Of a stretch of 64,000 bases of DNA, positions 1 through 64,000 are shown piece by piece. Each line of letters begins with the position of its first letter. Within the stretch, counting starts at the first letter, position 1. The position numbers were made by a program, and so were the translations under genes. Source of the stretch: Candidatus Aenigmatarchaeota archaeon (GTDB lineage: Archaea; Aenigmatarchaeota; Aenigmatarchaeia; CG10238-14; SCSR01); NCBI GenBank assembly GCA_038998625.1, contig JAWADS010000001.1:1-64000 (forward strand), in the 5' to 3' direction. Below the pieces are notes generated by a model. The model did not search any database. It was given only the letters and a program-made list of their open reading frames with translations, and was not told the DNA's origin.

Positions 1-865
1 CATCTTTTTGTAGAATTCCTAAATCAGAGGCAAAAAATCCTAGCTTAATTCTTGAGTAAAATTTCAAAATTCCTTGAATGATAAAAGGAAGCATAGTTAT
101 TACAGCAGCCTTTTCCATATTTCCAATTATTGCTCCTACTCCAACTGTTGCACCTAAAGCATAAGTTAAACTATCTCCAGCAAGAATTTTGGCTGGATAA
201 AAGTTGTATTTTGCCAATCCTAACAATGAACCAAAGGTAGAAAAAAAGAGTATAGAAGCTATTAAGTTTTCATGCAGATAAGCGTATAGGCCCAGAGAAA
301 GAGTGTAAACTAAGGCCATACCAACTTCTAAAAAATTATATCCCCCCAACATATTTACCATGTTGGCAGCCCCTACGATGCCAATAGGAATTATTAATAA
401 AGGATAAAATAAGCCAAAATTTATGCTTCCTATAAAAGGTAAAGACATAGTGGTATCACCAGCCATTATAACCATTAATGGTATAGCTGCCGGCAAAGTT
501 AACAAAGGCTTTTGCCAATTTTTAAGCCCTCTTTTTCCTTCAATATAGCCTCTCATTTTAACTTGTTTTGAATTTAAATCATCAATAAATCCTGAAAACA
601 TGATCAATAAAATGCTAGTTAAGCTCGCAAAAATATAGAGTAAATCTTTATAATTATTGTAAACAAAGACTTGAATGAAAATATAAAAAAACAAACCAAA
701 AGCAACTCCTATAACCAAAGGAACGCCTGCCGAATAAGGAATTAATGGTTTATTTTTTTTGTGTACATCAGTTGTAACTAATCCAATAAATCTAAAGTAT
801 CTAATGGCGTAAGGAGTAATAAAAAATGTTGCGATAAACGAAATGAGAGCAACTTTAATAATCAT
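1..865 (-). CDS. UDP-GlcNAc:dolichyl-phosphate GlcNAc-1-phosphotransferase (GPT/AglH/MraY family), runs off window edge
   Basis: Not in ORF track. Manual translation from ATG at 865 gives MIIKVALISFIATFFITPYAIRYFRFIGLVTTDVHKKNKPLIPYSAG, then GFIDD, NMVNMLGGYNFLE and PAKILAGDS, which are GT4/MraY motifs. Confidence 0.85.
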   Translation of the reverse strand, partial: MIIKVALISFIATFFITPYAIRYFRFIGLVTTDVHKKNKPLIPYSAGVPLVIGVAFGLFFYIFIQVFVYNNYKDLLYIFASLTSILLIMFSGFIDDLNSKQVKMRGYIEGKRGLKNWQKPLLTLPAAIPLMVIMAGDTTMSLPFIGSINFGLFYPLLIIPIGIVGAANMVNMLGGYNFLEVGMALVYTLSLGLYAYLHENLIASILFFSTFGSLLGLAKYNFYPAKILAGDSLTYALGATVGVGAIIGNMEKAAVITMLPFIIQGILKFYSRIKLGFFASDLGILQKD

Positions 866-867
866 TT

Positions 868-2490
868 TTAATCCTCATATTTTATTTCATAAAGTATGTT
901 TCCACTGCAAATTCTTTGTTGAAGGCATTGCTGTAATGGAGCACCATCTTCGTAAATTATAGCAAAATTGTTTTTATTATTTTCTAGCATTTCAATAAAT
1001 TTGATAGGATAATTATCTGCATAGCCACGGTTTTCAAAATCTATACTACTTTTTTGTATGAAAAGATAATCAATTTTGTTCTCCTTCAAAACTTTTAATG
1101 TGTAGTTAACATCATAACTTAATAAAACATCTGGAATGTTAGATGCTATATTTCTCTTACAAGAATGAGCTGCATTGTGGCCCCATATGGTATATATAGT
1201 GGCATCTTTTGGTAAAATTTTATCAATTTTTTTGCAAGATTCGACAAAATCTTTCCAAGCAAATTTAATTTGAGACAAAACAGCAGTTCTTTCCATAATA
1301 CCGATAAAAATAAAATATAAAATAAGAATAGTTACTAGGATGGGAAGATATTTGTTAAAGGTTTTGATTTTCTTATAAAATTCTGAATAAAAGAGGGAGG
1401 CAACAATTGCAAAAAGTGGCGACCAAATTAATGTATATCTTGCTGTATCTTCTGCCCTTTGTGATACCCTCGGGAAAATCGCAATTAATAAAATTAAAAA
1501 AATCAAAAATATTAAAAATTCTTTCGCTCTTTTTAAATACATCAATATAAAACCTATAGAAAAAGGTAAAGCAATGAGCCAAGGATTTCCATAAGCAAAG
1601 TTAATATAATCTAGTAATCCAAAAGAAAAAACAGTTTGTTCTGTGCCAACTGGTATAGCTTGCCCTGTGAATTGATATTTTTCATCAAATTTATCTAGTC
1701 TGCAATCTGTTGTGTTAAAAAGATGAAAATAAGGTATTGTTGTACAGATTGGTGTACCATAGAGACCTAGGTTTCTGATAATAAATCCGAAAGGAATTAA
1801 AATTAAAATAATTAAGCTGGGAAAGAGCTTTTTTATTAAATTAAGATTTTTTTCTTTCAAAAATTTTAGTCCAGAATGAATAATAAACAGAGCATAAAGC
1901 GATAAGGCAACTTGATTAGTAAGTAGAGCTAAAGAAGCAAAGAGGGCGAATAAAATTAAGAATTTTTTATTTTCTTCTTTAATATAAATCAAAAATGAGA
2001 GAAGGCTAAGTGTTGAAAATAGCAAAAGTAAAGCAGCATAGTAGAAAAAAATGGTATATGTTATGACAGAAGGGAAGGCTACAACCAACAAAGAAGCAAT
2101 TAAAGCTGCATTTTCATCGTATAGTCTTTTTATAAAGACGAATACAGCTATCCCTAAGAAAAAAGTTATAAGGGGAGTTAAAATTTTTGGTATTATGTCG
2201 CTTATGCCAAAGATATAATAAAATGAAGCTAATAACAAATTCCATAAGGGAGGCCTATAAAAACCTTCTCTTATTAACGCTGTTCCTTCAAAAGGAACAT
2301 ATTTAGGATATTCTTCATGGGAAGCCATCCATTCAGATAAAGTTACATGGAATGCTTCATCACCAAAAACAATAGGATTTGGAAAAGTTGCTTGTAAGTT
2401 AAAATAGAAAAAAACGAATAGAATAACCAAAGTTATTAGAGTTATAGGCGATTTTATTTCTAATGTTATCTCCTTTTTTCCACCTTCCAA
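868..2490 (-). CDS. GT-C fold (ArnT/PMT-like) membrane glycosyltransferase
   Basis: First-loop GDE motif, RPPL motif, many TM helices, soluble C-terminal domain; divergent from aglB. Confidence 0.8.
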   Translation of the reverse strand: MEGGKKEITLEIKSPITLITLVILFVFFYFNLQATFPNPIVFGDEAFHVTLSEWMASHEEYPKYVPFEGTALIREGFYRPPLWNLLLASFYYIFGISDIIPKILTPLITFFLGIAVFVFIKRLYDENAALIASLLVVAFPSVITYTIFFYYAALLLLFSTLSLLSFLIYIKEENKKFLILFALFASLALLTNQVALSLYALFIIHSGLKFLKEKNLNLIKKLFPSLIILILIPFGFIIRNLGLYGTPICTTIPYFHLFNTTDCRLDKFDEKYQFTGQAIPVGTEQTVFSFGLLDYINFAYGNPWLIALPFSIGFILMYLKRAKEFLIFLIFLILLIAIFPRVSQRAEDTARYTLIWSPLFAIVASLFYSEFYKKIKTFNKYLPILVTILILYFIFIGIMERTAVLSQIKFAWKDFVESCKKIDKILPKDATIYTIWGHNAAHSCKRNIASNIPDVLLSYDVNYTLKVLKENKIDYLFIQKSSIDFENRGYADNYPIKFIEMLENNKNNFAIIYEDGAPLQQCLQQRICSGNILYEIKYED

Positions 2491-2584
2491 TAAACCACCA
2501 ATTTTTTATAATTTTATTTTAATCTTGTGATTATTAATTTAAACTAAAAAGAATAAAAAAGAAAGTTATTAAGAGCATGATGAA

Positions 2585-4756
2585 ATGATGCATGTTGATA
2601 TAATTTTTGATTTGATTAAGAAGAATTTCCACTTGATACTTTTAGGTTTAATTATTTATGTTGCAGTTTACCTCAGATGGTCCACATCAAATTTTGATAT
2701 AATTTTTGATTATGATCCTTGGTGGTTTTATAGACATGCCAAAACTTTGTTAGAAAATAATTTTGTTCCGCCAAAATGGGATTTGTTAAGCTATTATCCT
2801 CCTGGTAGACCAGTTGATTATCAGCTTGGTTGGAGCTATACAATAGCTACTGCATATGTTTTGGTTAAAGATTTTTTTGATATACCATTTATTAAATTTG
2901 CTGGGCTATTTGTCGCAATTTTTTCAGGACTTTCGGCAATTCCAGCTTACCTTGTTGGTAGATTAATCACAAATAAATGGGGCGGCCTAGCAACAGCTTT
3001 TTTTGCAACTATAACACCAACTTTTCTAAGCGTATCAATGGCCGGATATCCTGATAGTGATGTTGTTTATGTTTTTTATACTTTTTTAACAGTTTTTGCA
3101 ACTTTATATGCAATTCAATCTTATAAGGGAATAAAAAATAAGAAAACATGGTTTAGTATAGCCTTTGCCGTTTTTACATATTGGTTGTTTGCTTTCAATT
3201 GGAACACTAGTTGGTATATTTATTTTATATTTTTAAGTTTTATACCTATTTTAATTGTTTTCAAAATTTTCGAGTTTATAATTTCTAAAAAAGAAAAATT
3301 AGATTTCAAATTAATATTAAAAGGCGTTAAAAATATAATATTACCAATTTTATTGATAGGTATACTAGGAGAAATTTTTACAATTTTAACCTGGCAATGG
3401 CCATTTAATACAATTCCCCCCCATCAGCAATTTTTGAATGGATTTAATTTCTTAACAGGTAGAGCTTTAATTGTAAATATTTCTGTCGCTGAATTACAAC
3501 CTATTAAAAATGTATTTGATCCTCAAGAATTTAGAGATATAGTTTCTCGTGTTGGGATATATCCGATAATTTTTGGCTTTGGAACTCCTTGGCTTCCTCT
3601 ACCAATTTCTGTTCTACTTCTTCTTTTTCTTAAGTGGAGATACAAAAAAGATGTTCATATCGCGGAATACTTTGCCATAATATGGCTTTTAATTTCCCTT
3701 TGGCTTATTAGCAGGGGAATAAGATTTTCATTGCTATTTTCCATCTCAGTGGCAACAGCTGCAGGTTTTATCATTAGTAATTTAATTGATTTCGCTCGAA
3801 ATAGAAAAGATGTTTTGATAGAATCAATGATTTTCGGATTTATAATTTTTGCTCTATTTTGGCATTTTTCTGAAAATCTAAAATTCTCCTCAAATATTCG
3901 AGGTTTAGATATAGGTCAAAATTGGAAGGCAGCATTAGATTGGCTGAAAGCAAATTCAGATAAAGATACATTAGTCATGACATGGTGGGATCCTGGCCAT
4001 ATCATAACTGGATATACTGGACTAAAGGTTCATGCTGATGGGGCGCATTGTGGTCCAGATTCTTGTATCCCTTACAATCATAATATACGTATACAAGATA
4101 TGGGAAGAATTTTCTCTACTAATAGTGAAGAGGAAGCGCTTAATATTATAAGAAAATATACTTCTTTAACTAAGGAACAATGCCAAGAAGTTAGAAATAA
4201 ATTTGATGGTTTAATGCCAGAAAATGCGTGCGATCCCGTTAAAAAAGTATATTTAATTGCAAGTAACGATTTGATTGGTAAATATTATTGGTTAAGTTAT
4301 TTTGGCAGTGGTGGTCAAGGTAGGAATTATGTAAATTGTTTCCTTTCTCAAGAAGCATCTCAAAGAGTTGGTACCATAACTTATTCTTGTGCTGCAGGCT
4401 TTCAAATGGAAGTGAGTGTTTTACAAACAAATCAAACTTTATATTTTGTAATGAACGCACCACAGATTGGTATAAGAAATACAATAATTAGGGATGCCAT
4501 ATTTACCCAACAAAATCAGCTAATTGTTTTAAGGCAAAATAACATAACTCAGAATATTATAGATGGCCTTTTTTATATTGATCCTAGTTTTCAATATGCT
4601 TTATTTATGGAAGCTTCTGTAAGGGATGCGTTATTTACGAATATGTTTTTCTTTGATGGCAAAGGAGTTCAAGAATTAAACATCCCGCGATTAGAAAAAT
4701 TTAATTTGGTTTTTAAAAATCCTGAAATAAGGATTTATGAAGTAAGTTTTATTTAA
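2585..4756 (+). CDS. aglB: Oligosaccharyltransferase AglB (STT3 family)
   Basis: DYDPWW, DSD, SVAE, WWDPG and DLIGK motifs; multi-TM N-terminal half. Confidence 0.95.
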   Translation: MMHVDIIFDLIKKNFHLILLGLIIYVAVYLRWSTSNFDIIFDYDPWWFYRHAKTLLENNFVPPKWDLLSYYPPGRPVDYQLGWSYTIATAYVLVKDFFDIPFIKFAGLFVAIFSGLSAIPAYLVGRLITNKWGGLATAFFATITPTFLSVSMAGYPDSDVVYVFYTFLTVFATLYAIQSYKGIKNKKTWFSIAFAVFTYWLFAFNWNTSWYIYFIFLSFIPILIVFKIFEFIISKKEKLDFKLILKGVKNIILPILLIGILGEIFTILTWQWPFNTIPPHQQFLNGFNFLTGRALIVNISVAELQPIKNVFDPQEFRDIVSRVGIYPIIFGFGTPWLPLPISVLLLLFLKWRYKKDVHIAEYFAIIWLLISLWLISRGIRFSLLFSISVATAAGFIISNLIDFARNRKDVLIESMIFGFIIFALFWHFSENLKFSSNIRGLDIGQNWKAALDWLKANSDKDTLVMTWWDPGHIITGYTGLKVHADGAHCGPDSCIPYNHNIRIQDMGRIFSTNSEEEALNIIRKYTSLTKEQCQEVRNKFDGLMPENACDPVKKVYLIASNDLIGKYYWLSYFGSGGQGRNYVNCFLSQEASQRVGTITYSCAAGFQMEVSVLQTNQTLYFVMNAPQIGIRNTIIRDAIFTQQNQLIVLRQNNITQNIIDGLFYIDPSFQYALFMEASVRDALFTNMFFFDGKGVQELNIPRLEKFNLVFKNPEIRIYEVSFI

Positions 4757-4791
4757 TAAAAATTTAAACTTTAATCTTTATATTCTGAAGT

Positions 4792-5718
4792 ATGTTTCCT
4801 ATTTCTATAATAGGATGCGGTTATGTAGGCTATAATTTAGGGAGGGCATTAAAGATTATAGGTTATCCTACAATTTTTTATGATGTGGATGAAAAACGTT
4901 TAAGGTTTCTTGAAAAAGAAAATTTTAATGTGACAAAAGATTTGAACAGTGCTATACAAGATTCCGAATTATCCTTCATATGTGTTCCGACTCCTTTAAC
5001 ACAAGAAAAATATAAAAATTATAGAAGGTTTGATACAAGCATAGTAAAGAATGTTTGTCGCGACATCTATAATTATGCTTTAAAAAAATCTAAACATACC
5101 ATAGTTATAAAAAGCACAATTCCACCAAAAACAGTTGACAAAATCCTCAGTGATATAGAGAAAAATGAAAAAATCTATGAGAATATCGAGATTTTAGTAA
5201 ATCCAGAATTCTTAACAGAAATTTCAGAATCTTGGGATGAAAGTTTTGAGTATAAAAAAGATATTTTTACAGAAGATAGATATGTGATAGGAACCAATAA
5301 TCCTAAATCAGACGGTACTCAAAAACTGATACAAATTTATAGGCATTTCAACGAAGTATCTTTACAACTTTATAATAAAAAAAATTCAATAGAATTAGTT
5401 AGTATAGATGAAGCTTGTTGGATTAAATTGTTATCTAATGCCATCCTTGCAACAAAAATTTCTGCCTTTAATTCAGTTTATGAATTGGCTAAGAATTTAA
5501 ATATAGATCCACATAATACGGCTAGAATTGTAGGTATGGATAGCAGAATAGGTATGTATGGCACTATCCACGGAAAAGCATTTGGAGGCAAGTGTTTGCC
5601 TAAGGATTTAGAAGGGTTTTTAGGATTTCTTGAGGAACACGCCTCTGTTCCTGAATTTCTTAAAATTGTTTTTCAAATTAATGAATATTTTAAATCAAAA
5701 TATGGTGTAAGGGAATGA
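4792..5718 (+). CDS. UDP-glucose/GDP-mannose dehydrogenase family, short form
   Basis: GCGYVG Rossmann motif, CVPTP, IKST, NPEFL, catalytic FGGKCLPKD; C-terminal domain absent. Confidence 0.85.
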   Translation: MFPISIIGCGYVGYNLGRALKIIGYPTIFYDVDEKRLRFLEKENFNVTKDLNSAIQDSELSFICVPTPLTQEKYKNYRRFDTSIVKNVCRDIYNYALKKSKHTIVIKSTIPPKTVDKILSDIEKNEKIYENIEILVNPEFLTEISESWDESFEYKKDIFTEDRYVIGTNNPKSDGTQKLIQIYRHFNEVSLQLYNKKNSIELVSIDEACWIKLLSNAILATKISAFNSVYELAKNLNIDPHNTARIVGMDSRIGMYGTIHGKAFGGKCLPKDLEGFLGFLEEHASVPEFLKIVFQINEYFKSKYGVRE

Positions 5719-6542
5719 TTGATACAACTGTAATAACTGCAGCTGGCTTAGGTACAAGATTATCACCAGCTACAAAAGATAAACCTAAAGAAATGTTGCC
5801 AATATTAGTTTATAATAATAAAAATCCATTTTTAGTACCTTTGGTTCAACTTATATTTGAAAAACTTTATGAAAGTGGAATAAGAAATTTTTATTTTGTT
5901 GTCGGAAGAGGTAAAAGAGCCATTCAAGATCATTTTTCTATCAATTATGATTATATCGATTTGCTAAGAAAAAAAAGAAGATTAGATGAAAGTGATTATA
6001 TTGAAAGTTTTTATGAAAAAATTAAAAAATCTAACATAGTTTGGATTAATCAATCTGAGCAAAGAGGATTTGGCGATGCTGTTTATCAGTGTAGAAATTT
6101 AATAAATAAAGATTTTTTAGTTAACGCTGGCGATACTTTGATAATTTCTAAACATGGTAAAATTTATAAAAAACTTTTTGATTTTCATCAAAAAACATGT
6201 TCTGATGCAACTATTTTAGCTTTAAGGTCAAAAACCCCAGAAAAGTACGGCGTTATAATGCCTGTCGGCAATAGAGTAAAATATATCGTGGAGAAGCCTA
6301 AAAAACCACAATCAAACATTGTTGCAAGTGGTGTATATCTTTTTAATCCAATTATTTTTAAAGCTATCGAGCATGTCGAGGAAGATTCTAATAATGAAAT
6401 ACAACTTACAGATGCTATATCGAAGTTAATTGAATGGGAAATGGAAGTTAACTTTTTAATGATGTCAAAAAATGATATTAGAATAGATATTGGTACCCCA
6501 GAAGATTTTTCTTCCGCATTAAGCAAAAGGCTTAGATTATGA
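5715..6542 (+). CDS. galU: UTP-glucose-1-phosphate uridylyltransferase / sugar-phosphate nucleotidyltransferase
   Basis: AAGLGTRLSPATKDKPKEMLP, VEKP, EIQLTDAI, DIGT. Confidence 0.85.
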   Translation: MIDTTVITAAGLGTRLSPATKDKPKEMLPILVYNNKNPFLVPLVQLIFEKLYESGIRNFYFVVGRGKRAIQDHFSINYDYIDLLRKKRRLDESDYIESFYEKIKKSNIVWINQSEQRGFGDAVYQCRNLINKDFLVNAGDTLIISKHGKIYKKLFDFHQKTCSDATILALRSKTPEKYGVIMPVGNRVKYIVEKPKKPQSNIVASGVYLFNPIIFKAIEHVEEDSNNEIQLTDAISKLIEWEMEVNFLMMSKNDIRIDIGTPEDFSSALSKRLRL

Positions 6543-7489
6543 AAGTTCTAATAACAGGTGGTAATGGTTTTATTGGAAGTCATTTATCAGATTTTCTTTT
6601 TAATTTAGGTTATGAGCTAACTCTTTTTGATCTGAATTTCAATAGAAATACTAATCATTTAAATGTAAATAAGGTTGTGGGTGATATCAGAAAGTTTAAA
6701 GATTTAAAAAGAGTTGTGAAAGGACAAGATGTTATTATCCATCTTGCTGCAGTTTCGAGGGTGAAGTGGGGAGAAGAAAATCCAATAAAATGTATTAATG
6801 TTAATGTTTATGGTACTTTAAATTTACTTAATACAATTGCTAAGGTAAATCCAAATGCTTTTTTAATCTTTGGCTCTAGTCGTGAAGTTTATGGAGATCC
6901 GCTAAAACTACCGGTTGTAGAAAATCATCCAAAAAACCCAAAATCTATTTATGGTATGACAAAATTAATGGGTGAAAATTTGATTAAGATTTTTAATAAA
7001 AAATACGGATTGAATTATTTTATTGTTAGATTTTCAAATGTCTATGGAAGCGAAAGAGATCATTTAGACAGAGTTATACCTAAATTTATTTTAAATGCTC
7101 TTTCAGGAAAAGACTTAGAAGTTTATGGTAATGGTGTATTTGATTTTACTTATATTGATGATGTTATTGGTGCTTTAAAAACAATAATTAAAAAAACACA
7201 GAATGATGATATTGTTAATGATGAAATTCATATTACAACAGGAAGAGGAACTTCTCTTTTGGAGCTCGCAAAAAAAATTATTAAAATGTGTCATAGCGAA
7301 TCAGAAATAAAAAAATTTAAGGCCGAAGATTTTTATGTAAGTAATTTTGTGGGCGATTATTCTAAGGCAAAAAAATTATTAAATTATAAACCTAGAGTTT
7401 TTTTAAATCATGGATTAAAGATTTTAAAAAATAGATTAAAGAAGGTTCTTTATGAAGAAGATACTCGATTTGGGATGTGGAAGAAATAA
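6539..7489 (+). CDS. NAD-dependent epimerase/dehydratase (extended SDR)
   Basis: TGGNGFIG, HLAA, YGMTK, RFSNVYG. Confidence 0.9.
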   Translation: MKVLITGGNGFIGSHLSDFLFNLGYELTLFDLNFNRNTNHLNVNKVVGDIRKFKDLKRVVKGQDVIIHLAAVSRVKWGEENPIKCINVNVYGTLNLLNTIAKVNPNAFLIFGSSREVYGDPLKLPVVENHPKNPKSIYGMTKLMGENLIKIFNKKYGLNYFIVRFSNVYGSERDHLDRVIPKFILNALSGKDLEVYGNGVFDFTYIDDVIGALKTIIKKTQNDDIVNDEIHITTGRGTSLLELAKKIIKMCHSESEIKKFKAEDFYVSNFVGDYSKAKKLLNYKPRVFLNHGLKILKNRLKKVLYEEDTRFGMWKK

Positions 7490-8003
7490 GTATAAAACTA
7501 ATGAAGCTGCTATAGTAGTAGGTTTAGATAAATATCCTTTCGAAGGCGTTGACATAGTTCATGATTTAGAAAAAACACCATTACCTTTTAACGATAATGA
7601 GTTTGATGAAATTATAGCTTCACATATTCTTGAACATATACAAAATTTTATTCCTTTAATGGAAGAGTTGCATAGAATTTTAAAACCTAGCGGTATATTG
7701 CACATATATGTCCCTCATGCAAGCGATTTGGGTGCCTTTGGTCACATAGATCATAAAAGATTTTTTACTATAAGGACTTTTTCTCATTTTACTGAAAATA
7801 ATCCTGAAAATCAATATTCAAAGGCTAGATTTAAGATTTTAAAAGTTAAGTTGAATTTTATTGCAAGAACTTCTACTTCAAATAAATTTTTGAATTTTGT
7901 TTTTAATCCTATTTTGAATTTTAATCATAGATTTTATGAAAAGTTCTTATTTAAACTAATACCTGCGGGAGAAATTTATGTTCAAATGCAACCTATAAAA
8001 TAG
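7452..8003 (+). CDS. Class I SAM-dependent methyltransferase
   Basis: LDLGCG motif I, HILEH, RILKPSG. Confidence 0.85.
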   Translation: MKKILDLGCGRNKYKTNEAAIVVGLDKYPFEGVDIVHDLEKTPLPFNDNEFDEIIASHILEHIQNFIPLMEELHRILKPSGILHIYVPHASDLGAFGHIDHKRFFTIRTFSHFTENNPENQYSKARFKILKVKLNFIARTSTSNKFLNFVFNPILNFNHRFYEKFLFKLIPAGEIYVQMQPIK

Positions 8004-8013
8004 GTTTTGTTAT

Positions 8014-8961
8014 ATGATTAAAGTTTCAGTTATTATATGTACAAGAAATAGACTAGACGAATTAAAAAAATCATTACAACGTGTTTTAAATCAAAAGTTT
8101 AAAAATTATGAAGTAATTGTTGTGGATAATGCAAGTACAGATGTTAGTATTAAAGACTATGTTCAAAAAATGTCCAAAATATCAAAAAAGCTAAAGTACA
8201 TATCAGCTCCAAAAAAACCAAATTTGCCATATGCTAGAAATGTTGGTTTAAAGTATGCTAAAGGTGAAATAATAGCATTCATTGATGATGATTCTTTTGT
8301 TAGTAAGAATTGGATAAAAGAGGTTGTCAATTGTTTTAAGGATGAAAGTGTTGGAGCAGCTGGAGGAAGAGTAGTTATTCCAAGAAATTCTAATTTATTT
8401 GAAAATGAATATTTGAAAAGCAAAGGATTGAAAAGATTTTTTTATGAAATGTTTGCTTTATTTATAGACTATTATGGTAAACCAGGTTCAATCAAAAATT
8501 CTGGTCAAGTAGTCGCTTTCTTTGATTATAAAAAATTTATTTATATCGATCACGTATGGGGATGTAACATGTTTTTTAGAAAAGATGCTTTAGAACGCGC
8601 TGGTGGATTTGACGAAGCATATGAAAATTATCCATTAAGAGAAGATACAGATATGTGTGTTAGAATAAAAAAATTAGGTTATAAAATTCTTTTTAACCCT
8701 AAAGCTAAAGTTTTTCACAAATTATCAAGAAAAGAAGTATTTCCTAGAATGAATTTTTATTATAGAAATAAACATCACATTTATTTTGTTTTTAAAAATA
8801 AACTGATAAAAGGTTTCTCAGGTTGGATAAAGTTTATATTACAGCAAATTTCAGAAGTTTTATTTTACTTTTTATATTCAATGATTAAAAATAAACCTAG
8901 TATTTTGATTGATTCTTTTAAAGGAAAAATTGATGGTTTTAGAACAATAAAATACTTATAA
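8014..8961 (+). CDS. Glycosyltransferase family 2
   Basis: SVIICTRNR, VVDNAS, FIDDD, GCNM, EDTD. Confidence 0.9.
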   Translation: MIKVSVIICTRNRLDELKKSLQRVLNQKFKNYEVIVVDNASTDVSIKDYVQKMSKISKKLKYISAPKKPNLPYARNVGLKYAKGEIIAFIDDDSFVSKNWIKEVVNCFKDESVGAAGGRVVIPRNSNLFENEYLKSKGLKRFFYEMFALFIDYYGKPGSIKNSGQVVAFFDYKKFIYIDHVWGCNMFFRKDALERAGGFDEAYENYPLREDTDMCVRIKKLGYKILFNPKAKVFHKLSRKEVFPRMNFYYRNKHHIYFVFKNKLIKGFSGWIKFILQQISEVLFYFLYSMIKNKPSILIDSFKGKIDGFRTIKYL

Positions 8962-8986
8962 TAAGTAAAAAAATTTAATTTTAATT

Positions 8987-9193
8987 ATGACATTCCCCTT
9001 AGCACCTTTTGAGAGAATATTAAAAAAAGCTGGAGCAAAAAGAGTTTCTAAAGCTGCAATGGAAGAATTCGCTAAAGTTATGGAAGATAAGTTGCTTCAA
9101 GTAGCAACAGAAGCTGTTACTCTAGCGAAGCATGCCGGCAGGAAAACTATTCTAGGGGAAGATATAAGACTAGCTAAAAAGAAATTTGTTTAA
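8987..9193 (+). CDS. Archaeal histone (HMf family)
   Basis: 68 aa; [18 protein letters not shown] and [14 protein letters not shown] histone fold. Confidence 0.95.
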
Positions 9194-9217
9194 ACTATAA
9201 TCAGTTAAGTTTAAATT

Positions 9218-10246
9218 TTGTTTTTGTTAAAGAATAAAGTGTCTTTAGAAGAAATTGTTGCTGAAATTGAGTTAAAATCGAATTTGTCTAAAGAAGAAAT
9301 TTTAGATAAAATTAATAAAAAATACGAGGAACTTTCTGGATTAATTACAAAAGAAGGTGCTGCTTATATAGTTGCTAGGGAGCTTAATGTTGATTTAGCT
9401 GTTGAGAAAAAAAGGAGATTGCAAGCGAAAAACATTTTTCCAGGGATGAAAAACATAAATTTTGTCGGTAGAGTTTTCAAGATTTCTCCTATAAATGAAT
9501 TTTTAAGACAAGGTGGAAGTAAAGGTAAAGTATGCAATCTTTTTATTGGGGACGAAACCGGATTTGTCAAGCTACCATTATGGAATGATCAAGTAAAAAT
9601 TTTAGAGGATAGGCTAATTCAAGTAGGGGATTTGATTCAAATAACCAATGGAATAGCTAGGGAAAATGTTTATGGTGATTTAGAAATTGTTCTAGGAAGA
9701 TTTGGTCATATACATGCTATAGAAAATTCCGAAGAATTTCCTTCAGCTGAAGAGCTTAATAACAAGTTTTTTTCCATTCCAAATAAAAGAATTTTTATAA
9801 AAGATGTTAAAGAGGGCTATAATTTAATTATCGGAACTATTGTTCATCTATTCAAAAGCAAGTTTATTTTTGAGGTTTGTTCGATATGTGGTTCGCCTTT
9901 ATCTAAAAAGAGATGCTCAGTTCATGGCGGTGCGGAGGCAAATCAAGCTTTAATGATTTCAGGAATAATAGACGATGGCACAGAAAACTTAAGATTTGTT
10001 TTGTTCAGGGAATTGGCTGAGAAATTGCTGGGATCGAAGGTAACAGAATTTTTGGAAATAGAAGAGGGCAAGCGATATGAATTTGTAAAAGGTAAAATAT
10101 TAGGAAAGGAAGTAGAATTTCTTGGTAGGGTTAAAAAATCCAATATAACGAATGATTGGGAAATGATAGTTAGCGAGGTAAAAGATTTAAATGCTCTGGA
10201 AGAGAGTAAGAAATTAGTTGAAGAGTTAGAATTAATATTAAGGTGA
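9218..10246 (+). CDS. rpa: Replication protein A (OB folds plus Zn finger)
   Basis: GDETG..KLPLW OB fold, CSICG..CSVH zinc finger, IDDGTE; true start may be the GTG at 9239. Confidence 0.85.
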
Positions 10247-10250
10247 CAAT

Positions 10251-11198
10251 TTGGTCAAAAAAGAGATAAAATTGGAAGATATTCCCGGGGTAGGAAGTAA
10301 AATTGCTGAGAAATTAAGAAGTGTTGGCTTTTCTGATCCTATGACTATAGCAGTATCTTCCCCTGCGGACTTGGCTGTTATTGCCGAAATAGGTGAAGGT
10401 CAGGCCGCTAAAATAATTGCTAGTGTTAGGGAAATGTTAGAGATAGGTTTTGAAACCGCTGATAAGGTAATGGAAAGGAGGCAAAAAATAGCGAAAATAA
10501 CTACGGGTAGTAAAAATTTAGATAATCTTTTAGGGGGAGGAGTTGAAACCCAAAGTATAACAGAGGCATATGGTCCTTTTGGTTCAGGAAAAACACAACT
10601 AGGTTTCCAACTTTCAGTTAATGTTCAACTTCCTCCAGAAAAAGGTGGTTTAGATGGAGCATGTGCTTTTATAGATACAGAAAATACTTTTAGGCCTGAG
10701 AGAATAATCCAAATAGCGAAAAAATTAAAACTAGATCCAGAAAAAGTTTTAAAGAATATTTTTGTCACAAGGGCCTACAATTCTGAGCACCAAATGTTAA
10801 TAGTCGAAAAACTACATGATTTGATAAAAGAAAAAAATGTTAGATTAATTGTTATCGACTCCTTAACTTCTCATTTTCGAGCTGACTTTGTGGGAAGAGG
10901 TGAGCTAGCTGAAAGGCAACAAAAACTCAATAAACATTTACATACTCTTCAAAGATTAGCTGATGCATATAATTTAGCAGTATATGTAACAAATCAAGTA
11001 TTGGCAGACCCTTCAGTTCTTTTTGGAGATCCCATAAGGGCTGTAGGAGGACATGTTTTGGCCCACATGTCTGGAGTAAGGATTTACCTGAGAAGAGGTA
11101 GAGATGGATTAAGAGTTGCTAGAATGATTGACGCTCCCCATTTAGTAGAAGGAGAATGTGTTTTCAAGATTACTGATGCAGGAATAACTGATGCTTAA
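10251..11198 (+). CDS. radA: DNA repair/recombination protein RadA
   Basis: N-terminal Hh[10 protein letters not shown] Walker [22 protein letters not shown]. Confidence 0.97.
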
Positions 11199-11225
11199 AT
11201 TATTTTTTACCAATAAAATTCAGTT

Positions 11226-11861
11226 ATGGAGATAATTTATAGGGGAGCAGAGAGTATAATTTATCTTGATGATTTTGAGGGACAAAGAGTAGTTGTAAAG
11301 GAGAGAATAAAGAAGAGTTATAGAATAAAACAAATTGATGAAAAGTTAAGAAAGTTAAGAACACGGAAGGAAGCTAAACTTTTAACTGAAGCTAGAAAAT
11401 GTAATGTTGCTACGCCAAAAATTCTTGATGTAGATGAAAAAAATCATAAAATTATTATGGAGTTTATCGATGGAATGAGAATTAAAGAATTTCTAGAAAA
11501 TTATTCGGAAAAAGATATAAAAGATATAAAAACAATTTTCGTTGAGATTGGCAAAAGTATAGGTAAACTACATTCAAATAAAATAATTCATGGAGATATC
11601 ACAACTTCAAACATGATATTAAGAGATTCAAAAATTTATTTCATTGATTTTGGGTTGGGGGAATTTTCTAATCGAATTGAGGACATGGCTGTTGATTTAA
11701 ACTTGCTTTATGAAGCCCTACGCGCAACTCATTATAAAATTTTAGATTTTGCTTGGCAATTTATAATAAAAGGATATAAGGAAGAATATAAAGATGCAGA
11801 AAAGGTTTTGAAACAAATGGAAGAAATAGAAAAAAGAGCAAGATATATGGAAAGAAGTTAA
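11226..11861 (+). CDS. bud32: KEOPS complex kinase Bud32
   Basis: GAES, KER..KSYR, HGDITTSN, IDFGL, C-terminal RARY. Confidence 0.93.
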   Translation: MEIIYRGAESIIYLDDFEGQRVVVKERIKKSYRIKQIDEKLRKLRTRKEAKLLTEARKCNVATPKILDVDEKNHKIIMEFIDGMRIKEFLENYSEKDIKDIKTIFVEIGKSIGKLHSNKIIHGDITTSNMILRDSKIYFIDFGLGEFSNRIEDMAVDLNLLYEALRATHYKILDFAWQFIIKGYKEEYKDAEKVLKQMEEIEKRARYMERS

Positions 11862-11900
11862 AATTTAAATTAGTTCAATTTCATTTCAATTTGTGGTATT

Positions 11901-12137
11901 ATGAAGGGGATAAAACTTCCAAGTCTGAAAGGAAAAGATAAATATGAAACATGGGAAAATTACACAATTCTATTTATTCTTGTAGGGGCAGTTATATTAT
12001 CTTCAGGTATTGGCCTTACCGCTATTTCTCAAAAAGGAGTACCAGCTATATTGGCAATATTTGGCTCTTTCATAACCTTTATTTCTACTATTGTTTTAAT
12101 CCTAATATGGTTGGTAAAAAGTTTTAAGGGTGAGTAG
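11901..12137 (+). CDS. Small two-TM hypothetical protein
   Basis: 78 aa, two hydrophobic helices, abuts rps15. Confidence 0.6.
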   Translation: MKGIKLPSLKGKDKYETWENYTILFILVGAVILSSGIGLTAISQKGVPAILAIFGSFITFISTIVLILIWLVKSFKGE

Positions 12138-12599
12138 ATGGCCCGCATGTATTCTAGAAAGCATGGTAGGCATGGTAGTAAGAGACCTCCAATAAAAATT
12201 GTGCCAAAGTGGCTTAAAATTTCAAAAAAAGAAGTGGAGGATTTAGTTGTAAAGCTTGCTAAGGAAAAATATAGCTCTGCAGTTATAGGTCAAATTTTAA
12301 GGGATAGATATGGAATACCTGATGTGAAAACTATAACAGGCAAATCCATAACACAAATAATGAGGGAAAATAATCTTTATCCAGAATTTCCAGAAGATTT
12401 AATGAATTTATTTAAAAAGGCAGTGAGACTTAAGGAACACTTATCTAGGCATAAAAAAGACAAAACCTCTAAAAAAGGTTTTGAAAATTTGGAGTCTAAG
12501 ATTCGTAGATTAATTAAATACTACACTAGGGAAGGAAAGCTGCCAAAGAATTTTGTCTATGATATAGAGAAAATAAAATTAATGCTTCAAAAGGGATGA
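12138..12599 (+). CDS. rps15: 30S ribosomal protein S15 (uS15)
   Basis: MARMYSRKHG..GSKRP, LRDRYGIPDVK, ESKIRRLIKYY. Confidence 0.97.
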   Translation: MARMYSRKHGRHGSKRPPIKIVPKWLKISKKEVEDLVVKLAKEKYSSAVIGQILRDRYGIPDVKTITGKSITQIMRENNLYPEFPEDLMNLFKKAVRLKEHLSRHKKDKTSKKGFENLESKIRRLIKYYTREGKLPKNFVYDIEKIKLMLQKG

Positions 12600-12602
12600 A
12601 TT

Positions 12603-13979
12603 TTGTTTTTGGATGAGATATCAAGATTAGCTAAGATTACAAAATCCATTGTTAGAGAAAAAACTGTTAAGATTTTTTCCCATTATGATGCTGATGGCAT
12701 AATAAGTGCATCTATTCTTTCAAAAATGTTTATTAGGGAAGGAATAAATTTTCAATTAAGAATTTTAAAACAATTAACAAAAGAATTTGTTGATGAAATT
12801 GTTGTCAATAAAAATGATTTTTTAATTTTTACTGATTTTGGAAGCGGTCAAATAAATCTATTGAAGAAATTTTTTGATATAACACAAGTTTTAATTATCG
12901 ACCATCATCAGCCTATTAATTTTCATCATATAAATTTGTTTCATTTAAACCCTATTTTATTCAATGATGAAGAAGTTCCATCATCAATAATAAGTTATTT
13001 ATTTGCTAAGTTTTTCGATAAGAGAAATATAGATTTGGTAGATTTAGCTGTAGTTGGTGCTATAGCTGATGAACATGAAAATGATTTGGAAATGAAAAGT
13101 TTTACAAAAAAAGTTTTTGATGAGGCTGAAGCTATTGGTAAGCTTTCTATAACAAAGGGTTTAAGATTTTATGGAAGAAATAGACCTATACACAAATCTT
13201 TAGCCTTATCTTTCGATCCCTTTATTCCAGACATTTCTGGTTCTGAATCGCAAGCAGTGCAATTTTTATCAGAGATTAACATTCCCATTTTGAATGGAAG
13301 CGAAGTCAGAACTTTGAAAGATCTAACACTAGAAGAGCAACAAAGGCTTGCGAGTGCCATAATTTCTGAAAGGATGAAGTTGGAGGAAAACGTGGAAGAT
13401 ATTTTTGGTAATATATATACTTTGATTGGTAAGCCTGAAGAAATACAAGATGCAAGAGAATTTGGAACTCTAATTAATGCTTGTGGTAGAACAGGAAATT
13501 TTTTAGTAGCTTTTAAATTGTGTTTGGGAGAGTATTCATCTTTAGAAGAGTGTTTTGAGATTCTTGATAAATATAGAAAAATGATTAGTGATGCTTTGAA
13601 TCTCTTAAAGGAAGAAAAGGAGATTGTAATAGAAACTGATTATGCTAAGTTTATATTCGGAGAAACAAAAATCCCCGATACTATTATAGGAACTATTACA
13701 TCCATTATTATCAATTCAAATTTATTTGGATTAGAAAAACCTATTTTTGGTTTTGCTGATACAACAAATAATATGGTTAAAGTTTCAGCCAGAGCGCCAA
13801 AAATAATGGAAAATTTGAATTTGGGGAATATTTTAAGAAAAGCTGCACAATATGTTAATGGTGAAGCTGGGGGCCATATAAAAGCAGCAGGGGCCTTAAT
13901 ACCAAAAGAAAATCAAGAAAAATTTATTCATATCATTAATACTTTGCTGGGTGAAGCATTTGGTGATAAAAAAGGCTAA
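12603..13979 (+). CDS. RecJ-like DHH phosphoesterase (GAN/Cdc45-like)
   Basis: HYDADG, DFG, IDHH, GAIAD and DHHA1 GGH motifs; usual position between rps15 and rps3ae. Confidence 0.9.
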   Translation: MFLDEISRLAKITKSIVREKTVKIFSHYDADGIISASILSKMFIREGINFQLRILKQLTKEFVDEIVVNKNDFLIFTDFGSGQINLLKKFFDITQVLIIDHHQPINFHHINLFHLNPILFNDEEVPSSIISYLFAKFFDKRNIDLVDLAVVGAIADEHENDLEMKSFTKKVFDEAEAIGKLSITKGLRFYGRNRPIHKSLALSFDPFIPDISGSESQAVQFLSEINIPILNGSEVRTLKDLTLEEQQRLASAIISERMKLEENVEDIFGNIYTLIGKPEEIQDAREFGTLINACGRTGNFLVAFKLCLGEYSSLEECFEILDKYRKMISDALNLLKEEKEIVIETDYAKFIFGETKIPDTIIGTITSIIINSNLFGLEKPIFGFADTTNNMVKVSARAPKIMENLNLGNILRKAAQYVNGEAGGHIKAAGALIPKENQEKFIHIINTLLGEAFGDKKG

Positions 13980-14517
13980 AGCCAAAGAATGGTTCACAAT
14001 TATTTCTCCAGATTTTTTTGGAAGGAAAGAAATAGGCAAAACTCTAAGTTCTGATCCGCAGTTGTTAATAGGGAGGAGGATTAGTGTAAGTGCTGTGGAG
14101 CTAACTAATGATATAAACAAGTATTACATAAAATTAATTTTTAAAATTACTCAAGTAGATGGTAAAACTGCTTTAACAGAATTTGATGGGTCAGAGTGCT
14201 TACGAGACTATATTTCTAGAATGGTGGTGAGAAGAGTTAGAAGAGTTGATACAATCCAAGACTTAATCACAAAAGATGGAAAAAAAATAAGGGTGAAAGG
14301 CATTGCTATTATACCCAGAAGGGTAAAGAGTAGCATTCAAAGAGCTATAGCTAATAAAATAAAGGAAATGATTTCAAATCTTGTTTCCAACACAACTTTA
14401 CAAGATTTTGTTTTAAAAATGTTAAGCGATGAATTTAAAAATAGAGTAATACAAGAAGCAAGGAAAATTTATCCTGTTAGGCATTTCGAATTTAGGAAAA
14501 TTGAAAGGCTTGGTTAA
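13951..14517 (+). CDS. rps3ae: 30S ribosomal protein S3Ae (eS1)
   Basis: KEWFTI, LIGRRI, RDYISRMVVRR, KIYPVR..EFRK. Confidence 0.95.
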   Translation: MKHLVIKKAKAKEWFTIISPDFFGRKEIGKTLSSDPQLLIGRRISVSAVELTNDINKYYIKLIFKITQVDGKTALTEFDGSECLRDYISRMVVRRVRRVDTIQDLITKDGKKIRVKGIAIIPRRVKSSIQRAIANKIKEMISNLVSNTTLQDFVLKMLSDEFKNRVIQEARKIYPVRHFEFRKIERLG

Positions 14518-15695
14518 AAAATTTTAATGATATAAGGACCAACAATGGAGAATATTAAAAGGCCAACAACTAAAACAGAAACTAAAGAAACTATTAAGTT
14601 CTGATGTTTTTTACTAATTTTCTCAATTATTGATTTAAAAACATGCCCACCATCCAAAGGATAAATGGGTAAAATGTTTATAGTAGCTACAGCAAAACTT
14701 AATATCCACATCCAAGTCAATAATGGAATTAAAAATTCAAAGAAAAATTTTTCATCCATCTTCACCACAGGCTTCAAAGTAACACCAACATAAGGTCTGG
14801 TTATATTGTTATGGCTAATCTCAATTGGTATTACGCTATAATTTTTTTCATTGACTGTTAGTACGATTTCTTCACCTGCTTTTATTTTTTCCAAATATTT
14901 TAAGAGGTAAGTTCCGCTTAGATAATCATTATAAGTGACTTTTATTTTCTCCCCATTTATATGGGTTAAAGTTGAGTTGGCTGGAATACCTGCTTTATAT
15001 GCCGGAGCCGTTTCATTTAAGCTGGTTATATAAAGTCCATCAGAAACGAAAAAAGGCCAAATAAAATTGGGTATTAGTCCAGTATTAAGAAAGGGTGTAA
15101 ACAGCAACAAAGAAACTAAGAAATTGGCAAAACTTCCAGCAACAAAAATTCTTAATTTTTTAATGATTCTTAATTTTTTGACTTGGTTTTCATTTGGTTC
15201 CACAAAAGCACCAGGGAATATAGCAAGCAAAAAAACTCCAAAAGATTTAATTTTAACTTTTTCAACCCTTGCCATTATTCCATGGAAAATTTCATGGGGT
15301 AGCATTATAACTGGAAGAATAATTATCCAAATCCAAAATGGCAAGCCTATGAATCCTGGTCCTAAAATTGTAGTTTTAGTTGGTGATGGTAAAACTATTC
15401 CGCCCACTGGCCCTACAATTTCACCAAGAATTATTTTCCTAGAAAATTCAATTAAACTAATTAATCCAATGCTCATTAAAAATATTGCAACAAAAATTCC
15501 TAATGTCCCTACAATCTTCCAAAATTTAGGATATTTAGCTAATTCATCCAAAATTTTTATTCCTTTTTTTGTTTTGCGCATTATTAATAGGTATTTTATT
15601 TCTAGGTTTTTCCTGTCTATATAAATAATTGCCGCTAAAATTAAAACAAAAATTATCACAGACCATGAATAGATATCAACGCTTTCGAAAGCCAT
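14514..15695 (-). CDS. Site-2 protease (M50) with PDZ domain
   Basis: HEIFH, GAFVEP, NILPIYPLDGG; PDZ-like PAYKAGI segment. Confidence 0.9.
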   Translation of the reverse strand: MAFESVDIYSWSVIIFVLILAAIIYIDRKNLEIKYLLIMRKTKKGIKILDELAKYPKFWKIVGTLGIFVAIFLMSIGLISLIEFSRKIILGEIVGPVGGIVLPSPTKTTILGPGFIGLPFWIWIIILPVIMLPHEIFHGIMARVEKVKIKSFGVFLLAIFPGAFVEPNENQVKKLRIIKKLRIFVAGSFANFLVSLLLFTPFLNTGLIPNFIWPFFVSDGLYITSLNETAPAYKAGIPANSTLTHINGEKIKVTYNDYLSGTYLLKYLEKIKAGEEIVLTVNEKNYSVIPIEISHNNITRPYVGVTLKPVVKMDEKFFFEFLIPLLTWMWILSFAVATINILPIYPLDGGHVFKSIIEKISKKHQNLIVSLVSVLVVGLLIFSIVGPYIIKIF

Positions 15696-15799
15696 ACATT
15701 AAAATTATTTTTATTTTTTAAAAATCATGCTCTTTTAATAATTCTAGAATATTGTTAAAAACTATAGTCAGATTCACATAATTTAATGCAACTTGAACT

Positions 15800-16564
15800 T
15801 CATTTTTCTACTTCAAAATCTATACAAACCTTAAATTTTCTTGGAGCATATGGTAAAACAATATTTTTTTTAATAATTTTAAAATTTTTAATTTTTTTAC
15901 TAATTTTTTTGATTGTTTCGTTAAAATCTTCTGAATCAATGGAATAAAAATGAATTATTCCTTTTTCTTTCAAACAATTTAAAGCCGAATCCAAAAATTT
16001 TTCGGCTTCTAATGGTAACGGCATTATTACTCTATCACAAATTTTAAAGAAATCCTTTGCCTTTTCCTTCACATCTCCAAGGACAGGTAAAACTAAATGG
16101 GAAATTTTATTTATCCTTATGTTTTCCTCCATATAATAAAAAGCATCTGGATTTATTTCAATTCCAATAATCTTTTTAACCTTAGGTTGTTTTTTTGCTA
16201 TTGCTACAGCTTGTGCTCCAATTCCTGCAAAAAATAACATAACAATTTCATTTTCTTTGACTTGAGAAGCAATTCTTTGTCTTTCTGTCGCTTCCCTAGG
16301 TGAAAAATAAACTTTTTTAGGATCTAATCTAAGGAAATAACCATATTCTTTATGAACAACTTCAGTATTTTTTTCACCAGCAATTAATTTCAATTCCCAA
16401 AGTCTGTATTCCCCCTTTCTCTTTGACATTTTTTTCAAAACACTTTTAACATTTTTGTTTTTTGTCATAATTTCTTTAGCTATTTCTTTTTCGTCAACCC
16501 CTTCTGGAATTTCAACTATAGCTACAGCCTTTTCTTTCGAGCCAATTATATCAAAACCAGGCAT
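15800..16564 (-). CDS. Trm5/Taw2-family tRNA methyltransferase
   Basis: FDIIG, HKEYG, KVYFSPR..ERQR, FAGIG, EINP, DRVIMPLP. Confidence 0.85.
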   Translation of the reverse strand: MPGFDIIGSKEKAVAIVEIPEGVDEKEIAKEIMTKNKNVKSVLKKMSKRKGEYRLWELKLIAGEKNTEVVHKEYGYFLRLDPKKVYFSPREATERQRIASQVKENEIVMLFFAGIGAQAVAIAKKQPKVKKIIGIEINPDAFYYMEENIRINKISHLVLPVLGDVKEKAKDFFKICDRVIMPLPLEAEKFLDSALNCLKEKGIIHFYSIDSEDFNETIKKISKKIKNFKIIKKNIVLPYAPRKFKVCIDFEVEK

Positions 16565-16568
16565 GGCA

Positions 16569-16998
16569 TCACCTTACAAGAATTGCAATAATTGTTTTGT
16601 CATCATTGTATGATTGAGGTTTTTCGTTAATGAGATACTGTTAATTTTTTTATTTTATTTTCTTCTATTAAAAAGAGGGAGCTATCGCCAATATGCGCCA
16701 TTTCTAAATTATTATTTTTAATATTTACTGCAGTCAAAGTTGTATAACCAATTTTTGGGTTTTTCTTTTTTTCTTCTATAATTTTTATATTGGTTTTTTT
16801 AATTGCTTCATGCAAGTTGTTTTTAAAAAATTTATTAAGATAATTTAAAGATTTGATGGCCGCTTCTCTTCCTCCAGGGGGATTTGATACTCCGTCTGCT
16901 ACAGCAAACAAATTTTTTCTTTTATTTATTAAGAAAGCATCTTCATTTTCTTTATGGTCTTTTCCTTTAACTGATTTACCGTAAATTTGAAGTTTCAA
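16569..16998 (-). pseudogene. PP2C/PPM-family phosphatase with internal deletion and frameshift
   Basis: NEDA, VADG and HIGDS motifs, then a stop after LTVSH. The terminal DDKTIIAI motif follows immediately in another frame; the central SDG region is missing. Confidence 0.7.
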
Positions 16999-17063
16999 AA
17001 CAATCCCGGAAATATTTTGTTAATATTTATTTTTATTTTAAGATTAGGATATCTTAGATAGAT

Positions 17064-17819
17064 ATGTTAACCTTTATTGGTCTTGGCCTTTTCGATGAAA
17101 AAGATATTAGTTTGAGGTCTATAGAGGAAGCAAAGAAAGCAGATAAAATTTACATCGAGCTTTATACTAGCAAATGGTTTGGTAGTTTAGAAAATTTGGA
17201 AAAAATTGTTGGCAAAAAAATAATTGTTGCTAAGAGAAGTGATTTGGAAGAAAATTCTGAAAAAATTTTAGAAGAGGCAAAAAAATCAAAAATTATAATA
17301 TTTGTTTTGGGCGATCCTTTAGTAGCCACTACCCACTCTTCTTTAATTTTAGAAGCAAGGAAAAGGGGTATAAAAACCAAAATAATTCATAATGCATCAA
17401 TTATTTCAGCCATAGGTGAAACTGGTTTACATTTACAAAAATTTGGTCCTTATGTTACTATTCCTTTTCCTGAAAGGACAAAAGGTAAATTGCCAGAGTC
17501 AATCTATGATGTAATTAAAATGAATAAAATTAGAGGCTTGCATACCCTTTGTCTTTTAGATATAAATGAAAATAAAGTTATGAACCCAAAGGAAGCTATT
17601 AAAATTTTGTTGGATTTAGAAAATTTGAAAAAAGAAAATTTGATTACCAAAGATTCAAAAATTATAGTTTTATCTAAGGCAGGAAGCGATGACTCAAAAA
17701 TTGTTTTTAACACAATAAAAAACCTTCAAAGAATGGAAATAAATACCCCAGCAGTTTTAATTATTCCAGGAAAATTGCATTTTACTGAAGAAGAATTCCT
17801 CTCTTCGTTTAAAATATAA
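17064..17819 (+). CDS. dph5: Diphthine synthase
   Basis: LTFIGLGL, ELYTS, GDPLVATTH, HNASI, GLHTLCLLDI, LHFTE. Confidence 0.95.
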   Translation: MLTFIGLGLFDEKDISLRSIEEAKKADKIYIELYTSKWFGSLENLEKIVGKKIIVAKRSDLEENSEKILEEAKKSKIIIFVLGDPLVATTHSSLILEARKRGIKTKIIHNASIISAIGETGLHLQKFGPYVTIPFPERTKGKLPESIYDVIKMNKIRGLHTLCLLDINENKVMNPKEAIKILLDLENLKKENLITKDSKIIVLSKAGSDDSKIVFNTIKNLQRMEINTPAVLIIPGKLHFTEEEFLSSFKI

Positions 17820-17821
17820 AT

Positions 17822-18367
17822 TTATTCACTCCTCCTAATAACACTAGCAGCTATAATTATCAGTACAATAAAAATCAAAACGCCAGAAGCTATAACTATA
17901 ACATCAGCTGGTGTACCTGCTGGTGTCCCTGGGGCAGGTGGTTTAGCAGGTGGTATAAAAACAGCAGTTAGCAAACCAGAAATAACAAAAAGTGTTATTC
18001 CTAAAGCTATCATGGCAAAAAGAACGCTCCTTGTGGTTAATCTTTCAATCAACAATTTCATTAATTCAGGATAGAATATGCTTGCAAGAATAAAACCCAC
18101 AACAAAAATAATGACCCAAATAGTTGCTTGAGTAAAGAAGGTTGATAGAGGAGTGGCTAAGCTTATACCAGAAATAACAGGAAATCCAAAAATCATAAAG
18201 GCTATGGATAGGGCCACTACACCATTTACCACAGGCGACTCACCCAAAATTTTCGATTTTCGAAGCAGAGCGTACATTATGGTAGCTGTTATGATAAAAG
18301 GAAATAAGAAGTCATAAAATCCTAAAGAAATTAATTGTCTTACGACAATTTCAAAAGGCGAGGCCAT
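17822..18367 (-). CDS. Uncharacterised multi-TM protein, paralog 1
   Basis: GFYDFLFPF..YALLRK..ILG..VNG motif shared with neighbours. Confidence 0.8.
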   Translation of the reverse strand: MASPFEIVVRQLISLGFYDFLFPFIITATIMYALLRKSKILGESPVVNGVVALSIAFMIFGFPVISGISLATPLSTFFTQATIWVIIFVVGFILASIFYPELMKLLIERLTTRSVLFAMIALGITLFVISGLLTAVFIPPAKPPAPGTPAGTPADVIVIASGVLIFIVLIIIAASVIRRSE

Positions 18368-18414
18368 TTTTCTCTAAATTAAATTTGTTGTTCAAAAGAT
18401 TTAATTAGTTTATA

Positions 18415-18945
18415 TTAAGTTTTTTCCTTAGGTTCTCTAACAGCATAAAAAATGATCCCGATAAAAAATAATATTACTAGTAAGCCAATAATTTGTTCCA
18501 TATTTATCGACGGCCATCCTTCTGTTATACCAAATATAGCTAACCCACCGGATGTTATGAAAAGAATTAAAGCTGCGGCAACACCAAAAACTATCAGAAT
18601 TGGTTGTAAATATTTAATTGTTATTTCTTCTTTTTGCTTTGTTGTTATAAGGGAAAGTGTTAAAATCGCGCCGAAAATTAGAATTGTTACTAATATTATG
18701 GCAGCCCCCCCGAAAAAGCTAGAAAAGAATCCAGCTAAAGTTATACCTACAGGGGAAAATATTAAGATGTAAAAAGCTGCAATGAAAGCTATGATGGCGT
18801 TAATTCTTTCTGCTTGTGCTGTTTCACCAAACAACTTTACTTTTTGAAGGATTCCGTAAAATAGGGCAAAGGTTAAGACAAAAGGTAAATACAAATCAAA
18901 AAAGCCAAAATTTCTCAAAGTCTCTATCACACTTTCAAGTACCAT
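18415..18945 (-). CDS. Uncharacterised multi-TM protein, paralog 2
   Basis: GFFDLYLPF..YGILQK..LFG..INA. Confidence 0.8.
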   Translation of the reverse strand: MVLESVIETLRNFGFFDLYLPFVLTFALFYGILQKVKLFGETAQAERINAIIAFIAAFYILIFSPVGITLAGFFSSFFGGAAIILVTILIFGAILTLSLITTKQKEEITIKYLQPILIVFGVAAALILFITSGGLAIFGITEGWPSINMEQIIGLLVILFFIGIIFYAVREPKEKT

Positions 18946-18952
18946 TCAACCA

Positions 18953-19501
18953 CTATTTCTTACCAGGAATTACTATGGCAGCAACTAAAACAACTAACAA
19001 AGCTATAGATATTATACCAATAATAACATCTTGAGGCAGCTCTAATGATATGCCTTGTGGGAAGAAAGCCGAAGATAAGCCACTGGAGAAAAGAATACCA
19101 ATTCCACCAAAAACAACAGCTACAATTACAACACCAAACAATTTACCTCCTAGTTTTTCGCTAAAGAATTTTCCTACATTTTCAGGCAGAAAAGCTCCAG
19201 CTATAATTATGCTAACCGCAACTGTTAGAACGGCCACTAAACTTTGGAACATAAAGGCAGCTAATTGCTTTTCTATGCTAACCCCAGCTAAGATAGGATA
19301 GCTAAAAACCATAAAAGCAGCTATCAGGGCTACTATTGCATTTACAGCAACGTTTTGTTCTGGTGGCCCAAAAATTTGAGATTTTCTTAACAAGCCGTAG
19401 AAAACAGCTGATGTGAGCATAAAGGGTAGCAAAAATTGGAAAGCTCCCAAATCTCTTAGTCTAAGTATAACTGTTTCAAGTGGCGATACAAATAATATCA
19501 T
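18953..19501 (-). CDS. Uncharacterised multi-TM protein, paralog 3
   Basis: GAFQFLLPF..YGLLRK..IFG..VNA. Confidence 0.8.
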   Translation of the reverse strand: MILFVSPLETVILRLRDLGAFQFLLPFMLTSAVFYGLLRKSQIFGPPEQNVAVNAIVALIAAFMVFSYPILAGVSIEKQLAAFMFQSLVAVLTVAVSIIIAGAFLPENVGKFFSEKLGGKLFGVVIVAVVFGGIGILFSSGLSSAFFPQGISLELPQDVIIGIISIALLVVLVAAIVIPGKK

Positions 19502-19531
19502 AATTAGAATTTGGTAAAAAAACGATATAAA

Positions 19532-19993
19532 CTATTTCTCCATTATGGTTTCTAATACTTTTATTTTTTCTTCAAGCTCTTTTTTCTCTTTTAGCAAATT
19601 TTCAACTTTTATCTTTTCCTCTTTTTTTACAGCTTCTTCTAACTCTTCTAATACTTTTGAATACCTTTCTCTCAGCATGTCTAATGTTGGTTTCTTTTCT
19701 ATAATCTTACTTCTCTTATACACCTGAGCAGAAATACCAAGAATAAATAAGGACAGGAATGCAGTTATAGCAAAAAAAGCTCCTAGCTGAGTTATAAAAC
19801 CGGCAAAAAATGTAAAAAGGGCTGTAGATGCAAAAAGTGTAGTAAAAGTTAATGCTAAAAATAGATTTATCCTTCTGTTAAAAATTTTCATTCTTTCAAA
19901 AATTCCATATGAAATGAGAAAAACTATGGCAAAAGGGATAAAAAAATTAAATAAAAAATCCCTGAATTCTAAGCCTAAAATTTCCAAAGCCAT
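19532..19993 (-). CDS. Uncharacterised membrane protein with C-terminal coiled coil, paralog 4
   Basis: FFIPFAIVFLISYGIFERMKIF..IN; E/K-rich tail. Confidence 0.75.
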   Translation of the reverse strand: MALEILGLEFRDFLFNFFIPFAIVFLISYGIFERMKIFNRRINLFLALTFTTLFASTALFTFFAGFITQLGAFFAITAFLSLFILGISAQVYKRSKIIEKKPTLDMLRERYSKVLEELEEAVKKEEKIKVENLLKEKKELEEKIKVLETIMEK

Positions 19994-20016
19994 TATTAAA
20001 ATTTGTTTTTTTTTCT

Positions 20017-20832
20017 TTATTTTACTTCTTCTCTCAACTCTCCTCTTAACACATCTCTTCTTGCTCTTAGGGCTGCTAAAGTTTCTTGTATCTTAGGTAT
20101 ATCTTCAGGTTTAGCCTCTTTTAAAGCTCTTTCTAATTTGGCAATCTCACTATTTATCCTTCTCAATTCATCTGTTATCGTCCGCACAATCTCTACTCTA
20201 CCATATGCAACACTAACACCTCTATAAGCTAGGAAAAATGCACTAAGAATAAACATTGCAACAAACAAAAGCACAGCATAGAATCCTAAAAAGACAGCAA
20301 ACATCACATTAATGAATTTTGCAAATAAACCAAATGGAATTGTAAGAAATGTTACAAGAAAAGCTATTGTTCTAGCAAGGTTTGGAGATGCTGGAAACAA
20401 ACGCAATTCTTTTAGAAAGGCATAAACTAAAATAAAGATTACAGCAAATGGAATTAAAACTAAGTAAATAAATGCCGGCAACCACAACCAATCTCTAGAT
20501 ATGCCTAATATTTCAAAAATAGTCACCACTATTTCAGGTAATTCGAATCTTCTCCAGTCACTTGGAACATTAAAGGTTATACCTGAAAATGAGGGGAAAA
20601 GGAAAACTATAAGTAAAAACAGGGCAAATAATATCATTCCAATTGGCAATCCTATTTTCGGGCCTTTAATTCCTATAAATAAGAAAAGAATGATTAATAC
20701 AAAAATTATTATAGTCAGAAGGGCTATACTTATTTCAAATCCTCCAATATTAATTTCTTGTGCTAAAGCTAATTGGGGCAGCAATAAAATAAAAGTAAAA
20801 ACTGTTAATAGAAATTTTTTCATATACCTCAT
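20017..20832 (-). CDS. Uncharacterised membrane protein with C-terminal coiled coil, paralog 5
   Basis: Signal-like N-terminus (ALA-QE), LIPFAVIFILVYAFLKELRLF, heptad tail. Confidence 0.75.
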   Translation of the reverse strand: MRYMKKFLLTVFTFILLLPQLALAQEINIGGFEISIALLTIIIFVLIILFLFIGIKGPKIGLPIGMILFALFLLIVFLFPSFSGITFNVPSDWRRFELPEIVVTIFEILGISRDWLWLPAFIYLVLIPFAVIFILVYAFLKELRLFPASPNLARTIAFLVTFLTIPFGLFAKFINVMFAVFLGFYAVLLFVAMFILSAFFLAYRGVSVAYGRVEIVRTITDELRRINSEIAKLERALKEAKPEDIPKIQETLAALRARRDVLRGELREEVK

Positions 20833-21076
20833 AATTTTATTAGTTTTTTAACTTTTTAAATAAATTAAAATTTTAGAAGCAATACCGATAAACTGAAGAC
20901 TTTAGAGATTTATAGGTAAAATAACTTTAAATCCTACATTATTTTTAAGATTAATGCATCAACATGGATATGAAGATAAAATAAAATTGAGCAACATATA
21001 CTTAAAAGGTCAATGAGACGTTTTTTTAACGCTAAGCTTAGATTCAGATGAAAGATTAAGATATTGTGAAACCCGA

Positions 21077-21520
21077 ATGCACCCCAGAGACATTTTTAAT
21101 ATTTTATTAATCATTATTAGAAGAGTAGTAAGTGGAAATGCTATAATACCACCTGTTCGTTTTGGCATAGAAAAAGTGGTATCAAGCAAAACTTCGGAAG
21201 ATTTAAAAAGTTTACCATCTATAGGTAAAACTATGTTAGGGAGGCGTATTTATCCATTTTTCGCAGCATTTAATGCTTTTATAAGAGAGTTATTAAGAGA
21301 AGATGAGATTGAAAGGAGATACTGGGCAGGATATCATATTTCACAAATCGAAAGATTTAAGGAGGAAGGGAAACAAATGATGAGAGATGCAATCAAAGAA
21401 TATGAAAATCTGGGAAATTTTTCAAAGGCATGGTTTTTATATTATAACATGGGTGACTCAGAAAACGCCGATAGGGCTCTTAAACAATATTATCTTAAAA
21501 AATATGATATAGAACCTTAA
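21077..21520 (+). CDS. Hypothetical protein
   Basis: 147-aa ORF, no recognised motif; helical TPR-like end. Confidence 0.5.
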   Translation: MHPRDIFNILLIIIRRVVSGNAIIPPVRFGIEKVVSSKTSEDLKSLPSIGKTMLGRRIYPFFAAFNAFIRELLREDEIERRYWAGYHISQIERFKEEGKQMMRDAIKEYENLGNFSKAWFLYYNMGDSENADRALKQYYLKKYDIEP

Positions 21521-21569
21521 AACTTCTAGCTTTTAATATTTTAAAAAACAATTTAAAAATTAGAGAAAA

Positions 21570-22391
21570 ATGAATGTTGGGCAGTTTTTTATTTTGGCTC
21601 TATTTTTAACTTTTTTAGTTTTTATTTTACCTGTTATTTTAACCGAGTTCGGGGTTTTGTCGCCTAATATTGTTTCTCTTTTTGAACGAGTTAAAGATAT
21701 TTTGATTGTTAAAATATTAGGTTATTCGCCAGAGGCTGCGAGGTTCCCAGATGTGATTTTTACTATAATTCTTCCATTTGGTATAGCTCTAGCTGTTATA
21801 TTAATTTTCTTAGATTTCATGCAGAAAAACATCTTTCCTAATGTTTCTCCATCTCTCTTCTTTTTCCTAGGATGGTTTATTTCCTTAATTGCTACAAGAT
21901 TTTTTGGCCCTATCATATCAGGTATTTATGCAGGCCTAGGGTTTTATGCAACAGTTGCATTTGGAGCTATATTGATAATAACAATAGCTATAGCATTTAA
22001 ATTAACTGGTGCTGGCCTGATGGGGCTTTTTGTTGCAGGTATAATTGGTGTAATTTTTTCTTTTGGTGGTTTATGGTTTATGGAATATTTAGGATTAACG
22101 AAAGTTGGTTTTGGGAATATAATTTGGTTAAGTATATTTACAGGTGCTATGGCTGTTGGATTAACATATATGTATGCACGACAAGTGAGAGCTATAGCCC
22201 CACAGGTAATAACAGATATAGATAGAAGGCTTACTGATTTACACAATGCGTATAATGAACTACTTGCGAAAATAAATCCAGAATTGCCAGCTGAGCAACA
22301 GGCGAAATTATATGCTGAACTGGCAAACTTAAGAACAGAAATAGCTGCATTAGAAGAACAAAAAAGAAAGCTTTTAATTGAAACAGCTTAA
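21570..22391 (+). CDS. Uncharacterised membrane protein with C-terminal coiled coil, paralog 6
   Basis: IILPFGIALAVILIFL; architecture and tail resemble 20017..20832. Confidence 0.7.
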   Translation: MNVGQFFILALFLTFLVFILPVILTEFGVLSPNIVSLFERVKDILIVKILGYSPEAARFPDVIFTIILPFGIALAVILIFLDFMQKNIFPNVSPSLFFFLGWFISLIATRFFGPIISGIYAGLGFYATVAFGAILIITIAIAFKLTGAGLMGLFVAGIIGVIFSFGGLWFMEYLGLTKVGFGNIIWLSIFTGAMAVGLTYMYARQVRAIAPQVITDIDRRLTDLHNAYNELLAKINPELPAEQQAKLYAELANLRTEIAALEEQKRKLLIETA

Positions 22392-23023
22392 CCTTCCTTT
22401 TTCACTTTTTGTACAACATCAACTAAGTTTCTTACACTTTCTATTAAAGCTGGTAAAGTTTCTTTGAAAGCTTTTTCTAAACCCGAAACCCTAGAAGATA
22501 TATCATTAAAGCCTTGTGTTACATCTTCCAATTTTGCCACAACATCCTTTTGTTTAATTAAAGCTAGTCCACTCTGAGATAACTCATTTACTTTTTTAGA
22601 CAAATTTTCAACTTTTTCTGTTAATTTAGTGAAGTTCTCATTTATTTTATCAATCTTTTCATTTACTTCATCTATTCTAAATTCAACAATATAATCAATA
22701 TAGTCTTCTAAGGTGTACTCTGAGGCAGAAGAAGGTAAAGATGTTTCAGGTATTTCTAAAGGTTTGTTGGATTTTTCTATTTCTTCATAAGTTGGCAACT
22801 CTTTTTTTTCTTCCTTTTGTGGCGGGGATTGAACATTAACTTTTAAAGCTTCGCTCAAAGCTTTATCTATTTCATCTGCAGAAAAGCCTTCCTTTCTTAA
22901 GGCATCTATTATTTCAGTTTCAAAAAATCCCTTAGAAGCCATCTCTTTAACTCTATCAACAGGAACATAGCCTTTACCAATAATTACAGCTGGCTCTTTT
23001 TTCTTTAAGAAGGGTATTACCAT
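22388..23023 (-). CDS. Hypothetical protein: small N-terminal helical domain, linker, coiled coil
   Basis: PVDRVKEM..G..ETEII.ALRKEGFS..EI; heptad C-terminal half. Confidence 0.7.
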   Translation of the reverse strand: MVIPFLKKKEPAVIIGKGYVPVDRVKEMASKGFFETEIIDALRKEGFSADEIDKALSEALKVNVQSPPQKEEKKELPTYEEIEKSNKPLEIPETSLPSSASEYTLEDYIDYIVEFRIDEVNEKIDKINENFTKLTEKVENLSKKVNELSQSGLALIKQKDVVAKLEDVTQGFNDISSRVSGLEKAFKETLPALIESVRNLVDVVQKVKKEG

Positions 23024-23051
23024 AGTTAATAATTTGTTTTTTAAATTTAAA

Positions 23052-23435
23052 TCAAGTCCCTTTTAATAGGATTTTTTCTTCAAGTTCTTTTAATTCCTCT
23101 TTAGTAACAAATTTTGATTTTACTGGGTTAAACATTTCCACAAATGTTTCTATTACTTTTAACTCAGACTTTGTGGCTGCCTTATCCAAACTTTTCTTTA
23201 GTTTTATAACTTCATTTTCAAATTGGTCTATCCTTTCCGAAATTTTTTTTATCTGTTCTAAAATTTCTGCTGTATTCTCTTTCATATTATCTCTTAATGC
23301 TTTTAAGTTATTGTTAAGAGAATCTATGCTTATTTCTATTGTATCTATTCTTTGCTCTAAAGTTTTAATTCTCCTTGAGTCTTCATTCATTCTTCTAACT
23401 AGTTCATTTGCTAAAACTTTAATATCTTCTACCAC
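23052..23435 (-). CDS. Coiled-coil hypothetical protein
   Basis: Heptad pattern ending EMFNP..FVT; divergent from the ATPase. Confidence 0.7.
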   Translation of the reverse strand: MVEDIKVLANELVRRMNEDSRRIKTLEQRIDTIEISIDSLNNNLKALRDNMKENTAEILEQIKKISERIDQFENEVIKLKKSLDKAATKSELKVIETFVEMFNPVKSKFVTKEELKELEEKILLKGT

Positions 23436-23472
23436 AATTAAAGATTTAGTTTTCTATGAATAAATTTTATTT

Positions 23473-25707
23473 ATGCCAGTAGAATATGAAATTGTTGATA
23501 AGGTTTTAAAGATAAATGCTCGAAATTGGGCGATTTCTTCAAGTATTGAGGATTCAGAAGCTGCGATGGCTGTTGTTATTGATAGGCTTATGGAAGCTAA
23601 AGATATTGAAAAGATAATAATTTCGGATGTTAGAGATAATGAATATGATTACACACAAGTTAAAATTTTAAAAGAAATAGCAGATGCCTATGAAAAGCTT
23701 TTAAGTGTTGAAAATATTTTGAATAAAAATTTTGGTTGTGAACAGCATGCTGCCCAAAGAGTTTCTCAAATAAAATTTTTAATTTTTGAAGTCTTAAGGA
23801 AAGACCCTATTCTTGCTTATGCAAGGGTAAATATGCTAATAACTTTATTATTAAAAAGGATTTTATATCAAAATGAAAAGGAGCAGAGTTGTAGTTATAA
23901 TTATTTAAATAATGTTTTATATCCTATAAAAGAGGCTTTAGAGGCCACAACTTTAATTCAAAGGGTCAGGCCTTATTTAAGATTTTATAGATTTGGTGAT
24001 AGAACTCTTTACAGAGAGATATTTTTCCCCATCGTCAGACCTAGCTTTATGCAAACAAGCTTTAAGATTAAAATTCCCTTTGGCTCAGAGCTTGTTGATA
24101 AATATTACATTCTTGACGATACATTGGTGCAAGTATTTAAAGTTCCTGGAAACGTTAGATATTTGTATCTAATTATTCCACCAGAATTTAGGCTTTCGGA
24201 GGAAGATTATAAAGTTCTTGATTTAGCTAGAAAATATTTAGTGGAGCACAAACCTTTAGAAGAAATTACTGAGCCAGAAAAAACTAGAGAAATTTTTATA
24301 GCCTATGGAAAAGATTTAATAAAAAACATAATTAGAGATTTGGGGTTGAAGGTAAGTGAAAAGATTGATACTTTAGCTTCGATATTGGCTAGATATACTG
24401 CTGGTTTTGGTGTATTAGAGTTATTGTTATCAGATGAAAAAGTTCAAGATGTGGTTATTAATTCACCTATAGGTTCTAATCCTATTTATATTTATCATTC
24501 AGATTTTGAAGAATGCGAAACCAATTTAATCCCTAGTTTGCAAGATGCTGAAAGTTGGGCAACACGTTTTAGATTATATTCTGGTAGACCTTTAGATGAA
24601 GCAAATCCTGTTTTAGACACAGAACTCAATTTACCTTGGGGCAGAGCTAGGGTAGCAGCAATAACAAAGACATTGTCCCCTTATGGTCTAGCTTTTGCTT
24701 TTAGAAGGCATAGAGAAAGGCCATGGACCTTTCCTTTATTTATGAAAGTAAAATATTTTGACCCATTGTTTGCTGGCCTAATGAGCTTTATCATCGACGG
24801 CGGAAGGTCTTTATTAATTGCTGGTGGTCGTAGCTCGGGTAAAACTTCTCTGCTAAACGCTTGTATGCTAGAGATAATGAGAAAGTTCAGAATAATTGTA
24901 CAAGAAGATACTTTAGAGTTAAATGTACCTCTAATGATACAACTTGGTTATAATGTACAAAGATTGAAATCTCGCTCTGTAATTACAAAGGTTGAAATAG
25001 AGCTACCTCCAGATGAAGCTTTAAGGACTGCCCTAAGGCTTGGAGATTCTGCTTTAATTGTGGGTGAAGTAAGGTCTTCGGAAAGCGTTGCTTTGTTTGA
25101 GGCTATGAGGATCGGTGCCTTAGCCCATACAGTTGCAGGAACAATACATGGTGAATCAGCTTATGGAGTTTATGATAGGGTTGTTAATGATTTAGGAGTT
25201 AAGCCCACAAGTTTTAAGGCAATAGATTTAATTGTTTTATCTAATATGTTGCGCTCACCAGATGGATTGCATAGATTCAGAAGGGTTGTTGAGGTTACTG
25301 AATTAAGAAAGAAATGGAAAGAAGATCCTTTAGAAGAGGGAGCTTTTGTTAATTTAATGGAATATTCAGCTAAAGAAGATAGGCTTAAACCAACTGATAT
25401 TTTAATTTATGGTGAATCAGAAATTCTAAATGAAATAGCTAAAAGAGTTAGAGAATGGAAAGGAGCTTGGGATTTGGTCTGGGAAAATATTTTACTAAGA
25501 GCCAAAATTAAACAGGCTATGGTTAATTTTGCAGAAAAATTAAATAGACCAGAAATTTTAGAGGCAGATTGGGTTGTAGATAGCAATGAAGTATTTCATT
25601 TAATTTCCGATCAAGTTTTACAGGAAGTTGGAAGCTTAGATTCAAAGTTGATTTATGAAAGATGGTTAGCTTATTTCAAAGAAAAATTAAAAGCTAGAAT
25701 TAAATAA
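23473..25707 (+). CDS. Type II/IV secretion (type IV pilus assembly) ATPase, VirB11/TadA/ArlI superfamily
   Basis: Walker A GGRSSGKT, Asp box EDTLEL, Walker B LIVGEVR, His box GTIHG; long N-terminal extension. Confidence 0.93.
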   Translation: MPVEYEIVDKVLKINARNWAISSSIEDSEAAMAVVIDRLMEAKDIEKIIISDVRDNEYDYTQVKILKEIADAYEKLLSVENILNKNFGCEQHAAQRVSQIKFLIFEVLRKDPILAYARVNMLITLLLKRILYQNEKEQSCSYNYLNNVLYPIKEALEATTLIQRVRPYLRFYRFGDRTLYREIFFPIVRPSFMQTSFKIKIPFGSELVDKYYILDDTLVQVFKVPGNVRYLYLIIPPEFRLSEEDYKVLDLARKYLVEHKPLEEITEPEKTREIFIAYGKDLIKNIIRDLGLKVSEKIDTLASILARYTAGFGVLELLLSDEKVQDVVINSPIGSNPIYIYHSDFEECETNLIPSLQDAESWATRFRLYSGRPLDEANPVLDTELNLPWGRARVAAITKTLSPYGLAFAFRRHRERPWTFPLFMKVKYFDPLFAGLMSFIIDGGRSLLIAGGRSSGKTSLLNACMLEIMRKFRIIVQEDTLELNVPLMIQLGYNVQRLKSRSVITKVEIELPPDEALRTALRLGDSALIVGEVRSSESVALFEAMRIGALAHTVAGTIHGESAYGVYDRVVNDLGVKPTSFKAIDLIVLSNMLRSPDGLHRFRRVVEVTELRKKWKEDPLEEGAFVNLMEYSAKEDRLKPTDILIYGESEILNEIAKRVREWKGAWDLVWENILLRAKIKQAMVNFAEKLNRPEILEADWVVDSNEVFHLISDQVLQEVGSLDSKLIYERWLAYFKEKLKARIK

Positions 25708-25739
25708 AAATCATTTGATTCAAATCACAAAATATTTTT

Positions 25740-27689
25740 ATGTATGAGAAAGAAAAGAGTCATTTTAGAAAAGAGAAAAAGATATTAATCTACGAAAAAT
25801 TGTGCAGTATTTTTAACAATTTCCCTTCCATTATTCCTAATTATTTTAAAAGGAAATATGATGAAGCAATAATTTTTTCACATATCGATGTTAATTCAAA
25901 TAGTGCTTTTTGGTTAGGAATAACAATACCTATTCTTATATTAGCTATACCTTCCTTGATATTAAGTCTTTTCAATTTATTATCTCCTTCGATTTTTTTG
26001 GCCTTTGTCTTTTCGGCAGCTTATTCTTCATATTATTTCTTAAGCTTTCCTTTGAACTATGCTACTGAATTTAGGTTAAAGGCCACTTCAGAAATGGTTT
26101 TATGTGTAAATTATATGGTAATAAGTCTGAGAATTTCTCCGAATTTAGAAAATGCTATAAAATTTGCCTCTGAAAATTTAAAGAGTGCATTGGGCTACGA
26201 TTTGAGAATGGTTTTGTGGAATGTCTATACAGGAAAATATTATTCTACCCAAGAAGGTTTTGATCATTTTATTAACAAATGGAAAAGGGAAAACGAAGAA
26301 TTTGCAGAAGCCTTAACTCTGTTAAAATCTGCAGTTTTTAAAACTGCTGAAGAAAGGGAAAGGTTTTTATCTAATGCATTAAGAGTGATAATTGACGGAT
26401 CCAAAACAAGGATTAAAAAATACTCAAGAGAATTAAGGGCTCCAATTGGTGCAGTAAATGCTCTTGGCATATTGCTTCCAGCTTTAGGTCTCGTTTTGAT
26501 TTCTGTTTTTGCTTTTTTCCTACCTTTTAAAATTCCAGCCATTTCTTTTGTTTTAGTTTTTAATTTGATTATACCGGTTATAATTTATTCTTTGTTGAAT
26601 AACATCCTTTCTAAAAGACCATTTTCCTTTCCAGTACCAGATATAACAATTCATCCAAAGTTCAAAAAAGAAAAAACAATTTTGAAAGGAATAATTTCTC
26701 TATTACCTTTTATAGCTTTCTTATCTTATTCTATTCTATCTTTAAGCAGATTACAGAAAGGAGATTTTTTAGGAGAATTAATTTATTCTTTGTTAATAAT
26801 ACTCGGCTTAGCTTTTTCTATCATCTTATATGTTTTGTTAATCCATTATCCAAAACTCAAATTAAGGAATGAAATTGAATCTATTGAGTCTGAATTTCCC
26901 GATGCTTTATATCAATTGAGCTTTCAATTAGAAAAAGGATTGCCTATGGAGAGCGCCATTGAATCAATTTTACCTAGAATTAAAACATTACATGTTAAAA
27001 ATTTCCTTAAAAAAATTAGGGAAAATATATTAACTTTAGGGCTTACGTTTGAAAGTGCCATTTTCGATAAAAAGTTGGGCGCTATATACTATTTTCCTTC
27101 TAAACTTTTAGAAAGTATAATGGGCATGGTAGCTAGCATTATGAAAAAAGGTCTAAAAGAAGTATCTAGTTCTATGAGAACTGTATCCAAATATTTATTG
27201 GACACTCAAGATGTAATGGAAAATTTTAGGGATATTTTGAGCGAGTCTGTGGCAGAAATGACCATTCAAAAATATTTACTTTTTCCCATCGTTTCTGCTG
27301 TAATAATTGCAATAATTGCGATGATATTTCAAGTTTTCTTTATTTTAGGAAATCTGTCAGAAAAATTTATTAAGGGATTAGAAGTGCCTACCGATGTAGG
27401 GGAAATAATAAGTGAAGAAATAATGTTCGGGTTTTTAAATCTGTCTAATGTTGTGCCTACTTATCAAATTCAGCTGATTGTCGGGTTTTATTTGATTGAG
27501 ATGATTTTTATTTTATCTTCGACTCAAATTATAATTAGCAGAGGAGATGATGTAATATTAAAAAGCGTAGACTTAATGAAGAGTTTAATTGTTGCCATGA
27601 GCATTTATTCTTTAGCTTCAATCCTATTTTACATAGCTTTTTCTGGTTTAGCTTCTTCTGTCGTCACCAATCTGGGGCAAGTAGGATAG
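25740..27689 (+). CDS. Type IV pilus membrane platform protein (TadC/ArlJ/T2SSF-like, duplicated domain)
   Basis: Two soluble domains (PNLENAI; EFPDALYQL..G.PMESAI) separated by TM blocks; follows the ATPase. Confidence 0.85.
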   Translation: MYEKEKSHFRKEKKILIYEKLCSIFNNFPSIIPNYFKRKYDEAIIFSHIDVNSNSAFWLGITIPILILAIPSLILSLFNLLSPSIFLAFVFSAAYSSYYFLSFPLNYATEFRLKATSEMVLCVNYMVISLRISPNLENAIKFASENLKSALGYDLRMVLWNVYTGKYYSTQEGFDHFINKWKRENEEFAEALTLLKSAVFKTAEERERFLSNALRVIIDGSKTRIKKYSRELRAPIGAVNALGILLPALGLVLISVFAFFLPFKIPAISFVLVFNLIIPVIIYSLLNNILSKRPFSFPVPDITIHPKFKKEKTILKGIISLLPFIAFLSYSILSLSRLQKGDFLGELIYSLLIILGLAFSIILYVLLIHYPKLKLRNEIESIESEFPDALYQLSFQLEKGLPMESAIESILPRIKTLHVKNFLKKIRENILTLGLTFESAIFDKKLGAIYYFPSKLLESIMGMVASIMKKGLKEVSSSMRTVSKYLLDTQDVMENFRDILSESVAEMTIQKYLLFPIVSAVIIAIIAMIFQVFFILGNLSEKFIKGLEVPTDVGEIISEEIMFGFLNLSNVVPTYQIQLIVGFYLIEMIFILSSTQIIISRGDDVILKSVDLMKSLIVAMSIYSLASILFYIAFSGLASSVVTNLGQVG

Positions 27690-27718
27690 TATGGGCAGCA
27701 ATTTTATTTCTTATATTA

Positions 27719-27799
27719 ATGATTGCATTGTTAGTTCTTTTATACTCCTCTAGCTTAGGAATTATTATGGGTTACTTTAAGCAGAGGTTATTTGGATGA
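27719..27799 (+). CDS. Very small hydrophobic ORF, possibly a minor pilin; start uncertain
   Basis: Frame reads ASRIVWAAILFLILMIALLVLLYSSSLGIIMGYFKQRLFG*. The stop overlaps the next ATG (ATGA). The first in-frame ATG is at 27719. Confidence 0.4.
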   Translation: MIALLVLLYSSSLGIIMGYFKQRLFG

Positions 27800-27990
27800 C
27801 TTTAGCTACTGAACAAATTTTTTTAGCCATAATTTTCATTTTGGCAATAATTCTTGCAATTATTTTTATTGTTTTAATGAACCCAACTATAAGAATGATG
27901 ATTTTAGGTTTACCTAAGACCATTTGTGAAAAGATAATACCAAGTTTTATTTTAAATGCTCTGAGATTTCTTCATTTAGCTCCATGTTGA
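27796..27990 (+). CDS. Small pilin-like membrane protein
   Basis: N-terminal TEQ plus hydrophobic helix, two Cys; in the ATPase operon. Confidence 0.55.
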   Translation: MTLATEQIFLAIIFILAIILAIIFIVLMNPTIRMMILGLPKTICEKIIPSFILNALRFLHLAPC

Positions 27991-28027
27991 TTTTACCTTT
28001 TTTTATTTCAAAATCAATTAATTTAAT

Positions 28028-28693
28028 ATGGCTACAGGTTTATCTTGGTCTGTTTCGCTTATCTTTGCAATTATCATTGGAATATTGATTGTTTTATTAA
28101 TTTTTGGCGTGGGGAGTGCACTAATTCCGGCTATTGCCGATAGAGCTATGAGCTTTGTGTGTAATTTTCCCATCATGGATGTTACTATTTGTAAAGCTTA
28201 TGCTGAGAAAAGAACTGTGGAAGTTTGTTTTGAAAAAGAAGGGTGGGGCCAATTACAAGAAGGAATAAGGGAAGAGAGAAAAATAACTTTAACTTTTATT
28301 GCTAGACCATTTGAGCTAATTCCAATTTATAAATGCTCGGAAAGTCATCAAGCCGTTATTAAAGGAGACCCACCAATACTTTCTTGTAATGTATTAATCT
28401 CAAATTCTATAAAAAAGCAATTTCGTATAGATGTAAAAGTTCCTGTTGAAGTGGTACGCCCCCCACAGACCGATATTCTAATTATTAAACCAAAAGATGA
28501 CCCAACAATAACAATTTGGAAAGCTAATGTGAAATATTCAATCGGGGATAGCTCTTGTGGTGTAACTATAGGAGATTCATCCTCACCCGAAAAGCTGACA
28601 AAAGGCGAGAGCATTACTTATGATGGTTTAAGAGTAACCCTTAAAGATTACGGAATAGGGGGTTTCATTTTTGAATTGTTTTATTCTAAATAA
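28028..28693 (+). CDS. Pilin-like exported protein
   Basis: MATG|LSW plus hydrophobic helix; Cys-containing beta-rich domain. Confidence 0.55.
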   Translation: MATGLSWSVSLIFAIIIGILIVLLIFGVGSALIPAIADRAMSFVCNFPIMDVTICKAYAEKRTVEVCFEKEGWGQLQEGIREERKITLTFIARPFELIPIYKCSESHQAVIKGDPPILSCNVLISNSIKKQFRIDVKVPVEVVRPPQTDILIIKPKDDPTITIWKANVKYSIGDSSCGVTIGDSSSPEKLTKGESITYDGLRVTLKDYGIGGFIFELFYSK

Positions 28694-28730
28694 ATACTTT
28701 TAAATAAATGTAAAATCAAATTATTATAAA

Positions 28731-29132
28731 ATGGTTTTAAATAAAAAAGGTTTATCAACTTTAACTATTGTAGTAATAGCTCTTATAATTGCAATCATAT
28801 TAGGTTTTTTAATATTTTCAGGTTCTGCTTTTCAACTAGGGCGTGGAACGAGTATAGGTGCGGGAATAGGTTGTTCTCAAGTTCTTAGAGCTATGTGTGC
28901 AGATTATAAGGAGCAAACTAATGGATTATATGATCCCGGAAGATACCCAACAATACTTCAAGCGCATCTAAAGAATATAGAGGATAATTGTAAAAGGGAA
29001 GAGGTATATTGTGATCCAAGTAAGCCAGGTTGTAGAATTAATTTAAATGATGTAGGAAATGTAATAGTATATTGTTGTGGTTCTGTTGGTGGCGACATAT
29101 CTGTATGTCGGCCTCAAGCGCCTCCACAATAA
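28731..29132 (+). CDS. Type IV pilin-like protein (class III signal peptide), Cys-rich
   Basis: NKKG|LSTLTIVVIALII; eight Cys. Confidence 0.75.
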   Translation: MVLNKKGLSTLTIVVIALIIAIILGFLIFSGSAFQLGRGTSIGAGIGCSQVLRAMCADYKEQTNGLYDPGRYPTILQAHLKNIEDNCKREEVYCDPSKPGCRINLNDVGNVIVYCCGSVGGDISVCRPQAPPQ

Positions 29133-29277
29133 TGAACATGCTATAAGTATAACAGTTCTTCAAGATATTCTGAGATAGATAAAGTATATAGCATATTAGA
29201 ACTTGTTATTGTAGACCAGAATAGCGATCCTTTTTTTAAATTAAAAGCTAAAAATTTGAATAAAATTCTCTATTTTT

Positions 29278-29742
29278 TCACTTTTTTAAAGTTATATTTT
29301 CTGTTCTTTCCAATGTTAATATATAACCTTTAGCTAAAATTTCTAACTTACAATCCTCTTTTCCAACAAATCTTTTTGTCGAGACATTTAATTCAAAACA
29401 ATCCCCGGCTATCAAATTCAGTTTTTCTTTTACTAGGTTTTCATCTATTTTCATTTCTCCTAATTGTTCTATTTTGCATATAAAAGGCATATTACAAGAT
29501 AACTTTTTTATGGGTCTTATTCCTGATAGCCAAAAACTAAAGTTACGATAGAAATTCATATCTGAAAGAAAGGCCAACAAACTGTCGTGGGCATCGGTGA
29601 ATTGCATTTCATTTCTTGTTAAACCAACAATATGGAATTTCAAAAAGAAAAAATTTAAAATTCCAGATAGTAGTATAGCAATGGAAAAAAGTACTAAGGC
29701 AACGGCTAAAGAGATTAAAGACAGGCCTTTTTTCACCATCAA
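29278..29742 (-). CDS. Type IV pilin-like protein
   Basis: VKKG|LSLISLAVALVLF. Confidence 0.7.
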   Translation of the reverse strand: MMVKKGLSLISLAVALVLFSIAILLSGILNFFFLKFHIVGLTRNEMQFTDAHDSLLAFLSDMNFYRNFSFWLSGIRPIKKLSCNMPFICKIEQLGEMKIDENLVKEKLNLIAGDCFELNVSTKRFVGKEDCKLEILAKGYILTLERTENITLKK

Positions 29743-30530
29743 CTCACCTCAAAACTTTGCAAAACTAATCTACCTATTTTGTATCCATCAACTGTAAAAT
29801 CATAAAGAATTACAGGAAAAGCATCCATTGAGTAAGTTGATGAGGAGAAAGATTTAGATAGTTCTTTTTCAAAACAAGTTTTTGTTGTGGCCAAGTCAAA
29901 CACATCTAAGCTTACTCTTTTTCCTTCTCCCACTTCAATAACAATTCCGATGGGTAGGAATCTGAAGAGAGCTTGAAATAAAACATCTGTAATTCTTATA
30001 TTTTGGATAGCACATCTAAAAAAGTTCATAATAGCCCCTTCTGCCAATAAAGCTTCGCCATGACCTCTATAAACCCATTTTTTTCCATCTTCCAAATTTA
30101 GTATTGTAAGTAGATGGGCAGTGTTGGGATATGAATAACTTGCGAATAAGTTATTTTCAGATATTTCATCTAGTTTGGTTATGTTAAAAACCAAATACTC
30201 AGAATACTTTTTTGTAATATCTACATTTGGTTGAATCAAAGAATATTTATTTAATGTCTTAGTGGTATTCTTCACTAAAAACTCCTTTGCTCCGATTAAG
30301 GCTTTACCTAAATTTATATTATGCCTTCTCGCTTCGTTTTCGGTAATGATGGCATGCAAATTCAAATAACGTGCTATATAAAAGTAATAAATCATAACTG
30401 CTAGAAGAATCATTATTAAAATTACAATAACATCAAAAAGTTCAGTAGTAGCTTTTTTATTAATCAAAAAATTTTTAACTTTCAAAATTTTATCCCTCTC
30501 TAATATCAAATTTTTCTCCGGCTTTTTCAA
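29739..30530 (-). CDS. Type IV pilin-like protein
   Basis: NKKA|TTELFDVIVILIMILL. Confidence 0.65.
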   Translation of the reverse strand: MKKPEKNLILERDKILKVKNFLINKKATTELFDVIVILIMILLAVMIYYFYIARYLNLHAIITENEARRHNINLGKALIGAKEFLVKNTTKTLNKYSLIQPNVDITKKYSEYLVFNITKLDEISENNLFASYSYPNTAHLLTILNLEDGKKWVYRGHGEALLAEGAIMNFFRCAIQNIRITDVLFQALFRFLPIGIVIEVGEGKRVSLDVFDLATTKTCFEKELSKSFSSSTYSMDAFPVILYDFTVDGYKIGRLVLQSFEVS

Positions 30531-30897
30531 TTAGGAATGTGCTAACTTTATCTAATTTTTTATCGATTCCGTTAATACCAGCTTTAGCTTTACCAAATTT
30601 TACTGTAGCGCGCAAATCTAATGGGCCCTCCCTTGTTACAATTTCCACTTTATATATTCTGTCTTTTACTTCAAGATTGTAAACTGCAGGAGTTCCATAA
30701 ACAATATATACATTACCAGGAAAAGCGGCGCTAACTGTAACTAATCCAGATAAATCCCTTGCCACGTTTTCTGCAGTATAATGCAAAATAGATAATAAAA
30801 AATCGGTAAAAAATTTAGGAATAGTTATGATTATTATTGCTCCTAATAAACCCATTAAAGCCATAGTCAAAAGGGTTATCGCAGTTAAACCTTTCAT
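30490..30897 (-). CDS. Type IV pilin-like protein
   Basis: MKG|LTAITLLTMALMGLL. Confidence 0.7.
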   Translation of the reverse strand: MKGLTAITLLTMALMGLLGAIIIITIPKFFTDFLLSILHYTAENVARDLSGLVTVSAAFPGNVYIVYGTPAVYNLEVKDRIYKVEIVTREGPLDLRATVKFGKAKAGINGIDKKLDKVSTFLIEKAGEKFDIREG

Positions 30898-30925
30898 ATT
30901 AATAATTTCATTTTTAGGAAATAAA

Positions 30926-31219
30926 TCATCTGACCTTTGCTAAGACTTCACAACTTTCTTTGTTGGGTTCCAAAATTTGTACTTTTTCACATTTTTCTTT
31001 CACATTTATCCACCAATTTGGCTTATTTGCTTCATCAAATAAAAATTTACTCCATTCCTCACAAAAAGTGAAGACATGATTAATACAATCCATTTTGTCT
31101 TTTTTCTTTGCTTCTTCTTCAGCCCAACCTGAAAATGTTATTAAGAGGACTAAAATTAGAATTAAAGTTATTAAAGCGAAAAAAATTATCTTCCAAACTA
31201 AACCTTTTTTTGTATTCAT
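30926..31219 (-). CDS. Type IV pilin-like protein, four Cys
   Basis: TKKG|LVWKIIFFALITLIL. Confidence 0.7.
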   Translation of the reverse strand: MNTKKGLVWKIIFFALITLILILVLLITFSGWAEEEAKKKDKMDCINHVFTFCEEWSKFLFDEANKPNWWINVKEKCEKVQILEPNKESCEVLAKVR

Positions 31220-31230
31220 ATTTTATATTT

Positions 31231-31593
31231 TCATTTTAAAGAAAAAAACCCTGCTATTTCGTTATAGTTACAATATATGGTTGATGCGCCTTCTATAAGT
31301 GTCATTATAAAAACCAGGAAGACAATAATGCCATATAAATTGCTCAAAAATAATCCCCCTACTAATGATACCATTGGTCCAAATCTGGAAAATATTAAGA
31401 TGTCTAGAATAAACAAAGCTATTAAAACAATTGTTGGCTGCAAAGCTAAAAAAATTATTTTGATGCCTAACGGTAAAGTCCAACCAAAAAGCCTCAATAA
31501 AAAGAAAAATGGACCTTCGCTGATAAAACATGCTAAAGGCTGTAAATTGTTTAAAAAATAATTAAACTGTGCTAAGACAGACAAATCAACCAT
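31231..31593 (-). CDS. Hypothetical membrane protein
   Basis: About three TM segments; overlaps the upstream ORF operon-style. Confidence 0.6.
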   Translation of the reverse strand: MVDLSVLAQFNYFLNNLQPLACFISEGPFFFLLRLFGWTLPLGIKIIFLALQPTIVLIALFILDILIFSRFGPMVSLVGGLFLSNLYGIIVFLVFIMTLIEGASTIYCNYNEIAGFFSLK

Positions 31594-32191
31594 AGGTTAC
31601 ACTTTCCCATTTTTTTTCAGAAAATATGTCTAACATTTCTTTTACTTGTTCAGATTGAATTTTATTTTTTAACTCATCGAGCTTTTCATCCAAGTATGGA
31701 ACAAAAAAAGGTGAAAAATGAAAAAGAAACATTAAGAAAAGTATCGTAATTAGACTCATGGCTAATCCTTTGCCTATACCCTTTTTCATTCTGTTATTGG
31801 TTTCGGAATAAGATGAAATAAAAATTAAAACAAACATACCAGTTATAAACAAAGGGGCTATTAAAACTAAAAAGTTTGAGACATTAAAAATAAATGCAAC
31901 AAAATTTTCAGAAAAGCCACCAACAGTTACCAATAGAGATTTCAATATTATTTCTAAATAGATGCTTATATTAAGGGTAGCGTAATAGGATAAAATAACA
32001 CTTACTGTTATGTTAATCATTTTCATCATCTCGAAATTTTTTATATTGAATCCCTGCTTTTCTTCTTCTAATTTTTTTACCTCTACACTTTTTTCTAAAG
32101 ACTTTTCTAAAAGTTTAGAGACTTTTTCTAATTGTTTAGCAATTTTTTCACTGATTGCAGATTTGGCCTTATTTAAAATTGCTTTTACCAC
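31586..32191 (-). CDS. Hypothetical membrane protein
   Basis: K/E-rich N-terminus followed by three TM segments. Confidence 0.6.
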   Translation of the reverse strand: MVKAILNKAKSAISEKIAKQLEKVSKLLEKSLEKSVEVKKLEEEKQGFNIKNFEMMKMINITVSVILSYYATLNISIYLEIILKSLLVTVGGFSENFVAFIFNVSNFLVLIAPLFITGMFVLIFISSYSETNNRMKKGIGKGLAMSLITILFLMFLFHFSPFFVPYLDEKLDELKNKIQSEQVKEMLDIFSEKKWESVTYG

Positions 32192-32226
32192 AATTCTATT
32201 TTATTTTCTAAAAATAAATCTAATGT

Positions 32227-34086
32227 ATGAAAGGGATTTCTACTTTACTAGTTTTGGCCGCAATTTTTTTATTTGTAAGCTTGCTTATAAATTTTATTTT
32301 CTTTCTTAATGTTTTGTCAAGAGAAGAAAATTTTGTTAGAACAGTAAGGGAAATGTATATCTATCAAGGGATAAATTACATCGAGCAATTTAAGAGGGCT
32401 TTTCCTTTTTTAATCGAATACTCAATTTATAAGACTCTATCTCATAATGGAGGAGAACTATGTTCTTTCGGCCAAAGCACTTTTATAACTCCTTTAGCAG
32501 CCCAAGATTTCTTAAGCAGAAATCGCTTACTTACTATTAATAATGTTCCCGCAGGTAGTATTCATACATCCCTCTATTGGGTTTTACTATATTTTGACAA
32601 TTATCATAATTATTTAAATAAAATTGCCGAATTAACTTCGATCTTTTCTAGGATTCAACGCATCGTCTTCGATTATACCCCCGGGGTTAAAGTTGATGGT
32701 TATGCTGTGGATGATAAAATATTAGTAACTTCTGAAAATACAATATCAAAACTTTTGCCAAACAATTTAGGAATTTTAAATGAAACCTTAAATGCTTCTG
32801 TCGAATTAATCATGAATTTTATTCAACTCCTCGATAGAGCAGACGAAGAATGGTTAAATCAACCAAAATGTAGTGAGAGGGATTCTCTAGTAAAAAGTAC
32901 AGCTGAGGCCTTTGAATGTAGCGAGGAAGGATCTTTTACCTACTCTTCATTAGAAGAATGTGAAAATGCTTGCGTATATATGGAACCATCAAGATGCGTT
33001 TATATTTTACAGCAAGAAATTGCTGGTGCTATAGGTGTACCATTAGGTTCAGATGTTAAAAACATTGATAAAGTTAAGGGAAGGTCAGTTGCTATAAGAG
33101 AATATACTAATCTAGGTGTCGAAACAAATTATCTTTTAGGATATTGCGTTGATAGTGGTTGCGATTGTTCTAAAAAAGAGTGTGAAGAGAAGGATGATGA
33201 AGGAAATTGTATTGAAGAAAAGTGTGTAGAATGGACTAAGAAAGTTAAGTGTGAATACAAAAATTGGAGGGCAAGAGCAGGTTTATCTATCACAGAAAAG
33301 GATGAAAGGAATTTTTACCCTGCTTCGAATGATTGGGTGCAATCACAATTTAGTTTTAGTATGGTTTTAGGGCATTTGGATTTAGGAACCAGAACTACAT
33401 TAGACACTTGTGCTACTAGAAAAATAATTGAAGCCCAGTTGGAGGAAGAGTGTAAAAAGTCTGGCGGAACTTGGAATCCAGATAAAAAGCAATGTGAAAA
33501 TTGTCCAGATAGGAAAGTTTTCTACAAAGGTAAATGTGTAGAAAAATCTATTGTATGTAAAGAGACAGGTGGGACTTACAATCAAGATACAGACACATGT
33601 TCATGTCCTGATGATAAATTACTTGTTCTAGAAGCTTATTGTATAAATAAAAAAGAAATTTGTGAAAGCGAAGATGAGAATTTGGGTATAGTCAAAGGTA
33701 ATTACAACCCACAGACAAATGATTGCGAATGCCCTCAAGATACTATTGATATGGGTCCTTATTGTTTATCAAAAAAAGCAGCTTGTACTCAAAGCGGTGG
33801 AACTTATAATCCAAATAATCCGAAAAAACCTTGCGAATGCGATGCAAATAAGGGTTTAATTTCTTGGGGGGATGTTTGTGTAAGTAAGAAGGAGGCTTGT
33901 GGTTTTAGTGCTCCAGATAAGGGAATAAAAGCCGGTACATATGATGAAGTTAATAGAGTTTGTGATTGCCCTAATGGAACTAAATACAATGAAGAATTTG
34001 GAATTTGTGTAGAAGCAAAACTAGTATGTAGTTGTGCAAAAAATGTTGTGACTAACGAAGTAATCTGTAGTTGTTCAGAAGCTTAA
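32227..34086 (+). CDS. Large pilin-like adhesin with Cys-rich EGF-like repeats
   Basis: MKG|ISTLL class III-type signal; five C..G[TN][YW][ND]..C.CP..C repeats. Confidence 0.75.
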   Translation: MKGISTLLVLAAIFLFVSLLINFIFFLNVLSREENFVRTVREMYIYQGINYIEQFKRAFPFLIEYSIYKTLSHNGGELCSFGQSTFITPLAAQDFLSRNRLLTINNVPAGSIHTSLYWVLLYFDNYHNYLNKIAELTSIFSRIQRIVFDYTPGVKVDGYAVDDKILVTSENTISKLLPNNLGILNETLNASVELIMNFIQLLDRADEEWLNQPKCSERDSLVKSTAEAFECSEEGSFTYSSLEECENACVYMEPSRCVYILQQEIAGAIGVPLGSDVKNIDKVKGRSVAIREYTNLGVETNYLLGYCVDSGCDCSKKECEEKDDEGNCIEEKCVEWTKKVKCEYKNWRARAGLSITEKDERNFYPASNDWVQSQFSFSMVLGHLDLGTRTTLDTCATRKIIEAQLEEECKKSGGTWNPDKKQCENCPDRKVFYKGKCVEKSIVCKETGGTYNQDTDTCSCPDDKLLVLEAYCINKKEICESEDENLGIVKGNYNPQTNDCECPQDTIDMGPYCLSKKAACTQSGGTYNPNNPKKPCECDANKGLISWGDVCVSKKEACGFSAPDKGIKAGTYDEVNRVCDCPNGTKYNEEFGICVEAKLVCSCAKNVVTNEVICSCSEA

Positions 34087-34119
34087 TACGTATATTTTTA
34101 AAAAACCAAATTTTAAATA

Positions 34120-34497
34120 ATGAATTGGGAGGAATTATATAAAAAATATTCAAAGCCAAAAAAGAAAAAAATATTTCCTATTTTATTAGTTATAGTCTTT
34201 TCGACTCTATTTTTTCTCTTCATATTATATTATTTTTCTTTACCAGAATTTATAGAGCCACAGGCTGAAATTGTAAGTGATGTAATAACTCTACCTTCTA
34301 TAAAGGGCGAGCATTGCACAATATATATAACTGGTCCAAATAATATAATAAAATTATTTTCGGAATATGATTGTAGCGAATATCAAATTTTTAGGTTTGA
34401 GATTTTAGATCTTTTTTCGGATATTAAAGGTAGGTATAAGTTAGTTGTTGTTTCTGATTCAGGAAATAATTTGACGAAAAACTTTTTGGTGGTATAA
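34120..34497 (+). CDS. Single-TM protein with small beta-rich domain
   Basis: Basic N-terminus plus one TM; the stop overlaps the start of the giant ORF (TAATG). Confidence 0.65.
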   Translation: MNWEELYKKYSKPKKKKIFPILLVIVFSTLFFLFILYYFSLPEFIEPQAEIVSDVITLPSIKGEHCTIYITGPNNIIKLFSEYDCSEYQIFRFEILDLFSDIKGRYKLVVVSDSGNNLTKNFLVV

Positions 34498-37400
34498 TGA
34501 AAAAAAGTATTTCAATTTTTTTAATTATAACTTATTTGCTCTCCATTATTAAAGTACCAATAGCTGTCACGCAGAGTACAGATAATTTTAGTGATGAAGA
34601 TGTAAAGAAAATTTTAAGCAAAGGAGCAATATTTTGTGTAAAAGATGCTGTAGAGGTATCTAAAGATGTTTATAAAGTTGTATGTTTAATCTCTCCTAAA
34701 AATTTAACCAAAGTAAAATTTGAATTTGGGCCCGCATTTAGTTTTGGAAGAATGGAGTTTCTAGGTTATGAAGCCACAGATAAGATTGAGTTTGTGAGCA
34801 AATTTAAGAACTTTCTGGAGTTTGAAGTATTTCCCACTTCTAGAGTAGGATTTACTATAAATATAAAAGCAAATTTCAGGCCCAATTTCAAAGTAACTTC
34901 CACTCTACCTGCTTATTACTTTAATGATTTGAAAGAACTTTTTGATGCTATAGATTCTATTCATTCTATAGAAGCATTGGAAGTTTTAAAATCTAGTTGT
35001 GAGGTGGCGTTTGAGAAAGAATGTGTTTTAGAACATTTTATTACTAATTCCAGTGCTCCGGCGAAATATATAAATTTAACTAGTGATGAGTTAAGCAAAT
35101 TGGTAGCTTTAGGAGAATTTTCCAAAAAGATAGATGGTGCTGATGTAAAATTTGTGCTTAGTTTTGAAAATAATGAAGTAAAAGTTTATGATAAGGAAAA
35201 TTATGTCGGAAACTTTTATTTGCATTCAGCTTTTGTTCCCGTTAAAGCGCCAAGCCTCCCTGAAACGAATTTAACATCTTTAGAAACGATTAAAGAAGTT
35301 ACCTTATTTTTCTTGAATTATGAATTGAAAATAAATGGAACTGACGTTTATATAACAGAGTACGAAGATTTAGATTTGTTGGCAGATGAAATATTTTCTG
35401 GCAAACTATTTCCAATTACAGGTTCTTTTATTGCCACAGAAATTTTTAATAAGATAAAAGAAGAGTTGCTAATTAAACAAAGTAAACAAAGAGATTTAGC
35501 AGAAAAAATACATACTTTTGAAAAATTCGCTACCGACTATAATGTAAATATATTTAAACGCATAATGATTGCTATCTTAAACGAGATAAATAATAATATA
35601 GAATTAGGTGAAATAGAGGAAGCTAGTCAGCGTATAACAAAATTGAAAAATGCAGTTGGGGAATTTTCAAAAAATGCAGTTGGGGAATTTAAAGATTATT
35701 TCCAAGATTTAGAGAAAGAACTAACTAAAATAGAAGAAACCATTAAAACAGATTTTAAAAGTGCACTAGATTATGTAAGAAATTTAAAAGAAAAAATAAC
35801 TTCTGAAACAATTAATGATTTCCTTCAAGTTGCAAAGTCGAAAGGAGTAGATATATCTAAAAAATTTACAGAGAAAGATGGTAGGAGAGCACCAAAAGTT
35901 GTAAATGTTGTAAGAACAAGCGTAACAGAATTACCACCATCTATAAAAGATAAAATCACGTCACCTATATTCGTTCCTAAAGGACAACCTGATTTAAAAG
36001 ATATGAAAAAATTCTTTAAAGAGCTCGCTTTTAGGGATTATATTGACCAAGGCATTTATTTGTTCTGGGGTGATTACTCAAAGGTCCCTAGAGAATATTT
36101 ACAAGTATATGTTTCTGTAGCTAAGGAAGATTATCAAAAGGCTTTGAAGTTTATACAATTTGAACTGAAAAGAAATAATATACCTCATTTAATGGTTAAG
36201 CCAGAGCTTTATGATGAAGTTAAGAATGGAAAATATGTGATAATTCTTTTACGTAATAATGACGATTTGAGAGTGGTAAGGACCATAGAAGATATCTTAT
36301 ATAATCTAAATATTAGACCTGGGCCCAAGCCTTTAATAAAGGGAATATCTTTAGATAAGTATATAATAAGTAAATATACTTTTGGCGCGTGGGAAAACAA
36401 TTTTGGTGGAGAAAAAAAGATTAAACCAATTCTTGCATATAATTCTGATACTGGGAAGTTGGAAACTATATCTCCAGAGACACCTTTGCTTCCAAAAGTT
36501 GTTACACAATCTGATTTATTGAATAAAAATTTCAAAGAGGGAGATGTGATTGCTTATTTTGCTCCTCATGGTGATGCTAGAATATATTTAATGGGGGAAA
36601 TAAAATCCTTTGACGCAAGTAAAAAAAGAGTTCTCGTTTCAAATATTTTTGGTTCAGAATTTGAGATCCCAATAAATTGGGTATCAAATACACCAAACAT
36701 TCATATCTTTTACGATAAACATAAGCAAATCGAAATACGACAATTATCAGAAAAACTATGGAGGAATTCTCTATCAAAAAATCTCGCCTCTAAATTAAGC
36801 ATATCGGATGTTGAGCTTTTGTTAAAGAATGGATTTTACCTTAAAGGTGATTTAGTTTATTACCTTTCTGAAGATAAAAGAATTTATAGCTTACCTCTCG
36901 ATGATTTTCTAAAATCTCCCTCAATTGAAGATATTTTTTGGGATACATATAAGAATCATTTAATAGTTATTCCTAATTCCCTAAGCGAAAAATATCCTGC
37001 GAGACTTAAAGGTCTTGCTATAACTAAATCTGTTTATAATGATATAACTTCTTGGATTAATAACATCCAGCCCGGTCAACAGAAAGGTTTAGTTGCTTTC
37101 CTTACAATGAATGAAAAAGGAGTGATAGACAAAGTTTGGTTAAAGGGCATAACTGATCCTGTTTATGAAGGAGTGACTCTTGGTTCTATCCAAGATTTCC
37201 ATAAGTATATATTAGCAAAATATTTGAACCCATTAGAGTTTGGTCTACATGGAAAACTATTGGCATATTTCGTACCAGAAGGCTTCTTACCAGATTTAAC
37301 CTTAGGGCAACTTTTAGCGTCTTTTGAGTATGATAAAAAGGATGTTTTTCATTTATTGCTTATTTCAAGAGAATTAGGTGAAGTAAAATTTAATTTTTAC

Positions 37401-40400
37401 AGAATTGATTTTTCCAAGTTATCGAAGGATGATATTCAATGGCTAAAATACATAGCGAATGAATATCGAAGGAGAACTGGAACAGAATTAGCTTTATCTA
37501 CAATAAGTGAGCAATTGGAGGCGCACCCAGATTTAAAAGCATATTTTGAAAAACATTCTAATTTCCACAAGATTGGTACACAAAATATTGAAATGGTTCA
37601 TAAAATTGATGAAACAAAAGCTTTCAAAATTGCACTACTTAATGGTGAACAAGCCATAGGTGGTTTGGAGAGATCTCTAAAAAATCTTAAAAAAATGATA
37701 TTTTTTGGCAATGAGTTAGATCTTCAAACTGGTTTTACATATAGATATTCTTTTAGATACGCTTCTAATATATATACAGAAATACGCAGAAGAGTGGATC
37801 TATGGGACAGTATTTTAGATAATCTGTTAAAAAGCGGTGAGATATCCCAAGAAATTTACAATTCTTATAAAAACATAATAAATAAAGTTTACGAAATAGG
37901 ATTAACCATTGAGCCAGGGAAGCCTATAAAGGATACTTTGAAAAAAATTGATGAAGCTTTAAAGTCAATAAAGAATGAAAAGAAGACATTATTTAAATTA
38001 TTATCCTATCAATCTAAAAAATTATCCATAGAGCCCAACACTGGGTTTAGTGAGGTCGCTAAAAATATAGAACCTACTAAATTACCTGAAAATATTGAAG
38101 AGTCCATAGAGAATTCTGCAATCGCTAAAGTAGCAAAAGAAGAAGCTGAAAAGGGCATAAAAGAAATTCCAAGTCAAGAAGAAATTCTACAAAAAATTGA
38201 AAGGGAACAAGAAAGATTAATATCAGAAACACCAAGAACGAGTTTTGAGCCTACTGCTCAAAAAATTGGTAAAGTAGATGAATTAACTTCCAAGATTGAT
38301 AATTATATCCTATCTAGTAAAATAGCAGATTCGTTAACAACAGAAAATATTAGAAAATTGTTGGATGGAAAAGTAGTTTTTGTTGATGATAATTATTTGC
38401 TTGTATTATCTCCAAAAGGTCAATTAACTTTAGTTCATTTTCCTGATAAAACGTTTTTATATTCTTCCGATGGAACTAAGGCTGTTATAAAAATGAGATC
38501 CACACCCTACCTAACACCAGACGATTTAGATGAATTAATAAAAAAGAACATACCTATGGTTTATCCGAAATATAAGCTTCCCGATGAAGTTCTTGTAATA
38601 GGAATTGTGGATGGAAGGCCTGTTGAAAAACTTTATGATTTGAGAGAATTCAAAAAGTTTGTTGAAAATGAGGGAACGCCTTCAGCAAAAATATCAAGAG
38701 AATTTAGAGAAAAATTTAACTCTTATTTAGATTCTATTCGTGGAACAGAAGAAGAAGTTGTAAAAGCGTTAGATAAATTTTTCAATATGAAAGGGTTGCC
38801 GGAAAAATCTGATTTAACTATTGCGGCAGGCCCGGCAGTAAAAGTAAAACCCAAATTACTCAACATCGATGAAGATTATCTTCAATTCAGGTTAGGAATT
38901 TCTATTATTAATGCCGAGACGGCACAAAACGTACTTTCACCAATATATGCTATAAGGGACGATTTAGAAACTAATTTTAAGTTAATGGGAATAAAGACCC
39001 CTGATGACATAGCAGATGGTATGACAATAAAAATAAAAGGAAGAGATTATGTTTTACGTAAATTACCTAATAACCAAATTTCTATCGAGCTTGCAGTTTT
39101 TCGTGAGGGTGATCCATCCCTTTTAGAATTCCAAAAAGTGGGCACATTTTATCTTGTTGATGGTGAAGTTAAAGATGCGTATTCATGGAATAGAGCGGTG
39201 GCTTCTACGTTCAAAGATGTAAAGGCTTCTCAAGACCTCAGGGATGGCAGATATATTCTGAATACAAATAATTACAAAATTGAAAAAATGGATTATGGCT
39301 CAGTAGTGTTTGAAAATAATAGGCCAGCTATTTTTAGTATTGTAGGGGCAAATAGGGAAACCATGTATGTACCTATTTCTATTGATAGATCGCAATTTTT
39401 GCAAAAAACTTTCTCAGAAATCGGAACTGCTGGGATAGGAAAAGAATATGCATTCGGTTCAGACAATGGAGATGTCTATAGATTTACCAAAAGACATTGG
39501 GAACCCGATTTAAAATGGGAAATGGAAGTTAATGGAAAACCGGCTGGATTTTTGACGGATGAAGGATTAAAAACAAAAATAAGAGAATTAGTGGGTTCTG
39601 GTTATAATCCATTAATTCCCGCTTATAGGTTTAGTCCAATCGATGTTGAAAAAGAAATAAGAGGACTTTCAGAGCCTTATTATTCTAAAACTTTCTCAAA
39701 TGGTCAAGAAGCTTTCAGACTTAGAAATGTTGATGGTCGCATTATATTAGAGACAGGGGGGATGCAACCAAGAACAATAACTGTTGAAGAGGCTCGGTCA
39801 CTTCTAGCAACATCTAAAAGAGTAGAGATATTAAGCACAGATGGTGCTAATTTAATATCCCAAACATCTTTTTGGAAACAAATATCAAGGCCAGTAGGAA
39901 TATTAACAAAAGATTTTTATCCTTTAGTTGGTCCGGCTGATTTTATTGCTTTTGGCGCTATAGCAGCATTTTCTCTTTATAGTATAACTGAAAATAGGGA
40001 AGAAATGAATAGGAGAATTGTTTATAATACGGTTGAAAATTTTGCGGTCGAGCCTCTATTAGTTACAACAATTGCAAGGGGTTTAGGTCTGAGAGCAGCT
40101 TTCAGTGGCGCAAGGGCTGCTGTTGCGGGCGTAGGTGGCGCAATTACTCTAGGAATTTTAACGGCTGTAGTTGCTGCAGAAATGGTTGCAGAAGATACAA
40201 TAGAAGAATATCTAAGAGGTAATAGGTTAAATGATATGGGTATACCTATACCTAATGATTTGGGGTCAGCTTTAGGTAGAGTTTTTGGAGGATATTGGGA
40301 CTTTTTAATAAATTCAAATAGTGAGCAAACTCTAGAGAGTAGCAGTATGTTTAATACAGTAGCTACATCCATTTATAAAGACTTATCTAATCAAGCATTA

Positions 40401-41903
40401 AAAAACTTTCAAAATTATATAGATTCAAAGATTGGTAATAAAAATAATGAAATCCTTAAGGGAATACAAAAAATCATAGAACTTCACGGCACAGGTCCTA
40501 AAGGAAACTATGTAGACATAATCGATGGTACGGAATATGTGTGGTTTATGGAAGAAGGTAAGTTTGAAGTTAAGTATACAAATGAAGCCGGGAATAAAGT
40601 TACAATAACCTATAGAATAACTGATGCGGGTATTGTACCTACTGAATATAAGGAAGAAGGTAAAGTGGGCTTTGATGCTCTCGGTTGCTTAACACGTCCC
40701 TTAGGTTTAGGTGGGAATTGTTGTTTAAATCTAGCTGGGTGTGATGTAGGAATAATAGAAGAAAGGAAGATTAGTTTCTCTGATTTACAACATGAGGCTT
40801 TCAATAGGGCCGATGATTTAATTGTTGATAGAGTAGAAGGAGATTTAAATAGATTGACTGCCTTTACAAAACCCGATGAAATTCTTAATGAAGCTCAAAG
40901 AATAGCCGATAAACTAAATTCAGATCCAAATTTTGTTCAATATTATGGTAGGCCCATCACAGCTTCAGAAGTTATTGAACTTGCAAAACCAAAAATTAAA
41001 AAAGATGCTGAAACAGAATGCCTACAAGCATTTGCTGGAGATATTTATGGTTTCTCTTCACAAGAAGCTTATGATAAATGCGTTGAAGATACATATAAGA
41101 AAAAAGTTCAGGCATTCGAAGAAAGTCATAATCAGATAGGATTTAAAGATTGTTCACAAGCTGGTGGAACATGTATGCCACCTATACATGCTGTGGAACG
41201 TGGTTGCGAGAGGTTTTACTTTTATTGCGATAGTTCACGAATGTGTTGCAAATCCCAAGTAAGTACACCGCAAGAGCCTAAAGGTCAAGAGACAATCAAT
41301 ACTTACGAGGCATGTGAAGGCTTACGTAACCAGGGACTAGATTCAGGTTGCTATCTTGGCAAATGCGGTCAAGGTTACATTTCAGCAGGCTATTGCGATA
41401 AGGCAAATGACGTTTATTGTTGTGTTAAGGCAGAAGGGACTGGCCAAATCAACACTTACGAGGCATGTGAAGGCTTACGTAATCAAGGACTAGATTCAGG
41501 TTGCCATCTTGAAAAATGTATTCAAGGTTACACTTCAGTAGGTTATTGTGATCAGGCAAATAGCGTTCATTGTTGTGTTAAAACAGAAGATTGTACTTCA
41601 AAGGAATTGAAAAAAGAATGTATTAGTGATAAAAAACTAAGGATTACTGGTTATGTTTGTCCTTCTGGCTATGGTAGTGATATAAATTGTCTGAAATGTG
41701 TGGAGGGTTCTGCGGAGATAGAATGTAAAATGGGATGCAGCACCAAAACTAACAACTGTGTTGAAGAAAATTTTGTACCCATAGGAAATTATATTTGCCC
41801 AAAAGACGCTTGCAGTAAAAGCGGTGAATTTTGGACTTGTGATTTGGGTAGATGTGAGGCTCTACAAGGCAGCAGTGCACCTACTGCACCTACAAGTGAA
41901 TAA
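34497..41903 (+). CDS. Giant (2468 aa) exported mosaic protein with Cys-rich C-terminus
   Basis: Uninterrupted 7.4 kb ORF, N-terminal signal sequence, coiled coils, internal Gly/Ala hydrophobic hairpin, defensin-like six-Cys modules. Confidence 0.85.
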   Translation: MKKSISIFLIITYLLSIIKVPIAVTQSTDNFSDEDVKKILSKGAIFCVKDAVEVSKDVYKVVCLISPKNLTKVKFEFGPAFSFGRMEFLGYEATDKIEFVSKFKNFLEFEVFPTSRVGFTINIKANFRPNFKVTSTLPAYYFNDLKELFDAIDSIHSIEALEVLKSSCEVAFEKECVLEHFITNSSAPAKYINLTSDELSKLVALGEFSKKIDGADVKFVLSFENNEVKVYDKENYVGNFYLHSAFVPVKAPSLPETNLTSLETIKEVTLFFLNYELKINGTDVYITEYEDLDLLADEIFSGKLFPITGSFIATEIFNKIKEELLIKQSKQRDLAEKIHTFEKFATDYNVNIFKRIMIAILNEINNNIELGEIEEASQRITKLKNAVGEFSKNAVGEFKDYFQDLEKELTKIEETIKTDFKSALDYVRNLKEKITSETINDFLQVAKSKGVDISKKFTEKDGRRAPKVVNVVRTSVTELPPSIKDKITSPIFVPKGQPDLKDMKKFFKELAFRDYIDQGIYLFWGDYSKVPREYLQVYVSVAKEDYQKALKFIQFELKRNNIPHLMVKPELYDEVKNGKYVIILLRNNDDLRVVRTIEDILYNLNIRPGPKPLIKGISLDKYIISKYTFGAWENNFGGEKKIKPILAYNSDTGKLETISPETPLLPKVVTQSDLLNKNFKEGDVIAYFAPHGDARIYLMGEIKSFDASKKRVLVSNIFGSEFEIPINWVSNTPNIHIFYDKHKQIEIRQLSEKLWRNSLSKNLASKLSISDVELLLKNGFYLKGDLVYYLSEDKRIYSLPLDDFLKSPSIEDIFWDTYKNHLIVIPNSLSEKYPARLKGLAITKSVYNDITSWINNIQPGQQKGLVAFLTMNEKGVIDKVWLKGITDPVYEGVTLGSIQDFHKYILAKYLNPLEFGLHGKLLAYFVPEGFLPDLTLGQLLASFEYDKKDVFHLLLISRELGEVKFNFYRIDFSKLSKDDIQWLKYIANEYRRRTGTELALSTISEQLEAHPDLKAYFEKHSNFHKIGTQNIEMVHKIDETKAFKIALLNGEQAIGGLERSLKNLKKMIFFGNELDLQTGFTYRYSFRYASNIYTEIRRRVDLWDSILDNLLKSGEISQEIYNSYKNIINKVYEIGLTIEPGKPIKDTLKKIDEALKSIKNEKKTLFKLLSYQSKKLSIEPNTGFSEVAKNIEPTKLPENIEESIENSAIAKVAKEEAEKGIKEIPSQEEILQKIEREQERLISETPRTSFEPTAQKIGKVDELTSKIDNYILSSKIADSLTTENIRKLLDGKVVFVDDNYLLVLSPKGQLTLVHFPDKTFLYSSDGTKAVIKMRSTPYLTPDDLDELIKKNIPMVYPKYKLPDEVLVIGIVDGRPVEKLYDLREFKKFVENEGTPSAKISREFREKFNSYLDSIRGTEEEVVKALDKFFNMKGLPEKSDLTIAAGPAVKVKPKLLNIDEDYLQFRLGISIINAETAQNVLSPIYAIRDDLETNFKLMGIKTPDDIADGMTIKIKGRDYVLRKLPNNQISIELAVFREGDPSLLEFQKVGTFYLVDGEVKDAYSWNRAVASTFKDVKASQDLRDGRYILNTNNYKIEKMDYGSVVFENNRPAIFSIVGANRETMYVPISIDRSQFLQKTFSEIGTAGIGKEYAFGSDNGDVYRFTKRHWEPDLKWEMEVNGKPAGFLTDEGLKTKIRELVGSGYNPLIPAYRFSPIDVEKEIRGLSEPYYSKTFSNGQEAFRLRNVDGRIILETGGMQPRTITVEEARSLLATSKRVEILSTDGANLISQTSFWKQISRPVGILTKDFYPLVGPADFIAFGAIAAFSLYSITENREEMNRRIVYNTVENFAVEPLLVTTIARGLGLRAAFSGARAAVAGVGGAITLGILTAVVAAEMVAEDTIEEYLRGNRLNDMGIPIPNDLGSALGRVFGGYWDFLINSNSEQTLESSSMFNTVATSIYKDLSNQALKNFQNYIDSKIGNKNNEILKGIQKIIELHGTGPKGNYVDIIDGTEYVWFMEEGKFEVKYTNEAGNKVTITYRITDAGIVPTEYKEEGKVGFDALGCLTRPLGLGGNCCLNLAGCDVGIIEERKISFSDLQHEAFNRADDLIVDRVEGDLNRLTAFTKPDEILNEAQRIADKLNSDPNFVQYYGRPITASEVIELAKPKIKKDAETECLQAFAGDIYGFSSQEAYDKCVEDTYKKKVQAFEESHNQIGFKDCSQAGGTCMPPIHAVERGCERFYFYCDSSRMCCKSQVSTPQEPKGQETINTYEACEGLRNQGLDSGCYLGKCGQGYISAGYCDKANDVYCCVKAEGTGQINTYEACEGLRNQGLDSGCHLEKCIQGYTSVGYCDQANSVHCCVKTEDCTSKELKKECISDKKLRITGYVCPSGYGSDINCLKCVEGSAEIECKMGCSTKTNNCVEENFVPIGNYICPKDACSKSGEFWTCDLGRCEALQGSSAPTAPTSE
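35646..35690 (+). repeat. In-frame tandem duplication, 24-bp period
   Basis: aaaaatgcagttggggaattt at 35646 and 35670 (KNAVGEFS-KNAVGEFK). Confidence 0.9.
41295..41589 (+). repeat. 153-bp (51-aa) tandem duplication of a six-Cys module
   Basis: Copies start at 41295 and 41448 (INTYEACEGLRNQGLDSGC...CCVK.E), with high DNA identity. Confidence 0.95.
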
Positions 41904-41935
41904 AGCTGTTAAATCTTTAATTACTAATATTATTT

Positions 41936-42790
41936 ATGGAAAAAGGTCAAGCAGGTTTAATAATTATTGCCGTAGTTGTTGTATTGGCCATAATAATTTT
42001 TATGTTTTCTTCATCTGGCCCTACCACAACCTTTCCTACTGGTGGTATAGGTGGTAAAGGAAGTGCTTTGAATATAGAGCAATTAAGGTTTAAACCTGAA
42101 GTCTTTTCAGGAGAAAGTATTGTTATCGAAGTAAAAATAAAGAATAGGGGTATATATGATGCTAAAAATGTTGTATTAAATCTTTTAGGCCTAACCGATG
42201 AATGGAAAATAGATGGCGAACCATTAACATCAAATCATCCTAAAAGAACAGTGAGTTTTCCAACGCTTCTAGGAGATCCAAAGCTAAATGGTGAAGAACA
42301 AATAGCTATTTGGCAATTAACAGTTCCAAATAAAGTAACTACCCTTACATATCCATTCACCATAAAACTTAATTATGATTATAAAAGTAGATACGAGGCA
42401 TTGGTTAGAACAGTTTCCCCAACTTTTAGAGAAAAGGGAAGGCTTCTAGATCAAAAGATTACTCCTGGACCCATAGTGGTTAGTCTCAAATCAGATGAGT
42501 GGCGCGTCATCGGAACTTTTACAAGTGTTGAATTAACTATTACTAATTCTGGAGGCGGAGAGGTAGTGGACAGAGTTATTACTTTAAAAAACCTTAAAAA
42601 TATAGAATGTCCGCAAACTACATTAACTTTTAGCACAAAAGATTCACAAATAGAAAAAGAAATAACAACAACATGTAAAATTCTTACAGGTTCGGTCCAA
42701 GAATTTAATGATATTGAAGTAAGTTTTGATTTAGAATATAGATATTCAATAAAACAAGATAAAAGCATAAAAGTTAAACCTTTAGCTTAA
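41936..42790 (+). CDS. Pilin-like exported protein with Ig-like/CARDB domains
   Basis: MEKG|QAGLIII class III signal; VKIKNRG..DAKNV and LTITNSGGG strands. Confidence 0.7.
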   Translation: MEKGQAGLIIIAVVVVLAIIIFMFSSSGPTTTFPTGGIGGKGSALNIEQLRFKPEVFSGESIVIEVKIKNRGIYDAKNVVLNLLGLTDEWKIDGEPLTSNHPKRTVSFPTLLGDPKLNGEEQIAIWQLTVPNKVTTLTYPFTIKLNYDYKSRYEALVRTVSPTFREKGRLLDQKITPGPIVVSLKSDEWRVIGTFTSVELTITNSGGGEVVDRVITLKNLKNIECPQTTLTFSTKDSQIEKEITTTCKILTGSVQEFNDIEVSFDLEYRYSIKQDKSIKVKPLA

Positions 42791-42897
42791 GATACAAATC
42801 TTTTTAAATCTTACTAAACTATTTTACAATAATTCATCTATTCATCTTAAGCTACATCTATTCAAAACAATAAAAATAAGCAGGAGGTGTAACAAAA

Positions 42898-43179
42898 ATG
42901 GCAGAAATGCAACAAGACAATGTTATTCTAATCGGTAGAAAAAGCCCCATGAGTTATGTACTAGCTGTAATAACTCAATTCACTAATGGTGCTTCTGAAG
43001 TTTTAATAAAAGCTAGAGGGCGAGCCATATCAAGGGCTGTTGATGTAGCTGAGATTGTAAGAAGAAGATTCTTACAAGATGTAAAAGTTAGTGACATAAA
43101 AATTGATACAGAAGAAAGGGAAGTTCCTGATAGGGGGAAGCTAAACGTATCAACAATTACAATAAAGTTAAGTAAGTGA
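42898..43179 (+). CDS. albA: DNA/RNA-binding protein Alba
   Basis: [35 protein letters not shown] Shine-Dalgarno. Confidence 0.96.
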
Positions 43180-43215
43180 TATTTTCTTCTTCCCCCTTTC
43201 TTTATTTTATTAGAG

Positions 43216-44760
43216 TTATCTATCTAAAATGAAAGTTTTTTTGTGGAGAGGCTCTTCTCTAACCACGTGAATTAATATTTCCCTTCTTTCCCCCACACCA
43301 AAGCAGTGCTCTTCCTCTAAAATTTTTCTTACTCTTTCCAATTTTCTACTTTTCTCTGAAAATACAGTAAAAATTATATCACCCTTTTTCACAAAATCAC
43401 CAACTTTTTTTCTTAATAAAATTCCAGATCCTTTATCTTTTGGTGCTCCTGCAGCTCTAGCAACTTCAACTAAAGCATTGTTATCTAACCAAAGGACAAA
43501 ACCATTTCTATCTGTTCTCATATCAAGCCCATAGCTACCTATTTCAATATCCTCAGGCCTTATGTGACTATCGCCACCTTGCCAAGAAATAATTTCCCTC
43601 AGCTTTTTTTCAGCCTCACCTGATTTTAAAATTTCTAGGGCAGTTCTTCTATCTCCTTTGTTAGTCATTTTTAACAAAATTCCAGCCAAATCAACAGCTT
43701 TATCAATTACATCAGGAACATTTTTTCTTCTCATTAAAATTTCCAATGCTTCTCTCGCTTCTAAAGCTGGCCCTATGGCATAGCCCAAAGGTTCTTCTCC
43801 ATATGTTACAGCACATTCTGTTTTTATTCCAAGTCTTTTCCCCAATTCAATAAAATCTTTAGCTAAAAGATTAGCATCTCCAATAGTTTTAACTTTCGAT
43901 CCCCTTCCAGTAGGTATATCTATAACTAAAAAATTTGATCCCACAGCCTTTTTTTTACTCATGATGGAAGGAAGCAAAAGTGGATCTATAGATAAAGGAT
44001 GTTCAATTTGAATGAAAATATCATCAGCAGGCGCCAAATGTAATGCGCCACCCCATACTATACAACCATTGCATTTATTAACAACATTTCTCATTTCTTC
44101 TATCTCCAATTCTACATTCATTAAAACACTAGCTCTATCTGCAGTTCCAGCCGCACTTGTTATGGCTCGAGAAGAAGTTTTTGGTATGGTTAAGCCAGCA
44201 GCAGCTATTATGGGAACAAGTAATAAGGTTGTCTTATCTCCTGGTAATCCTCCCACAGAATGTTTATCAACTATAGAATTTTTTGTTTCAAGTTCAAGTT
44301 TTTTTCCAGTTTCTATCATTGCCAAGGTTAAGTTAATGGTTTCGTCTAAACTCAAACCAAAATCATTCAAAGCAGTAACGAAGGATGCAATCTCTAACTC
44401 GCTTAAATTACCCTCCACAACATCTCTAACAATTTGAAATATTTCCTCTCGAGATAATGTTCTTCCTTTAAGTTTATTTTTTATGTATTGCAAAGATTTA
44501 GGGAATTTTGCTGGTTCAACTTCTACTTCTTCATTTTCTCTTACTTCTAGAACACTTTGAACTTCTTCATAAATTCCAATAAAATTTTTTGGAACAACTC
44601 TTTTAGCAATATTTACTATTGCCGTAATGGTTTTTTTCTTAGTTTGTATTTTTATTCTACTCCCACTTCTTATTCCTAATTCTTCTGCATCTTCAAAGTT
44701 AATGATTGCGATAGGTTTGCCCCCAGACTCTAAGCCGAGAATTTTTATTTTTAGCTTCAT
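43216..44760 (-). CDS. AMP phosphorylase
   Basis: DKHSVGGLPG.KTT, IPKTSSRAITSAAGTAD, GAPKDKG; archaeal N-terminal domain. Confidence 0.93.
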   Translation of the reverse strand: MKLKIKILGLESGGKPIAIINFEDAEELGIRSGSRIKIQTKKKTITAIVNIAKRVVPKNFIGIYEEVQSVLEVRENEEVEVEPAKFPKSLQYIKNKLKGRTLSREEIFQIVRDVVEGNLSELEIASFVTALNDFGLSLDETINLTLAMIETGKKLELETKNSIVDKHSVGGLPGDKTTLLLVPIIAAAGLTIPKTSSRAITSAAGTADRASVLMNVELEIEEMRNVVNKCNGCIVWGGALHLAPADDIFIQIEHPLSIDPLLLPSIMSKKKAVGSNFLVIDIPTGRGSKVKTIGDANLLAKDFIELGKRLGIKTECAVTYGEEPLGYAIGPALEAREALEILMRRKNVPDVIDKAVDLAGILLKMTNKGDRRTALEILKSGEAEKKLREIISWQGGDSHIRPEDIEIGSYGLDMRTDRNGFVLWLDNNALVEVARAAGAPKDKGSGILLRKKVGDFVKKGDIIFTVFSEKSRKLERVRKILEEEHCFGVGERREILIHVVREEPLHKKTFILDR

Positions 44761-44763
44761 CCT

Positions 44764-45039
44764 TCATCTCACCACACAAGATTTCTTTATATCATCATAA
44801 CTACACTGCATATTCGGTTTTGGAGATAAAACTTGAGGACAAACAACAAAAACTTTATCGCAATCCATTTTTTGCGAATAATTTCTTAAATCAACACACT
44901 CCCAATAAGCTCCTGCCGTTTCTGGGCAACAGTTTGTTATAACCCATTCACATCTTGGCATTTCTTTAAGACCTTTCAAATACATATTTATTAAAATTCC
45001 TATAACAGCTAAAATAAAAATTATTGTTATAAACTTCAT
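44764..45039 (-). CDS. Small membrane-anchored eight-cysteine protein
   Basis: N-terminal TM; eight Cys including CCP..G..WEC. Confidence 0.65.
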   Translation of the reverse strand: MKFITIIFILAVIGILINMYLKGLKEMPRCEWVITNCCPETAGAYWECVDLRNYSQKMDCDKVFVVCPQVLSPKPNMQCSYDDIKKSCVVR

Positions 45040-45887
45040 CCCTCTCCCTTAATCATTTTAATAATTTGTTCTGGTGTTTTAATTCCTTCGTCTGTTATTA
45101 TTCTTGTTACAAACTTCCAAGGCACAATATCAAAAGCAGGATTTCTAATTTTAACTCCAGTTAATTTTCCAGGATGCAAAAGTCTATGATAAACTTCTTC
45201 TGGTGGCCTTTCTTCTATTACTAGTTTTTCCCTTCTGTCAAGCTTTAATTTATTTCCCACCACATAAAATTTTTTTCCAAAATTTTTAGCAGCTAGAGCT
45301 AAATTTAGCGTCCCAATCTTATTCACAAAACCTTCTTTCCTCATAGCATCTGTGCCCACAATAACCATGTCAACTTCTTTCATGAAAAAACCTACTGCAT
45401 TATCTGTTATCAAAGTTATAGGAATTTTTTCCCTTGCCATTTCTTTTACTGTTTTAATACCTTGTTGTAAAGGTTCTGTTTCTGTTGCTATGACTGAAAT
45501 TTTTTTCCCTATTTTGTTGGCGTATTTTATTACCGCTAAAGCTTCCCCCGAATGGCAATGGGTCATGATTTTTGCTTCCCTTGGAATTACTTTTTGACCA
45601 ATTTTTTCAATTTTTTTTGTTGAATTTTCCAGTTGTTTTATTAGTTTGTCTATTGTTGACATTTTTTTATTTTTTTTAATAATTTCCAGGCAGTTGTGCA
45701 AAACTACAGCCGTTGGGCGGGCCCTTTCTAAAATCATAGCTGCAACTTCAAACTTTAATCCAAATCCATTTTTCTTACAGAAATCTTTCAAAAATTTTAA
45801 TGAATATAAAGCAATTTCCCTAGCCCCTTGAATTTTTAATTTTTTCAAATTTTTCTCTACTGTTTCTAAATTTTTCATATATTCCAA
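45036..45887 (-). CDS. Ribose-1,5-bisphosphate isomerase (eIF-2B family)
   Basis: IQGA, ARPTAV, THCHS, VGTDA, NKIGT, NPAFD; in an operon with AMP phosphorylase. Confidence 0.85.
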   Translation of the reverse strand: MEYMKNLETVEKNLKKLKIQGAREIALYSLKFLKDFCKKNGFGLKFEVAAMILERARPTAVVLHNCLEIIKKNKKMSTIDKLIKQLENSTKKIEKIGQKVIPREAKIMTHCHSGEALAVIKYANKIGKKISVIATETEPLQQGIKTVKEMAREKIPITLITDNAVGFFMKEVDMVIVGTDAMRKEGFVNKIGTLNLALAAKNFGKKFYVVGNKLKLDRREKLVIEERPPEEVYHRLLHPGKLTGVKIRNPAFDIVPWKFVTRIITDEGIKTPEQIIKMIKGEG

Positions 45888-45917
45888 TTATTTTTACAGA
45901 AAATTAAACATAAGCCA

Positions 45918-46550
45918 TTATTTCAAATATTTCAAGAACCAATCCTTTGCTAACTTTGCTACTTCTTCCAAGGCTCCAGGCTCTTCAAATAAATGAGTGG
46001 CTTTTGGTACTATAACTAATTTCTTTTCAGCTTTAATTTTATCATAAGCTTCTTTATTGAGTTCTATAACCGCCTCATCATATTCACCCACAATTAAAAG
46101 GACGGGCGCTTTAACCTTTGGTAAATAGTTTTTTGCAAGATCTGGTCTACCACCACGCGAAACTATTGCAAAAACAGAAGGAATTTTTGTAGAAGCTTGT
46201 AATGCAGCAGCCGCCCCAGTACTAGCGCCAAAATAACCAATTCTTAAGTTTTTAGTTTCTGGATTTGTTAGAACCCATTTAGTAGCAGCAATAAGACGCT
46301 CAGCTAATAAATCTATATTAAATCTATTTTCGTATAAAGCATCTTCCTCTTTCGTTAGCAAATCAAAAAGAAGAGTTCCAATATCGGCTTCTTGTAAAAC
46401 TCTTGCTACAAAAGTGTTTCTTGGGCTGAACCTATCACTTCCACTTCCATGGGCAAATAGCACTATACTTTTTGCTTTTGCTGGTAAATTTAATATACCT
46501 TCCAGCTTAATATCGTCAGTGAAAATTTTTATTGTTTTATCAATTCCCAT
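45918..46550 (-). CDS. Dienelactone hydrolase-like alpha/beta hydrolase
   Basis: FAHGSGS, GYFGASTG, SRGGRPD, HLFEE. Confidence 0.88.
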   Translation of the reverse strand: MGIDKTIKIFTDDIKLEGILNLPAKAKSIVLFAHGSGSDRFSPRNTFVARVLQEADIGTLLFDLLTKEEDALYENRFNIDLLAERLIAATKWVLTNPETKNLRIGYFGASTGAAAALQASTKIPSVFAIVSRGGRPDLAKNYLPKVKAPVLLIVGEYDEAVIELNKEAYDKIKAEKKLVIVPKATHLFEEPGALEEVAKLAKDWFLKYLK

Positions 46551-47175
46551 AATATTTTTTAAGTATATTAATTACTTCTTCATCTTCAACCTGTCTGAAA
46601 TCGACATAAAACTCTCCTATAGCCCCCATAAAGATTGGTTTTTCAACAACAATAACTTCATCAACAATTTTTTCTAATTCGTTAACTGTATCTCTGGGAG
46701 CTACAGGAACTGCAACAATTATCTTTTTTGGATTTTGTTTTTTTAGAAATTGGATTGCTGCTTTCATTGTAGCTCCTGTTGCAATACCATCATCAACTAA
46801 TATCAAAGTTTTATTTTTAAAAGAAGGATATTTTTTTCTTTTTCTATATTTTTTTAATCTCCTTTCAATTTCTTGCAATTCTTTTTTCATTTCTTTTTTT
46901 ATGTAATTTTCGCTTACTCCTAAATCTTTAACTAAATTCTCATCTATATACAAACTACCATCCTGAGCAACAGCTCCTATAGCCAGTTCAGGGTTACCAG
47001 GAGCACCAATTTTCCTTGGAACTATTATATCTAAATTTGCATTAAGATTTTTAGCAATTTCATCAGCAACAACAACTCCTCCTCTAGGAATAGCTAATAT
47101 AATTGGGTTTTCATTCTTGAATTTTGTTAAGATTTCTGCTAGCCTTTTACCAGCTTCTGTTCTATCTCTAAACAT
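46540..47175 (-). CDS. Type I phosphoribosyltransferase
   Basis: MFRDR.EAG, AIPRGGV, LVDDGIATG PRPP loop. Confidence 0.9.
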   Translation of the reverse strand: MFRDRTEAGKRLAEILTKFKNENPIILAIPRGGVVVADEIAKNLNANLDIIVPRKIGAPGNPELAIGAVAQDGSLYIDENLVKDLGVSENYIKKEMKKELQEIERRLKKYRKRKKYPSFKNKTLILVDDGIATGATMKAAIQFLKKQNPKKIIVAVPVAPRDTVNELEKIVDEVIVVEKPIFMGAIGEFYVDFRQVEDEEVINILKKYYGN

Positions 47176-47235
47176 TCTAATTAGAAGTTAAAATTAACTA
47201 TTTAAATCAAAATCTTTTCTGAAATTTCAAATTAA

Positions 47236-47355
47236 TGGGGTCGGAGGGATTCGAACCCTCGTTAACCGGTTGCTTCTTACTTCTCATAGCTCCATATACT
47301 GGAGCCGGTTTTCTAATCATGGAAGATGTCTTAGACCTAGCTAGACCACGACCCC
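47236..47355 (-). tRNA. tRNA-Trp(CCA) with two introns (about 25/26 at 47311-47327; 37/38 at 47271-47298)
   Basis: Acceptor GGGGTCG/CGACCCC, D stem GTCT/AGAC, anticodon stem ACCGG/CCGGT with CT-CCA-GA, T arm GAGGG-TTCGAAT-CCCTC; 75 nt after removing 17+28 nt. Confidence 0.88.
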
Positions 47356-47456
47356 AGCCACCAGTGGGATTCGAACCCACAACCCCCTGATAACTTTCTG
47401 TCATTTTTCCAGTTATCAGGTACAAGTCAGGTGCTCTACCGTTGAGCTATGGTGGC
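47356..47456 (-). tRNA. tRNA-Thr(TGT) with 29-nt intron at 37/38 (47392-47420)
   Basis: Acceptor GCCACCA/TGGTGGC, discriminator T, D stem GCTC/GAGC, anticodon stem CCTGA/TCAGG with CT-TGT-AA, T arm GTGGG-TTCGAAT-CCCAC. Confidence 0.92.
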
Positions 47457-47538
47457 ATAAAATAAATATATTTTTTCAAATATAGAAAATTTATAAAATA
47501 AAAGTTTTTTGTTTTATGAATTTTTTAGGTAAAATAAT

Positions 47539-48612
47539 TTAGTCTAGGAAATCTTCTTCTTCAATCTTTTTTGGTAGGTATTTTTCTGTCATATATTTCA
47601 ATCCTTTACCAGAGAGGGATTCCAATTCTGCTTTTATTTTTCTCTGAATCAAAAGTTTTAACTCTTTTTGCCATTCTGGACTTTTAAACCATTCATAATT
47701 TAGCATCTCTTGCGCCCTTTTAATATCAACTTCTTCAGCTTTAATGGTCCACTCCTTTAAGTCGAATTTATCTATATCTGAAATTGTTAATCCTAGGAAT
47801 TTTGCCTTGGGCGTTCCCAATTTTTCTGAAATATGGCTAAGGGATATGGAGCCGTGCTTAACAACAGAATAGATATACCATCCCCAACTATCGGCATCAG
47901 TAAATACATAAACAGGGAGGTTAAATTCTTGAGATAATCTTTGAATTAATCTTCTTGCTCCTCTTGATGCCTGACCTTGCAGTCCAAGCAAAATGCATTT
48001 ATGTTTTCTCCAAAATTTATCTTCATTTAATCTTTCCCAAGCCGCTACTTTTTCCACAACCAACAAATAATCTGCATTCATTTTTTTGAATTTTATGTCT
48101 TCTACATTCGAGGGAATGCTCCATCCTCCAGAGCCTAATTTAGACCAATCAATTATGTCACCCATATCTTCAATAACAACATTACCCACAACTCTTCCTC
48201 TAACATCAGCATTAAGATGTAATTGTTCCCTTAGAATGTCTAAGGAAACTTCCAAATCTACAACAATGGGATCACTTTCATTTTGTTCATTAAAGGTATT
48301 TTCATTGGAGTTGGGTAGTGTTTTCTTTAATGCATAGAACATGTCCCTTAGGCTTGTGTGTAAGTTTTGTTCTATAAGTTCTTTTGTAAAGGCGGCTACC
48401 AATAAAGTTTGCATAAATTTTTTGGCATGCGCTATGTTGAAGAAATATCTTTTTGCAGTTTTATTTCCTAAAGTTAACATCCCAGTTTTTGCATCGTATA
48501 TTATATTAGATAAAGTCCTTAGGGGTATGTCTAAATTTGGATTATCTCCTTTTTCTATATCTTGTAAAATTTTTTCTCCTAATTTTCTAAGTTTTTCCTT
48601 CGCCTCCTTCAG
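47539..48612 (-). CDS. top6A: DNA topoisomerase VI subunit A; probable CTG start at 48612
   Basis: SLRDMFY catalytic Tyr, VVEK, FTDAD TOPRIM, KAELES. The frame is open 44 codons upstream of the ATG at 48480. Confidence 0.93.
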   Translation of the reverse strand: MKEAKEKLRKLGEKILQDIEKGDNPNLDIPLRTLSNIIYDAKTGMLTLGNKTAKRYFFNIAHAKKFMQTLLVAAFTKELIEQNLHTSLRDMFYALKKTLPNSNENTFNEQNESDPIVVDLEVSLDILREQLHLNADVRGRVVGNVVIEDMGDIIDWSKLGSGGWSIPSNVEDIKFKKMNADYLLVVEKVAAWERLNEDKFWRKHKCILLGLQGQASRGARRLIQRLSQEFNLPVYVFTDADSWGWYIYSVVKHGSISLSHISEKLGTPKAKFLGLTISDIDKFDLKEWTIKAEEVDIKRAQEMLNYEWFKSPEWQKELKLLIQRKIKAELESLSGKGLKYMTEKYLPKKIEEEDFLD

Positions 48613-50158
48613 ATTCTCCCACCTCAGTTTTCTTTTTGATATATTCTTCTAACTTTTTCTTTATTAACTCTTTATCCCCCTTCGTTAGTTTTGATAAACT
48701 TTCCGCAACTTCTGGTATGTATCGAGCGAATAGTTCTCGTCTTAATTGTCTTTCCCTTAACTTAACTTTATGCCTTATATATGTGGCCAATTTTCGTCCC
48801 GCTTCTTGCAACGCTAGTTTCATTTCTTTTAAAATTTCAGGATAGCTTGCGATGGCTTGTTTTCCTTCTGATGTATAAGGTACCCAAACAGATGCAAAGT
48901 GGATTAAAATAACAAGCGGACCAATAGGTAATTGTCCAGAGGGCTGGCTAAAACCATAACGCCTCCAATCCACTTCAGTTACAGCTTCTGTAGCTACACA
49001 ATCTTTAGCATGATAAAGAAGAGGAACTTTATTAGCATATCTTATTATTTTTACCGGTTCTTCTGGAGATAAGTTGCCTCCATACGCTAAACCAACTTCC
49101 ACAATGAATGGAAATCCGCTGTAAACGCTGGGAGGTCTGCTAACCGCAACAAAATGCTCAGCCTCAACCTCTTTTTTTAGTCCTTCGATTATCAAATCTT
49201 CGCCTAAAGGTGATAATACATCGGTGGGCGGAGCAACTAATTTTACCATTTGCATTGCTTTATGCAACCTTTCTAATTCGTCTAAACTTAATTCTTGTGG
49301 TTTTCTGCTATATGGAACCCTTGCTAATTTACAAATTTGTTGTGCAGATTTTTTTCCAACTCTTGAAAAATCTTTTGTTAAAAAGCTAATCAAATTTCTT
49401 GCTTTAGTAGAGTATGCCATTCTTCGTAAAACTCCCAATTGAACTCCATAAGGATGTGGTTTAATTTCTTTTGGTCTAGTTGGAATTTCATTGGTAACTC
49501 TCTCAAATGTTATTTTTCCAGTAGGTCCATGATAAATGATTCTTGCATAGGGATTAGCTATTGCAGTTTGTTTTAAATATTCTAGAATAGATTGCTTTCC
49601 TTCTACATATCTTCCTTCCACTTCTAATTCTATCTTTATTCCGTGCCATTTTTCCGGATTCCTTTCAATTTTATGTGCTAGAATGTGAGGAGAGTTTTTT
49701 GTTACATCAATCATTAAATCAAAGATATGAATATCTTTCCCTGTAGACGAAATAATTTTAACAGGCTTTCCAGTTGTTAGTTGCGAATATAAGACTGCTC
49801 CAGATATTCCAATTCCTTGGGTCCCTCTACTTTGTCTCAATTTATGAAATTTCGTTCCATATAACAATTTTCCAAAAGCCAAAGGAATTTTTTCCGGCAC
49901 TATCCCTGGGCCATTATCTTCCACAACTACTTTAAATCTATCTATACCAGTTTCTTTTATACTTACTTTAATTTCAGGCAACATGTTTACTTCATTGGCC
50001 GCGTCTAAAGAATTATCCACCGCCTCCTTTACTACAGTAATTAAAGCCTTAGTGGGATTTTCATATCCTAAAAGATGTCTATTCTTTTCAAAAAATTCTG
50101 CCACGCTAATTTCTCTAAATTCTTCTGCTAATTGTTCTGCTGTTACTTTTTCATCCAT
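48587..50158 (-). CDS. top6B: DNA topoisomerase VI subunit B
   Basis: ISVAEFFEKN, KEAVDNSLDA, EDNGPG, QSRGTQGIG GHKL motifs, WVPYTSEGK. Confidence 0.97.
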   Translation of the reverse strand: MDEKVTAEQLAEEFREISVAEFFEKNRHLLGYENPTKALITVVKEAVDNSLDAANEVNMLPEIKVSIKETGIDRFKVVVEDNGPGIVPEKIPLAFGKLLYGTKFHKLRQSRGTQGIGISGAVLYSQLTTGKPVKIISSTGKDIHIFDLMIDVTKNSPHILAHKIERNPEKWHGIKIELEVEGRYVEGKQSILEYLKQTAIANPYARIIYHGPTGKITFERVTNEIPTRPKEIKPHPYGVQLGVLRRMAYSTKARNLISFLTKDFSRVGKKSAQQICKLARVPYSRKPQELSLDELERLHKAMQMVKLVAPPTDVLSPLGEDLIIEGLKKEVEAEHFVAVSRPPSVYSGFPFIVEVGLAYGGNLSPEEPVKIIRYANKVPLLYHAKDCVATEAVTEVDWRRYGFSQPSGQLPIGPLVILIHFASVWVPYTSEGKQAIASYPEILKEMKLALQEAGRKLATYIRHKVKLRERQLRRELFARYIPEVAESLSKLTKGDKELIKKKLEEYIKKKTEVGESEGGEGKT

Positions 50159-50665
50159 TTAACTCCCCCTTTGTCTTTCCAAAAAATTATAAACAGTTCC
50201 GTGCTTCTTGCCTTCTAAAAGCATTTCTACAGCTTTCTTTGCTTTTTCTAAATCATTCCATTTTCCAATAATACTTATTGTTTTTCCATAAATTACTATC
50301 TTTACATTACAAATCCTTTCTATCATTTTTTTAATCTTCCCTTCCCTTCCTATAACTCTACCCTTCAAAACAATTTGCCTTTTCCTTGATTTACCCGCAT
50401 ATTCCTTTACTTCTATTGTTTCAAAGAAATAATCTTCATCTAGAAGGGTTAAAGCATCTTCAAAACTGAAACCTCTTCCAAAAGCCTTTAATACATTTTT
50501 AACTCTTAAAAGCATTAATGGATCTTCGCATTTTATACCAATTTCTTCGTTTAAATTTAATTCTGCATTACAAAATTTTTTCAATCTTTCTACCCAACTT
50601 TTATTTTTCTTCAGAAGTTTAATCCTTTCTTCCGGTATTGCTAAATATTCTATCATTTCAACCAT
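50159..50665 (-). CDS. KH-domain rRNA-processing protein Dim2/Pno1
   Basis: AFGRGF, KGRVIGREGK, MLLEGKKHGTVY. Confidence 0.9.
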   Translation of the reverse strand: MVEMIEYLAIPEERIKLLKKNKSWVERLKKFCNAELNLNEEIGIKCEDPLMLLRVKNVLKAFGRGFSFEDALTLLDEDYFFETIEVKEYAGKSRKRQIVLKGRVIGREGKIKKMIERICNVKIVIYGKTISIIGKWNDLEKAKKAVEMLLEGKKHGTVYNFLERQRGS

Positions 50666-51402
50666 TTTTTAAACCAGAGGGCTGATATTTCAAAAGCATA
50701 ATTTTTATGTTCAGGATTGGAAAGGCTGTGATCTGCATCACTAATAACTTCTAATTTTTTTGGTTTATTGGCTTCTTGGTGGGCTTTTTCTGATTGTTTA
50801 GGATTAACTATCGCATCTTTAGAACTCACTATGAATAAAATCGGACAATTTATTTTTTTTATAGCGCTAATTACATCAATATTAATTATTTCCTCAAAAA
50901 ATTTTTCACTAATTGGAATTCTTCTGTTGTCTTTAGTTAAATAATTCACATAACCTTTCCTTTCCATTTCTCTTAGTTTTTCATGGTCAAAAAATTTTAA
51001 AAAAACTTCTTTCGGAAAAATTAAAGGATTGATTACTGTAATACAATTAATTTTTTCATTAAAACTTAAAATGGCTATTGTTCCCCCTAAGCTGATTCCA
51101 AACAATCCTATTTTTTCATAACCTTCAGTTTTAACTACTTCTATTGCTCTTTTCATATCTTCAACTTCTTGTGATATAGTAATATCTAAACTGCTGCCTT
51201 CGCTTTCACCATGGCCAACAAAATCAAACCTAAAAGTTGCAATATCATGAAAAGAAAAAATCTCAGCACCTTTTTTAAAATAATCTTTGTTTCCCAAAAA
51301 TCCATGGGCAAATATTACACATGATTTATTTTTATTAGCTCTGTTTAAAATTCCAACTCTTTTGTTTTTACCTGAGTAAAAAATGATTTTTTCTTCAGGC
51401 AT
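50653..51402 (-). CDS. Alpha/beta hydrolase
   Basis: HGF, FDFVGHGES, GISLGG nucleophile, D..V and ADH triad residues. Confidence 0.88.
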   Translation of the reverse strand: MPEEKIIFYSGKNKRVGILNRANKNKSCVIFAHGFLGNKDYFKKGAEIFSFHDIATFRFDFVGHGESEGSSLDITISQEVEDMKRAIEVVKTEGYEKIGLFGISLGGTIAILSFNEKINCITVINPLIFPKEVFLKFFDHEKLREMERKGYVNYLTKDNRRIPISEKFFEEIINIDVISAIKKINCPILFIVSSKDAIVNPKQSEKAHQEANKPKKLEVISDADHSLSNPEHKNYAFEISALWFKKWLK

Positions 51403-51444
51403 TTTTCACCTCTAATTTTATTTCTAATTTTATTTTTTAGAAAT

Positions 51445-51768
51445 TTATTCAATGGAGATACTTTTTATGTAATTTTTTCTTTTTAACCAATTTGCTTGGG
51501 TAGGAGTATATTTAAAAATCACATCCCCCCTTTCCTTACTTTGAACCTTCCATGGCTCTACTAAAACTAAATCCCCAACTTTAATCCAAATTTTTTTCCT
51601 CAATTTTCCAGGAATTCTTACAATTCTAGTATTACCATCATCACAAATTACTTTCAATTTGTCCCCTCCTAGCATTTGCTCTACTACCCCCAAAACTTCA
51701 TTTTGTTTGGGAATTCTAATTCTGGCTATTTCCAATTCTTCTTGGGTCAATTCTTGCTTTTTCGCCAT
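51445..51768 (-). CDS. eif1a: Translation initiation factor aIF-1A
   Basis: GVVEQMLG, RIPGKLRKKIWIKVGDLVLV.PW. Confidence 0.96.
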   Translation of the reverse strand: MAKKQELTQEELEIARIRIPKQNEVLGVVEQMLGGDKLKVICDDGNTRIVRIPGKLRKKIWIKVGDLVLVEPWKVQSKERGDVIFKYTPTQANWLKRKNYIKSISIE

Positions 51769-51844
51769 CCCATCACTTTATTTAGTATTTTACACCATTA
51801 ATTAAATTTTAAATACATATCTTTCTGTTTTTAATGAAGATAAT

Positions 51845-52531
51845 ATGCGTTATGTAGCTTTAGTCCCAGCTTTTAATGAAGAAGAGAATATAGAGAAAGT
51901 GATTAAACTTCTAAAAAATTTGTTCTATATGGATGTTGTTGTAGTGGATGATGGCTCTAAGGATAGAACAGCCGAAATAGCAAGGAAAAGTGGTGCAATT
52001 GTTTTAAAACATAAAATAAATAAAGGTAAGGGCGAAGCCTTGAGGACTGGTTTAAATTATATTTTAAAGAAACATAATGCCAATTATGTTGTTTTAATTG
52101 ATGCTGATATGCAATATCATCCTAAAGAATCTGTAAAGTTGTTGAAATTATTGGAAAAAAACGATGCAGACATTGTTATGGGATATCGAAATTGGAAGAG
52201 CATACCTTACTTTAGACATAGGCTGGGCAATTTCTTCTGGCGATCACTTTTTAATTTATTATTTGGGACAAAGTTTAAAGATACAAATTGCGGCTTTATG
52301 GCTATGAATAGGATAGCTATAAAAAAGATTAAAAACAATATTCATGGGGGCTATATCATAGAAAATTCTATTTTAGCATCTGCTCTAAAAAATAAATTAA
52401 AAGTAATGCAAGTTCCAGTAAGTGTGAAGTATAAAAAGAAAAGTGGTATAAGAAGAGGAATTAGGATATTTCTAGGGGTTTCAACTTTTATATTGTGGGA
52501 AGGTTTAAAATATAGATTAGGCATTAATTGA
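51845..52531 (+). CDS. GT2 glycosyltransferase (Dol-P-Man synthase-like)
   Basis: PAFNEE, VDDGSKD, NKGKG, DADMQY, DTNCGF. Confidence 0.9.
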   Translation: MRYVALVPAFNEEENIEKVIKLLKNLFYMDVVVVDDGSKDRTAEIARKSGAIVLKHKINKGKGEALRTGLNYILKKHNANYVVLIDADMQYHPKESVKLLKLLEKNDADIVMGYRNWKSIPYFRHRLGNFFWRSLFNLLFGTKFKDTNCGFMAMNRIAIKKIKNNIHGGYIIENSILASALKNKLKVMQVPVSVKYKKKSGIRRGIRIFLGVSTFILWEGLKYRLGIN

Positions 52532-52598
52532 ACAAAAACTAATTTTTTAAATGGATTGATTAATTTAATAAATTTCAAAGTAGATTTAGAATAATTTA

Positions 52599-52702
52599 GG
52601 GACGGTAGCTCAACCCGGGAGAGCAACTAAAGCTCTAAACCGCCTGAAGAGCGGTGCGTTGTGGGTTCAAAAGGCTCTTGCCTGAAATTCCCACCCGTCC
52701 CA
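52599..52702 (+). tRNA. tRNA-Phe(GAA) with two non-canonical introns (26/27 at 52626-52638; 59/60 at 52672-52688)
   Basis: Acceptor GGGACGG/CCGTCCC, anticodon stem ACCGC/GCGGT with CT-GAA-GA. Both inserts form bulge-helix-bulge motifs (AGAG/CTCT; TTCA/TGAA). Confidence 0.93.
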
Positions 52703-52721
52703 TATAATTAGAGAGATAAAC

Positions 52722-53288
52722 ATGGTAGAAAAAGTTTGGGAAGGAGAATTAATTGAAAATAGAGTAATAATTTGGGATAGTCAAGCTGTTAATCTTTATG
52801 ATGATTCTGGTTATGGTAAGCCCTTACCAGAGGACAAACCTGATAGAGTCGAATTAGATTTGGTGGAAGCCGCTTACTTATTAGAAAAAGGTAAGTTAAA
52901 AGTTTTTTTAAAGGAGGATAAGAAGAAAAGATATCTTAACTTTAATGAATTAATGGAAATAGGAGCAAAAAATATAAATCAGTTTCACCCTCAATTTATA
53001 GTTTTTCGCGACTTAAGAGAAAGAGGATATCTTGTTAAAACTGGTTATAAATTCGGTGCGCATTTTCGTGTTTATGATAGAGGAGTTAAATTGAAAAGAG
53101 GTCCAAAAGCTCCTCATGAACATACTAAATGGGTAGTGCATGCAGTACCAGAAGAGGCTGCCTTTTCATTACCTGAAATGTCTAGAGCAGTTAGATTAGC
53201 ACACAATATAAGAGCGACATTTTTATGGGCAGTTGTGGATAAAGAGTCAGATGTCACTTATTATCAAATAACTCGTGTCACACCTTAA
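52722..53288 (+). CDS. endA: tRNA-splicing endonuclease, catalytic single-unit subunit
   Basis: LVEAAYL, VFRDLRERGY.VKTGYKFGAHFRVY, catalytic Y and H, VRLAH. Confidence 0.95.
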   Translation: MVEKVWEGELIENRVIIWDSQAVNLYDDSGYGKPLPEDKPDRVELDLVEAAYLLEKGKLKVFLKEDKKKRYLNFNELMEIGAKNINQFHPQFIVFRDLRERGYLVKTGYKFGAHFRVYDRGVKLKRGPKAPHEHTKWVVHAVPEEAAFSLPEMSRAVRLAHNIRATFLWAVVDKESDVTYYQITRVTP

Positions 53289-53344
53289 TCTCAATAGCCA
53301 TTGATTAAGCATATAATTTAATTTTAAGGAAAGATGGTGATGAA

Positions 53345-53545
53345 ATGGGAAGAATAAAAACTTCTTTTATTAAAAATTTGGGGGAAGAACTATACCAAAA
53401 GTATTCTGATAAGTTTTCTGAAGATTTTGAAAAAAATAAGGTAATTCTCAAAGAACTTATTGACATGAAATCAAAGAAATTGAGGAATATTTTAGCTGGT
53501 TATATAACTAATCTTAAGAAAAGAGAAAAATTACAACCATCCTAA
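53345..53545 (+). CDS. rps17e: 30S ribosomal protein S17e (eS17)
   Basis: MGRIKT..IK, DFEKNK, SKKLRN.LAGYIT. Confidence 0.96.
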   Translation: MGRIKTSFIKNLGEELYQKYSDKFSEDFEKNKVILKELIDMKSKKLRNILAGYITNLKKREKLQPS

Positions 53546-53586
53546 AGGTTTAATGTTTTAAAACATAAGTAAATTTTAAGAGGAAG

Positions 53587-54714
53587 ATGCTAAAAAAAGC
53601 TCAAGCAAGAATAGATGAATTTGCTTTTGTTCTTCTTGCAGGTGTTATATTAATTGTTATTTTAATGGTTGCTTGGACGACTCCAACTTCTGCTATTCCT
53701 TTAGTCGAGCCCAATTCCATCTCTTTAACTATAGGCTTAGGTACAACTAAAAGTGCTGTGTTAAATATAACTGGAATGCCTTCTACAAATGTTACATTAT
53801 CAGCTTTTGGTAACATTGCGAAATTCACAAGATTCAGTAAAAATAATTTTGATGTCTTTGGCTCCGAGTTAGTTACGGTAATTTTCTCTATACCACCCAA
53901 TGTTGCTACAGGCCTTTATACAGGAAAGATAATCGTGAATTCTTCAGCTGGCTCAGCAAATATTCCTGTAGAAATAAATGTAGTTAATATAACAGCTCAA
54001 CCCCTTTCAGTAAAGGCTATTCCTCTAGGGGATTTCTCTATAGTTGGGCCTAGCAAAACATTAGATTACAAAGAGAATCTCTATGTGGAGAGAAGCTATT
54101 TCTCAGAGCGCATATCGATAATTTCTGGTGGCTTCTTAGCTGAAGAAGAGCTTGCGGCTTTAACAGGCGCAACTCTACAACTTTTCATATCTGAAACTAA
54201 TGGATTAAGTAATTTAATTGTGGAAGTAAATGGAAAGGAAGTTTTCAAAGCAAAAGTTGACATGGGCTTAATAAACATACCCATAGATCCAAGTATTATT
54301 GGTGAGAAAAATGTCATTAAAATAAGGGCAGATCTTCCAGGATGGCTATTTTGGACTTCTGCATATTACAGAATTGAGTCAGCTAAATTCTATGTAACTT
54401 TAAAAGGAATATTTTCCAAAGAATTTATTTTTTCCCTTTCTCCAATGGAGGCGACAAATTTTGATAGATTGCAAATCCAATTTATAGTTTTGAAATATTC
54501 TTCCCCTCTACCAGAATTATTTATAGAGGTGAACAATCAGCCTATATATGCTCAATCACCACCTTTGGCTTTATTTAATGCAACCTTCACAAAAGATTTA
54601 TATGGCAATGGCTTGATGATGTTGCCTGGCAATAACACATTAAGATTTTTCTTCAGAAGGCCAGGAATTTATGATGTTGGCAATGCTTTGCTATTGTTCT
54701 TTTATAGAGGATAA
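53587..54714 (+). CDS. Pilin-like exported beta-rich protein
   Basis: LKKA|QARIDEFAFVLL class III-like N-terminus; Ig-like strands; many N-x-S/T sequons. Confidence 0.65.
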   Translation: MLKKAQARIDEFAFVLLAGVILIVILMVAWTTPTSAIPLVEPNSISLTIGLGTTKSAVLNITGMPSTNVTLSAFGNIAKFTRFSKNNFDVFGSELVTVIFSIPPNVATGLYTGKIIVNSSAGSANIPVEINVVNITAQPLSVKAIPLGDFSIVGPSKTLDYKENLYVERSYFSERISIISGGFLAEEELAALTGATLQLFISETNGLSNLIVEVNGKEVFKAKVDMGLINIPIDPSIIGEKNVIKIRADLPGWLFWTSAYYRIESAKFYVTLKGIFSKEFIFSLSPMEATNFDRLQIQFIVLKYSSPLPELFIEVNNQPIYAQSPPLALFNATFTKDLYGNGLMMLPGNNTLRFFFRRPGIYDVGNALLLFFYRG

Positions 54715-54719
54715 GCAAA

Positions 54720-54802
54720 TGGGCCTGTCCGGAATCGAACCGGAGTTTCGACCGTGTGAGGGTTTAACGCTTCGTCGCGTCCTACCACTAGACTACAGGC
54801 CC
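54720..54802 (-). tRNA. tRNA-Val(CAC) with 12-nt intron at about 28/29 (54764-54775)
   Basis: Acceptor GGGCCTG/CAGGCCC, anticodon stem CGACC/GGTCG after intron removal, loop CT-CAC-AC, T arm TCCGG-TTCGATT-CCGGA; BHB helix GACG/CGTT. Confidence 0.92.
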
Positions 54803-55141
54803 TTAACTAATTATTGAGCCTTGGAAATCATATTTTTTAGTGAAAATTTGATTGAATTCTTCCCCAAGTTTTTGATCTAAATTTTCTAAAATTTTTTGGA
54901 TCATTTCAAAGAAATCATATCTACAAAGGAACAAGTCCTCTGATTTCACTTTCGCTTTGATTATTCCAAATATTTCGATTTGATTTTTCTTCTTAAGCCA
55001 AGTAGCTAAGGAGGAAAAGAATTTTTGTACTTCTTCTTTTTTAATAATTCGATTAATGGGCCAACCACAAATAGCACAATATTTACCATAATAAGAATCA
55101 GATTCATCTTCAGAATCTCTGCATTCCAAACAAACTTCCAA
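54803..55141 (-). CDS. Hypothetical Zn-finger-like protein; start uncertain
   Basis: CLEC and CAIC motifs; the frame extends upstream to include CDVC. Confidence 0.6.
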   Translation of the reverse strand: MEVCLECRDSEDESDSYYGKYCAICGWPINRIIKKEEVQKFFSSLATWLKKKNQIEIFGIIKAKVKSEDLFLCRYDFFEMIQKILENLDQKLGEEFNQIFTKKYDFQGSIIS

Positions 55142-55402
55142 ACCATTAAAATTTTTAGAATCCTCTACAACATCTCCACATACGTCACAAATTTCTAATG
55201 TAGAAGTATTGTTTTCTTTGAAAATATTTTCAGAGTATTTCCATATGACATCAAGGATTTGGGGTTAGTTTTCCCCTCCAGATGCCGATAAATTTGTGTA
55301 AGAGAAATTAATGTTCTTGAACTTATCGCACCTGGAGGTTCTCATGATAATAATTTTAAAACTGTTAATTTTTAAAAGCTTTTCTATACTTCTTTATCTA
55401 AT

Positions 55403-56686
55403 TTAAAAATCTTTAAGAGATTTCTGAGTTCGTAATTTTTTTTCTTTCAGTATGATATTTTCATTAAAAACTGGCTTACCATACAACCCATCTGATCCAG
55501 CGATGTATTTAACTTTCCCTTCTCTAACTTTTATAATTGCGTCTGCAATTTTTTCATTCGTAACTTTTAACAATTCTTCCTTAGCAACATTTAATAAAAC
55601 ATTGAATTCATTACCAAATTTTTCAATGATTTTATTATACTCATGTAAAACTTTTTTTGAATAAAATTCTTCACCCAAGATAAAGGAAATTATTTCATAT
55701 AAAGGCAACAATGTTTTGTAAGGAATGGCATCTTTAGGTATAAAACCTTCTGGCCTATCTGCTAATTCTTCAACCCTTTGCAATACTCCTACAGTAAGTT
55801 TTCTCTTACATTTTGGGCAAGTGTTATTAAACTTTTGTGCTTCTCTAGGATGTAAACTTATTCCGCAACTTCTATGGCCAGTGAAATGATATTTTCCATA
55901 ATTTGGGTCTGTTTCAATAGTATACAAAAATTTTTTTCTATCTTTATTTTTTATCGCATTATAAATTTCCTTGTAGCTTAATTCTTCTAGCTCTAAAACA
56001 TTCGCCTCCCTTCCCAATCGCCAAGGATTAGCTGAATGAGAATCAGAATTGGACATTAAAGTTACTTTATCTAAACTACTTAATCTCCAATTCATAGCTG
56101 GATCACTGGACAAACCAGTTTCTAATGCAAAAATATTTTTTATTTGATCTTGATAGCATTCTTCTAAAGAATCGAATCCTGATTTTGAGCCGAAAACAGA
56201 AAACCATGGAGTCCATGCATGGCTCGGCAAAATTATAATATCTCTAGAAATGCTCATTAAAATCTCCACTAACTCAGGAGAAGTTAATCCATTAAAGGTA
56301 GGTCTGCCATCTAACTCTAAATTGCTTTTTTTTGATAAAACGTCAATGATTTGCTCTGCCGTTTCGATATTTGGTACATAAAATAAATGATGAACTTTTC
56401 TGATTTTTTTATCTTGCTCATAAACAGTATTTACCTCACCAGTTATCATCCAAAAAATTTTGTATTTATAAATTCCGCTATCGCCTATAGGTTTCAATTT
56501 TTCTTTTAACTCCTTTAACCATTTTGGATGTGTGCAATCGCCACTACCCAATAAATTTAGACCTTTAACTATAGCGCCATTAGCTAGAGTATCTATGGAA
56601 ATATTTTTACTCGTGGCACGTGAATATTTTGAATGGATTTGTAGATCTGCAATTATTTTCATCACAACCAACTTTTGAATTTCCAA
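55403..56686 (-). CDS. endoQ: Endonuclease Q (PHP domain plus Zn finger)
   Basis: DLQIHSKYSRATS, GDCTHP, HAWTPW, ETGLSSD, NSDSHS, GKYH..GHR.C, CPKC. Confidence 0.92.
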   Translation of the reverse strand: MEIQKLVVMKIIADLQIHSKYSRATSKNISIDTLANGAIVKGLNLLGSGDCTHPKWLKELKEKLKPIGDSGIYKYKIFWMITGEVNTVYEQDKKIRKVHHLFYVPNIETAEQIIDVLSKKSNLELDGRPTFNGLTSPELVEILMSISRDIIILPSHAWTPWFSVFGSKSGFDSLEECYQDQIKNIFALETGLSSDPAMNWRLSSLDKVTLMSNSDSHSANPWRLGREANVLELEELSYKEIYNAIKNKDRKKFLYTIETDPNYGKYHFTGHRSCGISLHPREAQKFNNTCPKCKRKLTVGVLQRVEELADRPEGFIPKDAIPYKTLLPLYEIISFILGEEFYSKKVLHEYNKIIEKFGNEFNVLLNVAKEELLKVTNEKIADAIIKVREGKVKYIAGSDGLYGKPVFNENIILKEKKLRTQKSLKDF

Positions 56687-57084
56687 TGGGAGTGCATTTT
56701 TATTATCATCAAATCAGATAAAAAATCTAAAATAAGATGGGCCAGCATAGACAAAAGAAAAATTGCTATAAAAGTATTGATAAGATTTGCGATGGGCAAT
56801 GATATTAAAATTATCAGAATTGTTAAAAAATTGTGGAAAGGCAAAAAAGTTTTTCTATATCTATCTGCTTTCATAACTTCTTTTATGAATTTCCAAAAAC
56901 CGAGATTCTTATACAATTTTCTCATGGTGAAATGATCGATATCCGGGAATAGACATCCAGCAACAACAACTAAAATCAAAGTTTGAAAATCTATTTTTGG
57001 TAAATAGTAATGAATTAAGCGAATCATTAAAATTGGCAATACGATATGGGAAATATTGTGAAGCATTATTTTTATGTTTACCAT
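56662..57084 (-). CDS. Membrane metal-dependent hydrolase (YdjM-like)
   Basis: H..SH, PDIDH, PFH, AHLILD. Confidence 0.75.
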   Translation of the reverse strand: MVNIKIMLHNISHIVLPILMIRLIHYYLPKIDFQTLILVVVAGCLFPDIDHFTMRKLYKNLGFWKFIKEVMKADRYRKTFLPFHNFLTILIILISLPIANLINTFIAIFLLSMLAHLILDFLSDLMIIKMHSHWKFKSWL

Positions 57085-57100
57085 ATTTTTTCATTTCATT

Positions 57101-57682
57101 TTATAAAAAATAAGGTAGCAACAATAAAAATGCAATCAAAATCATTAAAAACCATAACCATGGTTTCCATGCCACAATCTTACTTCCATCCAAGGGCGGA
57201 ACAGGTAGCAGATTAAAAAAAGCTAACCAAGAGTTTATTAAACTCAAAAAATCAGCATAAGTTAAGGGTATTAATGTGAAAAGCAATGCAAAAGCAATGT
57301 TAACAGCTGGACCTGCAGCAGAAATTATTCCGGATTCTTTTAAAGTTAATCTTACTGCTCTATAGCCCCATCTTCCGAATCTGAAAGGAAAAATTACAAC
57401 AGCACCTGGGGCAGCAAATTTAAATCTACCAAAAGTTATGATGGCCGTTAATAAACCTAAAACTAAGCCAAAAGGCCATACTTTAAATTGAGCATGGCAT
57501 CCAAATTTTTTTGCTGTAAATTTATGGGCCAATTCATGAAAAAGAAAACCTATTATTACAGCTATAAGATAAAGCAAAATTAAATCTACCCTTGAAAAAG
57601 CATGAGGATAAGAAAAAATAATAGTTAGAGCAATAAGGGCAACGATAATATCTCTTATTTCATTTTTTTCAAAAATTTTCAT
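57101..57682 (-). CDS. M50-family membrane metalloprotease
   Basis: HELAHK, AAPGAV, AAGPAVN, FNLLPVPPLDG. Confidence 0.9.
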   Translation of the reverse strand: MKIFEKNEIRDIIVALIALTIIFSYPHAFSRVDLILLYLIAVIIGFLFHELAHKFTAKKFGCHAQFKVWPFGLVLGLLTAIITFGRFKFAAPGAVVIFPFRFGRWGYRAVRLTLKESGIISAAGPAVNIAFALLFTLIPLTYADFLSLINSWLAFFNLLPVPPLDGSKIVAWKPWLWFLMILIAFLLLLPYFL

Positions 57683-57691
57683 ATTATTCCT

Positions 57692-58453
57692 TTATGTCAA
57701 AAAATATTTTAATGCTTCTTCAATATTTCCAACTTCTCTGATTTCTATTCCAGAAACTTCAGAAACCACCACTCTTTCTGGAACATATTCTATTCTGCAG
57801 TATGTAAATCTACCAATTCTTTTACAATCTTCTACAGGCTTATAATTGGTTTGCATTCCTTGTCCAGAAGGTACTAAAAATAGTTTTGCACCTATTTGTT
57901 TAGCAGCATTGGACTTTGCAATTATTCCACCCACTGGTCCTATAGTGCCATCAAGATTAATAGTTCCTGTTATCATAACACTTTGATTAACACTTTTGTT
58001 CTGAATGGCAGCAATGGTTGCTATAGTCAATGCAGCTCCTGCTGAAGGTCCTTCTATAATGGTGGCTTCTGTTTCCACTGAATATATTAAATCAATTTTA
58101 GAAAGATCTGCTTTCGTAAGATTTTGAGCCACATCTTTAGCTATTCTTATAGATTGTTGTGTATCTATCCAGAATAAAATTTGATTAATGTCTACAAGAA
58201 CCCTTCCTTCCCCAGGCAAAACTTCTACACTTAACTTAACTGGCACTCCATTTCCTTGATTATCTATTGCCGGTACAAAAAGACTTACTTTATTTTTTGT
58301 TATGTTAGTTATTTCAAAAGTTTTGTTAGCACTAATGAGCTGAGTGCCGATATTTTGATTGGATAAAATATTTACTAATTCTAGTCTAACGATGGATAAA
58401 ATTATTAAGGAAATTAAAATTAGTGAAAAAGAAATAACGTTAATTTTTTTCAT
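57692..58453 (-). CDS. Membrane-anchored S16 (Lon-like) proteolytic domain protein
   Basis: EGPSAGAA catalytic Ser, TGTI..DG.IGPVGG..AK Lys; no ATPase domain. Confidence 0.88.
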   Translation of the reverse strand: MKKINVISFSLILISLIILSIVRLELVNILSNQNIGTQLISANKTFEITNITKNKVSLFVPAIDNQGNGVPVKLSVEVLPGEGRVLVDINQILFWIDTQQSIRIAKDVAQNLTKADLSKIDLIYSVETEATIIEGPSAGAALTIATIAAIQNKSVNQSVMITGTINLDGTIGPVGGIIAKSNAAKQIGAKLFLVPSGQGMQTNYKPVEDCKRIGRFTYCRIEYVPERVVVSEVSGIEIREVGNIEEALKYFLT

Positions 58454-58513
58454 ACGTATTTTAATCCTTTCTTCTCTATTTAAATTTTTTCATTAATTTT
58501 TTTAATAAAGAGA

Positions 58514-58787
58514 GCGGGAGTGCGCCCTTGGTTGTTACATATCTATAAACTATTTAACCCAAATCCCCTTCTCAGCTCAGTGACTTTCAAGCACCACACT
58601 AACTAGCTTATGGCTGCTTGGTTCCCCACCTGACCAGGTTCGCTAGTTAGTTGGCCCTGAAAGGCTGAGCCTCTTAGTTAGAGATTTGGAATAGCCTATA
58701 GATATGTACCGCCCAAAGGCTTCGACTCGGCCATCAGGACCATTTGCCGATGTAGGCGAGGCCCAGCCGCCCAGGTCTAACTCCCGC
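58514..58787 (-). ncRNA. ffs: Signal recognition particle (7S) RNA
   Basis: GC-rich island with terminal helix GCGGGAG/CTCCCGC, helix 8 motif CAGG-TGG-GGAA-CCA-AGCAG and long helix 5 (ACATATCTATA/TATAGATATGT). Confidence 0.93.
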
Positions 58788-58820
58788 AAAAGAAAATATA
58801 CTTTCAACCAACTTAAATGT

Positions 58821-59975
58821 TTAACTTTTAAGAACTTTTTCAATTCTATTCATAGCTTCTTCAATCTTTTCATAGGCAGTAGCATAGCTTAACCTAACAA
58901 AACCCTCCCCATATTTTCCAAATTCTGTCCCTGCCACAATGATAACCTTTGCTTTTTCAAAAATGAAATCTACAAATTTTTTCGACCTCATATTAAATGC
59001 TTCAATATTTGGAAAAACATAAAATGCGCCCTTCGGCATATTGAAGCGCACCCCTGGAATTTCTGATAATCTTTTACAAATCATTTTTCTTCTTCTATCA
59101 TACTCCTTCCTCATTTTTTCTACATAATTTCTGCATTTTTTTAAAGCTTCAACTGCAGCTAATTGATAAGCTGTGGGGGCAGATATAGTTGTTGCTAGTT
59201 TAAATTCCTTCATCTCCTTTATAATTTCCTTTTTTGCTACAGCATAGCCCACTCTAAATCCACACATGGCATAAGATTTAGAGAAAGTTTGTGTGGTAAT
59301 GGCATAATCAAACATTCCATTCAAACTAGCTAAGCTAATATGTTTTGTATTTTCATAAGTCAGTTTTTCATATGCTTCATCAACTAAAACAAAAATATCC
59401 TTATCCACCACAATATCAGCAATTTCTTCCAAAGTTTTCTTGTTAAGCACATTACCAGTAGGATTAGAGGGAGTATTTATTATTAAAAGTTTTGTTTTTT
59501 TAGAAATCAGTTTTTTTAGCTCTTCACAATTAACTTCAAAACCATCTTCTTCCCTCAACTTTAAATCAACGGGAATTCCGCCTAGCATTTCCACTACTGG
59601 CCTATATGCTAAATAACCTGGATTAGGAATTATTACTTCTTCTTTTGGATTTACTAAAGTTAAAACAGAAAGTAAAATAGCTTCTTTTGATCCCGTTGTT
59701 ATAATAATTTCGTCAGGTGTAGCATCAATTTTATTTTCTTTTTTTAATTTTTCAGAGATGGCTTCCCGCAATTCTTTTTTGCCTTGTAGTGGAGCATAAT
59801 GGGTAAATCCTTTTTTCAAAAATTTATTAGCAGCATCCACAACAACTTTTGGGGCTGGAAAATCTGGCTCTCCAGCTCCTAGAGAAATTATATCCTTTCT
59901 TTGTTCCATTATTCTCAAGCTTTCTTCAATTTTACTAGGGCCCACAACTTTTGTTCTAAAAGCTAGTTCAGGCAT
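58821..59975 (-). CDS. PLP-dependent aminotransferase class I/II (aspartate aminotransferase-like)
   Basis: LGAGEPDF, NTPSNPTG, DEAY, FSKSYAMCGFRVGY, GAFY. Confidence 0.93.
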   Translation of the reverse strand: MPELAFRTKVVGPSKIEESLRIMEQRKDIISLGAGEPDFPAPKVVVDAANKFLKKGFTHYAPLQGKKELREAISEKLKKENKIDATPDEIIITTGSKEAILLSVLTLVNPKEEVIIPNPGYLAYRPVVEMLGGIPVDLKLREEDGFEVNCEELKKLISKKTKLLIINTPSNPTGNVLNKKTLEEIADIVVDKDIFVLVDEAYEKLTYENTKHISLASLNGMFDYAITTQTFSKSYAMCGFRVGYAVAKKEIIKEMKEFKLATTISAPTAYQLAAVEALKKCRNYVEKMRKEYDRRRKMICKRLSEIPGVRFNMPKGAFYVFPNIEAFNMRSKKFVDFIFEKAKVIIVAGTEFGKYGEGFVRLSYATAYEKIEEAMNRIEKVLKS

Positions 59976-60010
59976 AATTATTATTTTTTCTTTTCTTTCA
60001 ATAATAGATT

Positions 60011-61381
60011 ATGAGCTTAGAATATTTTTTTAATCCGCAAACAGTGGCAATAATAGGAGCTAGCCATAAGCCAGGAAAAATTGGTTATACAATTCTCGAT
60101 AATTTTGTAAATGGTGGTTTTCAAGGCAAAGTTTATCCTGTAAATCCCAACACAGAGCCAATATTAAATTTAAAAGTTTACCCTTCCATTAAAAAGGTTC
60201 CCGATTATATTGATTTGGCGGTAATTGCTGTAAAAGCTGAAATTGTTCCGAAAGTTTTGAAAGAATGCGTGGAGAAAAAAGTAAAGGCTGTAGTAATAAT
60301 TTCCAGCGGATTTTCTGAGATTGGCGAAAAGGGAAAGAAATTGGAAGAAAAATTAAGAAAAATTATAAAAAATAAATCGATTAGGGTAATTGGTCCAAAT
60401 GTTATTGGTGTTTATGATTCTTCCACAAAAACAGACACCTTATTTTTATCAAGGGAAAAATTGAAAAGGCCAAAGGAAGGAGGTCTTTCTTTTATATCAC
60501 AATCAGGAGCAGTAGGATCTACAATTTTAGACATCCTTGCAAAAGAAAATATGGGTATAGCTAAGTTTATTTCTTATGGCAATGCTATTGATGTAAACGA
60601 AGCTGATTTAATTGAATATCTTGCTAAAGATGAAAAAACAAAAGTTATCGCAGTTTATTTAGAAGGAATAAAAGCAGATGGTAAAAAATTTATGGAGGTT
60701 GTAAGGAAGGCTAACAAAGTAAAACCAATAATCTTTTTGAAATCTGGAAAAAGTTTTCGAGGAATTAAGGCTGCAGCTAGCCATACTGGTGTCTTGGCAG
60801 GAAGTGCAAGAATTTTTTCTGCAGCCCTAAGGCAAGTTAGAGCTTTGGAAGCAAAGGAGTGGGAAGAATTTTTTGATGCTTGCAAGGTTTTGAATTCTCA
60901 ACCATTACCTAAAGGCAAGGAAGTGATTATCATAACAAATGGTGGAGGTTTCGGGGTTTTAGCTACGGATGAGGCAGAAAAATTAGGTTTAGAATTGAAA
61001 GATCTATCTAAAAATTTAAAGGAAAAATTGAAAAAAAATTTTCCTGAATATGTAAGTTTTAGCAACCCATTAGATTTAACAGGTGATACCACAACAGAAA
61101 GATATAAAATTGCCTTAGAAAACTGCCTGAAGGAATTTGATGGAGCTATTGTAATAATTTTATTTCAAGTTCCAACTTTGGATGAAAGCATTGTTGATGT
61201 TGTGGCTGAAATGCAAAAATTCAAAAAACCAATAGTTTGCTGTACTGCTGGTGGCAAATACACTGAAAAAATGATGGAAAGATTAGAAGAGAAAGGTCTG
61301 CCAGTTTTTAGTTCTCCAGAAAGAGCAGTAAGAAGTTATAATTTTTTAGTAAGGAGATTTTTACAAACCAAAAAACGATAA
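60011..61381 (+). CDS. acdA: ADP-forming acetate--CoA ligase, alpha subunit
   Basis: AIIGAS, YPVNP, IGPN, SQSGA, AASHTG phospho-His, TNGGG, NPLDLTG. Confidence 0.9.
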   Translation: MSLEYFFNPQTVAIIGASHKPGKIGYTILDNFVNGGFQGKVYPVNPNTEPILNLKVYPSIKKVPDYIDLAVIAVKAEIVPKVLKECVEKKVKAVVIISSGFSEIGEKGKKLEEKLRKIIKNKSIRVIGPNVIGVYDSSTKTDTLFLSREKLKRPKEGGLSFISQSGAVGSTILDILAKENMGIAKFISYGNAIDVNEADLIEYLAKDEKTKVIAVYLEGIKADGKKFMEVVRKANKVKPIIFLKSGKSFRGIKAAASHTGVLAGSARIFSAALRQVRALEAKEWEEFFDACKVLNSQPLPKGKEVIIITNGGGFGVLATDEAEKLGLELKDLSKNLKEKLKKNFPEYVSFSNPLDLTGDTTTERYKIALENCLKEFDGAIVIILFQVPTLDESIVDVVAEMQKFKKPIVCCTAGGKYTEKMMERLEEKGLPVFSSPERAVRSYNFLVRRFLQTKKR

Positions 61382-61383
61382 GC

Positions 61384-61391
61384 TTTATATA
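61384..61391 (+). promoter_or_regulatory. Putative TATA box for the acidic microprotein gene
   Basis: TTTATATA preceded by A-rich BRE-like sequence, about 43 bp upstream of the ATG at 61434. Confidence 0.5.
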
Positions 61392-61433
61392 CTTTTATTT
61401 TTCATTAGTATAGAAATATAGGTGAACGATAAA

Positions 61434-61541
61434 ATGGCAAGACAATACGAAGATGAGGAAGAGTCGGAAGAGTCTGAAGAATCTGAGGAGGAAGAGTGGG
61501 AAGAAGAAACTTCTGAAAGTTTCGACGAAGATTGGGAATAA
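61434..61541 (+). CDS. 35-aa highly acidic microprotein
   Basis: MARQYEDEEESEESEESEEEEWEEETSESFDEDWE; AGGTGA Shine-Dalgarno upstream and T-rich terminator-like tract downstream. Confidence 0.75.
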   Translation: MARQYEDEEESEESEESEEEEWEEETSESFDEDWE

Positions 61542-61736
61542 ATTTTTTGTATTTTTTTCTTTTTTAATTTTTCGGTAATTTTCTTTTTTGCGATAGATTA
61601 TTTTTTACACAACAATAATTCTTGATGGCTTTTTTAGTACTTATATATGTAGTCATTATTTGATGGCGACATTTATAAGGAATACCATAATGGTTTTAAA
61701 ACCTTACATCTAACTTTATTTTAGGTGATATAGAAA

Positions 61737-62024
61737 ATGGCAGTATTTGGAGGTTTAGTTGACCTCGGTGTTGCCATTCTATTGGTTGCAGCTTTAGCAG
61801 AATACTTTAAGTTTAGAGGTAAGGCAGACAAAGGATTTTCTTGGTTGGCTGTATCAGGAGTTTTCTTCGTCTTTGCAGGAACCTTCGGAACAGCAACCAC
61901 ATTAGGTTCATATATAGGATCTGCTGCTTGGGGAGGACTAGGGCAACTCTTTGAGGTCTTGGGTTGGTTGTTCGCACTAGTAGGAACAATATTTGTTGCC
62001 TATCAAACCCTAGTGGAGAGATAG
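61737..62024 (+). CDS. Small three-TM Gly/Ala-rich membrane protein
   Basis: AGGTGA Shine-Dalgarno, hydrophobic helices, pyrimidine-rich terminator after the stop. Confidence 0.75.
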   Translation: MAVFGGLVDLGVAILLVAALAEYFKFRGKADKGFSWLAVSGVFFVFAGTFGTATTLGSYIGSAAWGGLGQLFEVLGWLFALVGTIFVAYQTLVER

Positions 62025-62140
62025 GCCAAATTTGATTTTTCCCTTTTTCCCCCTTTTTCTTTATTCTGGTTTCTATACAACACAATAATTTCATTGAAAG
62101 CTGAATTGTTTAAATTGTCAAAAAACAAATTAATAATCAA

Positions 62141-63076
62141 ATGAATAATCGAATGCCTTTGATTATTGGAGTCCTTTCAGGTAAGGGTGGAGTGGGGAAA
62201 ACTACTTTGGTATCAAATTTAGGCGCATCCTTGGCAAAAGATTTTAACAAAAAAATTATTGTTGTTGACGGAAATATTTCCGCTTCACATCTAGGTTTGC
62301 ATTTAAATCTTTATGAAGATTTTAAATTTACTTTAAAAGATGTTTTAGATGGAAAAGCTCCTGTTCAACATGCAATTTATATTCATCCAAATACAGGCTT
62401 AAGGGTTTTGACGGCCCCTCTAAAAGGAGAAAATGTTAAATTAGAAAAAATTGGTAGAGTTTTGAATCAGTTGAAGAATGATTATAATCTTATTCTTGTG
62501 GATACTGCTCCTGGATTGGGTAGAGAAGTTTTAACAGTGGCAAGACATTTGGATGGCGGCATTATAGTGACAACTCCAGATTTTCCAGCAGTAAGTGATG
62601 CTTTAAGAACTATAAAAATTTTAAAGAAAATTGGTGTAGATATTCTTGGAATAATTTTAAACAGAGTTAATGAAGAGAAATATGAATTAACAGAAAGCGA
62701 AGTGGAATCAACTTGTGAATATCCTTGCGCATTGGTTATTCCCGAAGATAAAAATGTACCTGCATCTATAGCAAAAGGAATACCATTAGTCATAGAAAAA
62801 CCTAATTCTAATGCTTCTATAGCAATAAAAAAATTGGCAGCAGCCCTAATGGGAGTGGAATATCAACCAAAGAATTTTTTATACAGAGTGAAGAGATTTT
62901 TTGGTTTAGTTGACATGCAAATACCAAAGATTGTATTACCTGCCCCAAAGAAAGTTAAGTACAAAGCAATAGGGAAAAAAGAAAAAATGAGAGAGGAATT
63001 AAGAAAAGATATAAAGGAAGAATTGAAAAAAGAATTAATTAGAAGATTGAGAGAAAAAATGGCAGAGAAGGAATGA
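62141..63076 (+). CDS. minD: MinD/ParA-family ATPase
   Basis: SGKGGVGKTT deviant Walker A, DTAPG, ILNRV, IPED. Confidence 0.88.
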   Translation: MNNRMPLIIGVLSGKGGVGKTTLVSNLGASLAKDFNKKIIVVDGNISASHLGLHLNLYEDFKFTLKDVLDGKAPVQHAIYIHPNTGLRVLTAPLKGENVKLEKIGRVLNQLKNDYNLILVDTAPGLGREVLTVARHLDGGIIVTTPDFPAVSDALRTIKILKKIGVDILGIILNRVNEEKYELTESEVESTCEYPCALVIPEDKNVPASIAKGIPLVIEKPNSNASIAIKKLAAALMGVEYQPKNFLYRVKRFFGLVDMQIPKIVLPAPKKVKYKAIGKKEKMREELRKDIKEELKKELIRRLREKMAEKE

Positions 63077-63447
63077 AGATGATGCCAAAAACTGAAAATC
63101 TTTTGGATAAGCTAGCGGATGAGATAGCAGAATTAGCTACTAATTCTGAAAAAATAGAAAGAGTTATGAAGATTTTAGAAGAGCAAGATGCCATAGAAAA
63201 GAGAAATTCAAATGATATAATTAATTTAAAAGAAAAAATTTCAATTCTTGAAGGCAAGCTTAACAAATTCCTAGAGGATTTTAAGATTTCTGTTGTGGAA
63301 GCTGAAAGAGAAATTACAGAAAGACATGAAAAAATCTTAAATGATATGGATAAGCAAATTGTTCGATTGCAGAGTCAGATAGAAGATTTGCGCACAGCAA
63401 TTATAAGAATTAGCAATGAAGTAAAAAATCTGAAAGAAAGATTATAG
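63073..63447 (+). CDS. Coiled-coil hypothetical protein
   Basis: Heptad repeats; ATGA overlap with minD. Confidence 0.7.
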   Translation: MKMMPKTENLLDKLADEIAELATNSEKIERVMKILEEQDAIEKRNSNDIINLKEKISILEGKLNKFLEDFKISVVEAEREITERHEKILNDMDKQIVRLQSQIEDLRTAIIRISNEVKNLKERL

Positions 63448-63462
63448 ATTTATTTTGATTAT

Positions 63463-64000
63463 TCAAGAAATATATCTTAAAATCTTCAAGTAATTTTTTG
63501 TTAACCTATCTTTTAGGGCACCTAACTTCTTTTTAATTATTTTATCTTTTGAATAACGAATTCCGTAGTTGAAAATTTTTATCCATTGTCTAGGATTTCG
63601 TACTAATTTACTTTTCAAAAGTCCTCCACCTCTTGGTAAAATTGGTATCGAAATTTCTCCTACTTTTAAGCCATGCTCAAGCGCCTTAAGGTTCATTTCT
63701 GTTTCTATGAGAAAGTCATTCGACTTTAGTTTCAACATCCTAAAACTATTTTTTCTTATTGCTCTAAAACCTGCGAGTGGATCTCCTTTTACATTAAAGC
63801 CAAGAATTTTAAAGAAACCTTTCATAAAAGGCATATATATAGAAAATATAAACTTGTACTTCCTATCCGAGTGTTTATTTTTCAAGTTTCTGGAAGCTAA
63901 AACTAAGTCATATTTTTCAAGCTTATCAATAAGTTTAGGAATATACTCAGGAGGATCCGTTCCATCACCATCCAAGAATATTAATTTATCACCTCTTGCA
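63463..64000 (-). CDS. GT2 glycosyltransferase (Dol-P-Man synthase-like), 5' end outside window
   Basis: DGDGT DXD motif, ASR, DPLAGFRA, FLIETEM. Confidence 0.85.
   Translation of the reverse strand, partial: ARGDKLIFLDGDGTDPPEYIPKLIDKLEKYDLVLASRNLKNKHSDRKYKFIFSIYMPFMKGFFKILGFNVKGDPLAGFRAIRKNSFRMLKLKSNDFLIETEMNLKALEHGLKVGEISIPILPRGGGLLKSKLVRNPRQWIKIFNYGIRYSKDKIIKKKLGALKDRLTKNYLKILRYIS

Follow-up and report, generated by a model that had tools for sequence, protein, structure and literature searches.

What does the longest gene of a very small archaeal genome encode? The window, i.e., the whole 64,000-nucleotide stretch analyzed, belongs to a genome of 469 kb (completeness of 91.8%) and encodes the archaeal markers RadA, Topo VI, Alba, aIF1A, S3Ae, and AglB, as seen in a family scan of its ORFs. 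The host is a DPANN-type, symbiont-type archaeon with a very small genome. Its longest ORF, the product of which is herein named P0001, is genuine; the runner-up encodes 1397 residues. The gene varies little within the species, with four substitutions in 2468 residues between assemblies. P0001 is probably, with considerable room for doubt, a membrane-anchored surface protein with both arms outside the cell, which attaches together with pili to a host cell or surface. We infer its export, this topology, and adhesion. The features of the locus are listed in Table 1.

Table 1 Features of the giant gene and its surroundings, with positions in the window
Feature	Residues	Position	Strand	Basis or remark
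Type-IV-pilus-type ATPase (744 aa), then 649-aa protein		23473..27689	+	Family scan, translation
P0003, first gene of conserved cassette		32227..34086	+	619 aa, pilin-like, Cys-rich
P0002		34120..34497	+	125 aa, TAA stop overlaps ATG of the giant (TAATG)
Giant gene P0001		34497..41903	+	2468 aa, ATG start
Signal peptide or N-terminal anchor	1-27	34497..34577	+	Hydropathy
β-rich N-terminal domain	28-250	34578..35246	+	Conserved Cys pairs 47/63, 168/176
Helical insert	251-507	35247..36017	+	P0001 only among three orthologs
Degenerate RamC_N/HopA1-type phospho-lyase-like domain	508-665	36018..36491	+	Pfam match in orthologs, profile match
Small β-barrel	666-730	36492..36686	+	Weak profile and fold matches; predicted strands 684-725
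α/β region and helical bundle	731-1175	36687..38021	+	Conserved, no known family
Charged linker	1176-1268	38022..38300	+	Poorly conserved, 2% invariant
Mixed β-rich segments	1269-1800	38301..39896	+	Most variable ordered part
Hydrophobic hairpin region	1801-1936	39897..40304	+	Hydropathy, invariance
Conserved β domain GPKGNYVD...	1996-2062	40482..40682	+	67% identity to P0005, 30% invariant; only weak matches (Z of about 6) to phage baseplate or Rhs pieces
Three six-Cys modules	2216-2362	41142..41582	+	Cys spacing, predicted fold
Terminal Cys-rich region	2363-2455	41583..41861	+	12 Cys
P0004, downstream neighbor		41936..42790	+	284 aa, pilin-like N terminus MEKGQA and hydrophobic helix

The ATPase upstream of the gene matches T2SSE (PF00437) at 2.2e-15, and its matches to the FlaI/TadA NCBIfam models lie under their cut-offs. 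The 649-residue protein that follows has no family match; judging from the many hydrophobic stretches in its translation, it is a possible platform protein. Between it and the cassette lie pilin-like ORFs, with class-III-like N termini recognized by eye at 28731, 29278 (minus strand), 30490 (minus strand), and 30926 (minus strand). The cassette itself consists of a Cys-rich pilin-like gene, a small membrane gene, the giant, and a pilin-like gene, and this order recurs around an ortholog of just 33% identity. P0003 begins with MKGIS and a hydrophobic helix and contains 38 Cys. P0002 exhibits a Lys-rich N terminus, one TM helix (residues 18–36, KD 2.96), and, beyond the helix, an outer domain of approximately 85 residues with two Cys; no homolog of it was found in the 60 relatives searched. 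At L021, the locus of the distant ortholog, a Cys-rich P0003 homolog occupies the same upstream position (26% identity over 113 residues, pairwise E value of 1e-7), and positions 575–940 encode a P0002 homolog (37% identity over 107 residues, E value of 2e-25). The translational coupling of the giant to a small TM protein, as originally proposed, is confirmed and conserved: the TAA of P0002 ends one base into the ATG of the giant, and the overlap recurs in L021.

The original prediction had divided the protein into a signal sequence, an N-terminal domain with few Cys, a coiled coil, about 1400 residues of Cys-free, cytoplasmic-looking segments, a hydrophobic hairpin, and a Cys-rich tail. Signal, N-terminal domain, hairpin, and tail are borne out in the sequence. 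Cys residues are located at positions 47, 63, 168, and 176, the next one follows at 2064, and the last 405 residues contain 36. The Cys-free middle is also present, but it is longer than claimed, spanning 1887 residues, which has a chance probability of 3e-8 given that Cys makes up 0.91% of residues genome-wide. Confinement of Cys to the ends is shared by the orthologs P0005 and P0008, except that P0005 has one additional pair (1473/1477) and P0008 one additional Cys (1029). As to the coiled coil, residues ~290–448 are predicted to be helical, but with low confidence and within an insert peculiar to P0001. The cytoplasmic look of the middle was an interpretation rather than an observation and is not supported, as no hydrophobic segment within residues 28–1805 could bring the stretch back inside. 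Lack of Cys is in itself no sign of a cytoplasmic location; because a signal peptide is followed by no further hydrophobic segment until residue 1806, the Cys-free middle would be located outside. Two structure models were available, both of which are poor (mean pLDDT of 53.5 and 40.3), and a PDB fold search with both gave no match reaching an E value of 1e-3. Classical adhesin repeats (Ig-like, cadherin, etc.) did not appear in family searches of the giant and its orthologs, which weighs against an adhesin.

The N-terminal arm starts with a hydrophobic stretch (residues 5–23, KD 2.24) followed by AVTQ/S. Inspected by eye, all three orthologs begin with MKK/MRK and a hydrophobic stretch, and the [KR]-[GA] motif of class III pilins is absent from the N terminus of each. 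Residues 28–250 are the best predicted part, with a pLDDT of 66–83 in most 10-residue blocks and of 53–60 at residues 151–180; 27% of the positions are invariant among the three orthologs. Foldseek returned weak matches to the adhesin CLIPPER domain 9ifr (E value of 5.5e-3, TMt of 0.55) and to CBM2/CBM3 modules (E values up to 4e-2), which probably belong to this domain given their size, the Foldseek table being without query ranges. Of the 257 columns of the following insert, 223 are gaps in P0005 and 239 in P0008, and the insert matches generic four-helix bundles only. Residues 666–730 are tentatively SH3/KOW/Tudor/Sm-like, with Sm D2 found by profile (E value of 0.12) and KOW/Tudor proteins by Foldseek (E values of 0.015–0.06), the latter presumably placed here, again from a table without query ranges. 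Identity to the orthologs amounts to 30–46% at residues 731–1175. The pLDDT falls below 50 at residues 1171–1200, where coverage of the first model ends, and residues 1269–1800 are 7 to 13% invariant and modeled with low confidence. An exhaustive HMMER search with residues 508–1700 returned family members only.

The six-Cys modules of the C-terminal arm vary in number across the three full-length orthologs (3, 4, and 1, with three in P0001). In P0001, one module is spaced 6-10-6-5-0, and the remaining two, spaced 11-4-9-7-0, make up a 153-nt tandem repeat. The consensus spacing of β-defensins is 6-4-9-6-0, and like these the modules possess six Cys ending in CC, with the spacing 6-4-9-7-0 in P0005. 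Among 48,161 chains searched with VIA-align, the top match was human β-defensin 2 (1fd3_A, Z of 7.0), onto which the predicted helix and three strands of residues 2266–2312 (model residues 998–1044) superpose with an rmsd of 1.1 Å over 41 of 41 residues at 24% identity; avian AvBD3 ranks 28th. The modules, thus, appear β-defensin-like in spacing and in a fold predicted by a low-confidence model (pLDDT of about 45–58 at this module). Sequence-family searches gave no match for them, and a module profile gave one weak partial match among 200 genomes of the phylum. They differ from β-defensins in being tandem parts of a giant protein, as opposed to free peptides, and in not being cationic (4 K/R versus 5 D/E, counted by hand). 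A review places the origin and evolution of trans-defensins exclusively within animals (PMC7203481); hence, convergence is the more economical explanation for the modules of P0001.

The two segments of the predicted Gly/Ala hydrophobic hairpin are found at residues 1810–1828 (KD 1.59) and 1874–1892 (KD 2.07). They are connected by a basic loop containing the invariant R1839 and R1840 and are followed by an invariant acidic helix (VAAExVAED..EE.LR). Residues 1801–1936 show the highest invariance in the protein (34%), and a membrane role is therefore likely, be it in the membrane of the own cell or of a host; to this extent, the claim of a membrane-inserting segment is supported. An unlikely but serious alternative to surface attachment is that the hairpin, instead of resting as an anchor, enters a host membrane like a fusion peptide or the translocation hairpin of a toxin and that its insertion opens a contact or bridge, exposing or delivering the enzyme-derived middle. 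This would agree with the invariance of hairpin and acidic helix, which exceeds that of any other part of the family, and with Gly or Ala at 16 of the 34 residues 1865–1898, a Gly/Ala-rich composition being typical of viral fusion peptides. However, the K/R residues within the loop and just ahead of the second segment, together with the E/D residues behind that segment, form a charge pattern that suits a stable in-to-out second helix. Family searches detected neither a cleavage site nor a pore-forming family nor a translocation domain, and the model is too poor to reveal a translocation fold. That giant DPANN proteins serve as secretion channels into hosts has been proposed (PMC10266531), which favors delivery. 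As the first segment is marginal (its KD drops to 1.19 in P0005), the topology may instead be single-pass, with the Cys-rich tail inside.

Whether there is anything to deliver depends on residues 508–665, which, judged by sequence, descend from a RamC_N/HopA1-type phospho-lyase domain. Pfam PF25816 matches the orthologs P0006 (3e-10, 40.3 bits at a cut-off of 27) and P0008 (5.3e-10), both passing the cut-off, as well as P0005 (0.014), covering half of the model (positions 29–113 of 191); the P0001 sequence itself gives no match. A three-member family profile aligns to the lyase domain of ThurKC with an E value of 0.05, over the region of the GWK-x-H ... K ... GK motif. According to PMC10604976, the family comprises class III lanthipeptide synthetases, ThurKC among them, and the type III effectors SpvC, OspF, and HopA1, and ThurKC activity needs K65, H67, K94, and K117. 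These four, the alignable ones among the critical residues, correspond to Q536, Y538, L565, and K579 in P0001. Herein, three are substituted in both P0001 and P0005 (K65 to Q/E, H67 to Y, and K94 to L/I), and P0001 would therefore carry no active cargo; what is left of the proposed enzyme-like cargo is one enzyme-derived domain in the middle. P0008 retains all four (K, H, K, and K), and its apparently intact site hints at an enzymatic role beyond that of a pure adhesin. An effector-related domain of this family and its retention in P0008 are points in favor of delivery, and a phospho-lyase needs phosphorylated substrates, which would be expected inside cells. Compared with other RamC_N/HopA1-type lyases, the domain of P0001 resides within a secreted giant archaeal protein, and compared with class III lanthipeptide synthetases, it has no adjoining kinase or cyclase domain.

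For a surface protein acting in attachment, the following arrangement is proposed. A Sec-type signal peptide would export the N-terminal arm of 1780 residues. The hydrophobic pair at residues 1810–1892 would form a helical hairpin in the own membrane with its basic loop of ~45 residues in the cytoplasm, and the disulfide-rich C-terminal arm of 570 residues would, from charge distribution and Cys placement, also be located outside. The N-terminal arm would be tipped by the conserved β-rich head domain, which may bind sugars or a surface, and behind this domain would lie noncatalytic scaffold domains including the phospho-lyase relic of the HopA1/RamC_N type. In the C-terminal arm, the three small β-defensin-like disulfide knots may act as sturdy binding or spacer modules. 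P0001 would be made together with the small membrane protein P0002 and the pilin-like Cys-rich proteins, beside a type-IV-pilus-like machine, and together with pili would most likely mediate attachment to a host cell or surface. Binding to a host surface, as originally suggested, is in line with the neighboring pilus genes, with the disulfide-rich tail, and with the weak match of the N-terminal domain to adhesin/CBM-like folds.

Orthologs occur in only two other lineages among the collections searched (P0005 with 2328 and P0008 with 2051 residues), and the giant was found in none of 60 related genomes, including a same-genus genome at 79% completeness. It is very rare and lineage-restricted, with an extremely patchy distribution, and since it was not found in the 60 related genomes, it does not belong to the core of the pilus system. 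This restriction also speaks against a structural protein of the cell envelope, S-layer-like or an envelope scaffold, without a role in partner contact. Such a role, which we regard as doubtful, would suit a large, secreted, membrane-anchored protein with a Cys-free middle encoded by the largest ORF of the genome. However, the chain consists of many differing domains instead of a lattice-forming repeat, and N-glycosylation sequons are depleted relative to shuffled sequences (6 versus 11.1 ± 2.8 in the N-terminal arm and 0 versus 4.0 ± 1.8 in the C-terminal arm), a depletion not typical of archaeal surface glycoproteins, which also counts against a surface protein acting in attachment.

The patchy distribution would be expected if a mobile element or virus had carried the gene, encoding, e.g., a receptor-binding or entry protein, into the pilus locus as cargo, and residues 1983–2058 weakly match phage baseplate and receptor-binding pieces (Z of about 6). 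In addition, the 3′ end of the gene sits in the highest-GC bin of the window (0.366), which may possibly result from Cys and Gly codons. This origin is nonetheless improbable: integrase and transposase families match no ORF among the 60 scanned in the window, the cassette with its pilin-like genes recurs at the distant ortholog, and viral structure and PHROG searches gave no usable match.

Polymorphic toxin systems are characterized by a variable toxin tip, an immunity gene, and RHS or filamentous repeats. P0001 resembles them, and contact-dependent inhibition proteins, as a large, secreted, multidomain protein with differing ends, an enzyme-family domain, and small neighboring genes, but the toxin-like architecture of the original prediction is largely refuted, as P0001 has none of these hallmarks and family searches gave no toxin, RHS, or hemagglutinin family and no filamentous repeats. 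The comparison of orthologs, set beforehand to look for conserved ends with a variable middle, revealed no modular exchange: P0001, P0005, and P0008 are collinear from the signal peptide to the last Cys, differing in the 257-residue helical insert, the Cys cluster 2063–2092 (missing in P0008), and smaller gaps. Instead of an exchanged tip, the C terminus is among the better-conserved parts of the family (60% identity to P0005 over the last 93-residue region, 2363–2455, with 28% invariant), and a search for proteins sharing just the C-terminal 679 residues returned only P0001 and P0005. Of the candidate immunity genes, P0002 lies upstream and encodes a co-conserved membrane partner, and homologs of P0004 occur in 36 of the 60 relatives, which lack the giant, so that P0004 is not a cognate immunity gene.

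The closest counterparts in kind are the SPEARE proteins of Nanohaloarchaeota, described in PMC10266531. Like these, P0001 comes from a gene far larger than any other in its tiny symbiont-type archaeal genome, and both combine a Sec-type signal with an ectodomain of huge size, are specific to their organism, and have a proposed role in host contact. No sequence relation was found, and P0001 is considerably shorter (2468 versus 8880–9409 residues; PMC10266531). Arrays of Ig-like domains, a VirB4/TraG-like ATPase domain, and a C-terminal anchor, which distinguish the SPEARE proteins, were not detected in P0001. Its anchor is instead an internal hairpin, beyond which the chain continues into a second, disulfide-rich arm.

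The open reading frame of the giant protein P0001 is the longest of the 19-contig genome, with the runner-up encoding 1397 aa. The layout described for it in the original prediction is confirmed (see table): a signal sequence and an N-terminal domain with few Cys are followed by a coiled-coil element, a Cys-free middle, a Gly/Ala hydrophobic hairpin, and a Cys-rich tail. At the genome's Cys frequency of 0.91%, 1887 consecutive residues without Cys would arise by chance with a probability of ~3e-8. The predicted TAATG coupling is present as well, with the TAA of the upstream 125-aa gene (P0002) ending one base into the ATG of P0001. The GC content climbs along the gene from 0.285 to 0.366 (window 34001-42000), the final bin being the window maximum; this high GC at the 3' end may stem from the Gly and Cys codons of the tail rather than from a foreign origin. 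A promoter/terminator scan, based on bacterial consensus only, gave counts equal to those of shuffles.

Positions of features in P0001, in its surroundings, and at related loci
Feature	Position	Remark
AglB/STT3 and sugar-nucleotide genes	window 2585-8961	
Pilin-like ORF	window 28731-29132	start assigned by eye
Further pilin-like starts	window 29278, 30490, 30926	assigned by eye
P0001 gene	window 34497-41903 (+)	2468 open codons
P0004 gene	window 41936-42790	directly downstream of P0001
Hydrophobic N terminus	P0001 5-23	signal sequence
Cys of the N-terminal domain	P0001, within first 176 residues	four
Helical stretch	P0001 ~290-448	coiled-coil element
Cys-free middle	P0001 177-2063	
Lyase-derived domain	P0001 508-665	descent supported
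Small SH3/KOW/Sm-type barrel	P0001 666-730	weak assignment
Hairpin, first segment	P0001 1810-1828	
Hairpin, second segment	P0001 1874-1892	
Cys cluster	P0001 2063-2092	missing from P0008
Cys-rich tail	P0001, last 405 residues	36 Cys
Six-Cys modules	P0001 2216-2362	three, each with terminal CC
Pilin-like Cys-rich protein downstream of the P0008 gene	L020:2653-2976 (+)	107 aa
Secreted-looking protein of the same genome	C5:17981-19135 (+)	21 Cys in open frame

The window encodes RadA, topoisomerase VI A and B, Alba, aIF1A, and S3Ae, together with a tRNA-intron endonuclease and the oligosaccharyl transferase AglB/STT3. The genome comprises 469 kb and is 91.8% complete; the host is an archaeon with a DPANN-type reduced genome. 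ARAGORN returned zero tRNA genes across the whole window (1-64000). The genes upstream of P0001 include one for a type-IV-pilus-type ATPase and one for a 649-aa protein, which has no family match and many hydrophobic stretches in its translation. These are followed by small ORFs with class-III-signal-like N termini. The class III signal of archaeal type IV pilins consists of a short basic N terminus, a G or A at position -1, and a hydrophobic helix next to it. In addition to the ORFs listed in the table, pilin-like starts were recognized by eye in P0003 (619 aa, Cys-rich; MKGIS) and P0004 (284 aa; MEKGQA), which both adjoin P0001. The giant itself was rejected as an archaeal type IV pilin: by eye, the K/R-G/A site of a class III signal is absent from its N terminus (MKKSISIF) as well as from those of its orthologs P0005 (MKKLTSII) and P0008, including the P0008 fragment P0006 (both MRKIVALF).

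P0005 (2328 aa) was the single relative of P0001 among 5.8 billion clusters searched by word matching, and looking in the same manner for relatives that are split, fused, or modular gave nothing past it. An exhaustive HMMER search with residues 508-1700 against 1.84 billion representatives returned, besides one spurious repeat protein, P0005 and P0006; a cluster look-up identified P0006 as a fragment of the 2051-aa P0008. The P0001 gene occurs in none of 60 related genomes, a same-genus genome (79% complete) among them, and no further relatives were found in genome and metagenome contigs scanned with an alignment of P0001 and P0005. Hence, the family is very rare and patchy. P0001 is also found in other assemblies, differing by only four substitutions. 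Its cluster member P0010 carries T346N, P466S, K615R, and L801F and lies on a contig of 622,054 bases; as this exceeds the whole 469-kb assembly, a more complete genome of the organism probably exists.

The three full-length orthologs P0001, P0005, and P0008 align from the signal peptide to the last Cys and are collinear. Across ordered segments, the identity of P0001 to P0005 is 24-67%; for the charged linker it is 22%. Among the three, only P0001 contains a 257-aa helical insert, the six-Cys modules number three in P0001, four in P0005, and one in P0008, and, apart from the Cys cluster, further differences are smaller gaps. The hairpin and the acidic helix rank highest of all segments with 34% of residues invariant, followed by the β domain behind the hairpin (30%), the terminal Cys-rich region (28%), and the N-domain (27%). 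The last 93 residues are 60% identical to P0005 and 33% to P0008, with 28% invariant. Searches with the C-terminal part alone recovered only P0001 and P0005. In polymorphic toxin systems, the N-terminal and central parts are conserved among relatives, and the C-terminal toxin domain is hypervariable. In the P0001 family, in contrast, the C terminus is conserved, and the collinear orthologs exhibit no modular exchange, which is the very feature by which the original prediction had proposed to judge its polymorphic-toxin reading; that reading is therefore refuted. In P0001, P0005, P0006, and P0008, no toxin domain, RHS/YD, or filamentous haemagglutinin repeat was matched in Pfam, NCBIfam, or PHROGs. 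P0004 was dismissed as a cognate immunity gene, being a pilin-like surface protein with homologs in 36 of the 60 relatives devoid of the giant gene; an immunity gene directly downstream was likewise dismissed, since the distant ortholog P0008 has a different pilin-like gene there. The P0004-matching ORFs in eight loci (L008-L015) have lipoprotein-like starts (e.g. ...FLSGC, ...LAGC), unlike P0004 itself. At several of these loci, a membrane protein (~255-265 aa) and a further protein (~354-391 aa) are encoded nearby.

Both ends of the P0008 gene were recovered in a second metagenome scan, conducted with P0008. A 121-aa protein directly upstream of it resembles P0002 (37% identity over 107 residues, pairwise E 2e-25), and the TAATG overlap with the giant gene occurs here also. 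This P0002 homolog is preceded by a Cys-rich relative of P0003 (26% identity over 113 aa, E 1e-7), and a pilin-like Cys-rich protein is encoded downstream of the giant gene. The latter (MKGISKEMVILIL...) has an 8-Cys head that ends in ...CKACC. The pilin-like ORF at 28731 in the window, which also carries a YCC motif, may be a relative. Among the 60 relatives, no P0002 homolog was found. The small P0002-type membrane protein and the giant are thus co-inherited and translationally coupled across lineages only 33% identical. This co-inheritance, together with the TAATG coupling, is the strongest evidence that the giant and P0002 work together, and with pilin-like proteins. A complex prediction of P0001 residues 1790-2065 with P0002 scored 0.00, which speaks neither for nor against binding.

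Hydrophobic segments of P0001 are confined to residues 5-23 and 1810-1892. The signal peptide would export the 1780-aa N-arm, and this arm would stay outside because no further hydrophobic segment follows until residue 1806. The loop between the two hairpin segments is basic and contains the invariant residues R1839 and R1840; Arg residues precede the second segment, and a Glu/Asp run follows it. By the positive-inside rule, the hairpin loop would thus face the cytoplasm and the Cys-rich tail the outside, which fits the many Cys of the tail. From the basic loop, the signal peptide, and the charge pattern we infer, with guarded confidence, that P0001 is probably a two-armed surface protein, which is held by an internal hairpin anchor, made together with P0002 and pilin-like proteins, and serves host or surface contact. 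Against this stand the poor quality of both structure models, the marginal first hydrophobic segment of the hairpin, the absence of classical adhesin repeats, and a depletion of sequons (6 observed versus ~15 expected in total). Herein, the N-arm contains 6 N-x-S/T sequons compared with 11.1 +/- 2.8 in shuffles, and the C-arm 0 compared with 4.0 +/- 1.8. Sequons are scarce, yet AglB/STT3 and sugar-nucleotide genes are present in the same window.

The Pfam family RamC_N (PF25816) matches P0006 with 40.3 bits and P0008 with 39.5 bits (cut-off 27) and P0005 weakly (E 0.014); P0001 alone gives no match. In 61 genomes, a RamC_N family search came up empty, as did its controls. As P0001 is homologous to these proteins across the region, the descent of its lyase-derived domain from a RamC_N/HopA1-type phospho-lyase domain is supported by transitivity. 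When the three sequences were combined into a profile, it aligned to ThurKC, a class III lanthipeptide synthetase, in the lyase domain (E 0.05). The closest structural homologues of that domain are described as SpvC, OspF, and HopA1, and Ala variants of its residues K65, H67, K94, and K117 are reported to lose or impair dehydration (PMC10604976). The equivalents of these four residues are Q536, Y538, L565, and K579 in P0001 and E, Y, I, and K in P0005, whereas P0008 retains K, H, K, and K; the alignment does not extend to the equivalents of D152, R163, and R191. Judged by these residues, the phospho-lyase relic of P0001 is probably inactive, and the lyase domain of P0008 may still be active. 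As to an SpvC-like α/β fold, the model of this region has a pLDDT mostly below 60, and SalKC and ThurKC appear in Foldseek only at E 0.016-0.067 with low probability. A LanKC-like kinase following the lyase-like domain was rejected, as there is no kinase family match and, by eye, no HRD/DFG-type motif. In contrast to lanthipeptide synthetases, neither a kinase nor a cyclase domain is found beside it. The lyase site also bears on the main alternative, in which the hairpin enters the membrane of a partner: the apparently intact site of P0008 and the extreme conservation of the hairpin within the family would suit such a role, but the seemingly dead site of P0001 would not, and we consider this alternative unlikely.

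In the Cys-rich tail, two of the three six-Cys modules form a 153-nt tandem repeat. In P0001, two modules have the Cys spacing 11-4-9-7-0 and one has 6-10-6-5-0; P0005 has three modules of 6-4-9-7-0 and one of 6-3-11-5-0, and the single module of P0008 has 6-3-9-13-0. The β-defensin consensus reads C-x6-C-x4-C-x9-C-x6-CC, with the disulfides of this fold paired C1-C5, C2-C4, and C3-C6. The modules hence share the β-defensin-type spacing, with the 6-4-9-7-0 of P0005 being close to the consensus; unlike β-defensins, those of P0001 are not cationic. When the C-half model was compared with 48,161 PDB representatives by VIA-align, human β-defensin 2 ranked first (Z 7.0, rmsd 1.1 Å, 41/41 residues, 24% identity, P0001 2266-2312) and avian β-defensin AvBD3 ranked 28th (Z 5.4), at a pLDDT of ~45-58 for the modules and with a Z of 7 lying in the range that VIA-align calls common. 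The defensin-like model may simply be the predictor's reproduction of a known Cys pattern. No Pfam family and no PDB sequence matched the modules at E up to 10, and a module profile gave a single weak partial match (E 0.0056) in 200 genomes of the phylum. The trans-defensin fold comprises three antiparallel strands and three disulfides and is said in a review to have arisen and evolved in animals exclusively (PMC7203481). The titles and abstracts returned by literature searches contained nothing on a prokaryotic trans-defensin. The genome's only other match to the six-Cys pattern is a secreted-looking protein (MSKKLLVLFFVV...AQS) with a module of spacing 6-6-9-5-0 (CRKAGGSC...LICC). That the cassette is a new kind of DPANN contact device—with a fusion-peptide-like hairpin entering the host membrane, defensin-type knots gripping the host envelope as the first trans-defensin-like fold outside animals, and an active HopA1/OspF-type phospho-lyase presented or delivered to host proteins in P0008-like lineages—is highly improbable.

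The best-predicted part of P0001 is the N-domain, with a pLDDT of 66-83 in most blocks. Small adhesin CLIPPER and carbohydrate-binding-module chains rank first in Foldseek (E 5.5e-3 to 4e-2), and these matches are assigned to the N-domain by size, in a table without query ranges. Apart from the small barrel, the remaining parts have no recognizable relatives. Searches of Pfam, NCBIfam, and PHROGs with the whole protein gave sub-threshold noise only (DUF4806, Cauli_AT, tape-measure; E 2e-3 to 5e-3), and PDB sequence searches with P0001, P0006, an N-half profile, and a two-module stretch gave nothing credible. In the ESM Atlas, the best score for residues 1700-2468 was 0.81, under the tool's lead level. 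Neither half matched a PDB structure in Foldseek at E 1e-3 or better. Viral Foldseek matches, with two rows at E 1e-4, were discarded as meaningless (TM-scores <=0.1, rmsd 28-38 Å), and VIA-align of the N-half found generic helical bundles only (Z 9.5-12.4), under the tool's bar for helical folds.

The few candidate proteins with which tiny-genome DPANN archaea may hold, and possibly open, their hosts are giant, lineage-specific, and mutually unrelated. With its three full-length sequences and its conserved four-gene cassette, the P0001 family offers a compact case. Its experimental handles are the internal hairpin as the most conserved part, an effector-family lyase, apparently intact in one lineage and dead in the other two, and tandem disulfide knots resembling animal β-defensins. 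Should the knots truly fold and pair as trans-defensins do, archaea would share, by convergence or deep ancestry, a fold that is said to occur in animals only. If the P0008 lyase were active, it would be a secreted phospho-lyase of archaea that belongs neither to lanthipeptide synthesis nor to the type III effectors of bacteria. The known kind behind the family is that of the giant host-contact proteins of DPANN archaea. The SPEARE-like giants among DPANN surface proteins are described as arrays of Ig-like or adhesion domains, a transmembrane segment, and a cytoplasmic VirB4/TraG-like ATPase domain (PMC10266531). P0001 departs from this architecture, with no Ig-like or P-loop ATPase family found in it or its orthologs. 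Its family remains one of rare, unnamed giant DPANN surface proteins, which are distinguished by a conserved pilin-associated cassette and two unexpected building blocks.
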